Source: Vairimorpha necatrix (taxonomy: Eukaryota). Taken from it: a stretch of DNA of 64,000 nt. A program made the translations under genes and the position numbers. The DNA lies in the NCBI GenBank assembly GCA_036630325.1, contig CP142727.1:1116001-1180000 (forward strand), in the 5' to 3' direction. The notes under the pieces were generated by a model, which had not been told where the DNA came from, searched no databases, and saw only the letters and a program-made list of their open reading frames with translations. This document shows, in pieces, positions 1 to 64,000 of this stretch. Positions within the stretch are counted from its first letter, which is position 1; each line of letters opens with the position of its first letter.

Positions 1-18
1 GTTAGATTTTGTAGGGGA

Positions 19-2671
19 ATGAGGCGAGATTCCGAAGACAGAAGAAATAAAAGTAGTTTTAATTATGTTGGTAAATGTAAAGTGCAATTAGACTTAGAGG
101 GTAAATGTGATGACGATTCCAATTCGGACAAATGTGATTATTATAATGTTGATGGTGGGAAACGTAAGAAGAAAAATTTAGGGGATATACAAGATTATAG
201 CAAAAGGGACAATAATAAGAGAGTTCTGTTGAGAAGGGATGTAAGAGGCATCGCGTATTTAGAGGAGATTATTTCACGGGTAGGAGGAAGAGAGGATGAA
301 GATATTAGTTTTTGTAAGGTTGAAAAATGTATTATCAAGACTCAAGAAGGCAAAAAAGTTGTTAAAAAGGGGCAGGCTATAGCCCAGGCTTTGTTGAAGA
401 AGACGGAAGATTATATTAATAGTTTGGAAAGAAGAAAGATAATTAGAAGGTCGACATCTGACTGGAGAAATTCCATTAGAGCGATTGAGAAACCGAATGG
501 TGATATAAGATTAGTAAGTAATTTAATTGCTCTTAATGACATTGTAGAGAATGACCCTTATGAGTTAACTAGGAAAAGAGATGTTATTAGAAGTACACAG
601 GGATCTGAATTTTTTACCGTGATAGATCTAAGGAGGGGTTTTATAGTATTGAGATTGAAGAGAAGGATAGGTTTAAGGCGGCTTTTGAGTTTAAAAAAAA
701 TGTATCCGAGTGGAATTCGATGGTCATGGGGTTTAAAAACTCACCGCAGATATTACAAAGAATAATGAATGGGATTTTTGAAAAATTTATTGGTAAGGGA
801 ATCGAAATTTATATGGACGATATTGTGATTCATAGTAAGACAAGAGAGGGTCACGACAAATTGTTGAAAGAGGCTGTGGATATATTAGAGGAGAATAGTA
901 TGAAAATTAATTTAGCTAAGGTTCAATTATGTAAACGAGAGGTGATGTTGTTAGGAGTAACAGTTAATGGCAAGGAGATACTGCCATCTGAAATAAAGCA
1001 AAATGAAGCGTTAGAATTTCCCAAACCGGAGTGTGTATCAGATGTTAGGAAGTTTCTTGGGCTGGCTGGATGGTTTAGAAATCATATTGATAATTATGCA
1101 AAACGTACATTGGCGTTGACGGATTCTTTTAAAGGACGAGGAAGTAATTGGAAATGGACAGAAGAAATGGAAAAAGAATATATTAGTTTAAGGGAAGTGA
1201 TTAGGGATTTAAAAGGTTTAGCAATTGTTAATTATAATAAGGAATTTTTGTTACGCACGGATGCGAGTAATGTTGGATTGGTTGCTGTTTTAATGCAGGA
1301 AGATGATCAAGGTAATTGGGTACCAGTACAGTGGGCATCAGAAAAGTTTACGCCTACGGAAACGAGATATGGAATCAGTGAGAAGGAGATGTATGCAGTC
1401 TTTTGGGGAATTAAAAAGTTTGAATATGAACTACGCGGAAGAAGATTTAGGGTAGAAACTGATCATAAGGCATTGATCGAGATTAGAAATAAACCAGTAT
1501 TTAACAATAATAGAATTAACAGGTGGATTGAAAAGATTCAAGAGTTCGACTTTAGCATTGAATATAGAGAGCCTAGTACCATGGTTGTAGCAGATGCACT
1601 GAGTAGGGTACATGAAAATGAGAAAACGCTAATGAATAAGGAGAGAAGTATTAAACAGGCACAGGGTAAATGGGACAAGCATGTTAAAGTTGTTGATGGG
1701 AAGGAAATTTGGGTATTTGACTCTGGTAGAGAAGCGGAGATTCCAAAGAAAGAATTGCGTGAAGGTTTAATTGTCAATGCTCATGAAAATTTGGGACATA
1801 GAAGTTTAGGATCAGTGTACTATGCAATGAAGTTTGAATTTTATTGGCCGGGTATGAAGAAGGATATCGAGGATGTTTTAAAGAAGTGTGAAGTTTGCCA
1901 AATATATAATAGGAAAAAGAGTGGTGGTTGTGATTTTGTTAGTTCAAGATTTTATTTGGAAAAGGTTGCTTTGGATTTGATTGAGGTTAGAGATTTAGGG
2001 AAATATGTGTTGGTCGTGATTGATTATTATACTAGGATCGTTTGGGGAAAAGTAATAGAGGACAAACGCGGAAGCTCGGTTGTAGGATTTTTAAAACAGT
2101 TGTGTGGATCAGGAATGAAACCGGTAGAAATAATTACTGACAACGGTAAAGAATTTAGTAATGAATATATGAGGAATTGGTGTTCAGAGGAAAATGTATT
2201 ACATAGGAAAGTAAGCGTAGAAAGTCATAGAAGTAATGGAAGAGTGGAAAGGGTAATAGGAACCATAAGAGAAGGAATATTGAAAGATGATGCTGTGGAT
2301 TTTGAAGCCAAGGTTAATAGATGTATATGGCGTTATAATAACAGCTATCATGAAGGGTTGAGATGTACACCGTTTGAGGCCTCAAGAGACGAAACGGGCC
2401 ATGTCATGATCGAGAATGGACCTGAAGGATTTTATAGTAGGAGGTTTGTGGCTCGCAAAAGAGAGAAATTCTATAAAGGTCAGAGAGTTAGGGTAGCGAA
2501 GAAAGAGAACTTATCGGGTTGTAGTAGGTATGAGAAGTGAAGTTTTTAGGATATGGTGTTATCAAGGAAGTTTGCGGAGGTGACTCGTACTTAGTTAGTT
2601 TGGAAAATGGTAGGATCGTGAAAAAGCGGCATTATGATTTAAAAGGTCTGCTTGGGATTAATGAGTTCTAG
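19..2671 (+). pseudogene. pol: Disrupted pol (RT YMDD, RNase H TDAS, integrase HHCC + DDE, C-terminal tail)
   Basis: ORFs 19-765 and 720-2540 join through a 1-bp deletion at ~630 (restores IDL-K-EGFYSIEIEEKD). A second shift at ~2538 restores KFLGYG...GDSYLVSLENGRIVKKRHYDLKG to TAG 2669-2671, collinear with element #3. Confidence 0.9.
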
Positions 2672-2698
2672 TATGAGACTACCGTCTTGGAGGGGGGA

Positions 2699-2824
2699 TG
2701 TTATATATCCTTATTATTTTTACCCCTTATGATGGAAAATAAACACATCAAATACGATCAACACAACCACACTATAATCAATAAATAAATAGAATGAGGG
2801 GTTTTCTGAGATTTAAATATAACA
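2699..2824 (+). repeat. Candidate 3' LTR (126 bp) of gypsy #1
   Basis: Starts TG immediately after the PPT; 8-bp terminal inverted repeat TGTTATAT/ATATAACA; partner LTR is outside the window. Confidence 0.7.
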
Positions 2825-5445
2825 TAGTGGTTCATAATACCTAAATTTAGCGATCAAAGACGAAACTTCGGGATAAGCTAATTGTTGTACATTACTATGA
2901 TTTTGAGTGTATGTTTAATTATAAAAATTATACTATCTAAATGATTGATTCTAGGCACTAAAAATATGCAAAAAAAAAGTTTAACTATACAATACATAAG
3001 CATCATATAATTTTCTTATTATACAATATAAACATATTATATTGTCTCTTTACTTTTTAAATTTAACAATTCTACGTGCCGTTATAAATTAAGAACGTAA
3101 AATGGAGCTAAAACATAGATTTAATTTAAATCAGTTTTTTAACGACCCAAACCTTTTAACTTTATACTTTTGACATTGTTAAATAAGCAGTTAAAAGCCA
3201 AAATTGTTATTTATTTTAAAAATATGCTTTAATACCAAGTATAAAATAATTTTAAAAGGCGCATAAAACTCACAGGAAAGCTACATGTGTTTTTATTTTA
3301 CAACTAAGTGTACAAAAAATTACAATAGTTGATAGTAAAATATTAAAATGTTAATATTTAAATTAAAATGATTAAACGTAAAAATAAAATGAAAAATCCG
3401 TTTAAGGCCTTATTAAATGTATTATTTTTCGTTTTTTAATAAAAATAGTTTGGATTTCTAGTTGTGTTTTATTAGGTTTATTGTTATGTTTTTGAAATGT
3501 TTTTTAAAATTCTAAGTCTAAAAAGACAACATGTGGCTATTTTATTTGAATTATATACCTTCACGTATATATATTTTTATTAATTTACAAAATTGTAAAT
3601 TAAACTTTAATTACTTTTTGTGTTTGGAATTTTTATTATGATAAAGTCAAAAAATATAAACAAACAAATCATCGATTAGTAAACCTAATAAAAAACTGTT
3701 TATATGAATATTTTTTACATATGATCACATGTGTAAATATAAAATCCGAACGCAGATAAAATTATAATTTATACAAACTAAGTAATTTTTTACAAATAAA
3801 TAGTCTATGATGAGTAGCTGAAAAACTTTTAAATTTTAATTATTGATGTCAGGTAATAATGATTTCTTTCAAATAAATCAAAATATATATATGTAAGAAG
3901 AAACCCTCAAACATAAAATTTGAATCTCGTAATATAAGGTATAGTGATTTGTGTTTAGATATTTTTAAAATACCACAAAAGCTTCATAAATTATATAGTA
4001 AAGGTTCGGAGATGCCAATGGCTGTTTATTTAAACTTTCTGTCTTTTAATAGGCTTACATAAATTATTTAACAAAAAAAAAACTAAAAATTATCACTAGA
4101 AGATTTTTATATATAAAGAAGTGATATAAAGAAAAAATATCAAACAAAATGGAAAAATTTTTAAACCATTATTTAAAAATTTGTAATAACCAGATAAAAA
4201 TTTTTAATGTCTACTAGGTTTTTTTTGTTGTGATATATTTACGTACAATAAATCATATCTGAATTGCCTGCTTAATTGAAAGCCTTGATATGATATTTTT
4301 AAAAAATTTCGTTATGTAGAATGTAAAAAAAATATGTTTAAATGACGTCTCGAATAATTTTTTTTTTTATTAAATTTTTATTTGATTATTACACTGTCTA
4401 CTCTATTCTCATGCATAATATAAATCTACATTACCATATTAAATTCCTTTTATCAGCATGTTTTTATCTAAAAAATAATCTGCTATAATATATGAAACAA
4501 AAAGCACATTTATAAGCTCTTAATTTTACCTCGTGTCTATATTAAAATTTAAAGATTTGCATCTGGCGGTAACATTATGTCATCAAAAAACCTTAATAAA
4601 TTTGAGAATCTACCCCCAAAGCGAGTACTAAGACGAAATATATCTAAGAAAAATCAAAGTCAATGGTATTTGCTTTACCATTTTGATAATAGCTTAAAAA
4701 CGCATTAATAATACCATTTCTGTTTTTAATATATTTGCAATCTTTTACACTATTACTCATAAAATATAAATAAAATAAGACAAGCGAAATAGAGTTTATA
4801 AACATAAACACATTAAAGAAGCTTTATATACTTAATTGTAAAAAAATGAACTTTTTTTTAATATAAATACAGCTAAATGCGTTTAGAAATTATTTATATC
4901 TTGCATGTTTTCATAATATAAACATTAAAGAAATAATTAACTGATTATTAAAAAAAGTTTATAAATGGATCCAATAGTGGTAATGTTCGATTTAAACTAT
5001 GAGTGGCATAGTCAAGTCTTCGACTGTTTCCTACATTCGCTTTTTCATTTTTTCTTCTTTTAATTATTATAATCAATTCATAAATTTTTTTATATTATAA
5101 AATGTATTGAAGTAATTTATTTCGTAAGCAATCCATTATGTATCATATTTATATAAAAATATTGTCGCAATATGTGACCTATGATAATAATTTTTTTTTA
5201 ATTTTAGTATACACAATACTCGCTATTTTTCAAGCTCAATATTTTAACACTCTATGGCCAGTTTGATGCTATTAAAAGATGCCATATGCAAAAATATATT
5301 AATTTTATTTTTTTTCTGCATTCATTTATTGAAAACGTATAAATGTCATATTGATAATATTGAAGAAAAGTGCAATATTCGGAAAATTGCGAATATCATT
5401 ATAGTAAAATTAAACAATTATTTTGTAATAGGAAAAATCATTTTA

Positions 5446-7680
5446 TTAAAACGTGGTATATATATGCTTGATGATAGTATCGTGTAAAGATTTCCCCCTT
5501 TCCTCCTCATTAATAAATTTTAGAATTTGCATTTCATTTAATATTGTTTTAATATTTCCAAGGATTATTTCCCATTTCGCTTTTACTATTGTTCTCGTAT
5601 AAATTTCAGTAATAAAAAAACCTACTAAAACTCTATATAATTCAATTGGAGCTTGTTTTTGTAATTTAACTTCTATATTATATAACAATGCTTTTTCAAA
5701 AAAATCTTTTACTTTGTTTTTATACTCTTTTATTGAATCTTCCGGCAATCCTTGTTTATTTACGTACTCATTAAATATTTTGTCAATTATTTTTTGCCCT
5801 TCGTTCATCAATTTATTAAAAAAATTCTGAATTACATTATCATCAAATAAATTCAGAACGTCTTTATCTAGCGCTTTTATATTTATCGCATTTAATTCTT
5901 GGTCTAATGTTGATTTTTTTAGTATTTCTCCTATATTTTTTATTTCTTCTTCCTTTAGTTTCCTTTTTTCTTCATATTTTATGTATAACGCAGTGTTTAT
6001 TGATAAAATGTTTTTTATCAATTTAATATCCTTATCTATCTTAGATTCATTAAGTTGTAAATTTTTTATTATTTCATTTTTACTAAAAATCTCTTTAGTT
6101 TTTTGGTGTACAAATGTAGAGATTTTTAAACCCGTAAACAAAGAAATTAACTTACAAATATTTTTCAAAGTGTCTTTTTTGTATATTATAATATTATCGA
6201 CATGTGTTCTTTTTAATTCTTCAACTATTTTTATTATATCAAAAACTTCTGTTTTAAATTTATTTCCCTCTTCATTTTTCATAGAATTAATTAATACATT
6301 TATATCCTTTAAAGATCGAATAATTATATCGTCACTTAAGTTATTTTCATTAAAATATTGTTCTAATTCTAAAAGTAGACAGATTTTTATTAAAAAACAT
6401 TCGGCGATGTTTAAAATTGCTAAAAAACCACATAATGCTTTTACAATTTTGTTCTTCTGATCTACTATATTATTATTGGTATCTTCCATTTGTCCCGTTA
6501 TGATATCTAATTCATTTTTATCTAAAACTCCAAATAATTGCAGAAGATGACATATTATATAATTCAAAGCAGACATGGAATTATTTAAGATTCTAGTTAT
6601 CAGAAATTCTACTTTGTTGTGATAATTCAATAATCTATATAAAAATTCGATACATTTGGTGTTGTCTTCGTTTTTAATCAAGTTAAATTTTTTTAATATA
6701 TCTTTAAAACCAATAAAAATATTCGGCGTTATAAAATAAAATAGATGATCGCAATTTTCATTGCTTTTTACATAGTAGACATATTCCATAGAAATTATTT
6801 TGAAGCTTATTGAGGTTGCTTTTATTTCAAGCTTGAAGTAGTAAGGATATTTTATCTCAATTTCATTTGGATTGATACTTACACTATACACTTCAGAAAG
6901 TGTATCAATGTAGTTAATATCATTTATGTGAAATAGCCTAAGCAAAATATTTGTTATTTTTTCGTCAATCGTACACAAATTCGAAGTTTTTATTTCACTG
7001 TAGTTATTAAGTTCGTCATTATCAAGTTTATTAATATTAAATTCAAATAAATAAGAAAAATTGTTTTCTTTAATACAAAATCTAAAATAATACGCATGGT
7101 CATTTTCATATTTTAGATAAGTTATTGGAAATATTGGCAAACTTAGTTTATATTCGTTTATGGAATTGTATGCCTTTATTTCGTTAGACAATTTATGTAA
7201 AGAACAATTCATCTTGTCAATAGATTCATAATAAATTTCAAATCCCTTTTTTCTAAATTGTCTTTTTTTGTTTTCTTTTTTTATATCTTCAATGACTTGT
7301 TTTAATAATAAACTGTTTGTATATTGAAAATGGCTATATAACAATACAATTTTTTCATTACATGGGAAATTTAAAAGTCTTTTTATGTTTTCTTCAATTT
7401 CCAAGATAATACTATAAAAAGTTTTGTTTTCGCAGTGTACTTCAAACCATTTATCTTTTTTTTGTAACTTATTATTGGAAATATAATCATTTATTGTACA
7501 ACTTATAGTTTTAGTATATTCATATAAAAACAAACTTACTATAGTGTATTCTTTAGACGAATCGAATACCGTATAATCCTTAGTTCGTATTTTATTGAGT
7601 ACTATATTTTTTAGATTGTTATATATATTTATATTAGATTTTTCAAAAAAAATATATAATAATATTTTATAAATTTTCAT
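5446..7680 (-). CDS. Hypothetical 744-aa protein, paralog 1 of a four-member family, possible signal peptide
   Basis: Long intact ORF; CCCC motif 2 nt before the ATG; shared motifs (KI..RDY.VF, SALN..CHL, ELDII.G, YLIKICLL.E.E..NEN) with ORFs at 26349, 43755 and 51345. Confidence 0.92.
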   Translation of the reverse strand: MKIYKILLYIFFEKSNINIYNNLKNIVLNKIRTKDYTVFDSSKEYTIVSLFLYEYTKTISCTINDYISNNKLQKKDKWFEVHCENKTFYSIILEIEENIKRLLNFPCNEKIVLLYSHFQYTNSLLLKQVIEDIKKENKKRQFRKKGFEIYYESIDKMNCSLHKLSNEIKAYNSINEYKLSLPIFPITYLKYENDHAYYFRFCIKENNFSYLFEFNINKLDNDELNNYSEIKTSNLCTIDEKITNILLRLFHINDINYIDTLSEVYSVSINPNEIEIKYPYYFKLEIKATSISFKIISMEYVYYVKSNENCDHLFYFITPNIFIGFKDILKKFNLIKNEDNTKCIEFLYRLLNYHNKVEFLITRILNNSMSALNYIICHLLQLFGVLDKNELDIITGQMEDTNNNIVDQKNKIVKALCGFLAILNIAECFLIKICLLLELEQYFNENNLSDDIIIRSLKDINVLINSMKNEEGNKFKTEVFDIIKIVEELKRTHVDNIIIYKKDTLKNICKLISLFTGLKISTFVHQKTKEIFSKNEIIKNLQLNESKIDKDIKLIKNILSINTALYIKYEEKRKLKEEEIKNIGEILKKSTLDQELNAINIKALDKDVLNLFDDNVIQNFFNKLMNEGQKIIDKIFNEYVNKQGLPEDSIKEYKNKVKDFFEKALLYNIEVKLQKQAPIELYRVLVGFFITEIYTRTIVKAKWEIILGNIKTILNEMQILKFINEEERGKSLHDTIIKHIYTTF

Positions 7681-10600
7681 AAGGGGAAAACGAACATAAC
7701 TTTAAAATTATCCCGTCACACATTAATAAAAGAATTTTATTTACATAAACTTTAAAATAAAGAAGACAGCAACAAACGTTACGTACTAATGATGTATAGT
7801 TGATGATGTTTAAAGAATTTATGCGATTCATAATGTAAAAAAAAACAATTGGTTGTATAACTATATATTCGAAATTTTATTATTTATAAAACATGTAAAT
7901 AAATCGTATAAATTATTTACTACTTATAAATAAAAAAAAAAATATACCTTATGAATATTTTCAAAATTTTTATTATATAACCTTTTGACATGTTTATCTT
8001 AAAGACTCTTTGAAACTTAGTTACAAAAAACTCCAATTTGAATTTTCCAAGAATTTAAAAATTTTTCTTTTAAAATAAATTAAAAAAATATTTATTTATG
8101 ATCTTTGTTCACATTTTACTTTTTGACAGTCGTTTAAGCATGTTTGAGAAAACCAAGATTAATTATAAATAAGTACACATAATTGTGTCTTTTTAAACAC
8201 TAAGGTCTTTATAAAAAATTATAGAAATTCTTCTTCAATTTTATTTCAAATTTCCTTATATATTCCAAACATATTAAAAAAAATTGGAATATACATGTCA
8301 TAATTGTATGTCTTTTTGTATAACAAAAAAAACAAATCAAATGTTTAGCTTTATTTAAAAGAAAGATCTTATAATAATAAAATGTAATGGAAGTTACTTT
8401 AGATTTTATTTACAAGATTTATCTATAAATGAAACCATATGAGGAAATAAAATATACATACAGTTTATAGACAACTTTATGAAGGCTAATTTTACTCTTT
8501 TCTTAAAACCAATGGCTCTCAATACATACCATAAAAGGAAATTTTTCAAGTTTGAAATTTTGTATAATTGAATTCCTAATCTTCTTTGTTTTAGTCGGCA
8601 CGAAAATATGTCTATCTATAAAGATTTTTGTAACCTTATTGATGTTGTTATTATCTTAAAATTGATCTCATTTGATATACAATCATTGCCCACATATTTT
8701 GTTAAAAAAATATAGATTATATTTAGATGTTACTTTCAATATTTCACGAAATCATGATTTTCATTACTATCCAAATTATAGAATATTTATTCGTTTATAT
8801 GTAATATGACATATTAAACTTTAAAAAATAAAAAATTTTCTAAGGTAGATATATCTACAAAATTTATCACACCTCTCAATTTATTTTGTATTATACGTGA
8901 TAAGTAGAGCAAATTTTACGTAGTATTTTAAGAATTAAAATTTTACTCATGAAATTAATACTAAGAGATTATTACACATATAACCCAGATCAAAATTCTT
9001 GACCTATAAAAGCAACTGGACCAAATTTCTAGATTTAGTCGTAAAAAAATCGAATGGCATGAAATCGTTTGCGTTCAAACAACATATACAGATTAATTTA
9101 TTTGATAAGTTTTGAATCACTAGAGGATTTAATTCATTACAAATACAGAATGGTTTGTTGTTATCTGCATCTGCAAAAATTTATTTGCACTACAAAAATA
9201 CAATCCAGTATTTTATGCTCTCTTGTATCGACTTTTAACATTAAGTTTCATGCATTCCAAAACTATAGAATAAATAATGACAAAACATCATACCTATTAA
9301 ATGTCTAATTTTTATTATAAATACAGGATCTCAGAAAAGTCACCAACAAGGTTTTATAATGACCATTTATTATATTGGTAAAATGAAATTTAAATTAATA
9401 TAAATATCTTCATGCTTTTGTTTAAAACAATGCATGCATAAATTACTTGTGAATTGTTTTACACAATTTTTTTAAACAAATATGATATTTAAAAACGTTT
9501 AGTGTTTTTGAGATATTTCAAGGAATTTTGGTAGTAGAACAACTATTTAGATAAATGCGAAGCATTTTTTGCGTATGATTATATTCATATTTTTTTTTTT
9601 CTTACTTATGAAACAACCCAACGAAAAAAACTTGCGTTTTTTTATTAGAAAAAATCCTTTCTAAAAAGACATTTTTATCACTATGTAAACAAGTTAAAAC
9701 CCTTATGCTTTTATAAACGGTTCTTTTTTATTTTAATTTGACAGTTGAAACAACAATTATATATTATCGTATTGAAATCTAAAAAACCTAGATAAATATT
9801 AATTAAATTTTGATTTAAATAATAAATCTTAAATGAATCAAAAATGTTGTAATTAACATAATACAATTCTTATCTTTAGATTTCTGAATAAATTAATACT
9901 GCGTCGTGAAATCTACTAGAATTCAATAAAATTATGCAAGTTTTTATAAAAGCATTACTTATAGACTTCTGCACAGTTTAACAAAGTTTGGCTGATGCCT
10001 TTATAAACAAAAGATTTGTGAAAACAATATTTACAATTATAAGTTATGTTGAAGCTTAACGATATAGGGTATATTTCAAGGAAATTGACTCGAAATCTTT
10101 AAATTTCATGATTATAGTTAACAACTATGTTAGCAACACTTTTTTCAATATACTAGGTTTGTATTTTTTTCTGGTTTAAAAAAAATTTTTAATATGTTAA
10201 TGAGAACTAATAATTTTTTATTCTATCTTTCAATCACACATGTGGTTTCAGTTATATCTTTATTATAATATATAAATTTTCGTATCTAAACATGATTACA
10301 ACGTAACTTATCGACATAATCAATTAATATTAACTAAATAGCATTGAAATTAGATACTGATTCACTTATTAAAATTATAAATGATAAAATACTTAAAGTT
10401 GAAATATTATAAGAAACATTATATCATCTAAAAATAAAGTTTGTTAGACCAAGACACGTATATTTTAAAAAAAGATAAGGGTATTTAAAGAAGATCAGAA
10501 AAATACCAACGAATTATAGAGTTGTGTTGGAACACTTAAATTAACAAAATGTATCTTCAAGTAGATAATGAACTTATGGAAAAGCATTTAAGGACAAAGA

Positions 10601-13600
10601 TGAAATTATAATAAATGATTGCGTTGTGGAACAAGAATTATACAACCTTGTCGAAAAATAATGAATGATACAAGAAAACGCTGATGAAAAAAAAAATATT
10701 TTATTATAACAAGTCAAAATTAGAAATAATTTTATAATATCAATGTTAACCACAAACCAACAAAAGAATAGTGATTCCGCTAAAAAAAAATCAATATTAA
10801 AAAACTTACAATTGCAAATCAACTTATAAAGATGGAGAAGCTATTTATATCAATAAAAAACAAACCGAAAGAGATCTTTAGCTTAAACCGACCAATCGAA
10901 TAAAATTGAAATAATACCCAAATATTGCGAATTATAAATATACTAGACGATTTCAACTTGTAAGAATTATGTTTTCACATAAATATTAAAAAATTATATT
11001 TATACATAGTAGAGAAAAAAAAATACATTTCTTCCAAAATGATCCAATTACTGGTGCTTTAAATTTTATAATTAGACTTTGCAAATTTATAATGACGTGT
11101 AAACTATTAAATACGAATAAAAAATGTAATAAATTAATCGAAATAATTTTTATATTTTGACTATTGGAAAGTAAAAGCGACAACCAATATTATGAATATA
11201 TTAGATCCGCTTAAAAAGGTTTTAATCGCTTTAAAAGTTGTTTACAAAAAAAAATTCGAAAATAATAATGAAATTTTATATTACTTAAATGCTTAAAACA
11301 TTTCAATAGATATATTAAAAATAAAATTAATTTCTGCTCATAAAATAAAAAATTTTTTGATGTAATTGTGAAATGCTTATTTAAATAAATAATTTTTCGA
11401 AATTTTAGCATCTTTCATTACCACAAAAGTGAATTATAGGTTATATTTTCATTTAAAATCTCATACGCATGTCTTATAAATACCGATTCTTAAATAATAC
11501 TAGTTTTTAAAAAAAATAAAAAAACAAGCTAAAATTTTAATTATCGAAAGTACTAAATGATTTTTTTTATTATAAATTACTGTAAAAGCCTTTTAAAATT
11601 AAATTTATGCAAACAAAAAAAAGTATTGATCAGGTAATTATAAGAAGAAAGGAACAGAACAAATGTTGTATGATTCTAGTACTATATAGGTTGTATTTTA
11701 CTTCTAAAACTATTAAATAGAATTTTTTTTAACAATACTTTAAATGAGCTTTCTAAAAAAATTATATATATGGTAATATTGTCCCATCATGGTTTACTCC
11801 TTGTAATAATTTAAAATCATACTTATAAATAAAATTTTATTATATCGGAGAAGCTAAAATAATATCAAAGATGTCGTTTTCAAAATTCTTACAGACATTA
11901 GCACATATAGTTTTTCATAAATCTTTAAAATCCAAAGAGTTTGGTTAGTAAAGGCACATCTTAGGTCAAATGCAGCGAATATTATGTTTTGGGGGCCAAA
12001 GAGTTAGAAGAAGCAGAGTAACTATATATTTTAACTTCAAATTGCTGTGTTTGTAAAACAAAAGAGAGTAATATGTACAAATCTTTGAAGAAAAAATTAG
12101 AAGATTCAGATAGGGAAATGTAAAAAAATCATAAATTATATAGTTGAACGTACGGTTGGTATGCTGTGCAAGCATAAGACCACATTGATTTAAACTAATA
12201 CAAATCTATAAAATCTTTTCTCATAGCAATTAACAGATGTTTTTTAGCGTTAATTATCTTTCAATAGCAATCAAGGGGTTTGCAATATGGCTTGAAAACA
12301 TTGTGCGATTATAAAGAGAATGAGGTTCGATGCGACACCTAAAAAAAGATTTTATGTAGTAGATATATTATTTTCTCAACAATAAACCTGTTGTCGAACT
12401 ATCAAATGTAAAGATATGATTTTCAAGCATCCAATCAGAATTATTTACTTCGTTTAAAAATGTATCTTATTCTATATCCAAGGTAGATTTAATTACTTTT
12501 TGTACATGAATAACTACCTACGATATCAACTGTCTTGTGTTCTCGTATTGCATTTTTAGAGCTAGATTAAGAAATAAATATGTTAGACTTGATAAGGCAC
12601 TGTGGGTATACACTACAAATTATAAAAATGGTGGCAGAAACTGATGGGAGGATATAGTAAAGCAGTTTAAAGAATACCGGGAGAATGATGTGGGATCGTA
12701 AAATATGTTTTGAGTTGCGGATAATGGTTGATATTTTTATTAGAGATACATATGGCGGAAAATTCGACACGTGTACCTGCATTTTACGGCTGTTTTTTTT
12801 TCTGGAAAAAGATAAGATTATTGGTAAATTATTCTTCATAAGTTTACGTCAAAGAACTATAGCAGATCCTACCTCGAGTATAGTTTCTCCTCATATTTCT
12901 GGTAAGTAAGATACTAACGGTTTTACAAAAAAGATAACATTCACAATCTTCCAAGTTTATCTGTATATTATTTTTTCCTCTTACTACAAAGTAGAATTAA
13001 AAAAAGATAAAACCAAAAACCTAAATTCTAGTAGTATTGTTTATTTCACACGAAGATGTTGATTCAATAACTATGACTTTCTAAGAAATTGTTTTAATGT
13101 GAAAAAAAAAATAAAGTTTAGCTAATTTTTTAGCAAAAAATACATGTTTTTAGCTTTTATCAGTAAAAACATTTTTTTCTTTGAAAAGTTACATCATTAA
13201 TCACGATACATTTTTTTTTCATTTTTTTTGGTATCATAACGACAAAAGATATTTTGTACATTGATTAGTGTGGTATAATATCTCATACCACATGTTTATG
13301 GTGACCAATAGACGATGAAACGCTAATGTGCTTTGATACACGTCAAGCATCTCTAATTGTTAGTGGACAGTTCTGAAACACTAATTTCTAATTGGTTACA
13401 CACAAATATAAATAACGAAATTCATCACTTAAAAAAAATGAGAATGCCTAAGAACAACAACAGCCGCACTTCAGCTCAGGCCCATGACGCCAATAACAAT
13501 AAACACTATTCAAATACATTTACACCTACCTTGGGAATTCACGGTGCACATAACCGTAGCATTATTGAATGCTTTCTTGCCACTGGCACAATTCCAGGTA

Positions 13601-14797
13601 ATACGCCAATTAGCAAATTGAAACTATAAATTTTGTTACATTTAATTCATTTTTTACTTTACCCCGAATAATAGCCTTTCTAGTAACATAGTCTATTTTT
13701 TATGACGCGGATTTAGTAACTTATCTAATAATTTCTTCGATACAATTACAAATCTCTTATATGCTATAGATTTATTCTGAACTTCGTTCTGCAAAAACTT
13801 AATGTTTTAACTAAGTCTTATATGTATCGTTGAAAATGTGCCTCACAAATTTTTGTAGAAATTATAAAGATCTTCATTGAGCACGTTTATAAGCTATATA
13901 AAACGCTAAAATTTGTAATTTTTATTCACTACAATTTATATTAAAAAACAAATATAGTCTGTGATTCGGTCATATGCGAATTTCCTAATTTTAATTTCAA
14001 ATCATAAAAATTTATGTCGACATTAAATATGTAACAGTTTAATTGCATAATGATCGAAAAGCATTGATAATTAATATTGTTTGTAATTCAATTCCGCTTC
14101 AAATATCTCTATCTTTTTTAGAATCTTAATACGTTAATGCTGTTCTCAAAAAATTAAGGCGGCATTACATTTTTCGGATGAAAATTTGATTACAGAATGT
14201 ATTCTCTGGCATAATTATTCATTTTTACGCATAATATCTGCTGTAATATTGATCAAAGAAAAATTTTATATTTATTTAAAAAATATCAAAAAACAAAAGA
14301 AGTAACAATCTTAGCCTTCTGTTTAGATATTTAAGAACTATATTAGCAGTCTCGGAACTTAAATTCTTTTGTAAATAATAGTATCTCTCCTGATCAAACC
14401 TCTTATTTACATTTCTGAGATTAGTAGGACAAATTATCTAATTTTTTAATGTATTATATATATAACGAAGCATGTATAAGATTATAGATTTTTTAATATT
14501 TTTAATTTATGTAAAAAAATAATATATTAAAAGCACATATCACCGAAGATAACTCTAGTTATAAAATCGGACTCATTAACCAAGAAAAAGGTGGCAGAAC
14601 GAATCATTACAACACTTGACCTATATGATAGGGTGTAAAGATAATAATAATTAAAAATAATCCATAATTCTTTGTTTATAAATAGATTTATCAAAATGTT
14701 TATAATAATCAAATAGAACATATATTTCTAAGGAACGTAAAATTTATTAATATAAAATTCTCTTAAAAAACGAATTCCCGTTTTTTAAAATAAATTT

Positions 14798-15856
14798 TTA
14801 TTCTTTAAATATCTCGTTTAAACTTTCATAATATTTTATTACTTTTTTTGATTTTGAATATAGTTTAGTTAAAATATTTTTTAACTGAATTAAGATCATA
14901 TTTACTTTGTTATGAGTAGTGATTTCTTTATATTGATAACATTTCAATTGGTTTCTCAGATTTTGCAATATTTTTGCCATTGGAATATCTTTAAAACAAG
15001 AAAATATTTCTACATTGTAGTTATGCACTTCAATTCTATGTGTATTAGTTAAATTTTTTCCTGTAATTTTTTTTTTCAAATCATACACAGATAGAAAATG
15101 CTCAAATAATGTTATATATTCAAATATTATATCTCTGATTTCACGAGGCACCCACGAACTATCCAATAAATTCTTAATCCTCGGGAATTGTCGATGATTT
15201 ATGTATTTTGTATGTTCATTTTTGATTATACAAATTTTTCTATAATATTCTTTTGCATGTTCAACCTGATTATATTTTTCACTTTTTGTACTGGCATTAT
15301 TCTTCGATATTGATATTCTTTTTATTTTTCTGATAAAACAAGAAATTTGAAATTCACATTCAGAAAATTGTTTTCTTACAGAATTAAAATCACACAACTG
15401 ATCATGACAATGACTAGGGAAGGAACTTAAGCAATTTTCAATTTTATGCTTTTTTTGTTTGGTGGCGTGTGTTTCTTTTAAAATGATGTTACTGGCAGAT
15501 TTTGATGTTTCTATATTAATTTTTTTTGCGCATTCAGTTTTAAAAGAATGTGATTTCATTTCGTCTTTTATAGATCTAGAATTTGAACACTTATCGCTTG
15601 GTTCATGTAATATTTTACATAAATTAGAACTGTAAGTTGATTTTGTTAACGAATTTATATCTTTAGGATATTCTTTTTTTAAAGTATTTTCGTTATGAAT
15701 GTATTTTTCAAGTTCATCGTAAGGTCGAAATCTAAATTGATCTTGCGAAGATATAATTGATATGTAATTATTATCAATATTACCATGTATAGAGTCGCTT
15801 TTGTAATCGTCAAAAAATAATTGTGCACAAACTATAAAATTAATTTTAAAAATCAT
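14798..15856 (-). CDS. Hypothetical 352-aa protein, short hydrophobic N-terminus
   Basis: Long ORF in stop-rich DNA; CCCC motif 6 nt upstream of the ATG; no recognisable domain. Confidence 0.8.
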   Translation of the reverse strand: MIFKINFIVCAQLFFDDYKSDSIHGNIDNNYISIISSQDQFRFRPYDELEKYIHNENTLKKEYPKDINSLTKSTYSSNLCKILHEPSDKCSNSRSIKDEMKSHSFKTECAKKINIETSKSASNIILKETHATKQKKHKIENCLSSFPSHCHDQLCDFNSVRKQFSECEFQISCFIRKIKRISISKNNASTKSEKYNQVEHAKEYYRKICIIKNEHTKYINHRQFPRIKNLLDSSWVPREIRDIIFEYITLFEHFLSVYDLKKKITGKNLTNTHRIEVHNYNVEIFSCFKDIPMAKILQNLRNQLKCYQYKEITTHNKVNMILIQLKNILTKLYSKSKKVIKYYESLNEIFKE

Positions 15857-16719
15857 TTTGTTGGGGAAAGAAAAAATTCTAAAAAACCTACCTAAAATAT
15901 ATTTATTTGATACACATATATATTTCTAAAAAGGTCGATAATTTTTTGCTTTCATGAAGAACATAATATAAATAGACACAAAAGCAAAACAAAAATTATC
16001 CATTCTTAAAACAAATTTCTTGTAGTACTACTTTACTTAAGTAGAAAGTTGTTTCTTTTTACGCTTTTTATTTTTATTTGTCTACAGATAGATATTTATA
16101 AACATTTGATGGTTTTATTCTCTGGATAGTCATTAAACATGATAATAAAAATGTTTAAATCTTATCCTGAATACAAATTTTCTTTTTAATATTTTTGACA
16201 CTCCACTCGCTGCAAATAACATAACTTTGATTTCTTTAACTCCAACATAACAATTATGTAGTAATTAAATTAATAAAATAATCATTTAATTTATAGGCAT
16301 TTGTTCATATAAAAGAATATATACGAATCAAAAAAAATATGAAATTTTTAGATATTTTTCACACAAAATTTAAGTTTTTTAAATTTAAATTATTCAACTG
16401 CATTTTGGTTCATAATTAAAATATAAGTTTTATTAAAATAATCGGCAAATAAAATACCAGGAAACATAGTATCATATGTGAAATAAATTAGACTGTCGAT
16501 TACATTAAAAAAAATCTTTTATGGTCAATTTTAGGATTTTATAAAGAATATGAAATTTATAAAACTTTCAAAAATCATCCAACATCTGCGAACCTCCTTT
16601 ATGTTCTTATTTATAATCTTTTAAATTCTTATGTTTTGTTTTATGAACTATTAGGACTTTGAAAATTTACATTCTATTGTACAACTTCTTAATTTCTCCA
16701 AATGATTATTTTTATAGTT

Positions 16720-16721
<2 letters not shown>

Positions 16722-16760
<39 letters not shown>
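16722..16760. repeat. (TA)n microsatellite, ~19 units
   Basis: Directly visible. Confidence 0.97.
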
Positions 16761-16764
<4 letters not shown>

Positions 16765-19583
16765 ATTTGGTACACTACAATAAATTGATCAATAACCACT
16801 CACATTTCATTAGAGATTTAATATCACTGGGTTTTTTAAACACCTTTCAAAGAAGAATATTTTCTCTAAATCTATCTTTCCTATTATGCTATTCAAAACG
16901 AAAAACTGTTATTTAATAACTAAAACAAATATAATTTTTATTAATAAAGTCCCCTTGACATAAATATTATAATCTTAATAAAAATTTGTTTATTCAATAC
17001 CATTATGTGTATTATCTTACGCCATTTTGTTATAAGCCGGCCGACTTTGTGAGTATACATATTCATCGCTGAAATTAGGGCGTGTTATGTTCTTAATAGT
17101 ATAGATATTAATACATTGCCACTAATGTCTTTAAATGTGTATAAATCGTATCTACTGATATTTTATAATGTTTTATTTATAAGCTTAAAACATTGTTAAT
17201 ACAAAAATAACCTAATCAATTTGATGTTGAAAAATGTTTTATATTATGTTTTACTATAATATTGAAAATATGGACAAGTAATTGGTAACTAAATTATATA
17301 TTCGATGTAATCTATATTAAATAAAAAAATTGATTAAAACCAATTTTAATACATACTAATGTATAAATAATTCCTATTTTACTATATATAATATACATTA
17401 TAACATCAACTTATAAAACACAAGGTATGATGGTTTTTTGTAGAAATATTTATTCTTGTAAAGAATTAATTAAGTAAGTCATGAACTTCTGAAAACAAAA
17501 TCTGCTCTACACATCAGGAACCACGTTGAAGATTATGCTCTACAGCCAATAAAATGAATTTTGGTGTTTAGAGACTGAAATACGTTAAGAATATCAATTT
17601 TAGCATGCTTAGAAATCCTAAGCGACATCATCATTCTATGTAATATTTATTTTTATTGCTGATTATAGATGCTTGGTCAATTTTTGATGCGTTATGTTTA
17701 TTAAATGTAAATGATTCTTATAAACTTTATATCAAAAAGTTCTTTACAATTGGCGAACAAAAGAACAGTGCATTTATTCATGTGTAGAACTCTCTAATTT
17801 TTATTTTACTGTTTTTAAATTTCCGAAATCTTTGATCCACATATAGAAATCCTATTTTAAATTTATAAAAAATCTGTCAAATATGATAATGCGATGTTGT
17901 AATTAAAAACAATGCCTTGCAACCTTCTTAATATAAAAATGTTATTTATTTTACGAATGTGCTACTAAATATCCTGTTAATGCAAATTTACTCATAGTCC
18001 AGATATTAAAACAATTTGCAATGGATAATTAGTTTTAGAGTAAAATCAAAATTTTAGACCTTAATTGTTTCTATCAGTAAATTCTAAATGGTCTTAAAAA
18101 TCCTATTAGACATTTTTCATACACTAGAATAGAAAATATATTAAACCTTACAAATTTATAAAAATATGTTATGTTAAAGTTAAAGTCTATGCATGAGAAA
18201 ATAAACAACAAGTTTTAAGCTAAAAATCCTTGTTTTAAAGGACTAATTTGTATCACCACAAAAAGTACTATAAAATTGTTGGATATTTCAACAAGTATAA
18301 GATTTTCATATAATAATGGTTTTAAGAATTGAATTTTAGAACTGTGATTCTATGTTTTCTACTGTCTACTACAATTTTTTGTTATAAAACTACTTATAAC
18401 TATACTTTGATCATTTTTATAGTAAATTTGCTAATTTTGGTTTAAATCTTTATTTATTGACAAAAGGAAAGATAATAGAGACATGTCACAACTTAATCAA
18501 GTGATACTTTACTAAATGAAGAAATGTGAACACTTGAAACAACTATCATAATAAAATTAGAAAAAAATCACGACAGACGCAAAATGATTATGCATAATCA
18601 ACAACAGCTCTTTTTATTATATGATAATCAAAATACTTAATATAATTGAAGCTTTTCTAATAAAATATAAACATTTGTGAAAATTTGAAAAATCTTATAA
18701 AGTCTAGATTGGCATCTAAATATTTAAACAAATTCAAAAAATTGTTTAAAAATGGACTGGTATATAAAATAGATCAAAAAAGCGCTTTAAAATCCGACTA
18801 TTTATTTTATATCTCTACCGAACATTATATCTATTTAAACTAAAAACTTTGAGATTTTGACTTTTGAAATAATAAATTGCATTTAGAAATATCTTGAAGA
18901 GTACAAAGTTGTAATAAACAATCCACAAATGGCAGAAACTCACAAAGAAAAATGTATAGTACTTGCAACCGTTGTTTAAAATTAGCTATAAATATTGTAA
19001 GATGCAATTTGTATCAATCGAATTCATTTTTTTCTTAAGTTATCTATGCTAAAAAATATTATCAATAAATTTGGTTTTATAAAATCATTATATATTAATT
19101 TTGTTTACATATAAACAGAATATATGATTTATGATTCATTAAAATTTATAAAATATATTAACTATGTTTTTTGATTAATTTATAAAAATTTATAACGTTA
19201 AGATTATTTTATTGGCTATTTATTTGTATAAAGATTTAATCAATTAAATTTCAATGTTTTAAATAAGTGATATATTACGCAAAATACAATATTGATTTAG
19301 ACGTTAGAATATGAGAGCCGAAGAATTTACTTGGTATTCGGGATTTAAATATCAAAAACATTATATTAATATGGTAAACTATAATTTTGTTAAATTTTTC
19401 ACAATACGAACATACAAAATATAAATTGAAAATGCATATTGTTGTAGTACATAGATTAAACGATAGTATAAATAAATGCTTGAACATTGCTATATTATTG
19501 ATTTACGGATCGACAACCATAAATAACAGCATAAATTCCAATTAATTCTCATTTTTTAGTCTTTTAGAATAACCCTAGTTGTT

Positions 19584-20333
19584 ATGTTATTTATTATTTT
19601 ATATCAAGTTTATGCTTTGTTGTCCTTTAATATAGAATCAAATTCACATGAAGTCTATGCAACATCTAAAAATATACCGACGTCAACATACAAATCACAA
19701 AATAGTAACTATGATTTAAAAGATATAAATAATCAGCCATTTTACATTCATTATGATTATGTTGATATTGAAAATTTAAAAAAAATATCCAAAATTGTAT
19801 TTAGAACTTTAATGTATGATTCTTCGGTCATAGAAATTATGTATTCTTTTTTTAATGTATCAAAACCAATAAATTCAAATGTAATGAAAAAACTAGAACG
19901 TAAATTTCAAAAAGACGTTACATTATTTCTATTAAACATAAGACCTCGAAGAAAATCAAGAAATCTCAACAGTTTTATACAAACTTTAGCATATAATAGC
20001 TATAAACTGATTTATCATTTAAGTAGAAATTATAAGATTAATACTAGCACAGATAGAACCATACTAATGTACAGTATAAGAAATAATATCAAATTAAAAG
20101 TAAAAACAGAATTTCAGAGGGAGATAGAAAAATTGTTTGATGATGATGTATTATTTGAAGTGTTTGAAAATCAAAAAATGTTTTTAGAGGGTTTTGTAAA
20201 CTCTAGTAGTAAATATAATACAACACAAAATGTCGTTACGGCTAAAGTTCCTTTATCATATAAAAAAAATGAAATAACAGATAAATTTAAACGCCAAAAG
20301 GTATTAAGCAATAATTTTATTCGCTTTGGGTAA
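19584..20333 (+). CDS. Hypothetical 249-aa protein, signal-peptide-like N-terminus
   Basis: Intact ORF starting MLFIILYQVYALLSF; CCC at 19573-19575 just upstream. Confidence 0.8.
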   Translation: MLFIILYQVYALLSFNIESNSHEVYATSKNIPTSTYKSQNSNYDLKDINNQPFYIHYDYVDIENLKKISKIVFRTLMYDSSVIEIMYSFFNVSKPINSNVMKKLERKFQKDVTLFLLNIRPRRKSRNLNSFIQTLAYNSYKLIYHLSRNYKINTSTDRTILMYSIRNNIKLKVKTEFQREIEKLFDDDVLFEVFENQKMFLEGFVNSSSKYNTTQNVVTAKVPLSYKKNEITDKFKRQKVLSNNFIRFG

Positions 20334-22768
20334 AGAATAAAAATTTTCCTTTATTTATGAAATTATATATGATAGTTTTTGTATATGTTGTTGTGTAATT
20401 TTATTAGACTATCAACCTGATTATTTAGCATTCAAAAACTCATTATTTAAATTAATTCGATAAACAACGCTGTTATTTAAATCTCTAATTTATATTAAAA
20501 AACATCAATATTGGAATTGAAGATATTGTTACAAATAATCTATCCCAATGCATAAAAAAAACTTTTATAAACTCTTTTCTAATTACGTCAAAAGTTGTGG
20601 TATAGAACTAAACGACGCAAATAATGAAAGTTTTACACATTTAATCGAATCGATACCAATGTTTATTTAAAGTTATAAAGAAGACGTGTTATATATAAAG
20701 TAGATTTTATTGTAATATTTAATATTAAGGGGGAAACTCTGGATTCACTAAGTTTATAAGCGATCTGAGTTTGCGGATATCGATAATTAATATTAATAAA
20801 TTGTCAAGTCAGTTAATTTTTATATAATTTCATTTTTTATTGATTAAATATACCTTTTTATCGATATTTATAACCGAACTGGAAAAGGTTTATCTATTTT
20901 ATGTTATAAATATCTTTAAGCTGTTTTATAGTTGGATTATTAATTCGTTGCTTACAAATTCCATGGTGTGGCGGTAATGTCTTATTTGCTGAAAATATGC
21001 GTAGAAAAGAACATTTTAGTTCTCATACAGTTAAAAAATTTATTTCTATACTTTAAATTTTCGAATAATTGTAATGTGAGAAGAGCATATGCAACTTAAA
21101 TTTGCACAATAGTAGTAGAAATTGTAATATCATGCGTTCTCTACACCAAATGTCCTTAAAGTATATTGAAATTCAAAAAAGAAACAAACCCTTGACAAAT
21201 AAAGTGTAAAAGCAGGGGGTTGTATGTGTTTACAGCATTTAAATCAATTTTCTCAAATCTTTTGAAATATTCGGAAGACTGTTTATAGCATTTTACCTGC
21301 AATTTCTGCTCTAATGTAATTTAATTACGTGAATATTATAAACTCACAGCAATTTATGTTCATTCGGCATGATATTAATAAAAGTGCATTAAAGCAAAGA
21401 CCAAAAATGGGGAAATTCAATGGTTAAAGAGAATAATATAGAACCAAATTTTTATTTTTATACAAGGCAATTTTTTAAATTACTAAATTTTGTCTTAACG
21501 CACCAATCAAACTCTCATACTTGTTAATATTTAGAATGCTTATATTGTCATCATTAGGATCTCTACAATGGTTTTATTTTTGCAATATATACAGGTAGAT
21601 TGCATATAAAGTGTTAAATTTTGTAAAATTAACCACAAAAGTAAAAAAAATTAAAGTGATCTTTGAATATATGTAAAGGATTTATTCGAGAATTACAATT
21701 AACTATTGTCATACCCTCACTATGACCAATTATACTCACGGAAATAGTTGTTTCAGATCAATGTTTCAATTGGTACTCGTGTAACCAATTATATTTGATT
21801 TGATTTAGAAAAAACTATTTAAGAAAATTATTTTTAAATAAATATGAATTACTCTTCAACATGTAAATCTATTTACATTTCCCTTTTAAAAACCAACAAG
21901 GTACCGCCAAGACATGGCAACTATATTATTATAAGACATTGTACCGTTATTTTTGACCATAATTGCAGATTAATAATGTAAACGTATTGATTTATTTTAG
22001 CGCCAATTGGTTGAAAAAAAAAATCTAACCTTCTAAGTTCTGATAACTATAGACATATTACATTTATGTTGTTTTTTTATTCATAATTAACATTCGTTAT
22101 AAAAATTATAATCGACCATTATGATATTTACATTATATCTTCAATTAAATTAAATTATAAAAAAAGTTAATTGATTGCATAATTTTATATCTTATGCACG
22201 AGATAATAAAACGTGAATTGTTCTATTTCATTTGTTAAAAATATGAAAGTTTTGTTTCACAAACAAATTTTTGTTTTTTTTTTCCGAAGACAAGGATTGC
22301 TTATTCAAGCTGATCATAATAAAATAACAGTAGTTATTTTAATTTAAGTTTTATTATATCACTTCTTGCAAAAATATAACTTTAATATAAAAAATTCGAA
22401 CTGAAGAGTTTCCTTTTATTAAAAAATATTATTATTGATTCTTTTGTTTGGCAAAAGAAGTAGATTGTTTTTAGACATTTTTATTTTGTTCTTTATTCTT
22501 CGGCAATTCCAAAAAAAATGACGAAAAATTATTTATATTATGTTATCATTGAGACTTTAATATTTTAAACGTTTCTATTTCTGTTTATGTTCAGGTAATT
22601 TTATACTCTAACATATTCCTTATTTCAACGTCAGTCAAATCTTGAAAAAACAATTGTGTTCATATTCACTCGATAGAAGTTATTACTTAGATTTTATTTG
22701 TATTACCTAAAATAAAAGTATTTAATTGACGATAAATATCATAACTACAAAAAACTATATTTATTAAA

Positions 22769-23002
22769 TTAAGACATTTCTATTTTTTCGAAATTCTTTT
22801 CGTTGTCATCACTATAAATAGACTTTTTACATATGTTAGCTATGCAGAGAGCAATATAAGTTAAAAATATAAGAGAGACAAACAAAAAAAAATACACGAC
22901 GGTGAATAAAAATATTTCTTCGTCGATTTTGTTGTTTTCATCCAGTTTGTTCTTGCAATCCTTATCAATGTAAATCATTAGTGTTTTTATATAATTAGAC
23001 AT
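22769..23002 (-). CDS. Possible 77-aa single-pass membrane protein, or the 3' remnant of a longer gene
   Basis: GGGC directly before the ATG; one ~23-aa hydrophobic stretch flanked by charged residues; short, could be spurious. Confidence 0.3.
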   Translation of the reverse strand: MSNYIKTLMIYIDKDCKNKLDENNKIDEEIFLFTVVYFFLFVSLIFLTYIALCIANICKKSIYSDDNEKNFEKIEMS

Positions 23003-24711
23003 GCCCTGTTTTTATATCAATGCATATTATGTTAATTTTCGACCTCTTTTGTCAATATATTAAATTTAAATATAAACCAAATGTTTCTTAAGTATTGATA
23101 GAGTATAATTTACTTACCAAAATTTTATACTTTTTCTGATTCATTTGATATAAACATTACACGTCATAACATACTTGACAGGATCTAAGATTATTTACTT
23201 TTATCAAATAGATAATATGTTAGGGTTCTTAATGATTTTTGTTTTTTTATTTTTAAATACAAATGTAAATTGCTGGATTTTTGTCTTTTTAGATCAATAT
23301 TTATTAACATATTTTAACTTTTGCTTGAAATGTTTTCCTAACATTCTATAAATTTTTCCGATTAAATCAAATAAAAACAAGATATACAGATAATTAGGAA
23401 ATATTAGCTCCCGGTTTTAACTTTAGTCTCCCGCTTTCTTATCTATATACAGAAATTAATTTTTAGCCCTTTTTTTCAAAGGTTGAAGCTGCGAGAACGA
23501 GGAGATTAAAGTAAAAAATTACATATACCAAGATGGTTCTATCTATATCATTTTTGCTCGTATAATAAGCAAAATTTAATAGTAATTATAATATATAATA
23601 CTTTTTCTTTGCTTAGCATATATCTAGGGGGTTAAATTCCTAATATATTTGCTCTTTTTTTATTCTTGTGCCTTTAAATTTGATTTAGGTATTTTTAAAC
23701 GTGTCTTCAATGAGTTTACAATACTGTAAACAATTTTTAGGCTTTGAATTCCCAATTAAATATTTAGTATATACAATTACTTTGTTTTTTTTAGAATTCA
23801 ATAGTTTTTATAAACATACAAGATGTAAAATAAAAAGTTTGTGCTCTTGCAAACATTATTAGGTCATTATAAATTAATATAGCTAGATATGTTGTATAAG
23901 ACTATTTTATAAATGTATATTTTTTGTTTTTATAAATTATATGCCTTCTACATATTTTTATTCTTTCTTGATATTAAAAAAAAACATTATATTTATATTG
24001 TTCAAGATTTATCTTTGTTGAAATTTTAATGTATAATAAGAGAAGTCTTGATGAAGTAGGCGAATGAACTAAATAATTAAAAATATTGTTTATAATAAAA
24101 TTTTATTTGTTTCTAATTTTTTAGTAGTTTTATTGTAACTTTTTTTGTTTATTTCAAAACATATTTTTTTTGTTCGACTTTCAAATTGGATAGAAAATGA
24201 TGAATTAGTATACGTATTGCAGTTAAAGTGGGAATTTATTTCTAATGTTTAGTTAAAAGATATACATCATGTTAAAGATTTTATATCGACCAACCCCCAA
24301 AAAAAAATAAGTATAAGGGCGATAGGAATCGAAAAATGATAAATACATTATCGCTTTCAATTTATTTATTAATTTCAATTGTTATCTAATCGTATGTAAA
24401 ATAGTAATATACAATTAATGCAATTATTTAAAAATTTATAATGTTAATATTTGTTGTTTGGGGCTGCTTAAATTTTGTTTCGTAACAACCCAAAGAAGTA
24501 TAAACTATTAACAATGATTCTAATTAAATACAAAACTCCTTTTTAAGTACTAATGATACAGGTTTTGTATGTGTTTAATCAATTTTTATTTTTGTCTATA
24601 TTGTTGATCAATAATTTTATAAATCAGCTAGACATTTTGGTTCTATAAATAGTATTGTATAATAGTTAACTAAGTTTAATTTTTTTTTTTACAAATATTA
24701 TTATCTTTTTT

Positions 24712-25782
24712 GGCTAAAATCAGCTTTAGTGTAAAAAAAATGGGGGGGTCAAAATTTTTAAAAAATTGCCCCTTTTTTTAAAAAAGGAAGGGAATGCTGA
24801 GTAAAGAAGAAATTGAAGATTTTTATGAACATCTGCTAAGAAAGAAATATAAACAGAAATGTTTAATTTGTGGATGGATACATCTAGAGTATCTAACGAA
24901 ACATTTTATTTGAGATGTAAATTTCCCAAATGCGGCCAAAGATTATTAATTTGGAATAATACTCTATTTTCAAATAGTAAGATAGATCATATTCTTATGC
25001 TGAAAATTGTTATCTATGGACAATGAGACTTAAAATAGCGCATTTTTTTAAAAATTTGGACTGTAATATGCAAAATGTAAGTGCTACACTTGAGAAATTA
25101 TATAAATTAAAAATTTATGAAAAATATATAAATAAAACAAAACAAATAGGAGGCGAAAATATCATAGTGGAGATCGACGAAAGTAAAATAGGTAAGAATA
25201 AATACCACAGGGGAAAATTACTTAAAGGATTTTGGTGTTTTGGGATGGTAGAAAGAACAACAGAAAAGAAGATAATATTTGTCATTATAAATCAAAGAAA
25301 CAAATTTACATTGCTGCAGATCTTATTTAAGCATGTAAATTTGAAATCTATCTTTCTTTTATTCCGATATGTGGAAGGCCTATATAACGTTAAAAAGCCA
25401 TTACGCGGACCATAGAACTGTGAATCACAGTCTAATATTTAGAAATAATGAAACAGGTGTCCATACAAACACCATCAAATGGAATTGGAGGTCTTTAAAG
25501 GCCTCTCTACCCAATAGGTGTAAAACATATGAACTTTCTGAAATCTATATAACTCTATATATGATTAAAAGAAATGAGATTCAAGACGCCTTTAAAGCGT
25601 TATTAAAATTATGTTTTTGATATATTTTACTTCTTTTAATACAATTTTTATATATTTTTATACCTTAATTACATTTCATTTTTTTTCTGAAGTTTTCTCT
25701 TCCCTTCCTTTTTTAAAAAAATGGCAATTTTTTAAAAATTTTGACCCCCCCCATTTTTTTTACACTAAAGCTGATTTTAGCC
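24712..25782 (+). mobile_element. Merlin (IS1595/ISXO2-like) DNA transposon A
   Basis: ~83-bp TIRs starting GGCTAAAATCAGCTTTAGTG (24712-24794; 25700-25782); 8-bp TSD TCTTTTTT (24704-24711; 25783-25790); internal transposase. Confidence 0.95.
24794..25620 (+). pseudogene. Frameshifted Merlin/IS1595-type DDE transposase
   Basis: N-terminal CLIC...CKFPKC zinc ribbon; IGGENIIVEIDESK.GK.KYHRG; D.WKAY; H.TVNHS...ETGVHTNTI; split over several frames. Confidence 0.9.
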
Positions 25783-26344
25783 TCTTTTTTATATGTACTT
25801 CAATGTTAAATTTATAATATTTCAAAATGTTATTTATTAAGATTTTTTTAGATCTAATTATATCTTTGCTTTTTATTTAATCAAAATAAGTACCAATGTA
25901 ATAACATGTTTCGCCAACTTTACCGAAAAAGTCAACATATCAAAATTTTAATTTCATTGATAAAGTTTATTAAAAATGATTGTAGATTTTATGATTGTAA
26001 ACATTTAAAATTCTATAATATAAAAAAAAATTATTTATATATTCTTATTAATGTTTTTTTCGCAAGAGTTAACATTTAGATTGCCTCCTTCTAGTCAAAA
26101 TTTTTATTGTATTTCTTTTTAAGTCAAATCTTTGCTATAATTTCAAAAGGAAAAAACATGTCATATAAATCGATTGAAATATTTTGGAAATGCTGTCAAA
26201 TATTTTGACATTCTCTAATCACAAAAAAATTTTAAGTATTTTAATCATTTTAACAGTTTGAATGTCCAAAATTAACTTTGTTTGTTTACAATTATATTTA
26301 AATGCTAGTGATGTTTTCTACTATAAATTTTAATAATTCATTAA

Positions 26345-26348
26345 CCCC
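26345..26348 (+). promoter_or_regulatory. CCC-like start-proximal motif (example; also before ATGs at 7680, 15856, 19584, 43755, 48114, 53575)
   Basis: AT-rich tract then CCCC-ATG; established microsporidian transcription/translation start signature. Confidence 0.75.
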
Positions 26349-28616
26349 ATGAAAATCCTTCATTTAATTTTGCCAGTTTTAATTTATTGTACCAATGAAA
26401 TTATGCTTAATAAAATTACTGATAACTTGTTGAAAAAAATATATTATAGAGATTATGTGGTTTTTAATCCATATAAGATTCATATCATTGTGAATCTAAA
26501 ATACAATGAATCGAAAAAAATTATTTACATTGACATTGAAGAAAAGGCAAGCAATGCAAAAACAAGAATCAAGGATAGTTGTATTATAGAGTATTATGAT
26601 AAAACGGCAAACGATATTACTTTTGAGATTGAACAATATATAATCAATATTCTAAAATATAACTTTTCTTGTTCTATAAATTTAATTTACGACTCACTAA
26701 ACTCATTAACTTGTTTATTAATTAAAGAGGTAATAGAAACAATCAAAAACATAAATTCTTTGAGAAAAGTCAATAAGAAGGGATGGGATATTTATTATGA
26801 TAATATTTGTGAGGCAAATGATTTTTTATTAGACGTGATTGATGAATTCCAAAAAGAAAAAAATAATTCTGAAATGTATATGAGTGTATTTGATGTTCAT
26901 ACGTTTTACAATACGGAACATAATGAATTGAGCATAAGACTTCCTATGAAAATAGATGGTATATATTATTTGTTCGAATTAAATATTGATCAACTTGACG
27001 TTGAAGCATTTTATTTATTAAATGAGACAAATTATGTAGTTACTAGTCCTATATTTGATGACAAAATATTCATGAAACTGCTCATTATATTTAAATCATT
27101 TAATGATGATTTGATATATATGAGCAAAACTCCATATATCGCCAAATGTAAAACTAGTAATTATGAAATTAAGAATTCAGATTTTAAAATAAAAATTGAT
27201 AGTGACGCGGCGAGTTTTAAACAAAGATCTGGTGAATATTTTTATCATCTGTCAAATAATGCATCAAATAGTATGTACCGAAATTGTTTTGAAGAATTTC
27301 AACAACTTTTAAAAAAAATTTCATTTTTTAATAATACTAAAGCAAAAGAAGGCATTGATCTATTTTTTAGATTGTTAAAAAGAGATGATAAGATAAAATA
27401 TTTGTTTTATGGTATTCTTGATAGGAAAGAATCGGCTATAAATTTATTATGTGCACATCTGTTTTTATCTATGAACAAAATAGTTCATCGTGATCTAAAT
27501 ATCATTATAGGACAAGATAAACATTCTAAGAATGAGTTTAAAGATATAAAAAATCGCTTGACGAAAACTATCATACCAAAATTGACAGATAATAATAGTT
27601 TTGAAAGTTATTTAATTAAAATTTGCATTCTTATAGAGGCGGAAAAGTATATTAATGAAAATGATGTGACAAACGACTTATTATATAACACAATAAAAGA
27701 GATCGGTAATATATTAAAATTGAAAAATAATAATAATAATGATAAGCAATTTTATTATAATCAAGAAGGTGTTGATCTAGCTGAAATAATACACGATGTC
27801 GTTAATATGCATGTAGATAATATTTTAAACCATAAAGGAAAGGTCATAAGACGCTTATGTACCATAACTTCATTATTAAAAGAAAAAAGTGGAACATTTA
27901 CAAGAAATTTCTTAATATACTCTAAAAAAGATAAAACTATTGATAAATTGGAACTTAATAAAAATAAGGTAGAGAAGAATATTGAAATATTAATTAACGA
28001 AATTTTAAAAGATATTAAAGAAGACAAAATATACGAAAAAGAAAGAAAAATAAAAGAAGTAGAGACAAATAAAATAAGAAAAACATTAGAAAAATATTGT
28101 TTAATTGAGAATTTAAATGCAATATTTGCAGAAGCATTAGACAAAGATGTTACCAATATATTTGAAAAAGATGCAAGAATTAAGTTCAAATATGCTTTGA
28201 TGACAAAAGGTATATATAAGATCGTTCAAGTATTTAAAGACCATATTATTCAAAATAATAATACAGCAAGTAATTACTTTCGGAAAATGTTTAAAAGTAA
28301 TCTAAATGAAGAAACAGTAAATGATTACAAAAAAGAATTAATTGACAAATTTAAAACAGGTATAAACATATATATTGAAGAAAATTTAATTAATAGATCA
28401 AAAATGGAGCTGTATAAAATTTTAAAAGCCCTAGAAGAGAATAATTTTGAAAACGGTACAATAGATAAAAGAAAACATGAAAAAAAATTACTGATTTATC
28501 TAGAATTTTTGAGCAAAAATGATATATTAGAGGTACTAAGTGATAATCCCGAATTGAAAATAGATGCCGATACAATGAAATTCATAAATAACAATTGTAA
28601 AATTGAATATAATTAA
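26349..28616 (+). CDS. Hypothetical 755-aa protein, paralog 2, signal-peptide-like N-terminus
   Basis: Intact ORF MKILHLILPVLIYC; family motifs; CCCC directly before the ATG. Confidence 0.93.
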   Translation: MKILHLILPVLIYCTNEIMLNKITDNLLKKIYYRDYVVFNPYKIHIIVNLKYNESKKIIYIDIEEKASNAKTRIKDSCIIEYYDKTANDITFEIEQYIINILKYNFSCSINLIYDSLNSLTCLLIKEVIETIKNINSLRKVNKKGWDIYYDNICEANDFLLDVIDEFQKEKNNSEMYMSVFDVHTFYNTEHNELSIRLPMKIDGIYYLFELNIDQLDVEAFYLLNETNYVVTSPIFDDKIFMKLLIIFKSFNDDLIYMSKTPYIAKCKTSNYEIKNSDFKIKIDSDAASFKQRSGEYFYHLSNNASNSMYRNCFEEFQQLLKKISFFNNTKAKEGIDLFFRLLKRDDKIKYLFYGILDRKESAINLLCAHLFLSMNKIVHRDLNIIIGQDKHSKNEFKDIKNRLTKTIIPKLTDNNSFESYLIKICILIEAEKYINENDVTNDLLYNTIKEIGNILKLKNNNNNDKQFYYNQEGVDLAEIIHDVVNMHVDNILNHKGKVIRRLCTITSLLKEKSGTFTRNFLIYSKKDKTIDKLELNKNKVEKNIEILINEILKDIKEDKIYEKERKIKEVETNKIRKTLEKYCLIENLNAIFAEALDKDVTNIFEKDARIKFKYALMTKGIYKIVQVFKDHIIQNNNTASNYFRKMFKSNLNEETVNDYKKELIDKFKTGINIYIEENLINRSKMELYKILKALEENNFENGTIDKRKHEKKLLIYLEFLSKNDILEVLSDNPELKIDADTMKFINNNCKIEYN

Positions 28617-30655
28617 AAAAATTAAATAAAATTTGAATATTTAATCATATGCATATGTACTTTAATTTTTTTATTACGTATGCAATTTTTAAAAACTATA
28701 TCAAAATACAGTCTACATTGACGATTTAAGATAAAGGTATTGACAAAGTTTACCTGTAAAAATTATTATCATATATATAAGTACAATTTGAAGAGATGTT
28801 TGAAAGATTTATATAATTCTCAAAATTAGTGTAACATTTATTATTACAAGTATCTTTTTTTCAGTTAAGTTCATTTGTAGAGTTAAATGATCTTTTTAAA
28901 TTTCATTATTATAAATCTGACATTTCTTCGATAAGCAGTACTTATTTGCTAAAAAATCAATGTAAAATCTTAAAACAGTTTAGGCTTAAAATTAATTATA
29001 AAAATAAAAGCTATACCGCATACGTAAAAATTTATGTGTTAGATCTTATATTTAAGAGAACCTATAGTATATAGTTTATTGTGCCTTAAGCCTCAATTCA
29101 TAAAAATATAATGGTCCTTATATATACAGCGTTTTAATAGCCATATGTTTCGTCTGCTTTCTAAATATAGCTATAGATATTATAATGCCAAATTTCTTAT
29201 TCTGCAGCTTTAAATATCTCTCTTACTACGTGTCTGCTTGTACAACAGTAACAAATATAAACTATTAATGTGCCTCTAATTTTTTTATGTGCTTTTTAAA
29301 TTTTCATATACAAAATCTTTCCTTGTTGTTATTTATTTTTCGTCATAGTCATATTGTTATGTATATAATGATAAAAAAAAACTTGTATAGCTTTGATTGT
29401 TTGTCACGTTAAATGCATATCATTGTGAAAGGTCAGATATTTATATCATTATCGATAAACGATATGTGGCGTTGCCACTAGTAAAAATCGGATCAAGTAA
29501 CATAAGTTCCCCTTTAAATTAAATTGTTAATTTTTTTTTAAGCCCAACACGCCTCCTATCCTATTCTGCACTTGTTTTTTTTTGTTGTAAAGTGCCTCGA
29601 AAGACTTATAAAAATAAAAGAATCTTTTATTTGGATGAAAATACTTTCGTGGTCTTACTTATATATATTTTTGCTCCATTGGGGAAGGCTGAGCTCGCGA
29701 TTGGGCATTTCTATGTTCGAATTCCTATGTCATTTATGATTTCATCTTCTATATGCAATTGGAATAAATTAGATAGGGAAATATTAAAAACAATCATTAA
29801 GATGTTCAATGAAACGTTTGCGCGTTCAGCATAAGTGATAAAGCAGCTAAAACAAAAAAAATCGGGGCAATAAAAAGCATGTCTATTATGAATATTTATT
29901 GATACTTAAAATAATCTTCGTGATACAGTATAGTAATATTCTATTGCTGGGGCCTTCTAATTAAGATATTAGAGCTAAATAAGAGACTATACGAAGTAGA
30001 TTAAAAGAGGGTATTGTGCCTTTCCTTAGGATTCTGAGACACGTAATTAAAAATGATGCAAGACCAGTGGTCAACGCCGTATAATAAAAAAGCAAGGGGT
30101 TGTTTGGGGGCAATCTTTGAAGTTCGAAGTGAGAACTAGACTTAGAAGGAACTTCTGAGATAATTTGCATATTTCTTTCCTCAGATATTAAAAAGCACCC
30201 TGTTAAGTGTACTCCCTCGCGAGTTTACTCTAGATGTGATTTGTGTGTATATGAATTAATATTTTGCTGAGGAAAATTTCTATTAATTATGCGATTTCTC
30301 TGCAACAAAATTTAACGCCAAAGTTTGGCTGGTTAGAATTTAACGTACAGATTAAATATAGATTTTACACAATTGTTCCCGGTTTTTATTTATGGTTTCT
30401 CTTCACCCTTGCACTCTACAAAAAAAAATTTATAAAAAATATACAAAGAAAATGAATAATCTCGTTAAAATTTATCCTCTGATCACAATAATATTCTTAA
30501 TTTAATGTATTTATTTATCATAATGATGGGTAAAAATCATCAAAATATATAACATTTAATTTTAATTTTTTCTTTTTTCATACCCTGTGTTAATTTTGCT
30601 TTTTTAAAAATGCTATAAGCTGTCTTTAATGTGGTTTTTTTGTGTATATGATATA

Positions 30656-31018
30656 AAATACTTCATTTGGGCAAAATATAATATATTACTTAGTAATTAT
30701 TTTTCACAAGATGCGCTTACAGTTTCTTCTGACAGTTCCCGGAGTTCCTTCTGAAATCCAAGCAATGATTTTTCAAATATTCAATCTTGATCAGTATCAA
30801 GCACATGCCTGACTGACATAGTTGGGCTTTCTAAAATCATTTTAAAGACAATATATTGTATATATGCTTAAGTTCTGGGGTTAATCGGACTCTTTGGCAT
30901 GCGCGCGATTAAAATTAGTTACTATTCCAATTCAAGTCATCACATAAGGAATTATTTTCGCCCTTTATTATGGAGAGAAGCCACATGATTTGCAAGCAAG
31001 TCGTATTTATGTTTCTTT
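30656..31018 (-). mobile_element. 5'-truncated RLE-type (R4/Dong-like) LINE fragment
   Basis: Minus strand reads KYDLLANHVA...KIIPYVMT*IGIVTNF, matching RIVPYVMTWDGVVTKY of the large LINE (~40095-40140); flanked by 11-bp direct repeat TATATGATATA (30645-30655; 31019-31029). Confidence 0.8.
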
Positions 31019-31107
31019 TATATGATATATATTATAACTTTTAATTTTTCTTGCTTTTAAAAAAGCATAATATCAAATGGCTTGAAATTAAAGTACCATT
31101 AATTCTT

Positions 31108-31354
31108 TAAAAAATTCGTTTATCGAAGCTATTATTGAGTAAAATATTTTTCTTCAATTTACTTCCACTGTCGCCTACTCTATTTGGTTACACCGGCTTC
31201 TACTACTTCTACTATGTTCTTGGTTCCGGATTCTCCCGCTGCGAGTCCCTCCCGGCTTCAAGTAAATGCTCTCTGGCGTCTTCTTTATAATTCGCATTTA
31301 ATTGTAAGCTTTGTTACTTGTTGATAGGCCGATGGTATTAACATAATTGCTGTG
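31108..31354 (-). mobile_element. Second 5'-truncated RLE-type LINE fragment
   Basis: 15-bp direct repeat GTACCATTAATTCTT (31093-31107; 31355-31369); minus strand reads HSNYVNTIGLSTSNKAYN*MRIIKKTPESIYL, similar to KTYNRELEILPSLEALIQSIVMKKNLESISL in the large LINE. Confidence 0.72.
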
Positions 31355-34300
31355 GTACCATTAATTCTTACATTAATATATAGTAGTAAATCATACATAA
31401 TATTGGTTTAGTAAATTTTATAATATTAAAAATAGTTAGTACATATTGTGAGATAAAATAATTAAATATATCATGTTACAAGCATTTATTTAAGAATGAT
31501 GTTTACTATTAATTATGTATTAATGATCATTTATCTATTTAAATATTCGTTTATAATTTTTTTAACAATTATTAGAACTATAATAAGTAAAAAATTAAAC
31601 ATAGTAGCTTTGTATGCGGCTACATAAATATTATTAAGCAAATTCTAATACATGGAAAATACCATAATTGGCATATAAATATAAATGTGTTGCTAAATCA
31701 GTATTATAAAATTTAGAGTTTTTATATTATTTTGATACATAGTCATTACATTAATTTACATAATATTTACAAAAAAATATATTTAATTTTCGGGTACGCT
31801 TAACAATAAAAACATTGTTATGAAACACGGAGACAATACACTGATAGTACTACTATTTATTCAAATAAAAATTTCACACACACCACAAGTGGCTTTTAGT
31901 AATATTAGAAAGAAAATAATTAAAGATAGATATTTAAAAATTGTATGCCTAGTAATAAACCAATGGGAACAAAATCATAAAATAAAAAGTAAGATCACTA
32001 TTAATCATACTAAGTGACAAGTCACAAAAATAATTTTCACAAATAATTTATTTGTTCATACCTTAACGGCATTTTTAAATCATTAATGATGCAGTAATAA
32101 TTTGCAGATTAGTTAAGTAATAACATATTTTATTTGCTTAAACTTTTTATATATCTTATACATAAAAATGATTCACTGAAGATGACGAAAAAGATAAAAA
32201 TTTTTACATTTTTAACTTTTGCAAAAATTGAAGGAAATAGGAAAGACTCATTTTGTTATAAAATTAATTATCTTCTACATGAAATAATCATCTATAAATC
32301 TGTAATCAAAACAATGAAAAGTTCCTAAAGTTTTATTATCGATCTCCAATGCAGACTTTAAATTTATGGTATTTAGAAAATTTCTACCGCCAGCGTTTTG
32401 TTATTTTCCTTTTACTCCTCCATTTATTGTTTTAAAATATTTTACTATCTTAAGAATTCCACTGAAACAAACACATTGTTGGATAGAATTTAAGTATTTG
32501 ACAGTTGTATACATATTCTATATATTACGTTTAACTTTATCTGACTCAGATAATTTATTAAATTCGAAATTTCTAAAGTAGTTAAATTAATAATTGACAA
32601 ATTAAAAAAGAAATTATGTAGAAATATTTGAACATTAATTTCAAAAATTTCACTCTTGCATTCTGTATTAAAATATGGTTAAATTTTTGTTTCTTCCTCA
32701 ACATTTTGTCTTTATTTTTTCAAAGAATTAATATGGAAAAAATGAAATGAAATAATTAATTTATATCATAAAAAATCGATTTCTTATGATTAAACACTCA
32801 AAAACTATAACCTCCCCCCCCAACGATTTCAAGTACAGATTTATTCAAAAGATGCAACAAAAAAAATTATAATCTATTTAGAGAATGACTGACTCTAAAA
32901 TAACCCAGGTTTTAACATCTTAGTTCAATATATTTCGTTGATTTTAAAAAATAGTTGCCTATTATATTAATTTGACGTGAAAAACTCATAATAGATAGAT
33001 TTTTAAAATCAGTAGGAATATCTGAAATGTTTTAAAATAATAGCATTTTTATAATATCTGAAAGTCTATAGAAGATTAAGAAGTATAAACCTTACGAAAA
33101 ATTAGATCCTAATACATACAACAATAATGAAAATAAAAAAAATATATAGGTATAGGTACATGACAAAATTAAAGCTTTTAATACGGTAAAGCCTATATAA
33201 ATAAAGAAAAAAGAGCAGAATTGGTTTCCAAAGAAATTACAACTTGAAAAAATATTAAAAATGAGCTTTAAGAGCTTAAAGAATGCGCATCGGCCATTCA
33301 AAAAGATGATTTTATTCTCTGTGATCTGGATATGATAATTAAATTGCATAAACAAGTCTTCCCTTGCCTATGCTTATACGAGCTTGCTTTATGCGCAATG
33401 AGATCTAAAATACATCTGTCTAGTATATTTTTTGAAGCTTTTAATTGGTAAACTAAAGGCCAGAACTTGTTCGAAAATATGTAAAGCATCTTTTTATTAA
33501 CATTATCATTTGTTATATTCAGTAATAATATTAAACCCCAATAGTGTTAAGCACTCATAATATTTATTAAAGAAAAGTACAAAAATATAAAATTGGTGAA
33601 ATTTGCTATGATATAACGATCGGATATAATTAATATAGATCTTTAGTGACTTATAAAAATTTGAATCTTTGTTTGGTAGATACAAATCGAATTATATATT
33701 CTGCGGAAATTAAAGAATGGATCTTGACAACATAAATGGCAATCAGAAGGAACAGTTAAAGAACTGCCTGTTTTCCATACTCTAGTGTGTATAAAAGAAT
33801 GTTAAATATTCTACATAAGATTCAATGCGTATTAAAAAAAAAAATAAGAAATGACTAATAAGTGCATATATTTTTTTTCCACTGATGTACTTGTATGGAA
33901 TATAACGAACGCAAAGTATTAAAAGATAAAGAGCTATTACATTTATTTCTCTAATATGTATAACTATAATAAAACTTTCAATATCAGATTTGGCAGAGAA
34001 GCAGACATCTCGTATTCCTTCTATTCCTGAAAACCCGATTTTTATTTAAATAAAAAATAAGTTTAGAATGATATAAAGGTAAGACATTTTCATAAAATAA
34101 TCAATATATTGAAAAGGCATTGACTATGTAAACGAAATTTTCTATTGACTTTTGTGCTGCAACCTCTTTACAACGTCGCCACATCACTTGCGGTGCATTT
34201 TTTTGTCTGCATTGGTCACCAGTCCCTCACAACAATATTTCAACGTGTTAGAAGATCTTATTAAAAGCCATCATGAGACCTGTCTGCTCTACCTCGTCTA

Positions 34301-36634
34301 ATCCTTTCTTATCTCGGAGGATTCTTTACAGAGCCCACCAGTCAAATCTTTTTATAACTTATGTGCTCTTTTTTTTTGTAATGAGCATCAAATCAAAATA
34401 ATTCTGGCCCAAAGTTATGTTTTTGGCGGTAAATTACTTCTAACTGAACAAACACAGGCTATATAAGTCAGGAAAATATTTAACTAAACACATAATTTTT
34501 AATTGAGAAATTGACAAATCTAATAAGAAGGAACATTTTAGGTCTGGATGTAGATTCAATCTGATCCTTCTTAAATCATTAGAATGTTTTTGAAAAGACT
34601 ACTGGTAATTAGACGAGACTATAAACATTGACGGGCGTTTAACATCCAACATTCAATAACATTAAGGATTCTTTTGTAACGCAGTTTTTTAATCCTTTTC
34701 ATTTTAATAAGTTTTGTTGTTAGTAGAAAATTTGAAAAAAATATGGTGAACTCATACTTTACATATTTAGTGCACAAACTACAAGAAGTCAGCTATTAAT
34801 GCAGTAATGTTTTGCAAAAAAATAATATAAAAGTTCTTACTTTAATTCGAAATATTATCGTTTTTATTTAGTATATATATAATTTTCTGTTGTGGGATAA
34901 GGTTTTTTTTTCGTTTAAAGACATAATAAATACATAAATATCGTTTATCTGTAATTAAAACGGAGGAATAAAGCTAAATAATTTTCCTATATACCATTTC
35001 CAATCCATATTGTCCCTTTGTGACGTGCTTAGTGTTTTAGTAAATATAGATTACTGTTGTATTATGTTAATGTCGTTTGCCTGTCCTATAAAGAAACCTT
35101 ATATATGTCTCAAGAAATAAAATACACACTCTTAAAAATACGTTTCTCTAATCGCTTTAATAAAAAAAAATATTGTTTTTTACGCAACTATCTTTACTGG
35201 ATTACACCTCTAGTATCAGATTAATTTACACCAAATCTCCTATTTACACATACATATTCTCTTTCTAATATTTTTAGTTATAATTTTACTCTCATTGCCA
35301 GTCTGCTAGTCAAACAACAATTTTTAATCCTAGCCATTTTCATCCATTTTACACTTTTTTTCAGATGGCTTACAATTCTTTTTGTTAAATTACTTGAAAG
35401 TTAATTTTATAAGCTTAATCATTAAGAAGAATATTCGTATTCAGAGTTTAAAAATTGAACATTGAGCCAACATAAATTTATTGTTGAATTATAATGTATT
35501 TATATATTCAATAATAGTGTGAAGTATTTATTTACGTTGATGATAACTTTTTAAAATAAAATCGACATAATATTTGTATCTATTTTTTAAATTTTAAAAT
35601 AATTGCTCACGGTTTAAGGTAAGTTGTAAGCAAATGATCGAAAAAGATACAAAATGAAATATTACTCAAAAGTATTATTTTAGAGAGACGCTAATGAGGG
35701 TAAGGACAGAGCAGGAGGGAACCCCGAAAAAACAACAAACCAAACATCCGAAGCGGAAATGAGCAAAATAGACACAGAAGTGAAAGAACAGGGGACAGAA
35801 CACACCGGTTGCCCACTCGATCCATTCTGAGACCTTTGCAGCAGTACTTGTGAGTACCGAAGCGAGTGAAGAAGAATACCCTAAGAGTATTTTTATCAAT
35901 TATAAATAGATATGATAGAATGCCAAGAGGAGGGTGGAATAAAGCTACCGAGTTCTTCTTTAGAAAAAATTGGGTTTAACATGAGTTAACTAGAATTCAA
36001 GGGCAAAGCGAAGAGCGCTCACTAGTAGTTGTAGGCTAATGACGGCCGGGGATTACTTAGTGAACCCTACCAAAAGAAGAAAGCCCGAAACTGGCTCCAA
36101 AGAAGGGAGTAGTTTTTTCGAAACCGAGCCTTTCCTAGAAGCACAAGAACGAGAAAGATTTTCTTTGAAGGTTAATCTGTTGAAACTTGATGCTACAGTC
36201 AAGGCGGTAAATAGTCTCGTTAGATTCCACTCCCCCATAACATGACTAGATGGCAAATATATTGCAAGCTGCACAGATCTGCTATCAGGAAATGGCCAGT
36301 AAGAAGCCCAAACCTTCGTCTTGGAAGGAAGGTATCTTGAAAAATAAAACTAAGATCGAAGACAAGGTAGTGCTTTCTAAAAAGGCCGGGGCTTTTGATA
36401 AACTCTCAATGAGGAAAAGCGTAAAGTCAAGAAGACAATGCGTGAACTCAACATGCTTGCATGTTCACACCGAGATACTTCTGAAGCTATTGCTATACTC
36501 AACGAGAGGAAAGCCAAAACTAAAGGAAGCTAGAGATATCTGACCGATGCAGAGAGTATAGGCGTGAAAATCAAATTTTTGAGCTATATAGAAGCAGCTT
36601 CTATAGAAAACTCAAGTGCGCCAATGAGGCTACT

Positions 36635-37926
36635 GGCGCTACTTAAAAATTCGCACCACCCTAAAAAATACGTTCACTGAAAAAAAATTATTTGGTATAA
36701 AATGAGATAAAATCAAATTTTAAAGGATTTTTTTTCCGGGGGTGCGAATTTTTAAGTAATGGTATTTTGAACGGGAAATTTTTTTTATTGTATCATTCCC
36801 TTATAATGAACAGGATGATTGACGAAATGCTTCAATTCAATCCATACAATCCTATTTTCACTGATTATGACAGAACAATCGACTACGGATTGAAGAACAA
36901 CTTGTTATATCCTTGTATTCCCTGTACTAATGATCAGTGCAAAGGAATTATGTTTATTTAAAACATATCTTTGTTTTCTCAAGGAAAGGGATACAAATGT
37001 AGCAAAAAAATTCGTAACGAAGATGTTATTAAATAAAGGTTCTAAATTTGAATCTTTAGATATTGAATTTAAAAAAATTCTTTGTTGCATTTATTGTTGG
37101 TGTTTGTCATATACTAATTTTCAGGCTATCAACATGTGTGAAACTTCTGAACCAACATATATTTCTGTACAAGAAATAATAATGGAAACAATTTCCAAGT
37201 CTTCTACTGTTGTTACAACGATAGGTGGAGTTGGTCAGAAGATACAAATAGACGAAACAGCTATTTGTAATGGAATTATAGTATCGAATCCGTCTAGTCG
37301 ATTGGATTCTGAACCTGGAATTCAGTGGATAATAGGAGGTGTATTGGAAGGAAATTGTAGAGAATTTTTTGTGTAAATAATACCCAATATAAAATGGGAA
37401 ACGATTTTACTAATATTAAAAAAATATGTAAAAGTAGGCACGGATATAGTAACTGATGGTTATCATCCTATCCACGTGCTATAAGTAAATTTGGTTCTCA
37501 CCATAGTGTGGTAAATCACTCTATGGGATTTTGTAATGAAGAAGGACAAAATACAAATTATGTAGAAAATATGTGGTCGCATCTTAAGCATGATTATAGA
37601 AAGTGTGGAGGAATTAATAAAATAAGAATTAAATGTTGGTTAGATGAGTTTAAATGGAAAAAAGAAAATATAGAATATTCAAAACCATTTACAATCAAAT
37701 TAGCCTTCGTAAAAATAATTGATATTTTTTCTATGTTAAAGTAATTAAATTTTTGAACTAAATAATATGTTATAACTGTTTTTTTAAATATTTTAACTTT
37801 TGTAAATTCATATTTTCATAAAAATATTGTTTTAAATATAATTTTAAGGGTTAAAAATATTTTTTTTATATAAATTTAATTGGTCAATGTAATTTTTTTA
37901 GGGGGTGCGAATTTTTAAGTAGCGCC
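36635..37926 (+). mobile_element. Merlin (IS1595/ISXO2-like) DNA transposon B nested in the LINE
   Basis: TIR GGCGCTACTTAAAAATTCGCACC...CTAAAAAA at both ends; 8-bp TSD AGGCTACT (36627-36634; 37927-37934); LINE frame continues ...CANEAT|HNVNKEDF... when it is removed. Confidence 0.96.
36806..37744 (+). pseudogene. Disrupted Merlin transposase
   Basis: IGGVGQKIQIDETAIC, WIIGG, IVTDGY, VVNHS.GF.NEEG.NTN.VENMWSHLK; stops and frameshifts; CCC upstream of ATG 36806. Confidence 0.9.
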
Positions 37927-40900
37927 AGGCTACTCATAATGTAAACAAAGAAGATTTTAGTTTATTCTGGTCCACCATGTGGAATAAGAAAGAGCAAGCC
38001 GAAGACTGCAATAGTTTTGAGGAGTATCTTCTAAAATACATTCCTGATAGCCAAGATCAGATTATTTTCCCAACCTTGCAAGAATTTGTAGATATTATTA
38101 AATATTTACCAAATTGGAAGGCTGCAGGCTGTCATAGAATCTTCAATTATATTTATTAGGAAGTGTAACGCTCTACACCCATTCCTTTACAAGATTGTTT
38201 AGGAAGTATGCCTGGATGGTGAAGAACCCGCAGCTTGGTTCTACAAGGGGATTACTTATTTAATACCCAAAGGTACCCCCACAGTGGAAATGACTTCAGG
38301 CCTATTACCTGTATGTCGAACCTCTACAAGCTTACAACGAAATGCACTACGAAAGTAATGCAGCTAATTGTAGTAAGTAGAGGGCTACTAGCAGAGGACC
38401 AACTAGGGACAGTTAGACAAGTCCAAGGAGCAAAAGAACAAGCTTGATAAATATATCAGTCAATGAAGAGCATAAAACAAGCTGAAGACCATCTAAATAG
38501 ATGTAACAAAGGCCTACGACTCCGTAGACCATTCTTATCTATTAACGTGTATTAGCAAGTTTAATTTCACTCAATGGATAAGTAAATTCTTAGAAGCCAC
38601 CGTTAAAAGGAGGCAAATTGAGATAAAATAAGGATCGGAAACGATACTGGATAAAAAGATTGAAGGAGGCATATTACAAGGGGATTCCTTGTCGCCATTT
38701 TTGTTTGTACTTTGTATGGCCCGTTGAGCAGGAAACTGAATTCAACTTACTCAAAAGTAAGATTGCAGACCCGCGAAAGTGTTTATGTAACAAACCATCT
38801 TCTATGTAGTGATGATCTTAATCTCCTCGCAGAGAACGATGTCATTTTAAAACTGATGAATGAGGAAAATAAGTAGGATTTCTCATCTGTAGGTTTAGAA
38901 ATGAACAGAAGTAAGTCTGCAACTAACTGTGGTGATTGTAGTGAAGATGCAGTAGTATTAGAAGGCATCAAGGATCCAAATACCTTGGAAAAACAGAGGA
39001 TGCCTCTAGTGCTGTCAAAAGAGATACATTAAAAAAGTAAGAATTGAAATTTTACAGAGGGTTGAAAAACTGTGCAAGACTCAATAAAATGGTAAGAATA
39101 TGATTCGAGTTATAAACGAGCATGTAATATCAGTAATAATCTATCATGTAGGATTATTAAAATTAAAACCAATAGAGTTCAAAACTCTCGATTTTGATAT
39201 CCGACAGGTACTTATCAAGTACCAGGTCTATCTACAACCAGCCTGCAAGGAAAGAAATAACCTTCCTAGATTCGAAATGGGTAGAGGCCTCATAAGTATC
39301 GAAAATAGAAGTGAATGTATGCTTCTGAATATTTATAAAACATTAGATGGGTCTAGAAATAGCTCACTAAGACGGGCTGCGATATTTAAAGTAGAGGCAG
39401 AAAGCAAATCCCACTTGTTTACAATTAACGAGTATCATAGGATTAGGTATAGCTTTGTAGGAGAGATAACCCAGAAGATGCTAATAGAATCCCAAAAAGA
39501 AGCGCTTTACAGCAAAATTAACATAAGGACAAATCATGGAAAGTTGTTTAAAGCTAGGGACAATGATTTAGTAAGCATTGGAGGCTCTTCTACCTGGCTG
39601 GTTAAAGGAAACAAATAGGCTAGATCCGAAGCAATTTACTGCTTCCTACAGGATAGAAATATTTTCTGTGGATAAGAGGGACAATGTCCCCATTGTGGAT
39701 CTCATATGAAGACCGTGGATCATTTAGCTACCAAGTGTGATCGAATGTTGGGTTTTGATTATATGAAAAGACAAAACAAGGTAGTTAGATGCATTCATCT
39801 CTTACTATGTATTAAATATGGGTTTAAAAAGCCAAAGAAAATACGTGGACACTCAGTACAAGAGATCATGGAAAATGATCGTGCAGTAATAAGAGTAGAT
39901 ATGAGAATATCCACTAATATAAAGGTGACCCACAATAAGCCTGATATTCTTGTGTTTGACAAGAAGTAGAAAGAAATTTTAATAGACGAAGTTGGTATAA
40001 CCATCCAGGATCGACTTACCATAGTCGTAACGAAAAACCAAGAAAAATGACCTTCTTGCAATTTAACTTTGACTTTACATAAATATCAGACAAGAATAGT
40101 TCCTTATGTAATGACATGGGATGGAGTGGTGACCAAATATACAAAACGTACAACAGGGAGCTGGAAATCCTACCCTCCCTGGAAGCGCTTATCCAGTCTA
40201 TTGTGATGAAAAAGAATCTAGAGTCCATCTCTTTGGAACGACGACGAGGATACGTTCAGGAGGATGCAGGAGAGGAAGAATTGCCCAGAGCTGTTAGCGC
40301 ACTAGGGAATATGGCGACTGTAAAGATGTGGTGTCGGCAAGGGGGAATAAAGCTGAAAAGGTGAAGTTGGAAAATATTAATAATTTCACAGAAACCAAAG
40401 TCTGTGAAGAGATAAATCCCATGAGCGATAAAATAAAGATGTGCTATAAATATCTTAGCTTAATGATAAATAACTCAATAAATCTTTTAAATAGAGCGAT
40501 GCTTTTTATATAATTTGCAGTGACAAAAAATCAAATTATAATATCATTTAAATTAAAAATTTATTTTTTATTTTTATTCCAATCTTATAAACCAAAGAGA
40601 CAAACATGCGATTATGTCTAAATTGTAACAGTATTAATAGCTTTAAAACTTTAATTGCGTAAAAATAATATATTTGGGGGAGGGGGTTCAAGAAAAGTCC
40701 TCAATATGCGAAGAATCGTTTTGTTATGATATTTACACATCATTTTATTTATTATAATTTTTTATTGACATGATCAATCTGATAAAGACAATATAGTACA
40801 CATTAAGAGATAACAAAAACTTCTTGAATTATGTTCATATTTAATTAAACAGTATAATTTCATTATAAATGCTCATTGTTTCGTACTAACTCGTTGTAAA

Positions 40901-42040
40901 AATATTAAAATAGCTGCAAGAATCTGTGATTGTTTAGCATCAGTTTTCTTATTTATTTCTCTTCCGACTTAAAGTGTCTAAGCAATTTTTCTAAAAAATC
41001 CAAACAGAGCAAGACGAGTCGATTAATGATTTAAATAAAATTAATACATTTGCTAATATTTTTCATTTTGGTATTCTTTATGATTATAAAACTCTTTTAT
41101 CATAAGTTTTTGAGGTATGTAATTATTTATACAAAAATGCTACGGGGTTATGGATAGTTTTAGGTTTTGGTATAAGTATTGAGTACTACTAGTTAAAGTA
41201 CATTATGTTCTTTATTTCAGCGTATTTTTCTTCAGTGATAATATTATTACGATGTAAATATAATGCTAATTCTTTCGGCTACAAGATTTAAATCTTTCAT
41301 ATAATACTAAACTAGTATATAAAGATAATTAGAATAAAAATATATATTTAGGTCAAAAAATGTACAATCTTTTAACATATTTCTAAAAATAGCTTTTATA
41401 CCCCTTTTATATATATTATGTAAAAAATGTATCATCCTGGTGTATATATTAAGAGACCCATAATTAGATATATTGTTTGTTTTGGGATATTAATAATGAG
41501 GTTACGTTATCATAATCGTTATTTCAGTATCCAAAATGAAGCCTTTCTTGAGCTACACATATACTTAAAAAAAACGTGTAAGGTGTTTGCCCTTAAATCG
41601 ACTCCGTTGTAGTGTCAATAGAAAAAATAAGGTAAGTAAATCTTCATAACGTTGGCTTTTTGGAAGGCAAAGCGCGTGTAGAATTAGTTGATTTAAATTC
41701 TACAGAAAGAGCAAAAAAAAATACTATTGTGAAAATTTAATCTTAATAAACAGTATTTAGTATGTAAACACTGTAATATTAAGTTTTAGAGCAAAATATA
41801 ATAATACTATACAGATATTTATAATATTTTATATGCTTAAATTTTTTTTCATAGATGTATATATTTCTTGCAATTTTTTAATAAGTAATTGCGAAATACA
41901 TGTTATATTCTACTCGCTTTTTTTTTGAAAAAATATAGGATGAAAGGATACTTACAGCCTCCGCATTTGATGGAGTACGATTATTTCGAACTCATAAAAT
42001 GAATTGCAAAAAAGAATATGCGGGAGGAGAAAACAATTAT

Positions 42041-42675
42041 TGTCACCGTTCGGAGCGGACGCCAGGGAAAATGCTTATTTGAGAAGGGTAAACAATTAAA
42101 AAAAAAATTCCCCGTTCGGAGCGGACGCCAGGGAAAATGCTTAGTTGAAAAGGGTAAAAAATTAAAAAAAAATACCCGTTCGGAGCGGACGCAAGGGAAA
42201 ATGCTTACTTGAGAAGGGTAAAAAATTTAAAAAAAATTGGTGTTTATTTGTAATTTGTATTTAAAATTTCTTTCATTTTAAGGGCATGAAAATAAAATTG
42301 AATAACAATGAAAGACAAGAAGTTTTTGTCTTTTTACAGACTGGTATTGTACTAGACATAATACAATTTAATAAAGTAAAATTATGCAAAGAAGTGATAA
42401 TGATATTATAATAGAAGAAATAAGTACTAGAGATCTAAGGTTGCTTGGTAATGAATAAAGTACTAAAAATTTTGTTTATTTTATTATTCTCTTTTTTTCA
42501 ATATTCCCTCCCATTATTATAAAAAAATAGCAAAAATTTACCCCTCAAAAAATCGAGACAAAATTTTAATTATCATTTAAGACGAACATTTATTTGCTCT
42601 TATTTTTTGGTTCGATCCTCACTGAAGAGATTTTTTTTAATTTTTTACCCCTGGCGTCCGCTCCGAACTGTGACA
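42041..42675 (+). mobile_element. Non-autonomous TIR element with TGT...ACA ends (Ginger2/Tdd-like), copy 1
   Basis: 27-bp TIR TGTCACCGTTCGGAGCGGACGCCAGGG (1 mismatch); 5-bp TSD ATTAT; three ~65-bp subterminal repeats; homologous to 57040-57832 in opposite orientation. Confidence 0.85.
42046..42235 (+). repeat. Three subterminal tandem repeats (~64-66 bp)
   Basis: CCGTTCGGAGCGGACGC(C/A)AGGGAAAATGCTTA.TTGA.AAGGGTAAA starting at 42046, 42112 and 42176. Confidence 0.95.
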
Positions 42676-43754
42676 ATTATTAAGCATTTAAGTATTATAA
42701 ATAACGAATGAATCTATAGTAAGATAGAAAAATAATTTTCAATTAACTTATATATTTTTTTTAAATTTTTATGCTTTAGCTTTCCTTCTGATTTTTTAGA
42801 GCTGGTCCAAAACGCCCCTCTCAAAGGGTATTCACCTTTTTTTAGAATCCTCAAAATGAGATGTAAAAAAGGAGGAGCAAGCACTAGCACTCAAATATTT
42901 GTATCTTTATATCATATAAAACAAAATAAATATAATTTGAATATAAAAATAATTTTTAAAAAATATTGTTTCTCTTAAATTTAATATTTCTAATTAGTTC
43001 AACATATTTTATCTACAATTTTTTTATTGTAAATCTGTCTAGATTGTACATATGTATTTCATTTTTTCTATATCTAAAGAGTGCTTCATTTTTAATTGTT
43101 ATTTATTATAAAATGAGATTTTTTCATAAATCTACTTTAATAAATAACCAACAATTAAAAAATCAGAAGGATAAAAAATGTTCAGACTTAAAGTTATTAT
43201 GATACTTAAAAAACCCAAATTTTCGTATCTAAATACATATTTTTTGTTCTTTATACTATTCTTAGTACAAGTAATTTTTGTCTCCTACTTGCTCCTTCTT
43301 TTTTCGCACTTCATTTTTTAGGTTCGAAAAAAAATCGTAGCGCCTCAAATGCGGGGGCTGTAAGTTCTGTTTAGCCAATATTGAATATAGTAAATATTTT
43401 TGACAGCTTTCAATTTTTTAAAAAACTTTCATGTTGTAGCAATATTGTTATTTTTATTAAAAATAATTTTCAAATTTATTAACAACATTCTCTATGTTCA
43501 TTGAGAGGTAAATATATTTTTCAACAAATTGTAAGTTGTTTGTTTTTAAAATTAATCAGCCATAAAATGTCATATCTATAGATTATAAGAAAGGTCGATA
43601 GGTGTCAAATATTGACGTTTGAAAATAATTAAATGTAAGTCTACATAACCTATTTAATTTGTTCATATTTTTAAAATATTATTTTTTAACCTAGAAAATG
43701 TTTTTGTTACGTAATATATTTTCATAATAAATTTTTACTATTTTTTTATCCCAC

Positions 43755-45989
43755 ATGAATATCTTTCATTTGATCATACCAGCTTATATTTCCTGCACCA
43801 ACCAAATGTTTTTTTACAAAATTACAGATGATCTAATAAATAAAGTAGAAAATAGAGAATATGGAATTTTTAATTCTTTTAAAATTCCCGTTATCGTGTA
43901 TTTAGTTCATCATGAATCGAAACAGATTATAAATGTTAATATAAACGAAAAGGCAAGTCAAGTTAATAATCAAATAAAAAAAAGATGTACGGTTTTTTAT
44001 GATAAAAAATCTATAAATGAAATAACTAATGAAATTGAAAACCTTATAGTAAGCAGTTTAAAATTTAAAAATTCTTATTCTATAAATATAACATACGACA
44101 AATTAGATATAAAGCGAAGTTCGATCTTTTATGAAGTCATGAAAAACATTATAAACGTAAACAAGGAAAAAAAAATTAATAAAAAATGTAAGGATATTTT
44201 TTATGATAATATTTGTGAAAAAAATAGTTACTTTATTGATGTAATCTATACAATAAAGCAGGAAAATATTAATCTCAAAGACAACATGAGCATTTTTAAG
44301 GTTCATGTTTTTTACAATATAGAACCTAGTACATGGTATATAAGACTTCCAATTGAAATAGAGGGTATCTATTATCTGTTTGAATTAGATATAGAGGAGT
44401 TTGAGCTTGAAGCATTTTATTCATTAAGTAATATAAACATTAAGTTTAAGAATTCATATGAAGAGCAAAATTTTATGAATTTGCTTATATTTTTAAAAGA
44501 AATCGATGATAAATTGCTTTGCTCACAAATTCAACAATCAAAAGTCAGCTGTAAAACCAATAAATACATGATTAAGAATTCTTCTTTTAAAATTCAAATA
44601 GAAAGTGACAAAATAAACTTTAGGCAGAGATCCGATAATTACGAATATAATCTGTTAGAGAATGCATCATTTAGTATAAACCGGAATTGTTACTTTGAAT
44701 TACAGCGATTCGTAGAGCAATTTAATATTATGAATATAAATCAAATTTATGAAGGTATTGAGGTCTTATTTAGATCGTTTTGTAGAAATAAAAAAATAGA
44801 ATTTCTTGTACATAGGATTCTATATAGAAAAAAATCTGCTTTAAATTTATTATTTGGACATCTGTTTTTATCTATGTATGTAATATATCGCCACGAACTA
44901 GATATAATAATAGGTCATAAAGAAGACACCGAAAATGAGATAGAAGATATTAAAAATCGTTTGACTGATTTTATTTTATCTAAAATTTCATTTGATAATA
45001 ATCTTATATTTTATCTAATTAAAATATGTTTACTCAAAGAGGCAGAGAAATATATTAACGAAAATGAAGTGAATGATGATTTATTATTTAACACACTAAA
45101 AGAAATTGGCAACCTAGTCAGATTGAAAAAAAGTAATAGTAATGAGATTATGCAATTTAGTTGCGATAAGGGGGGCATAGATATATTTGCAATAATTACT
45201 GATGTGTTGAATATACATACCGAAAATCTTTATAATTATAAAATATGGGGTTTAGAACATATATGTAAATTAGCTTCATTATTTGAAGTTAGATACAAAC
45301 TTTCTACAGCTGAATATTCAAAGGATTTTGAAAAATATGAAATTATGGATTCAATGGAGCTTTATAAATTTGATGTAGAGTTTAACATTGGTATTCTACT
45401 TAATAAAATATGCAGAAACCATAAAGAAGATAAAAGTTACAAAAACGTAATAAGTACAAAGGAAATAGAGACTAATAAAATAAAAAAAAAATTAGAAACA
45501 ATTGGTTTAATCAAGTGTCTAAATTTATTGATTTCAGAAGCCTTAGACCAAGAAATTGAAAATATATGGGAAAAAGAAACAAGAGTTGAGTTTGAAGATG
45601 ATTTAATTACAAAAGGAATAGAAAAGATTGATCAAATTTTTGCTAGACATTTTATGGTAAAGAGCAATACAATAATTAATTATTTTAAAAAAATATTTAT
45701 AAAGAATATAGGCGAAGATACTATACTTGAGTACAAAAATGAATTAGAGAACAATTTTAGATTAGACATATCAATAAATATAGAAAAGAATGCAATAAAT
45801 AAGGCAAAAAAAAATCTGAAAAAGATTTTAAAAATTTTAGCAGAAAACAACTTTGAAAATATGACAAAAGAGAAAGAAAAATACGGAAAAGATCTGAAAT
45901 CTATTTTAAAATTTTTGAACAAAGAAGATCCAATGGAAGTACTAAATAATAATCCCGAATATAAAACGATGATAATTTACATGAATTAG
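43755..45989 (+). CDS. Hypothetical 744-aa protein, paralog 3, signal-peptide-like N-terminus
   Basis: Intact ORF MNIFHLIIPAYISCTN, closely collinear with 26349-28616; CCC 2 nt before the ATG. Confidence 0.93.
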   Translation: MNIFHLIIPAYISCTNQMFFYKITDDLINKVENREYGIFNSFKIPVIVYLVHHESKQIINVNINEKASQVNNQIKKRCTVFYDKKSINEITNEIENLIVSSLKFKNSYSINITYDKLDIKRSSIFYEVMKNIINVNKEKKINKKCKDIFYDNICEKNSYFIDVIYTIKQENINLKDNMSIFKVHVFYNIEPSTWYIRLPIEIEGIYYLFELDIEEFELEAFYSLSNINIKFKNSYEEQNFMNLLIFLKEIDDKLLCSQIQQSKVSCKTNKYMIKNSSFKIQIESDKINFRQRSDNYEYNLLENASFSINRNCYFELQRFVEQFNIMNINQIYEGIEVLFRSFCRNKKIEFLVHRILYRKKSALNLLFGHLFLSMYVIYRHELDIIIGHKEDTENEIEDIKNRLTDFILSKISFDNNLIFYLIKICLLKEAEKYINENEVNDDLLFNTLKEIGNLVRLKKSNSNEIMQFSCDKGGIDIFAIITDVLNIHTENLYNYKIWGLEHICKLASLFEVRYKLSTAEYSKDFEKYEIMDSMELYKFDVEFNIGILLNKICRNHKEDKSYKNVISTKEIETNKIKKKLETIGLIKCLNLLISEALDQEIENIWEKETRVEFEDDLITKGIEKIDQIFARHFMVKSNTIINYFKKIFIKNIGEDTILEYKNELENNFRLDISINIEKNAINKAKKNLKKILKILAENNFENMTKEKEKYGKDLKSILKFLNKEDPMEVLNNNPEYKTMIIYMN

Positions 45990-48113
45990 TAGAAACTTGC
46001 CTTTAAAAATATAATAATGATGGAAAAACAATTAAAGCTCTTTTCATTATTACCATTATATAACTCTAGTGTCTTTAAAAAGTATTTTTAATGTATAAAA
46101 ATTGATTTGTTCTATAAATGAAATGATTTTAATTTTCAAATATGATTAAATAAGAACTTTTATATGTTTTTGATGGTAAAAAACGCCCAGGCATCATAAT
46201 GCACAATAAAATTTATGCATAATCGTTATATTGATTTTTGTGTTACTTCTAATTCATGTGGTTTTTTTTAATTTGCTCAAATTTAAAACCTTTTCATGTG
46301 TTTATATTGTTTTTACTTTGTCAAGCAGTTCCTGCCAGTGTTAAAAAAAATCCTTTCAGTTTTTACAATTTTTTTAAATTGTTAAATACATATTATCTAA
46401 TTATTTCAGCATGTATTTATCTTTAATCATTAAAATAACAATCAAAGTACAAAAATAATTAATTCAGCACATATTGCCAATGCTTCTTAACTAAACACTT
46501 AATGAAGAAACATTTTAAAATCGTCTATTGTTTATTTATCCTTTATTCTGGCTCTTTATAATTACATTTTACAAAATTTTACCTTTGCGGCTGTTCATAG
46601 ACATCTTATCATATCCATTACTAATAACAAGGCATTTCGAAACTAAAAATAGTTCGCCAAGCTTAAATTTGTTTGTTTTTTAATTTAATTGGTTTTTTGT
46701 TGTTGCTCGTCATTAAAAAAAATCATAGTCTTCTTTATATTCTTTAAAATTATTGTGTGGTTAATAACAAAAAAATTATTACACTAAATAATCATTTGCC
46801 GTAACAAAAATAATTCCGCATAATTATCTCTTTTTTAAATTATAAGAGGAAAAATGATTCCTTTATAACTCCCTTTTTATTAATCAGAGAATAAAAATGT
46901 CAAAATCGAATTAAAAATGTTTTACAATTCCTTAATTGTATTTTAGGTAAAATTTTAATAAATGTACACTTTACATTTGTATGTAAAACTACTTTTTTTG
47001 CAATTTTCATTTTTTTTTGCTTATAAATTCTTCTTTCTAAAATGTAATTGCCAAAAAAAACAAACCAAGTTCCCCTTTTTAAAACGAAAAAAAGGTGCTA
47101 GTTTTTGTTATACAAGGATTATTTTTTTTTATAAAATTAAATAATTTACGACCTTGAAAATTTTATAAATTAAACAAACTCTTAGCCGTCATACGTAAAC
47201 AAGTTTTTGGGATAACAAATTTATTTTTGTTTATTTTGCTTTTAATCATTTAAGTTTATGGCATTTATATCAAAATTAATACTATAGTATCATCTTGTAA
47301 TTAATTTACAGTTATAAACCTATATTATAAAAAATGTAAGTATTGATTTCATGAGAATTGTGTAAGAAAAATTATAATGGTTATGTACATTTAGATAAAT
47401 AGATAGAAAAAATACCATACGTTAAAATTTTACACGCGTTTTTTAAGAAATTATAATATGATAGATGATTTATTAATCGATTTAATTTTTTATATTCGTT
47501 AAAATTTTTAACCTTTGTTAATAATGACATTAACCTAAAATTACTAACAAATATAGGTCACAATTTATTAATGAATCACGCTAAGCCTAATAAGCGTTTA
47601 CTTCATAAAATTTTCTGTACAACAATATTCTGTTAAAAATTAATTTTAGATTACTAATACCTCGAACTATCTTTTTCATAAAATTTGTATGATATTGTTA
47701 AATTTAAACTGATATACAAAAATAGTTGTGTAAAATTTTGTTGGAATAGAAAATTTGGGTTGCGTCATATAATATTTTAATAAATGACTTGTCAACCGTC
47801 TTAAAAGGACTACATGAGAAATGTACAACTGACTAACACCTTACACAATTTCTAATAACGCATTGTCATAACACAACACGGAAACTAAAAAACACTGCAA
47901 CCTTCTGATCAAGATAAAATGATCAAATAATGGTATGATTTAGCAATAGATTTCGATTTGTTTCTTATAACACGTCACATTTTAATAATAAAAAACTGAT
48001 CACTAAATAGAAAGTGTAGCACACAAAATTTTTATACGTATAGACGAAGCATGGTACTACGAAATATTTTTATACTCATTAATATAGTAATTTTTTATTT
48101 ATTTATCCCTCAT

Positions 48114-49079
48114 ATGACAGTTTTAGAAATTTCTTCGAAATTAATGTCTGAAATATCTTTAATTTGTAAAGATTATAATATTACTAAAGTAAAAGATATT
48201 CTTAACTATAATTTAAGAGGTGGGAAACTTACAAGATACCAGATTCTATCACATGTAGCTAATAATGGAAATGAAAAAGTAACAGAATTTGATAAAGATA
48301 TTGTAGGGTTTATTATTGAGGCTTTTCATGCTTCATTTTTAATGTCAGATGATATTGTTGATAATTCGACAATGAGAAGAGATAAACCATGTTTTTATTT
48401 TAGGAGAAAAATGATGACTTTAAGGGATTCAAGATTTTTAATAAGTTTAATTTACCAACTGATAAAACGGTTGAATTTAAAAATCAAGAAAGTGATTGAA
48501 AAATGTTTTTTTGAAACTTGTTTGGGGCAGACAATTGACACCAAAAACAAAGTAAGAGATGAGTGCTCATTTAGCTTATATAAAAGAATATGTGAGCTAA
48601 AAACCTCTTCTTATACAGTTTATATGCCAATGGCGTGTGGATATATTTTAGGCGGCCGAAAATGTCCAGATTATTTAGAAGAATTTACTAATATAATAGG
48701 TCTTATCTATCAAATGAATGACGATTACTTAAACTTCTTTCCAGAAAAGACCAAGAAGTCATTCACTGATTTGGAGGAGTTTAAATTAACTTACTTCACT
48801 AGTAAACTTGGCGATTGTTTTAAAGAAGTACAAGAATTGGCGGCAATGGAAAAAAATGAAGAAGAATTGGATGTCAAGGAGTTTAATAAAGATTTAGACA
48901 TGTTCTTTAATAAGAAAGCAGTGCCAGCGTCTATTGAAAAATGGATTAGATCATATTTTGATAAATATTTCATCCACAAAGAAGAGCTGGTCATGAAGTC
49001 AAGAGACATGATCCATAAAGAAGACGAGAAAGATTTGTTCTTTTTATATGATATACTTAAAAAATATGAATTAAAATAA
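48114..49079 (+). CDS. ERG20: Farnesyl diphosphate synthase / trans-prenyltransferase (possibly FPP/GGPP bifunctional)
   Basis: RGGK..R, FARM DDIVD...RR, GQ..D, KT..YT, second motif Q..DDYLN, TDLEE.KLT. Start placed at 48114 (CCC at 48107-48109) rather than 48051. Confidence 0.93.
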   Translation: MTVLEISSKLMSEISLICKDYNITKVKDILNYNLRGGKLTRYQILSHVANNGNEKVTEFDKDIVGFIIEAFHASFLMSDDIVDNSTMRRDKPCFYFRRKMMTLRDSRFLISLIYQLIKRLNLKIKKVIEKCFFETCLGQTIDTKNKVRDECSFSLYKRICELKTSSYTVYMPMACGYILGGRKCPDYLEEFTNIIGLIYQMNDDYLNFFPEKTKKSFTDLEEFKLTYFTSKLGDCFKEVQELAAMEKNEEELDVKEFNKDLDMFFNKKAVPASIEKWIRSYFDKYFIHKEELVMKSRDMIHKEDEKDLFFLYDILKKYELK

Positions 49080-50946
49080 TTTATTTTTTCTGCATTTTTT
49101 TGAATTCACCAACATGATATTAGTACTTCATTGGTTGTTCTAGAAAAATTTTATTAATACAAAAGATTTATGTACATTGGTAAATAATATACAAATAATC
49201 AATAATAATTTTTATTCTAAAAATGTTTTTGAATATTGTTTTGAAGTAAAATATAGAAATTGAATGTTACCGGCTGTGTTACACACGCCAATAATCAGAC
49301 TGAGAATTAATGCTGAAAGAAAAGAAAATGATCTGAAAAAAACTTGTTTTAGATCCGAAACTAAAACTATATAAGAAATCTTAAATAGAATAAAAATGCT
49401 CAATAAATCCAGTTTTTGTTCTAATAAAAGCCTTCTTCAATAACTAGCTTTCCTTCTGGTAACATAAAAAAGCAAATTTATAACATATTAAAAAATAAAA
49501 AAAGATAGTTTTAATTGTACAACAATGCTGAGAAGCCACAGAGTTTAGATAAAAATATTAGAAGATTCGTGATTTTAAAAACATACTACTTCCAATTTTA
49601 TTCATCTAAAACGCTTTTTTATATTCTTTATTAACGAATTTTTGAGATGCGAAAGTTCTATTGTTGTAATGTTTTGATCAAAACATTCATTTACTTAATA
49701 AATGATAAACCACAAAGTAAACTTCTATAAACAAAAATTACATATAAATCTTTTCTTTAAAAAGTTTTTCTTAGAAGTACGACATTATTTTTTTTTTTTT
49801 ATTATTTGTACTAAGTCCCTTAGTCACTATTTTTTATTAAGATATTAAGCTGATTCAAATAAAAACTCTATGTTTTTAGATTGTTTCATGGTCTAAAATC
49901 CAAGATCGCAGTAATTTATTAGTATTTTAGAATTTTATAATCTGTTCGCTTAAATTATGTGGAACTACCAAATATTATTTGTGAAAACTGATGTTGATTT
50001 ACTAATAATATGATTTCTATGATGTAACATTTTATCAAAAAGTCACATCATCCATAAGATATTAGCTTTTGCAAAGAACTTTTATTATTGCCTTACAAAA
50101 AGTGATAATCAATATATATTGAGTCAAAATATAAGTCTGTTGACCTCAGTTAATTATCTAAGGGTTCTCTTTATGAGTGTTTAAAAATATAGTAATTTAT
50201 GTTTACTTATTATTTTTTATTTAAATCGGAAAAAGTATACAGATTTCACAGTATACTTATAATTAAGTCTCCACGGCTAAATGTAAGCGACGCCGCTACC
50301 GTAGTTTCAATTCTCCTCACCAATAAAGAAAATATTTTGCCTTAAAAATGATATATATTTTAATGTACGTTTGTATCAAGAGAGAGAATCATTTTTTCAA
50401 ATTCTTTTTATTCAAGAGTAAAATCCGTTTGTTTTTTTAAAAATAAAACATGGGCCAATGGTACAAAATACTCACTCTATTTGCACTTGCCATTGAAATT
50501 TTATACACCATAACGAAATTTATAATAACGTTTGCAAAAAAGTTAAAGATAATATAATGTGCATACTAAAAAACATTATTTTATTAACAAAATAAAAAAA
50601 TGTACATCCTTATTACATAAATATTATAAAACTGCCGAAAGAAATTTTAATCAAGAATTTAATTGTAGATGTAAAATTTTCGATACAAGAGATACATTTT
50701 AACTATTTTGTATCTTGCTAAATTCAATTTTAAACATTTAGTAAGGGGTTATGATAAGATATATTTTAAATATTGATTGCGTTAAGTTTTCAATATTTTT
50801 TTTCACTCCATGTTAATTGTTATATATTAATATGCTTTATATTTTAAATCAAAAGCCATTTCAAATACTACAAAAATTAAAAAAATCAACAAAAGGTTTA
50901 TATTTAGAGATTTGATAATCAAAGATAAGATAAATATTGTAGTCCG

Positions 50947-50968
50947 ATATATATATATATATATATAT
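50947..50968. repeat. (AT)11 microsatellite
   Basis: Directly visible. Confidence 0.95.
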
Positions 50969-51344
50969 TTAAATTTAATGTTTTAGTTTGAGTTACTTAG
51001 TCTTTATGTTTTCTTGATCATTTTTTAGTGAATTAATTTTTAGATTGAAAAATTCCGTACAGCGAGACTAAATGAAGAAAAGAAACAAATTACACCTTAA
51101 ATATATAGTTCTTATACATCAAACAAAGGCGATATCTAAAATGTAAATTTGACTTTCTGTTTTTGACATTTTAGTGCATTTATGAGTTTTAAAATAAATT
51201 AATTGAAAAGTTATATTACGAATAACAGGTTTACAAATTTTGTTAATCAATAATGGTTTGCTTGTTTAAACAAGGTTATTAAAAAATCCGCAAGTTAACT
51301 TACATCAAAAATTTTTGTAAAAAAATTGCAATTAGCTCAAAAAT

Positions 51345-53575
51345 TTATTTCAATGTATATTTTTTTATTATATGCATTAACTCGTCATGTAATTCGATTG
51401 CCGAGTTTGCATATAATACTTTTATTATGGTTTCTTCCTTTAACACTGTTCTAATATTTTTAAATATTTTTTCTGTCCTTTTATTATCAATATTTTCTGT
51501 TGATATTTCATTTTCGAACGACTTAATAAATACTATGAATAATTCTTTAACGGATATTTTTTTGATTCTATCTTCTATATTAATTTTTATATCTTGGAAA
51601 AAACTTTCTATAAATTTTTTTTTGTATTCCAATATTATATTTATATCTAATGACTCCGTATTAGTTATTCCATTAAAAATTTTATCAATTTTTGTTATTC
51701 CAACATTTTTAAAATTATTGTCGAGATTATCAATCATATCTGCATCAAATAAATTTTCAATAAAACTATATATAGATTGGGTTTTCATTTTTTTTAATTC
51801 TTCCATTTCTGGTAATTTTTCTATTATTTTGTTTATTTTAATTATTTCATCTTCCCCTTTTCTTCTTTCTTTCTCAAATTTATAGTCTTCTGCTGTATTT
51901 TCTAATAATTTCTTTCTTAGATTTTTAGTATTTCTTTCTACCGCATATTCATCAAGTTTTAAATCTGTAATTATATCTTTTTTAACGTATGCTTCAATTT
52001 TTGTTGGATAATTCCCATTCACAAATTTAGAACTGCTTAGTCCTGTGAATAATGATGAAATTTTACTGATGTTTTTAATAATTTCTTTCTTAAATCGTAC
52101 AATTTCATCAATATGAATGCTTTTTACTTCTTTTAATATATTAGTTATTTTGATTTTGTCTTTATTTATATACGTATAGGTTTGATCTTTATTTTTTTCA
52201 GATTCTATTATGTTGGAAATAATCAATAAAATTCTAAAAAGTGGATCGTCACCTGCGCCATTTTCATTTATAAGCATTTCAACTTCCAAAAGTAAACAAA
52301 TTGCTAGTAAATAAGATTCTGAGACATTTAAACTATTTAAATAAATTGATAATTTTTTCATAATTTGTTTACAAAACACTTCTATATTACTTTCACTATT
52401 TACTTCCCGCCCTGTTATGAGATCTAATTCATGTTTTTTTATTATTTTTATATATAGCAGAATATGACAAAATAAGGTGTTTAAGGCCGATTTGGAATTA
52501 TTTAATATTCGTAATATGAGGAAATCAACCTTTTCATAGTCAATTAGTAAGTTATGTAGAAAATATATACATTTGTAATTTTTTTCATACACCATTTCAC
52601 TGATACTTTGGAGGATTATTTGTAATTCTGTAAAACATTGTTTTTCGATGTAATTCCTGCCATCATTCTGATATGAATCGAGTTTTAAATAGTATAAATA
52701 TTCAATAGAACCTATAAAAAAGCTTATAAGATCTGGTTTTATTTCAATTACAAAATTAGATGGATATTTTATCTCAATTTTGCTTGGAGTAACTTCAAAT
52801 CGATTCAACATATTTGTTGCAACAGGAAAATTACTGTCGGCAATTTGATACAAATAAAACAATGTTTTTATTATTTCTTGGTCCACCTTACGTATATTTT
52901 CAGTGTTTAGTCGCACAAAAGATAGTAGTTCGTCAATTTCTATTTCGAAAAAATTACAAACATTTTCTATCTCAATACTGAATCTAAAAAAATATATGTT
53001 GCCAATTTTTTTGGAATTTATAGGGTACAGGGGAATACACGGGACATTTACGTGTTCAATGTTAATATTTTGTATATCAATAAGCATTTCATATAAAGGA
53101 CAATCATTTTCGCAAATGTTATCATAAAAAATTTCCCACCCATTCTTTTTTATTCTTCTTTCTTTATTTACTCTTTTATTTTTTCAATGACATCTTTAAA
53201 TAGAGAATTGCTTCTGATTTGATTTTTATTATATAACAATATAGTAAAATCGTTGTTTGGAAAATTTAATTTTCTTATAATGTTGTCTTCAAGCGTTTTA
53301 CTAATATCCTCAAGAGATTTATCAGCATAATTAATTTCAAAACTACCATAATTTTTCTTTGCGCATCCAGTTGAACTAATATCTTCTAAAGTACATTCTA
53401 TAGTTCCATGTGCGCTATACAAAAAAAGGCTTACCATAGTATATTTTTTTGCTTTATCGAATACTAAATAATCTCTAGTTTGTATTTTATTAAATATAAT
53501 ATCTTTTATATTATTATAAACATGTTGATTTTCTTTAATGAATAGTATAGAAGATAATAAGTTTAATGCATTCAT
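51345..53575 (-). pseudogene. Paralog 4 of the ~745-aa family, split by a single 1-bp frameshift (~53172)
   Basis: ORFs 53168-53575 and 51345-53087 join when one A is added to an A-run, restoring KIKRVNKERRIKKNGWEIFYDNICE and ~743 aa; could be a sequencing indel. Confidence 0.85.
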
Positions 53576-54099
53576 ATAGGGTAAAATTGATTTAAAAAAT
53601 ATATATGATAAAATAATTAGATACTTATAATTTGACTTATTAGTTTCTTAAAATGATATTTGGGTATAAAATTGCTGTTTTTTTATTTTAAATATTAAGC
53701 GAAATATAAAGCATAGTCGTTTTTTTAGTATCACATTTAAAAAATAATGAAAAACTCATAGATACAAAATAGCAGAATTTTAATGTATACAAGACGATTT
53801 CCATTTCAGTTTTATTTATTATTTTTTTTTGATGCATGTCAAAAATATTTTGCAACCTGTCAACAGCTTTCCTAAAGTTATAAATTTTTTCATCTATGTA
53901 AAATTGGTCTAGAACTATAAATGAAAACAATTAAATTTTTTTGAATCTTTATAAATAAGTTAAAATTTATTGTGAATAGACTTTCGAATAGATAAATATC
54001 GTAGTTTAAGTAATTTTGTACTTTAAGCAGCATTTTGAGGTAATTACATATTTATAATCCATATTAAAAAAAACTAAAAAACTTTATTGTTATTAAAGA

Positions 54100-54715
54100 A
54101 AAGCCCCCAGCAAATAGAAACTTAAACAGCAATAACTTGTGGTACACACCAGCATGCCAAAAAAGCCTTGCTTGTAGATGAAAAATTATTTCTTAAGACT
54201 AGATCCACAGATAGGTGTATCAATGACCTGCGCTCAGCAGGATTCTTGGAGAATAGCATGTCTGGCTCACTTGTCAATTAAGCACCTAACTAGTTCAACG
54301 TAAATGCTACGGCATTTGCAGCTTGCCATACTTCTCCCAGGCAATAAATGTGGTTCTTTTAATCTAGATTTCTCTAGACCTTTCTAGTTCGTAAGCCTTT
54401 CCTTCTCTCGTGTAACGATATATCGTTGTACAGTCATCTTTTCTAAGAACTCTAGTCTTGCAAGTAGAGACTTTCTTTATCAAAACATTTTGATGACATT
54501 GATGTTACCAATAATCCCCTTTATTTGCTCTTCTTTTGATTAAGTTGCAGACTTCAACTCAACTATTTATTCTCATATAGAAATCTTGCGTTAGAGGGTG
54601 TTGGACAGTCTAACAAGAAGTGTTCAAGGTCTTCTCGTTCTCCTACACATAAGAAACAATGAGTTCTATAAAAAAGAGGGTTTCTATTAGCATTAACCAA
54701 ATCAGAAGCCCAATT
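54100..54715 (-). mobile_element. 3' remnant of a non-LTR retrotransposon (C-terminal CCHC knuckle); extent approximate
   Basis: Minus strand 54658-54605 reads CFLCVGEREDLEHFLLDC, followed by P.....R, a typical LINE ORF2 C-terminal motif; GC-richer tail follows. Confidence 0.55.
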
Positions 54716-57039
54716 TATATTTCATATTAAAAAAAATATCTGCTGTAAAATCATATAATAATTATCAAAAATCTTTCTTATAATCAACCTCTTTGGATAA
54801 AAAAAAGATGTTCTAAATTCATCAAATACAAAGAGGGAGGAAATGATCTAATAATATATATATGGTCTAAAAGTAAGATAAAATATGAAATTGGCAAAAA
54901 ATTTGAAGCAACACACATAAAGCACATGTCAATTAAAACATAAAATTTTGTCATTTATAGGCGTTTGAATACTAATCGAATAAAAATTTTAATGTAATAA
55001 ACAAATATACTTCAATCTTAGAAAAATTTACTTTTAAGAAGTTATGTTAAATAACCACAGAAACTTGAGGCAACATATGACAATGGAAGCATTGAAGAAA
55101 TTGATAAGATAAATAACAATAAATATTTTTTCAAAATTTGTGTACGTCATGATTAGAAAAACTTATACTAACATTATTAATTTTATGCAATGATTTTAAA
55201 GAACACGGTTATCATATTGTCAATCTTCTTCGATCACATTGATATGAACTCTATTTTTTAGCAGAAATTTAGAACACAATTTTATCTAAATTTTATTTAA
55301 AAAACAGACTGTCATATCATAGTCTAACGTTTATAGAGTATGAGAATAGTTCAAGACCAACATAAAGTAAATATTTTAGCGGTCATTAAGTTATGATACT
55401 AAATAGAATCATAGACTTATCACCATGTGCAATATATATCTACTATATGTGTTCATATAAATTAAATCAGGTTGTACTAATTTTATTTTTTGTGCTTTAT
55501 TAATATTTTAGTAGAATCCAAATCTTATTTTTTTTTTCGTATTAAATATTAAAAGTTGTTATAAGTGGCAGATTTAGAATCAAGTTTAATTTATAATGAT
55601 ATATTTTTGCAGTCTGTAATTATAACACATAAGACTATAACATTAAGCTAATGAGCATATTATTTTTTGTACATTCCTAATATATAAATCAAGTTCCTGT
55701 TTTGTAGTATTACAAATTTTTATTGATTAATGCAATGTTTATTGTCATGCGGTAGACATACGCTGACCATCAGAATTACCATTCATAAAGAATTCTGCAT
55801 TTGTTTGGTCCAAATGATATATTTGACACTTTCAGAAGTCATGCTATTTTGCTACAAATATGTGTTCTACACATATTTGTTCAAGTTTTGTTCTATTTTT
55901 ATTTCCCTCCAAAATGCTACATTTTGGAGGGAGACGTTTACGAAACGCATTTAAGCAACTTGCCCTAAGAAGGGTACAATGAGTAATAAACAGTTAATTA
56001 ATAAACCTTTATCTTCTAAAAGCCCACTATTTCTTGTCTCGAGACCAACGCGGCAACATTTATAATAAAACAAGACAAATCTAAAGTTTTTAGTTTATTA
56101 TGTTAATTTTCTTTCTTGAGTTTAGATTTTTGTAACACAGCTTGTCCCGGTATCGCTCATGGGATTCAGCTCTTTACGGACTATAGTTTTTGTGAATAAA
56201 TTTTCGTTTTCTAAGTTTTCAGCTTCAGTCTCATTCAACGACATTCCTAACAAGACAAATCTTAATTTATAAATTTGTATAAAAATCGATTATAATGATT
56301 AAAAAAAAGTAGAAAAGAAAGACCCCATTTAAATGAGCAATAAACTTTGGAAGGTTTTAGAATAGAAAAAACGTTGTTTCATAAAAAATTAATTTTTAGA
56401 TTTAATTAATGCCAATTGCATATACGATAGCATACCAATATATTTGTAGATTAAATAACGTAATGAAACCAAAGACTTCTAATTTGTTTTTAATGCTGTT
56501 TTTTGCTTATAACTCAGTAGAAGATAACTTATTTTATTGTCTGTCACGTTATCAGTAAAAGTGTTATAGTAAATAGTCTCTTAGGGTCATAATTTTTTTA
56601 ACGTGTATCATGAGATGAAGTAGAAAATCACACAATCTAAAACACACTAGCAATTCTATGTTTTTAAACATAAAAGAACATTAAGATATTACATTATTGT
56701 TATTTTGCTTTTAATACATCATTGTAATTCTTAAAATAAATTTTATACTATAATTTATGAAATTGGGCCATTAAGGACTAACTAAAGAACATTAATAAAT
56801 CTTGTTTTATCATATTACATATTATATTTGTTGTAACATGTGAAACAAGTACTGTCTTGTTACAAACGCCAGACAGTTTTAGTCATCTTAAACCAGTTAT
56901 GTTCTATTAACTTAACGTATGTTTCACTGGAAACTAGTTAAGAAAACTGATTCTAATAATTATGCAATTTAATATAGACATATCTTCGAAACTCAACAAT
57001 ATTAATTTTTTTACTGTTATCGCAAATTTTCAAATAAAT

Positions 57040-57832
57040 TGTCACCGTTCAGACCGGACGCCCGTTCGGACTGGACGCCGGGGGTAAAAAATTAAAAAAA
57101 AATCTCTTCAGTCAGGGGCGAACCAGAAAATAAGAACAAATAAATGTTCGTCTTTAAGACAGCTCAAATTTTGTCTCGATTTTTTGAGGGGTAAATTTTT
57201 GTTTTTTTTTTATAATAATGGGAGGGAATAATGAAAAAAAGGAGAAAAATAAAATAAACAAAATTTTTAGTACTTTATTCATTACCAAGCAACCTTAGAT
57301 CTCTAGTACTTATTTCTTCTATTATAATGCCATTATTATCTTCTTTGCATAATTTTACTTTATTAAATTGAATTATGTCTGTTAAAATATAGACTTCAGC
57401 ATCTAAATGTTCATAAAGAGAATGTCTTCGGGTATTTACGTTGTTGTCCAAATAAGGTCTTATAAGGACTCTATCTCCTATTTTATGTTCAAAAAATCCT
57501 ATTTCTCATTATTAGTTTTTTTTTCAATACACAAAAATAAAAAAAGAGTAACATTTTATAAAACATAATTATAATTCCCATATTCGCAACAGGAACGCAT
57601 AAACTAGTTTAACCTAAAAATTACAAATAAATAACAGCGATTTTTTTGTATTATTTTTTTAACCATATAAAGTAAACATTTTCCCCTGCGTCCGGTCCGA
57701 ACGGATATTTTTTACTCTTCTTAAGTATGCATTTCCCCTGGCGTCCAGTCCGAACGGATATTTTTTACCCTTCTTAAGTAAGCATTTTCCCCGGCGTCCA
57801 GTCCGAGCGGGCGTCCAATCCGAACGGTGACA
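57040..57832 (-). mobile_element. Non-autonomous TIR element with TGT...ACA ends (Ginger2/Tdd-like), copy 2
   Basis: ~44-bp TIRs TGTCACCGTTC.GA..GGACGCCCG.TCGGACTGGACGCCGGGG; 5-bp TSD TAAAT (57035-57039; 57833-57837); 53-bp subterminal repeats; coding remnant 57275-57490. Confidence 0.87.
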
Positions 57833-58132
57833 TAAATTATAAGATATCGACGTACAAAGCAAAAATTAGTATTATATATTTATGAATATCCCATATTTTG
57901 TCCTGTATGTTACTATCACTTCAAGGTTTTTTAATTACAAGTAAGTATCTATTACAATTATATTTTTGTTATAAAATATATGTACACTCTATAACTATGT
58001 ATAAGGAAATTCCATGCATTATTTTTTTATTATATTCTTTTATATTAAGTCTTTGCGTCGAATTATATAGATACTGATTTTTCTTTAAAATAAGGAATAT
58101 ATTATGTAGGGTTTAGAACCCTTAATAAATAA

Positions 58133-60777
58133 ATGGTTAACATGGCGAACACAAGGATGAACAGGGAAACAAGAGAGTCCCGTAGTCAAGAGGCTAGAAC
58201 ATTAGAGAAAGAGGCAATTAGGATAGATAAGAGACTAAAGTTAATATTGAAAGTTGAGAAAGTTGAGTGGAAAGATGTTATGGATTTGGCATCTGCGAAC
58301 TTGCAGGATTATATTTTTGAAAATTTTTGTGACGGAAGGAGCAGTTGGGAGGAAATTTATAAAGGCTTACAAAAAGGAGCAGAATTTGAGAGAGAGTCAG
58401 AAGAAAGACAAGAAATGATTAAAGAGATTATGGATAAAGTGTTGAAAGAGTTTAGGGAAGAAAGAAAAGAAAATCTTAGGATGTATAGGAAAAGAAGAGA
58501 AATCAGAGAAACTACAAAATGTTTTATATGTAAGAAAGTAGGGCATTACGCTAGAGAATGTCATGAAAGTGTAGCTGGTAGGGAAAAATATAAAATTAAA
58601 AAGGAACAAGTTTTACAGAAAGAACCAATTATCAACAATGAATGGAAAAGATGTAAAACAGTAAATAAGTTAGAAAATTTAATTGAAAAGTATCCGGAAG
58701 TTTTTAAAGAATCAGAAGAAAAGATAAAATATCTCACAGGAGAGAAGTGTCCAATAAATACTAAGCAAGGTGAAAAGGTTGTGAAAAGAGGGCAGAATGT
58801 GCCATACTACCTTAGGGTGAAATTTGAGGAGTACTTGAATAAGTTGGAAAATAGAGGGGTTATAAGACGTTCCAAAAGTGAGTGGAGGAGTCCAATAAGA
58901 GCACTTGAAAAACCAAATGGGGACGTAAGATTGGTAAGCAATTTGATGGCGTTAAACGATTTGGTTGACAAGGACCCGTACTCATTACCGTTAATTAAGG
59001 ATATTATGAGAGCCACACAGGGGTCAAAAGTATTTACGGTTATCGACTTAAAAGAAGGGTTTTATCATATTGAGATTGAGGAGCACCATAAGCACAAAAC
59101 AGCATTTGAAGTGAATGGTCGAGTATACGAATGGAATAGTATGGTTATGGGGTTTAAGAATTCGCCTCATATAATGCAGAGAGTAATGAACAGAGTTTTA
59201 GATGAATTCAGAAGTAAAGGCGTGGAAGTATATATGGATGATATAGTTATTCATGGTAAAGACGTAAGAGTGCATGACGAGTTACTAGAGAGGGTAATTA
59301 AAAAGTTTAAAGAGTGTGGGTTGAGAATAAACCAAACAAAGATACAATACAAAAAAGATGAGGTGATGTTGCTGGGAGTAACAATTAATGGGGAGGTCAT
59401 GGGACCGAATGAGATTAAAAAGCAGGAGACATTGGAATATAGAAAACCTGAGAATGTTAGAGAGTTAAGAAGATTTTTAGGACTAACTGGTTGGTTTAGA
59501 GACTTTATTCCCAACTATGCGTATAGAACAGTAAGGCTTACTGAGGCTTTAAAGAAAGATGTTAAGTGGAATTGGACGGAGGATATGGAAAGAGCTTTTG
59601 AGGATATTAAGCAAGGCTTGAGAGATATGAAAAAGTTGAAGATTCCGGACGGAAAAAAGCTATTTAGAGTAAGAACTGATGCGTGTGATACGGGGATCGG
59701 AGCAATTCTATTACAAGAAAATAAAGAGGGTGAGTGGATTCCGATACAATGGGCATCGAAAATGTTGACTCCTACCGAGCGAAGATATACGATAAGTGAG
59801 AAGGAGATGTTGGCGGTGTTTTTTGGAATAAAGAAGTTTGAAAGTGATTTGAGAGGAAGGAAATTTCATTTGATGACGGATCATAAAGCATTAGCAGAGA
59901 TCAGAAATAAGCCATACTTCAATAATAACAGAATAAACAGATGGGTAGAACAGATACAAGAGTTTGACTTTACAATAGAGTATGTGAAAGGGGAGTTGAT
60001 GACAGATGCAGATGCGTTAAGCAGGCAGTATGATCAGGTAGAAGTTTCGGATGAACAAAAAGAAAAGGACAACAAGAGAAAAGAAGTGATCGAAAAACAA
60101 ATTTTGGGAAAAAGGCAGAAACATATTAAAGAAAAGGACGGTAAACAGTATTGGGAATTTTCCACAGGTGAGGTGAAAGAGATATTGAGCCTAGATAGTA
60201 GAGAACATGAAATAACAAGAGTACATGAGGAGTTAAACCATAGAGGTGTCAAAGGCACTTATTATAACATTAAACAAAGATGGTATTGGCCTGGTATGAA
60301 AGATCATATTAATAAGGTAATTAAGAATTGTGAAATATGTGGGATTAACAATAGGAAAAACACAGGAGGATGTGATTTCGTAGTAACTAGAAAGAAATTG
60401 GAGAAAGTGGCGTTGGATTTAATGGACATAGGTGGAGAGAATAGGTATGTGTTACTGGGTATTGATTACTTTACTAGAAGGTTGTGGGGTTCGAATTTGA
60501 GATGTAAAGAGAGTAGTGAAGTTATAGAGGTATTACAAAAGTGGATAAGGGAAGATGGATTTCCAGAGGAATATGTGACAGACAACGGAAAAGAGTTTGT
60601 AAGTAATAGATTTAAAGAATGGTGTAGTATTAATGATATTAAACATAGGAAAGTGGGCTTAGAAGCTCATAGGAGTAATGGTAGAATCGAGAGATGCATC
60701 AGAACTATAAGAGAGACATTGATAAAGCAAAATGATGGGAATATTTCTGAAAAGATAGAAAGAGCAATCAAAGGATA
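58133..60777 (+). CDS. pol: Gag(CCHC)-RT-RNaseH-integrase polyprotein, intact up to the nested insertion
   Basis: CFICKKVGHYAREC knuckle, YMDD, TDAC, H..LNH...CEIC, ALDL...TDNG...IER; no D[ST]G protease motif between knuckle and RT. Confidence 0.95.
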
Positions 60778-60826
60778 TATAAGTGCTTAACATAATTGGG
60801 GTTTAATATTATTACTGATTATAACA
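60778..60826 (-). repeat. 3' LTR of element #3 (49 bp)
   Basis: TGTTATAATCAGTAATAATATTAAACCCCAATTATGTTAAGCACTTATA on the minus strand, preceded by the PPT. Confidence 0.93.
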
Positions 60827-60836
60827 TCCCCCCTCC
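60827..60836 (-). other. Polypurine tract GGAGGGGGGA of element #3
   Basis: Directly before the TG of the 3' LTR; identical to the PPT of element #1 (2689-2698). Confidence 0.9.
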
Positions 60837-60842
60837 AGACGG

Positions 60843-63800
60843 TTAGTCTCCTTCAACATACTTTAAATCCCCTACACCCTTAAGATCATAATGCCTTTTT
60901 TTCACCAACCTTCCATTCTCTAATCTCACTATATATGAATCCCCTGGACATAGCTCAATCACTCTTCCCATGTCTAAAAATCGACCCTTACTATACTTAC
61001 TACATCCCTTTAAATTCTCATTCTTGGCAACCCTAACTATCTGGTTCCTTTTGAACTTTTCTCTAAACCAACTTTTGAACTGTTGCGCATACTTTCCCTC
61101 TGGACTATTCTCCATACTAACATTTCCTGTATTATCGGTTAAAGCTTCTACTGGCGTGCACTTAATACCAGCATGAAAACTTAAATTATATTTCTCAATA
61201 GCTTCATAAACCTTGTTCTCGAATTTCTCTTTTTGGCTCTTTAAAATACTATCTCTTACAGTTCTAATAATGCTTTCTACTCTTCCATTACTTCTGTGCG
61301 ACTCAACGCTGACCTTTCTATGACTAATATCCAAATTTCTACATAGCTCGGTAACTTTTTCGTTGCAAAACTCTTTACCATTATCCGTAATGATTTCCTC
61401 TGGTTTTCTACCCTGTTTACACAAATCCTTGATAAATTCGGCAATTCCAGATGCGTGCTTGCTCTTCAATACTCTGCCCCATAATCTCCTTGTAAAGTAA
61501 TCAACTGCCAAAACAATAAACGCTTTCTCATCCCTAAATTCTATTAAATCTAAGCCAACCTTCTCTAAATATCTTGTCGTGTTCACTAAATCAGTACCGC
61601 CACTCGTTTTTCTATTAAAAATCTGACAAGTCTCGCAATTCTTAAGGACCTTTTCGATCTGATCCTTAATTCCTGGCCAATAATACTGTTTCCTCAACTC
61701 ATAATATACCGTTGTTCTGCTTCTGTGGCTCAAATTTACATGACAATCCATTATTAATCTCTCTCTGTCTTGTTCCAAAGGCATCTCGCCTTCTCTACCA
61801 CTATCAAATACCCAGTATTCTTTACCTTCTACAATTTTTACATGCTTATTTCTTTTCCCTTCTTTTTGTCTATCACGGCGTGTTTCATTTCTCTTTTTCT
61901 TTGCATCTTTTTCTTTTGTATATACCCTACTTAGCGCATCGGCTACGACCATATTTTCTGGAGTTCTATATTCTATCACGAAATCAAATTCCTGAATCTT
62001 CTCGACCCATCTATTAATTCTAGCATTCTTAAAGTCGGGCTTGTTTCTTATTTCGCCCAACGCTTTATGATCAGTTTCTATTCTAAATTTCCTACCTCTT
62101 AATTCATATTCAAACTTTTTAACGCCCCAAAAAACTGCGTACATTTCTTTTTCTGATATACCATAATTAACTTCCGTAACGGTAAACTTCTTAGACGCCC
62201 ACTGTACTGGCACCCATTCTCCTTGATTATTTTTCTGTAACAGTACTGCGCCCATGCCTACATTACTAGCGTCAGTCCTCAACAAAAATTCTTTATCATA
62301 GTCTGCTATTTGCAGCTTTCCTAGGCCTTTCAATACTTCTTTTAAATTATTAAACTCGTTTTTCATATCATCCGTCCACTTCCAATTATCATTCTTCCCT
62401 TTTAAACTATCTGTCAACCTAACTGTCAATCCAGCGTAATTCTTAATAAAATCTCTGAACCAACCCGTCATTCCTAAAAATCTTCTTACATCTGACACGC
62501 ATGTTGGTATCGGAAACTCTAGGGCTTCATTTTTCTTTATCTCTGACGGTATTATATCTTCTCCATTTAAAGTGACTCCCAATAATTTAACTTCCCGTTG
62601 ACAAAACTGAACTTTATTTGCATTCAGCTTCAAATTGTTTTCCTTCAGTCTATTTAATACCCTTTTCACTAATTGCTCGTGTTCTCCTATCGTTCGGCTG
62701 TACAACACAATATCGTCCATATACACCTCTACTCCTTTGCCTTTCATATCTCTAAAAATCCTATCCATAATTCTCTGCAATATCTGCGGGCTATTCTTAT
62801 ATCCCATAACCATAGAGTTCCATTCATAAACCTTGCCATTAAAATCAAACGCCGTCTTATGTTTATCCTCCTCCTCTATCTCAATACTATAGAAGGCCTC
62901 TTTTAAGTCGAAAACCGTCATATATTTTGCACCTTGTGTAGCTCTTACAACATCTCTTATGTTAGACAATCTATACTCGTCCTTTTGTACAATATCGTTC
63001 AATGCCATCAAATTACTAACCAGTCTTATCTCACCATTTGGCTTTCTGATTGACCTTATAGGATTCTCCAACTTGAATTTGACTCTCTTATCACTTTCCT
63101 TTTTAATAAATCTTCTAGATGTAGCTCTGTATCTTTTATCAACGCCTGCGGAACCATTTGTCCCTTTTTAAATACCTTCATACCCGCTTCAGTATTAATT
63201 TTACATTTTTCCAGTTTACAATATTTTATCTCCTCTTTTCCTAACTTAAAAACCTCTCCAAAACTCTTAGCATACTTATCTAAATTTAATCTGATTCTCT
63301 TACTCTCCTCTTTAACGGCATATTCTTTTTGATTTTTCTCAAATTTGACTCTAAGTCCTCTTTTTGATCTTCTAAAATCTCGCTCCTGACTTGACTCTGA
63401 TTCACTACCTACTTCCATTTTGCAACTGTTATCCTTGTTATTCTTTTTATAATAATTATCTCTATTAATCTTCAGTCTGCATTCAAACACCCTATGCCCT
63501 TGTCTATCACAATAGAAGCATCACGGTACTCTCGATTTTTGTCTTGGTTGTTCTCTACTAATTTCTTCATTTATAGTCCTAGAAATAATTTTTCTCATTT
63601 CCTCATATATCTTTTCTTTTTCCTCTACTTCCTTAATCCTTAACAATAGCTTCTTCCTTATTCCTTCAATATTTTCTTCCTTTTTGATATTTCTCACAAT
63701 AAAATCTTTTAAATCCATCGAAGCCAACTTGAACAGCTCACTCTTCCATTTCACTCTATCTACATCTCTCAAATCCAATTCATACAATATACGCTCTAAC

Positions 63801-63886
63801 TCCTGTAACATCTTTCTGACCACTTGGCCACAGTCCTCTCTTGTGAACTCTTCTTTAGGTATCGCCCCCATATAAGTGCTTAACAT
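60843..63886 (-). pseudogene. pol: gag-pol of element #3 with one in-frame TGA (63521-63523) and one 1-bp frameshift (~63065)
   Basis: Gag...RVP*CFYCDRQGHRVFEC in one frame; SSWR-NPIRS restored by one extra A; RT YMDD, RNase H TDAS and integrase HHCC/DDE intact. Confidence 0.9.
63861..63870 (-). other. Primer-binding site TGGGGGC..., tRNA-Pro-like
   Basis: TGG directly follows the 5' LTR; TGGGGGC matches the first 7 nt of the canonical tRNA-Pro PBS (TGGGGGCTC...). Confidence 0.65.
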
Positions 63887-63919
63887 AATTGGGGTTTAAT
63901 ATTATTACTGATTATAACA
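63871..63919 (-). repeat. 5' LTR of element #3 (49 bp)
   Basis: 49/49 identical to 60778-60826. Confidence 0.93.
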
Positions 63920-64000
63920 GGATATAATAATACACTACATACAGCAATAAAATGTACGCCGATGGAAGCGTGGAGAGATCAAACTGCTGAAGTTATAATT
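63920..64000 (+). pseudogene. Continuation of the element #2 integrase after the nested insertion
   Basis: Reads GYNNTLHTAIKCTPMEAWRDQTAEVII, homologous to YNNSYHEGLRCTPFEA (#1) and YNLSFHAGIKCTPVEA (#3). Confidence 0.93.

Follow-up and report, generated by a model that had tools for sequence, protein, structure and literature searches.

A recently multiplied, reduced and probably Ty3/gypsy-derived retrotransposon family with 49-bp LTRs in Vairimorpha necatrix

The DNA analysed here (the window) is a stretch of 64,000 nucleotides from contig CP142727.1 of Vairimorpha necatrix. On its minus strand it holds an LTR retrotransposon of 3,142 nt (63919-60778, about 3.1 kb) whose terminal direct repeats are identical and 49 nt long, as had been predicted from the sequence. 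Its copies in the genome confirmed that the family is real, that it multiplied recently and that the micro-LTR is a family-wide trait. Overall, we regard it as fairly probable that this is a reduced Ty3/gypsy-derived LTR retrotransposon working as an uncleaved polyprotein, the latter part being inferred from its coding content. What had not been predicted is that the protein has no protease, that its Gag is reduced, that the start codon falls within the LTR and that the window copy is broken.

Structure, copies and sister families

The features of the element are collected in Table 1. The original prediction was right about most of its architecture: the duplication GGATA is present on both flanks, the primer-binding site adjoins the 5’ LTR with no spacer, the purine tract adjoins the 3’ LTR, and the stretch from first ATG to stop covers 3,044 of 3,142 nt (96.9%, predicted as about 97%), with the stop codon at the predicted distance of 6 nt from the purine tract. 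The element had also been called complete, which holds for its structure and fails for its coding capacity. The window copy is a dead family member, carrying one in-frame stop and one frameshift.

Searching the V. necatrix genome (15.0 Mb, 12 contigs) with the repeat and the element, as had been proposed, gave at least 17 full-length copies at 99-100% identity and 3 more at 93-95%; as 40 of 321 candidates were scored, these copy counts are lower bounds. The LTRs measure 49 bp in all 17 copies, save one 5’ LTR of 48 bp, and the two LTRs of a copy are identical in 14 of them. Longer LTRs in other copies, which would have made the window element a deletion derivative, were thus not found among the 17. 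Perfect duplications flank 15 of the 17 copies as printed, and 16 if a one-base deletion is allowed in L017. The frame is single and 1,014 residues long in seven copies, falls ten codons short of this in one, and is interrupted in nine; some of these nine interruptions may be sequencing errors.

The copies also fixed the ends of the LTR. The prediction had left the boundary ambiguous by about 2 nt, and this ambiguity disappeared: copies with informative duplications set the LTR at exactly 49 bp, TG...TA, because the duplication does not begin with T in L004, L008, L011 and L013 and does not end with A in L001, L002, L003, L005, L009, L015 and L016. A shifted boundary that would restore TG...CA is ruled out by the same duplications. 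The unusual TG...TA termini were therefore seen correctly from the single copy, and they recur in 17/17 young copies, except for one 3’ LTR starting with TT.

The 49-mer itself had 42 genomic matches at ≤3 mismatches and 0 for the reversed control. Three of these matches lie outside the listed elements and have no adjoining primer site or purine tract. Their flanks show a perfect 5-bp duplication in two cases and agreement in four of five bases in the third; perfect duplications in this setting are as expected of solo LTRs, whose presence had been anticipated. The junctions, which were to be backed by reads, were matched by an empty site: in a contig from a public run, 60771 is followed directly by 63919, and the 3,147 nt missing in between equal the element plus one duplication. 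This contig represents other copies of the host-element family, and run X1 is possibly the source sample, so that the junction arithmetic is confirmed from a sample that is not independent.

The host element just mentioned belongs to a sister family, starts at 58105 and was hit by the window element within its integrase. In intact relatives of this host element the stop codon lies within the 3’ LTR, and the frame consequently overlaps both LTRs. Its LTR carries a small inverted repeat around a CCC motif.

Table 1. Coordinates of the retrotransposon, its host element and an isolated LTR in the window
Feature	Position	Strand	Remarks
Host-element 5’ LTR, 38 bp, TG...CA	58105..58142	+	identical 3’ LTR just past window (L001 5012-5049), duplication TATTA
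Host-element primer-binding site	58143..58155	+	13-nt match to tRNA-Arg(TCG)
Host-element polyprotein frame, cut by the insertion	58133..60777	+	also without protease; element resumes 63920-64000
Target-site duplication GGATA, left	60773..60777	+	
3’ LTR, 49 bp	60778..60826	-	same as 5’ LTR
Polypurine tract, 10 nt	60827..60836	-	adjoins 3’ LTR; similar in sister families
Stop codon	60843..60845	-	6 nt ahead of purine tract
C-terminal integrase domain, conserved, beta-rich	60876..61040	-	no Pfam name
Integrase zinc-binding and DDE core	61317..61772	-	Pfam Integrase_H2C2 E 6e-14, rve E 4e-10
RNase H	61986..62378	-	Pfam RT_RNaseH E 2e-32
Reverse transcriptase core, YMDD	62568..63050	-	Pfam RVT_1 E 1e-36
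One-base frameshift of window copy	63060..63070	-	near 63065, start of RT
Linker at the usual protease place	63299..63478	-	charged, unconserved, predicted disordered; ends in conserved Lys-Arg
Single CCHC zinc knuckle	63479..63520	-	nucleocapsid-like
In-frame stop of window copy	63521..63523	-	just ahead of zinc knuckle
Reduced Gag, domain of four helices, the last of them long	63551..63832	-	residues 19-112; AlphaFold2 pLDDT 94-98 per block, residues 21-110
Primer-binding site, 13 nt	63858..63870	-	complementary to tRNA-Pro(AGG) 3’ end including CCA; also read as codons
First ATG of polyprotein	63884..63886	-	LTR position 34; LTR-internal ATG in all six families
CCCC motif past A/T-rich run	63891..63894	-	LTR positions 26-29; microsporidian core-promoter type, putative function
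5’ LTR, 49 bp, TG...TA	63871..63919	-	boundary set by 16/17 copies with perfect 5-bp duplications
Target-site duplication GGATA, right	63920..63924	+	
Isolated older family LTR	33511..33559	+	92% identical; no adjoining primer site or purine tract; flanks match 3/5

The prediction had further suggested an extreme reductive LTR lineage, and this is supported by the sister families. Twenty further loci were picked from 104 RT matches, and 18 of them have exact terminal repeats of 39-51 nt; of the remaining two, one has a 30-nt repeat cut by an indel and one has no repeat. These loci define five sister families which, trimmed to TG...CA (their termini, unlike the TG...TA family), have LTRs of 48, 49, 49, 49 and 38 bp and are about 3.07-3.22 kb long. 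In each, a single frame of about 1,000-1,040 residues runs from an LTR-internal start through the primer site. All micro-LTR lengths were measured within this one genome (G000). Relatives elsewhere encode 949-1,019 residues, and in four cases the contig is 3,068-3,272 bp long; where a species is named, it is Vairimorpha necatrix or Enteropsectra breve. No LTR pair was seen in three metagenome relatives (L173-L175), of which L173 is cut and L175 decayed. In all six families one extra base per side (A before TG and T past the LTR end; 63870 and 60827 in the window) makes the ends symmetric, a hint that the linear DNA is extended by one base.

Several other features of the window were observed. 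Another compact family, the one in L118-L120, is represented at 1-2540 by a copy that is decayed and frameshifted and is truncated where the window begins. Miniature DNA transposons are suggested by the look of two related elements (42035-42681 and 57038-57832), which are non-coding and combine long inverted ends with tandem subterminal units of 53-66 nt. At 36624-37937, inverted repeats of 46 nt surround a transposase-like frame (36894-37376) that by eye is Merlin-like, and a further inverted-repeat pair of about 83 nt, 0.9 kb apart, lies at 24712-25782. At 5446-7701, 26337-28616, 43731-45989 and 51345-53647 lie host frames that are related to each other, each about 750 residues long and one of them split, and the frame at 48000-49079 is by appearance a polyprenyl diphosphate synthase.

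Domains of the polyprotein

The single frame encodes, in this order, a small helical domain, one CCHC knuckle, a linker, RT, RNase H and integrase. The position of integrase downstream of RT and RNase H is the Ty3/gypsy order, and the top match in a fold search with the RT was the Ty3 RT (4ol8, E 6e-26), almost tied with a caulimoviral RT. Although the element resembles Ty3/gypsy in its workings and gene order, the lack of an aspartic protease between Gag and RT leads us to treat it as a reduced variant instead of a canonical member.

In the case of the protease, none of 25 lineage proteins matched a Pfam protease family at E 0.01; 14 of these proteins are fragments picked from a profile search, several of them too short to reach the RT. 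Retrotransposon proteases are hard to detect by profile, according to the available part of PMC3248453. Here, however, the space for a protease is lacking as well: in 10 of 11 long lineage proteins the RT core begins at residue 259-306 (and at 208 in the eleventh, which has no N-terminus), and the linker between knuckle and RT amounts to about 30-90 unconserved residues, with pLDDT below 50 at residues 148-199.

The protease profile PF13975 had at least 150 matches in the same genome (150 of 260 candidates scored), 146 of them over the cut-off, and by coordinate comparison none of these matches falls inside the 17 family copies. Ten long elements (L163-L172) were chosen around such matches. 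All ten carry the protease and LTRs of 187-300 bp, with a length of about 4.0-4.25 kb and capsid-family hits in five; their RT core starts at residue 476-550, as compared to 259-306 in most micro-LTR proteins. Thus, host-wide LTR shrinkage is ruled out, and micro-LTR and protease loss together mark one lineage. Each of the ten has one open frame of 1,228-1,314 residues, and their LTR pairs are 98-100% alike. Some of the long elements have an unusual Cys/His knuckle and some seemingly have none.

Regarding the enzymes, 11/11 aligned proteins, which are 46-70% identical, have the catalytic residues of RT, RNase H and integrase unchanged, an argument for elements that rely on enzymes of their own. 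The linker, otherwise unconserved, ends just before the RT in a Lys-Arg pair (K196-R197; 63304-63299) that is invariant in 6/6 families, K196 being kept in at least 90% of the 11 aligned proteins. This pair could be a cleavage site or a nuclear signal.

Ahead of the knuckle there are only about 95 residues in four helices, hence room for one capsid lobe. The Gag remnant may correspond to a single capsid lobe at most, a reading that we treat as a lead. Fold searches with this domain gave no significant match: in the Foldseek PDB search the best E was 1.4, with the Arc C-lobe at rank 7 (E 2.1, rmsd 3.2 over 65 columns), the best VIA Z was 6.5, to unrelated helical proteins, and the best E in the viral library was 0.26, to an HIV Gag fragment. 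A PDB sequence search matched mostly via the knuckle, and the ESM Atlas returned knuckle and Gag-like clusters at 0.88-0.93 with low counts of shared features. A capsid origin is possible and compatible with these null results.

Primer site and proposed function of the 49-nt LTR

The primer-binding site has 13 nt of perfect complementarity to a tRNA-Pro(AGG) gene of the same genome (contig C12:839045-839116). tRNA-Pro(TGG) and tRNA-Cys were rejected as primers, as they match over only 7 nt. Among 63 scored tRNA matches, which are part of the candidates, no gene for His, Val or Tyr was named and one locus with a likely intron stayed uncalled.

In Encephalitozoon cuniculi, 5’ UTRs are shorter than 7 nt, start codons are preceded by a CCC motif that lies past A/T-rich DNA, and recognition of AAUAAA or AUUAAA signals is loose (PMC2803860, available part). 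The LTR has the layout of a host gene start: an A/T-rich run, CCC and ATG. The CCC column is invariant in the LTRs of 6/6 families, and CCC lies a short way ahead of ATG in 4/4 host genes that were read. By analogy with these genes, it is quite likely that a bare host promoter lets the LTR be tiny. Transcription would then start a few bases past the CCC motif, near LTR position 30, leaving a U3 of about 30 nt and a minus-strand strong-stop DNA of about 16-20 nt. The predicted RNA 5’ end shows no special structure (folding z 0.27). The single frame of the long elements also starts inside their 5’ LTR, which makes the LTR-internal start a host-wide trait; compact host promoters alone therefore do not explain the micro-LTR.

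For the 3’ end, ATTAAA at LTR positions 20-25 (60807-60802 in the 3’ LTR) is a candidate poly(A) signal, a motif that counts as weak evidence in A/T-rich DNA. The five sister families have AATAAA past the CCC motif, in four of them merely 4 nt from the LTR end. In these four, the transcript probably runs to the LTR end or beyond it, and the whole stretch after the start would be R. The TG...TA family has no AATAAA at that place, and the 3’-end model is weakest there. In general, the RNA would end in or just past the 3’ LTR. It had been predicted that U3, R and U5 fit within 49 nt. Such a fit would follow from the structure, with the reservation that R possibly reaches the LTR end and a separate U5 may be absent.

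Known systems and alternative readings

Among known elements, Ty3 of Saccharomyces cerevisiae (Metaviridae) gave the top RT fold match, almost tied with the caulimoviral RT, and is alike in tRNA priming, purine tract, 5-bp duplication and single CCHC knuckle. Unlike the present family, which has no protease, one frame and a 49-bp LTR, it encodes an aspartic protease, uses a frameshift between gag and pol and has LTRs about 340 bp long. The Ty3 capsid consists of two lobes, i.e. two four-helix domains (PMC6525542, available part), as compared to the one helical domain found here. The long protease-bearing gypsy families share the host and a single frame from the 5’ LTR, and differ in LTR, length and protease. 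TRIM/SMART miniature LTR elements combine very short terminal repeats with a primer site, purine tract and target duplication, and they are non-coding and fully dependent. In the present family, by contrast, 97% of the element is coding, and RT, RNase H and integrase are all intact. Ty1 of S. cerevisiae starts its gag in the LTR and has a coding primer site, and Mag of Bombyx mori has a short LTR of about 77 bp; both encode a protease and a full capsid. The Nbr elements of Nosema bombycis are of the microsporidian single-polyprotein Ty3/gypsy kind. TARE1 of tomato, a Copia-type family with a 194-bp LTR, was likewise amplified with a mutated terminal dinucleotide, changed at the TG end (PMC3701649, available part) where the microsporidian element is changed at the CA end (TA).

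Microsporidian gypsy groups with a single polyprotein have been described (Parisot et al. 2014, PMC4202319), and our family is alike in this and in the order RT-RNase H-integrase. LTRs of 38-49 bp, protease loss and a reduced Gag are not described in the main text of that paper, in which the word ‘protease’ is absent and the available passages give no LTR length; its supplement may list such a consensus. No account of micro-LTR or protease-less microsporidian elements was found in the literature searched, in the parts available, including this main text, PMC3486916, PMC12449221, PMC5012567, PMC7313128, PMC3248453 and PMC13149256.

How, then, could such an element work? With neither a protease nor a frameshift, its protein would stay one uncleaved chain. 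This chain would bind its own RNA via the knuckle, oligomerise via the helical domain, and carry out reverse transcription and integration in cis, and a classical shell with two capsid lobes would probably be lacking. As every Gag remnant bears about 870 residues of linker and enzyme, a classical shell fits poorly. From the coding content, we give the action of the uncleaved protein in cis on its own RNA roughly even chances. Two points stand against the uncleaved model: a helper protease is at hand in the genome, and the invariant Lys-Arg before the RT could be a host-protease site. A further-reaching version is tentative and, in our judgement, has somewhat less than even chances: an old, autonomous lineage without proteolytic maturation or a closed capsid, in which the uncleaved Gag-remnant/RT/RNase H/integrase acts on its own RNA with 38-49-bp LTRs and strong-stop DNA of less than 20 nt, a LINE-like minimal retroviral cycle.

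The main rival is a semi-autonomous hitch-hiker with its own RT and integrase, co-packaged and cut by the Gag and protease of the long families. Possible helpers exist, given at least 146 protease matches over the cut-off and ten long elements whose open frames and near-identical LTR pairs indicate that they are recent; the short Gag, moreover, may fail to close a shell. We nevertheless consider this rather unlikely. All enzymes are intact across six families and relatives outside the genome, a comparison of short and long Gag profiles showed no link (probability 0.3% and 1.2%), and inspection of the alignment by eye found no hydrophobic motif conserved at the junctions. Between RNase H and integrase lies a predicted helix that is charged and unlike a retroviral cleavage site.

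Less probable still is that a host protease frees the enzymes from Gag at the conserved Lys-Arg. The conservation of the pair in all six families fits such a site, but a nuclear localisation signal is an equally good reading, RNase H and integrase have no comparable conserved site between them, and kexin-type proteases, which cut dibasic sites, act in the secretory pathway. Finally, a one-copy deletion derivative or an assembly artefact, to which the broken window copy and the nine interrupted copies might point, is refuted by the copy survey and left with hardly any probability, as LTRs of 38-49 bp recur at separate sites, each with a duplication of its own, in the 17 copies and in five sister families, next to solo LTRs and an exact empty site.

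The uncleaved polyprotein remains the reading that we prefer. LTR retroelements are generally taken to have maturation by a protease, a capsid of two lobes and LTRs hundreds of bases long. A recently multiplied lineage without them is a natural test of which parts the cycle needs, including the minimum length of R and of the integrase attachment site, and of whether RT and integrase can function in one chain. It also bears on annotation. The minimum LTR length of LTRharvest is 100 bp by default, as had been stated (PMC2253517, available part), so micro-LTR elements are missed by default runs, and such finders undercount these elements in microsporidian genomes.
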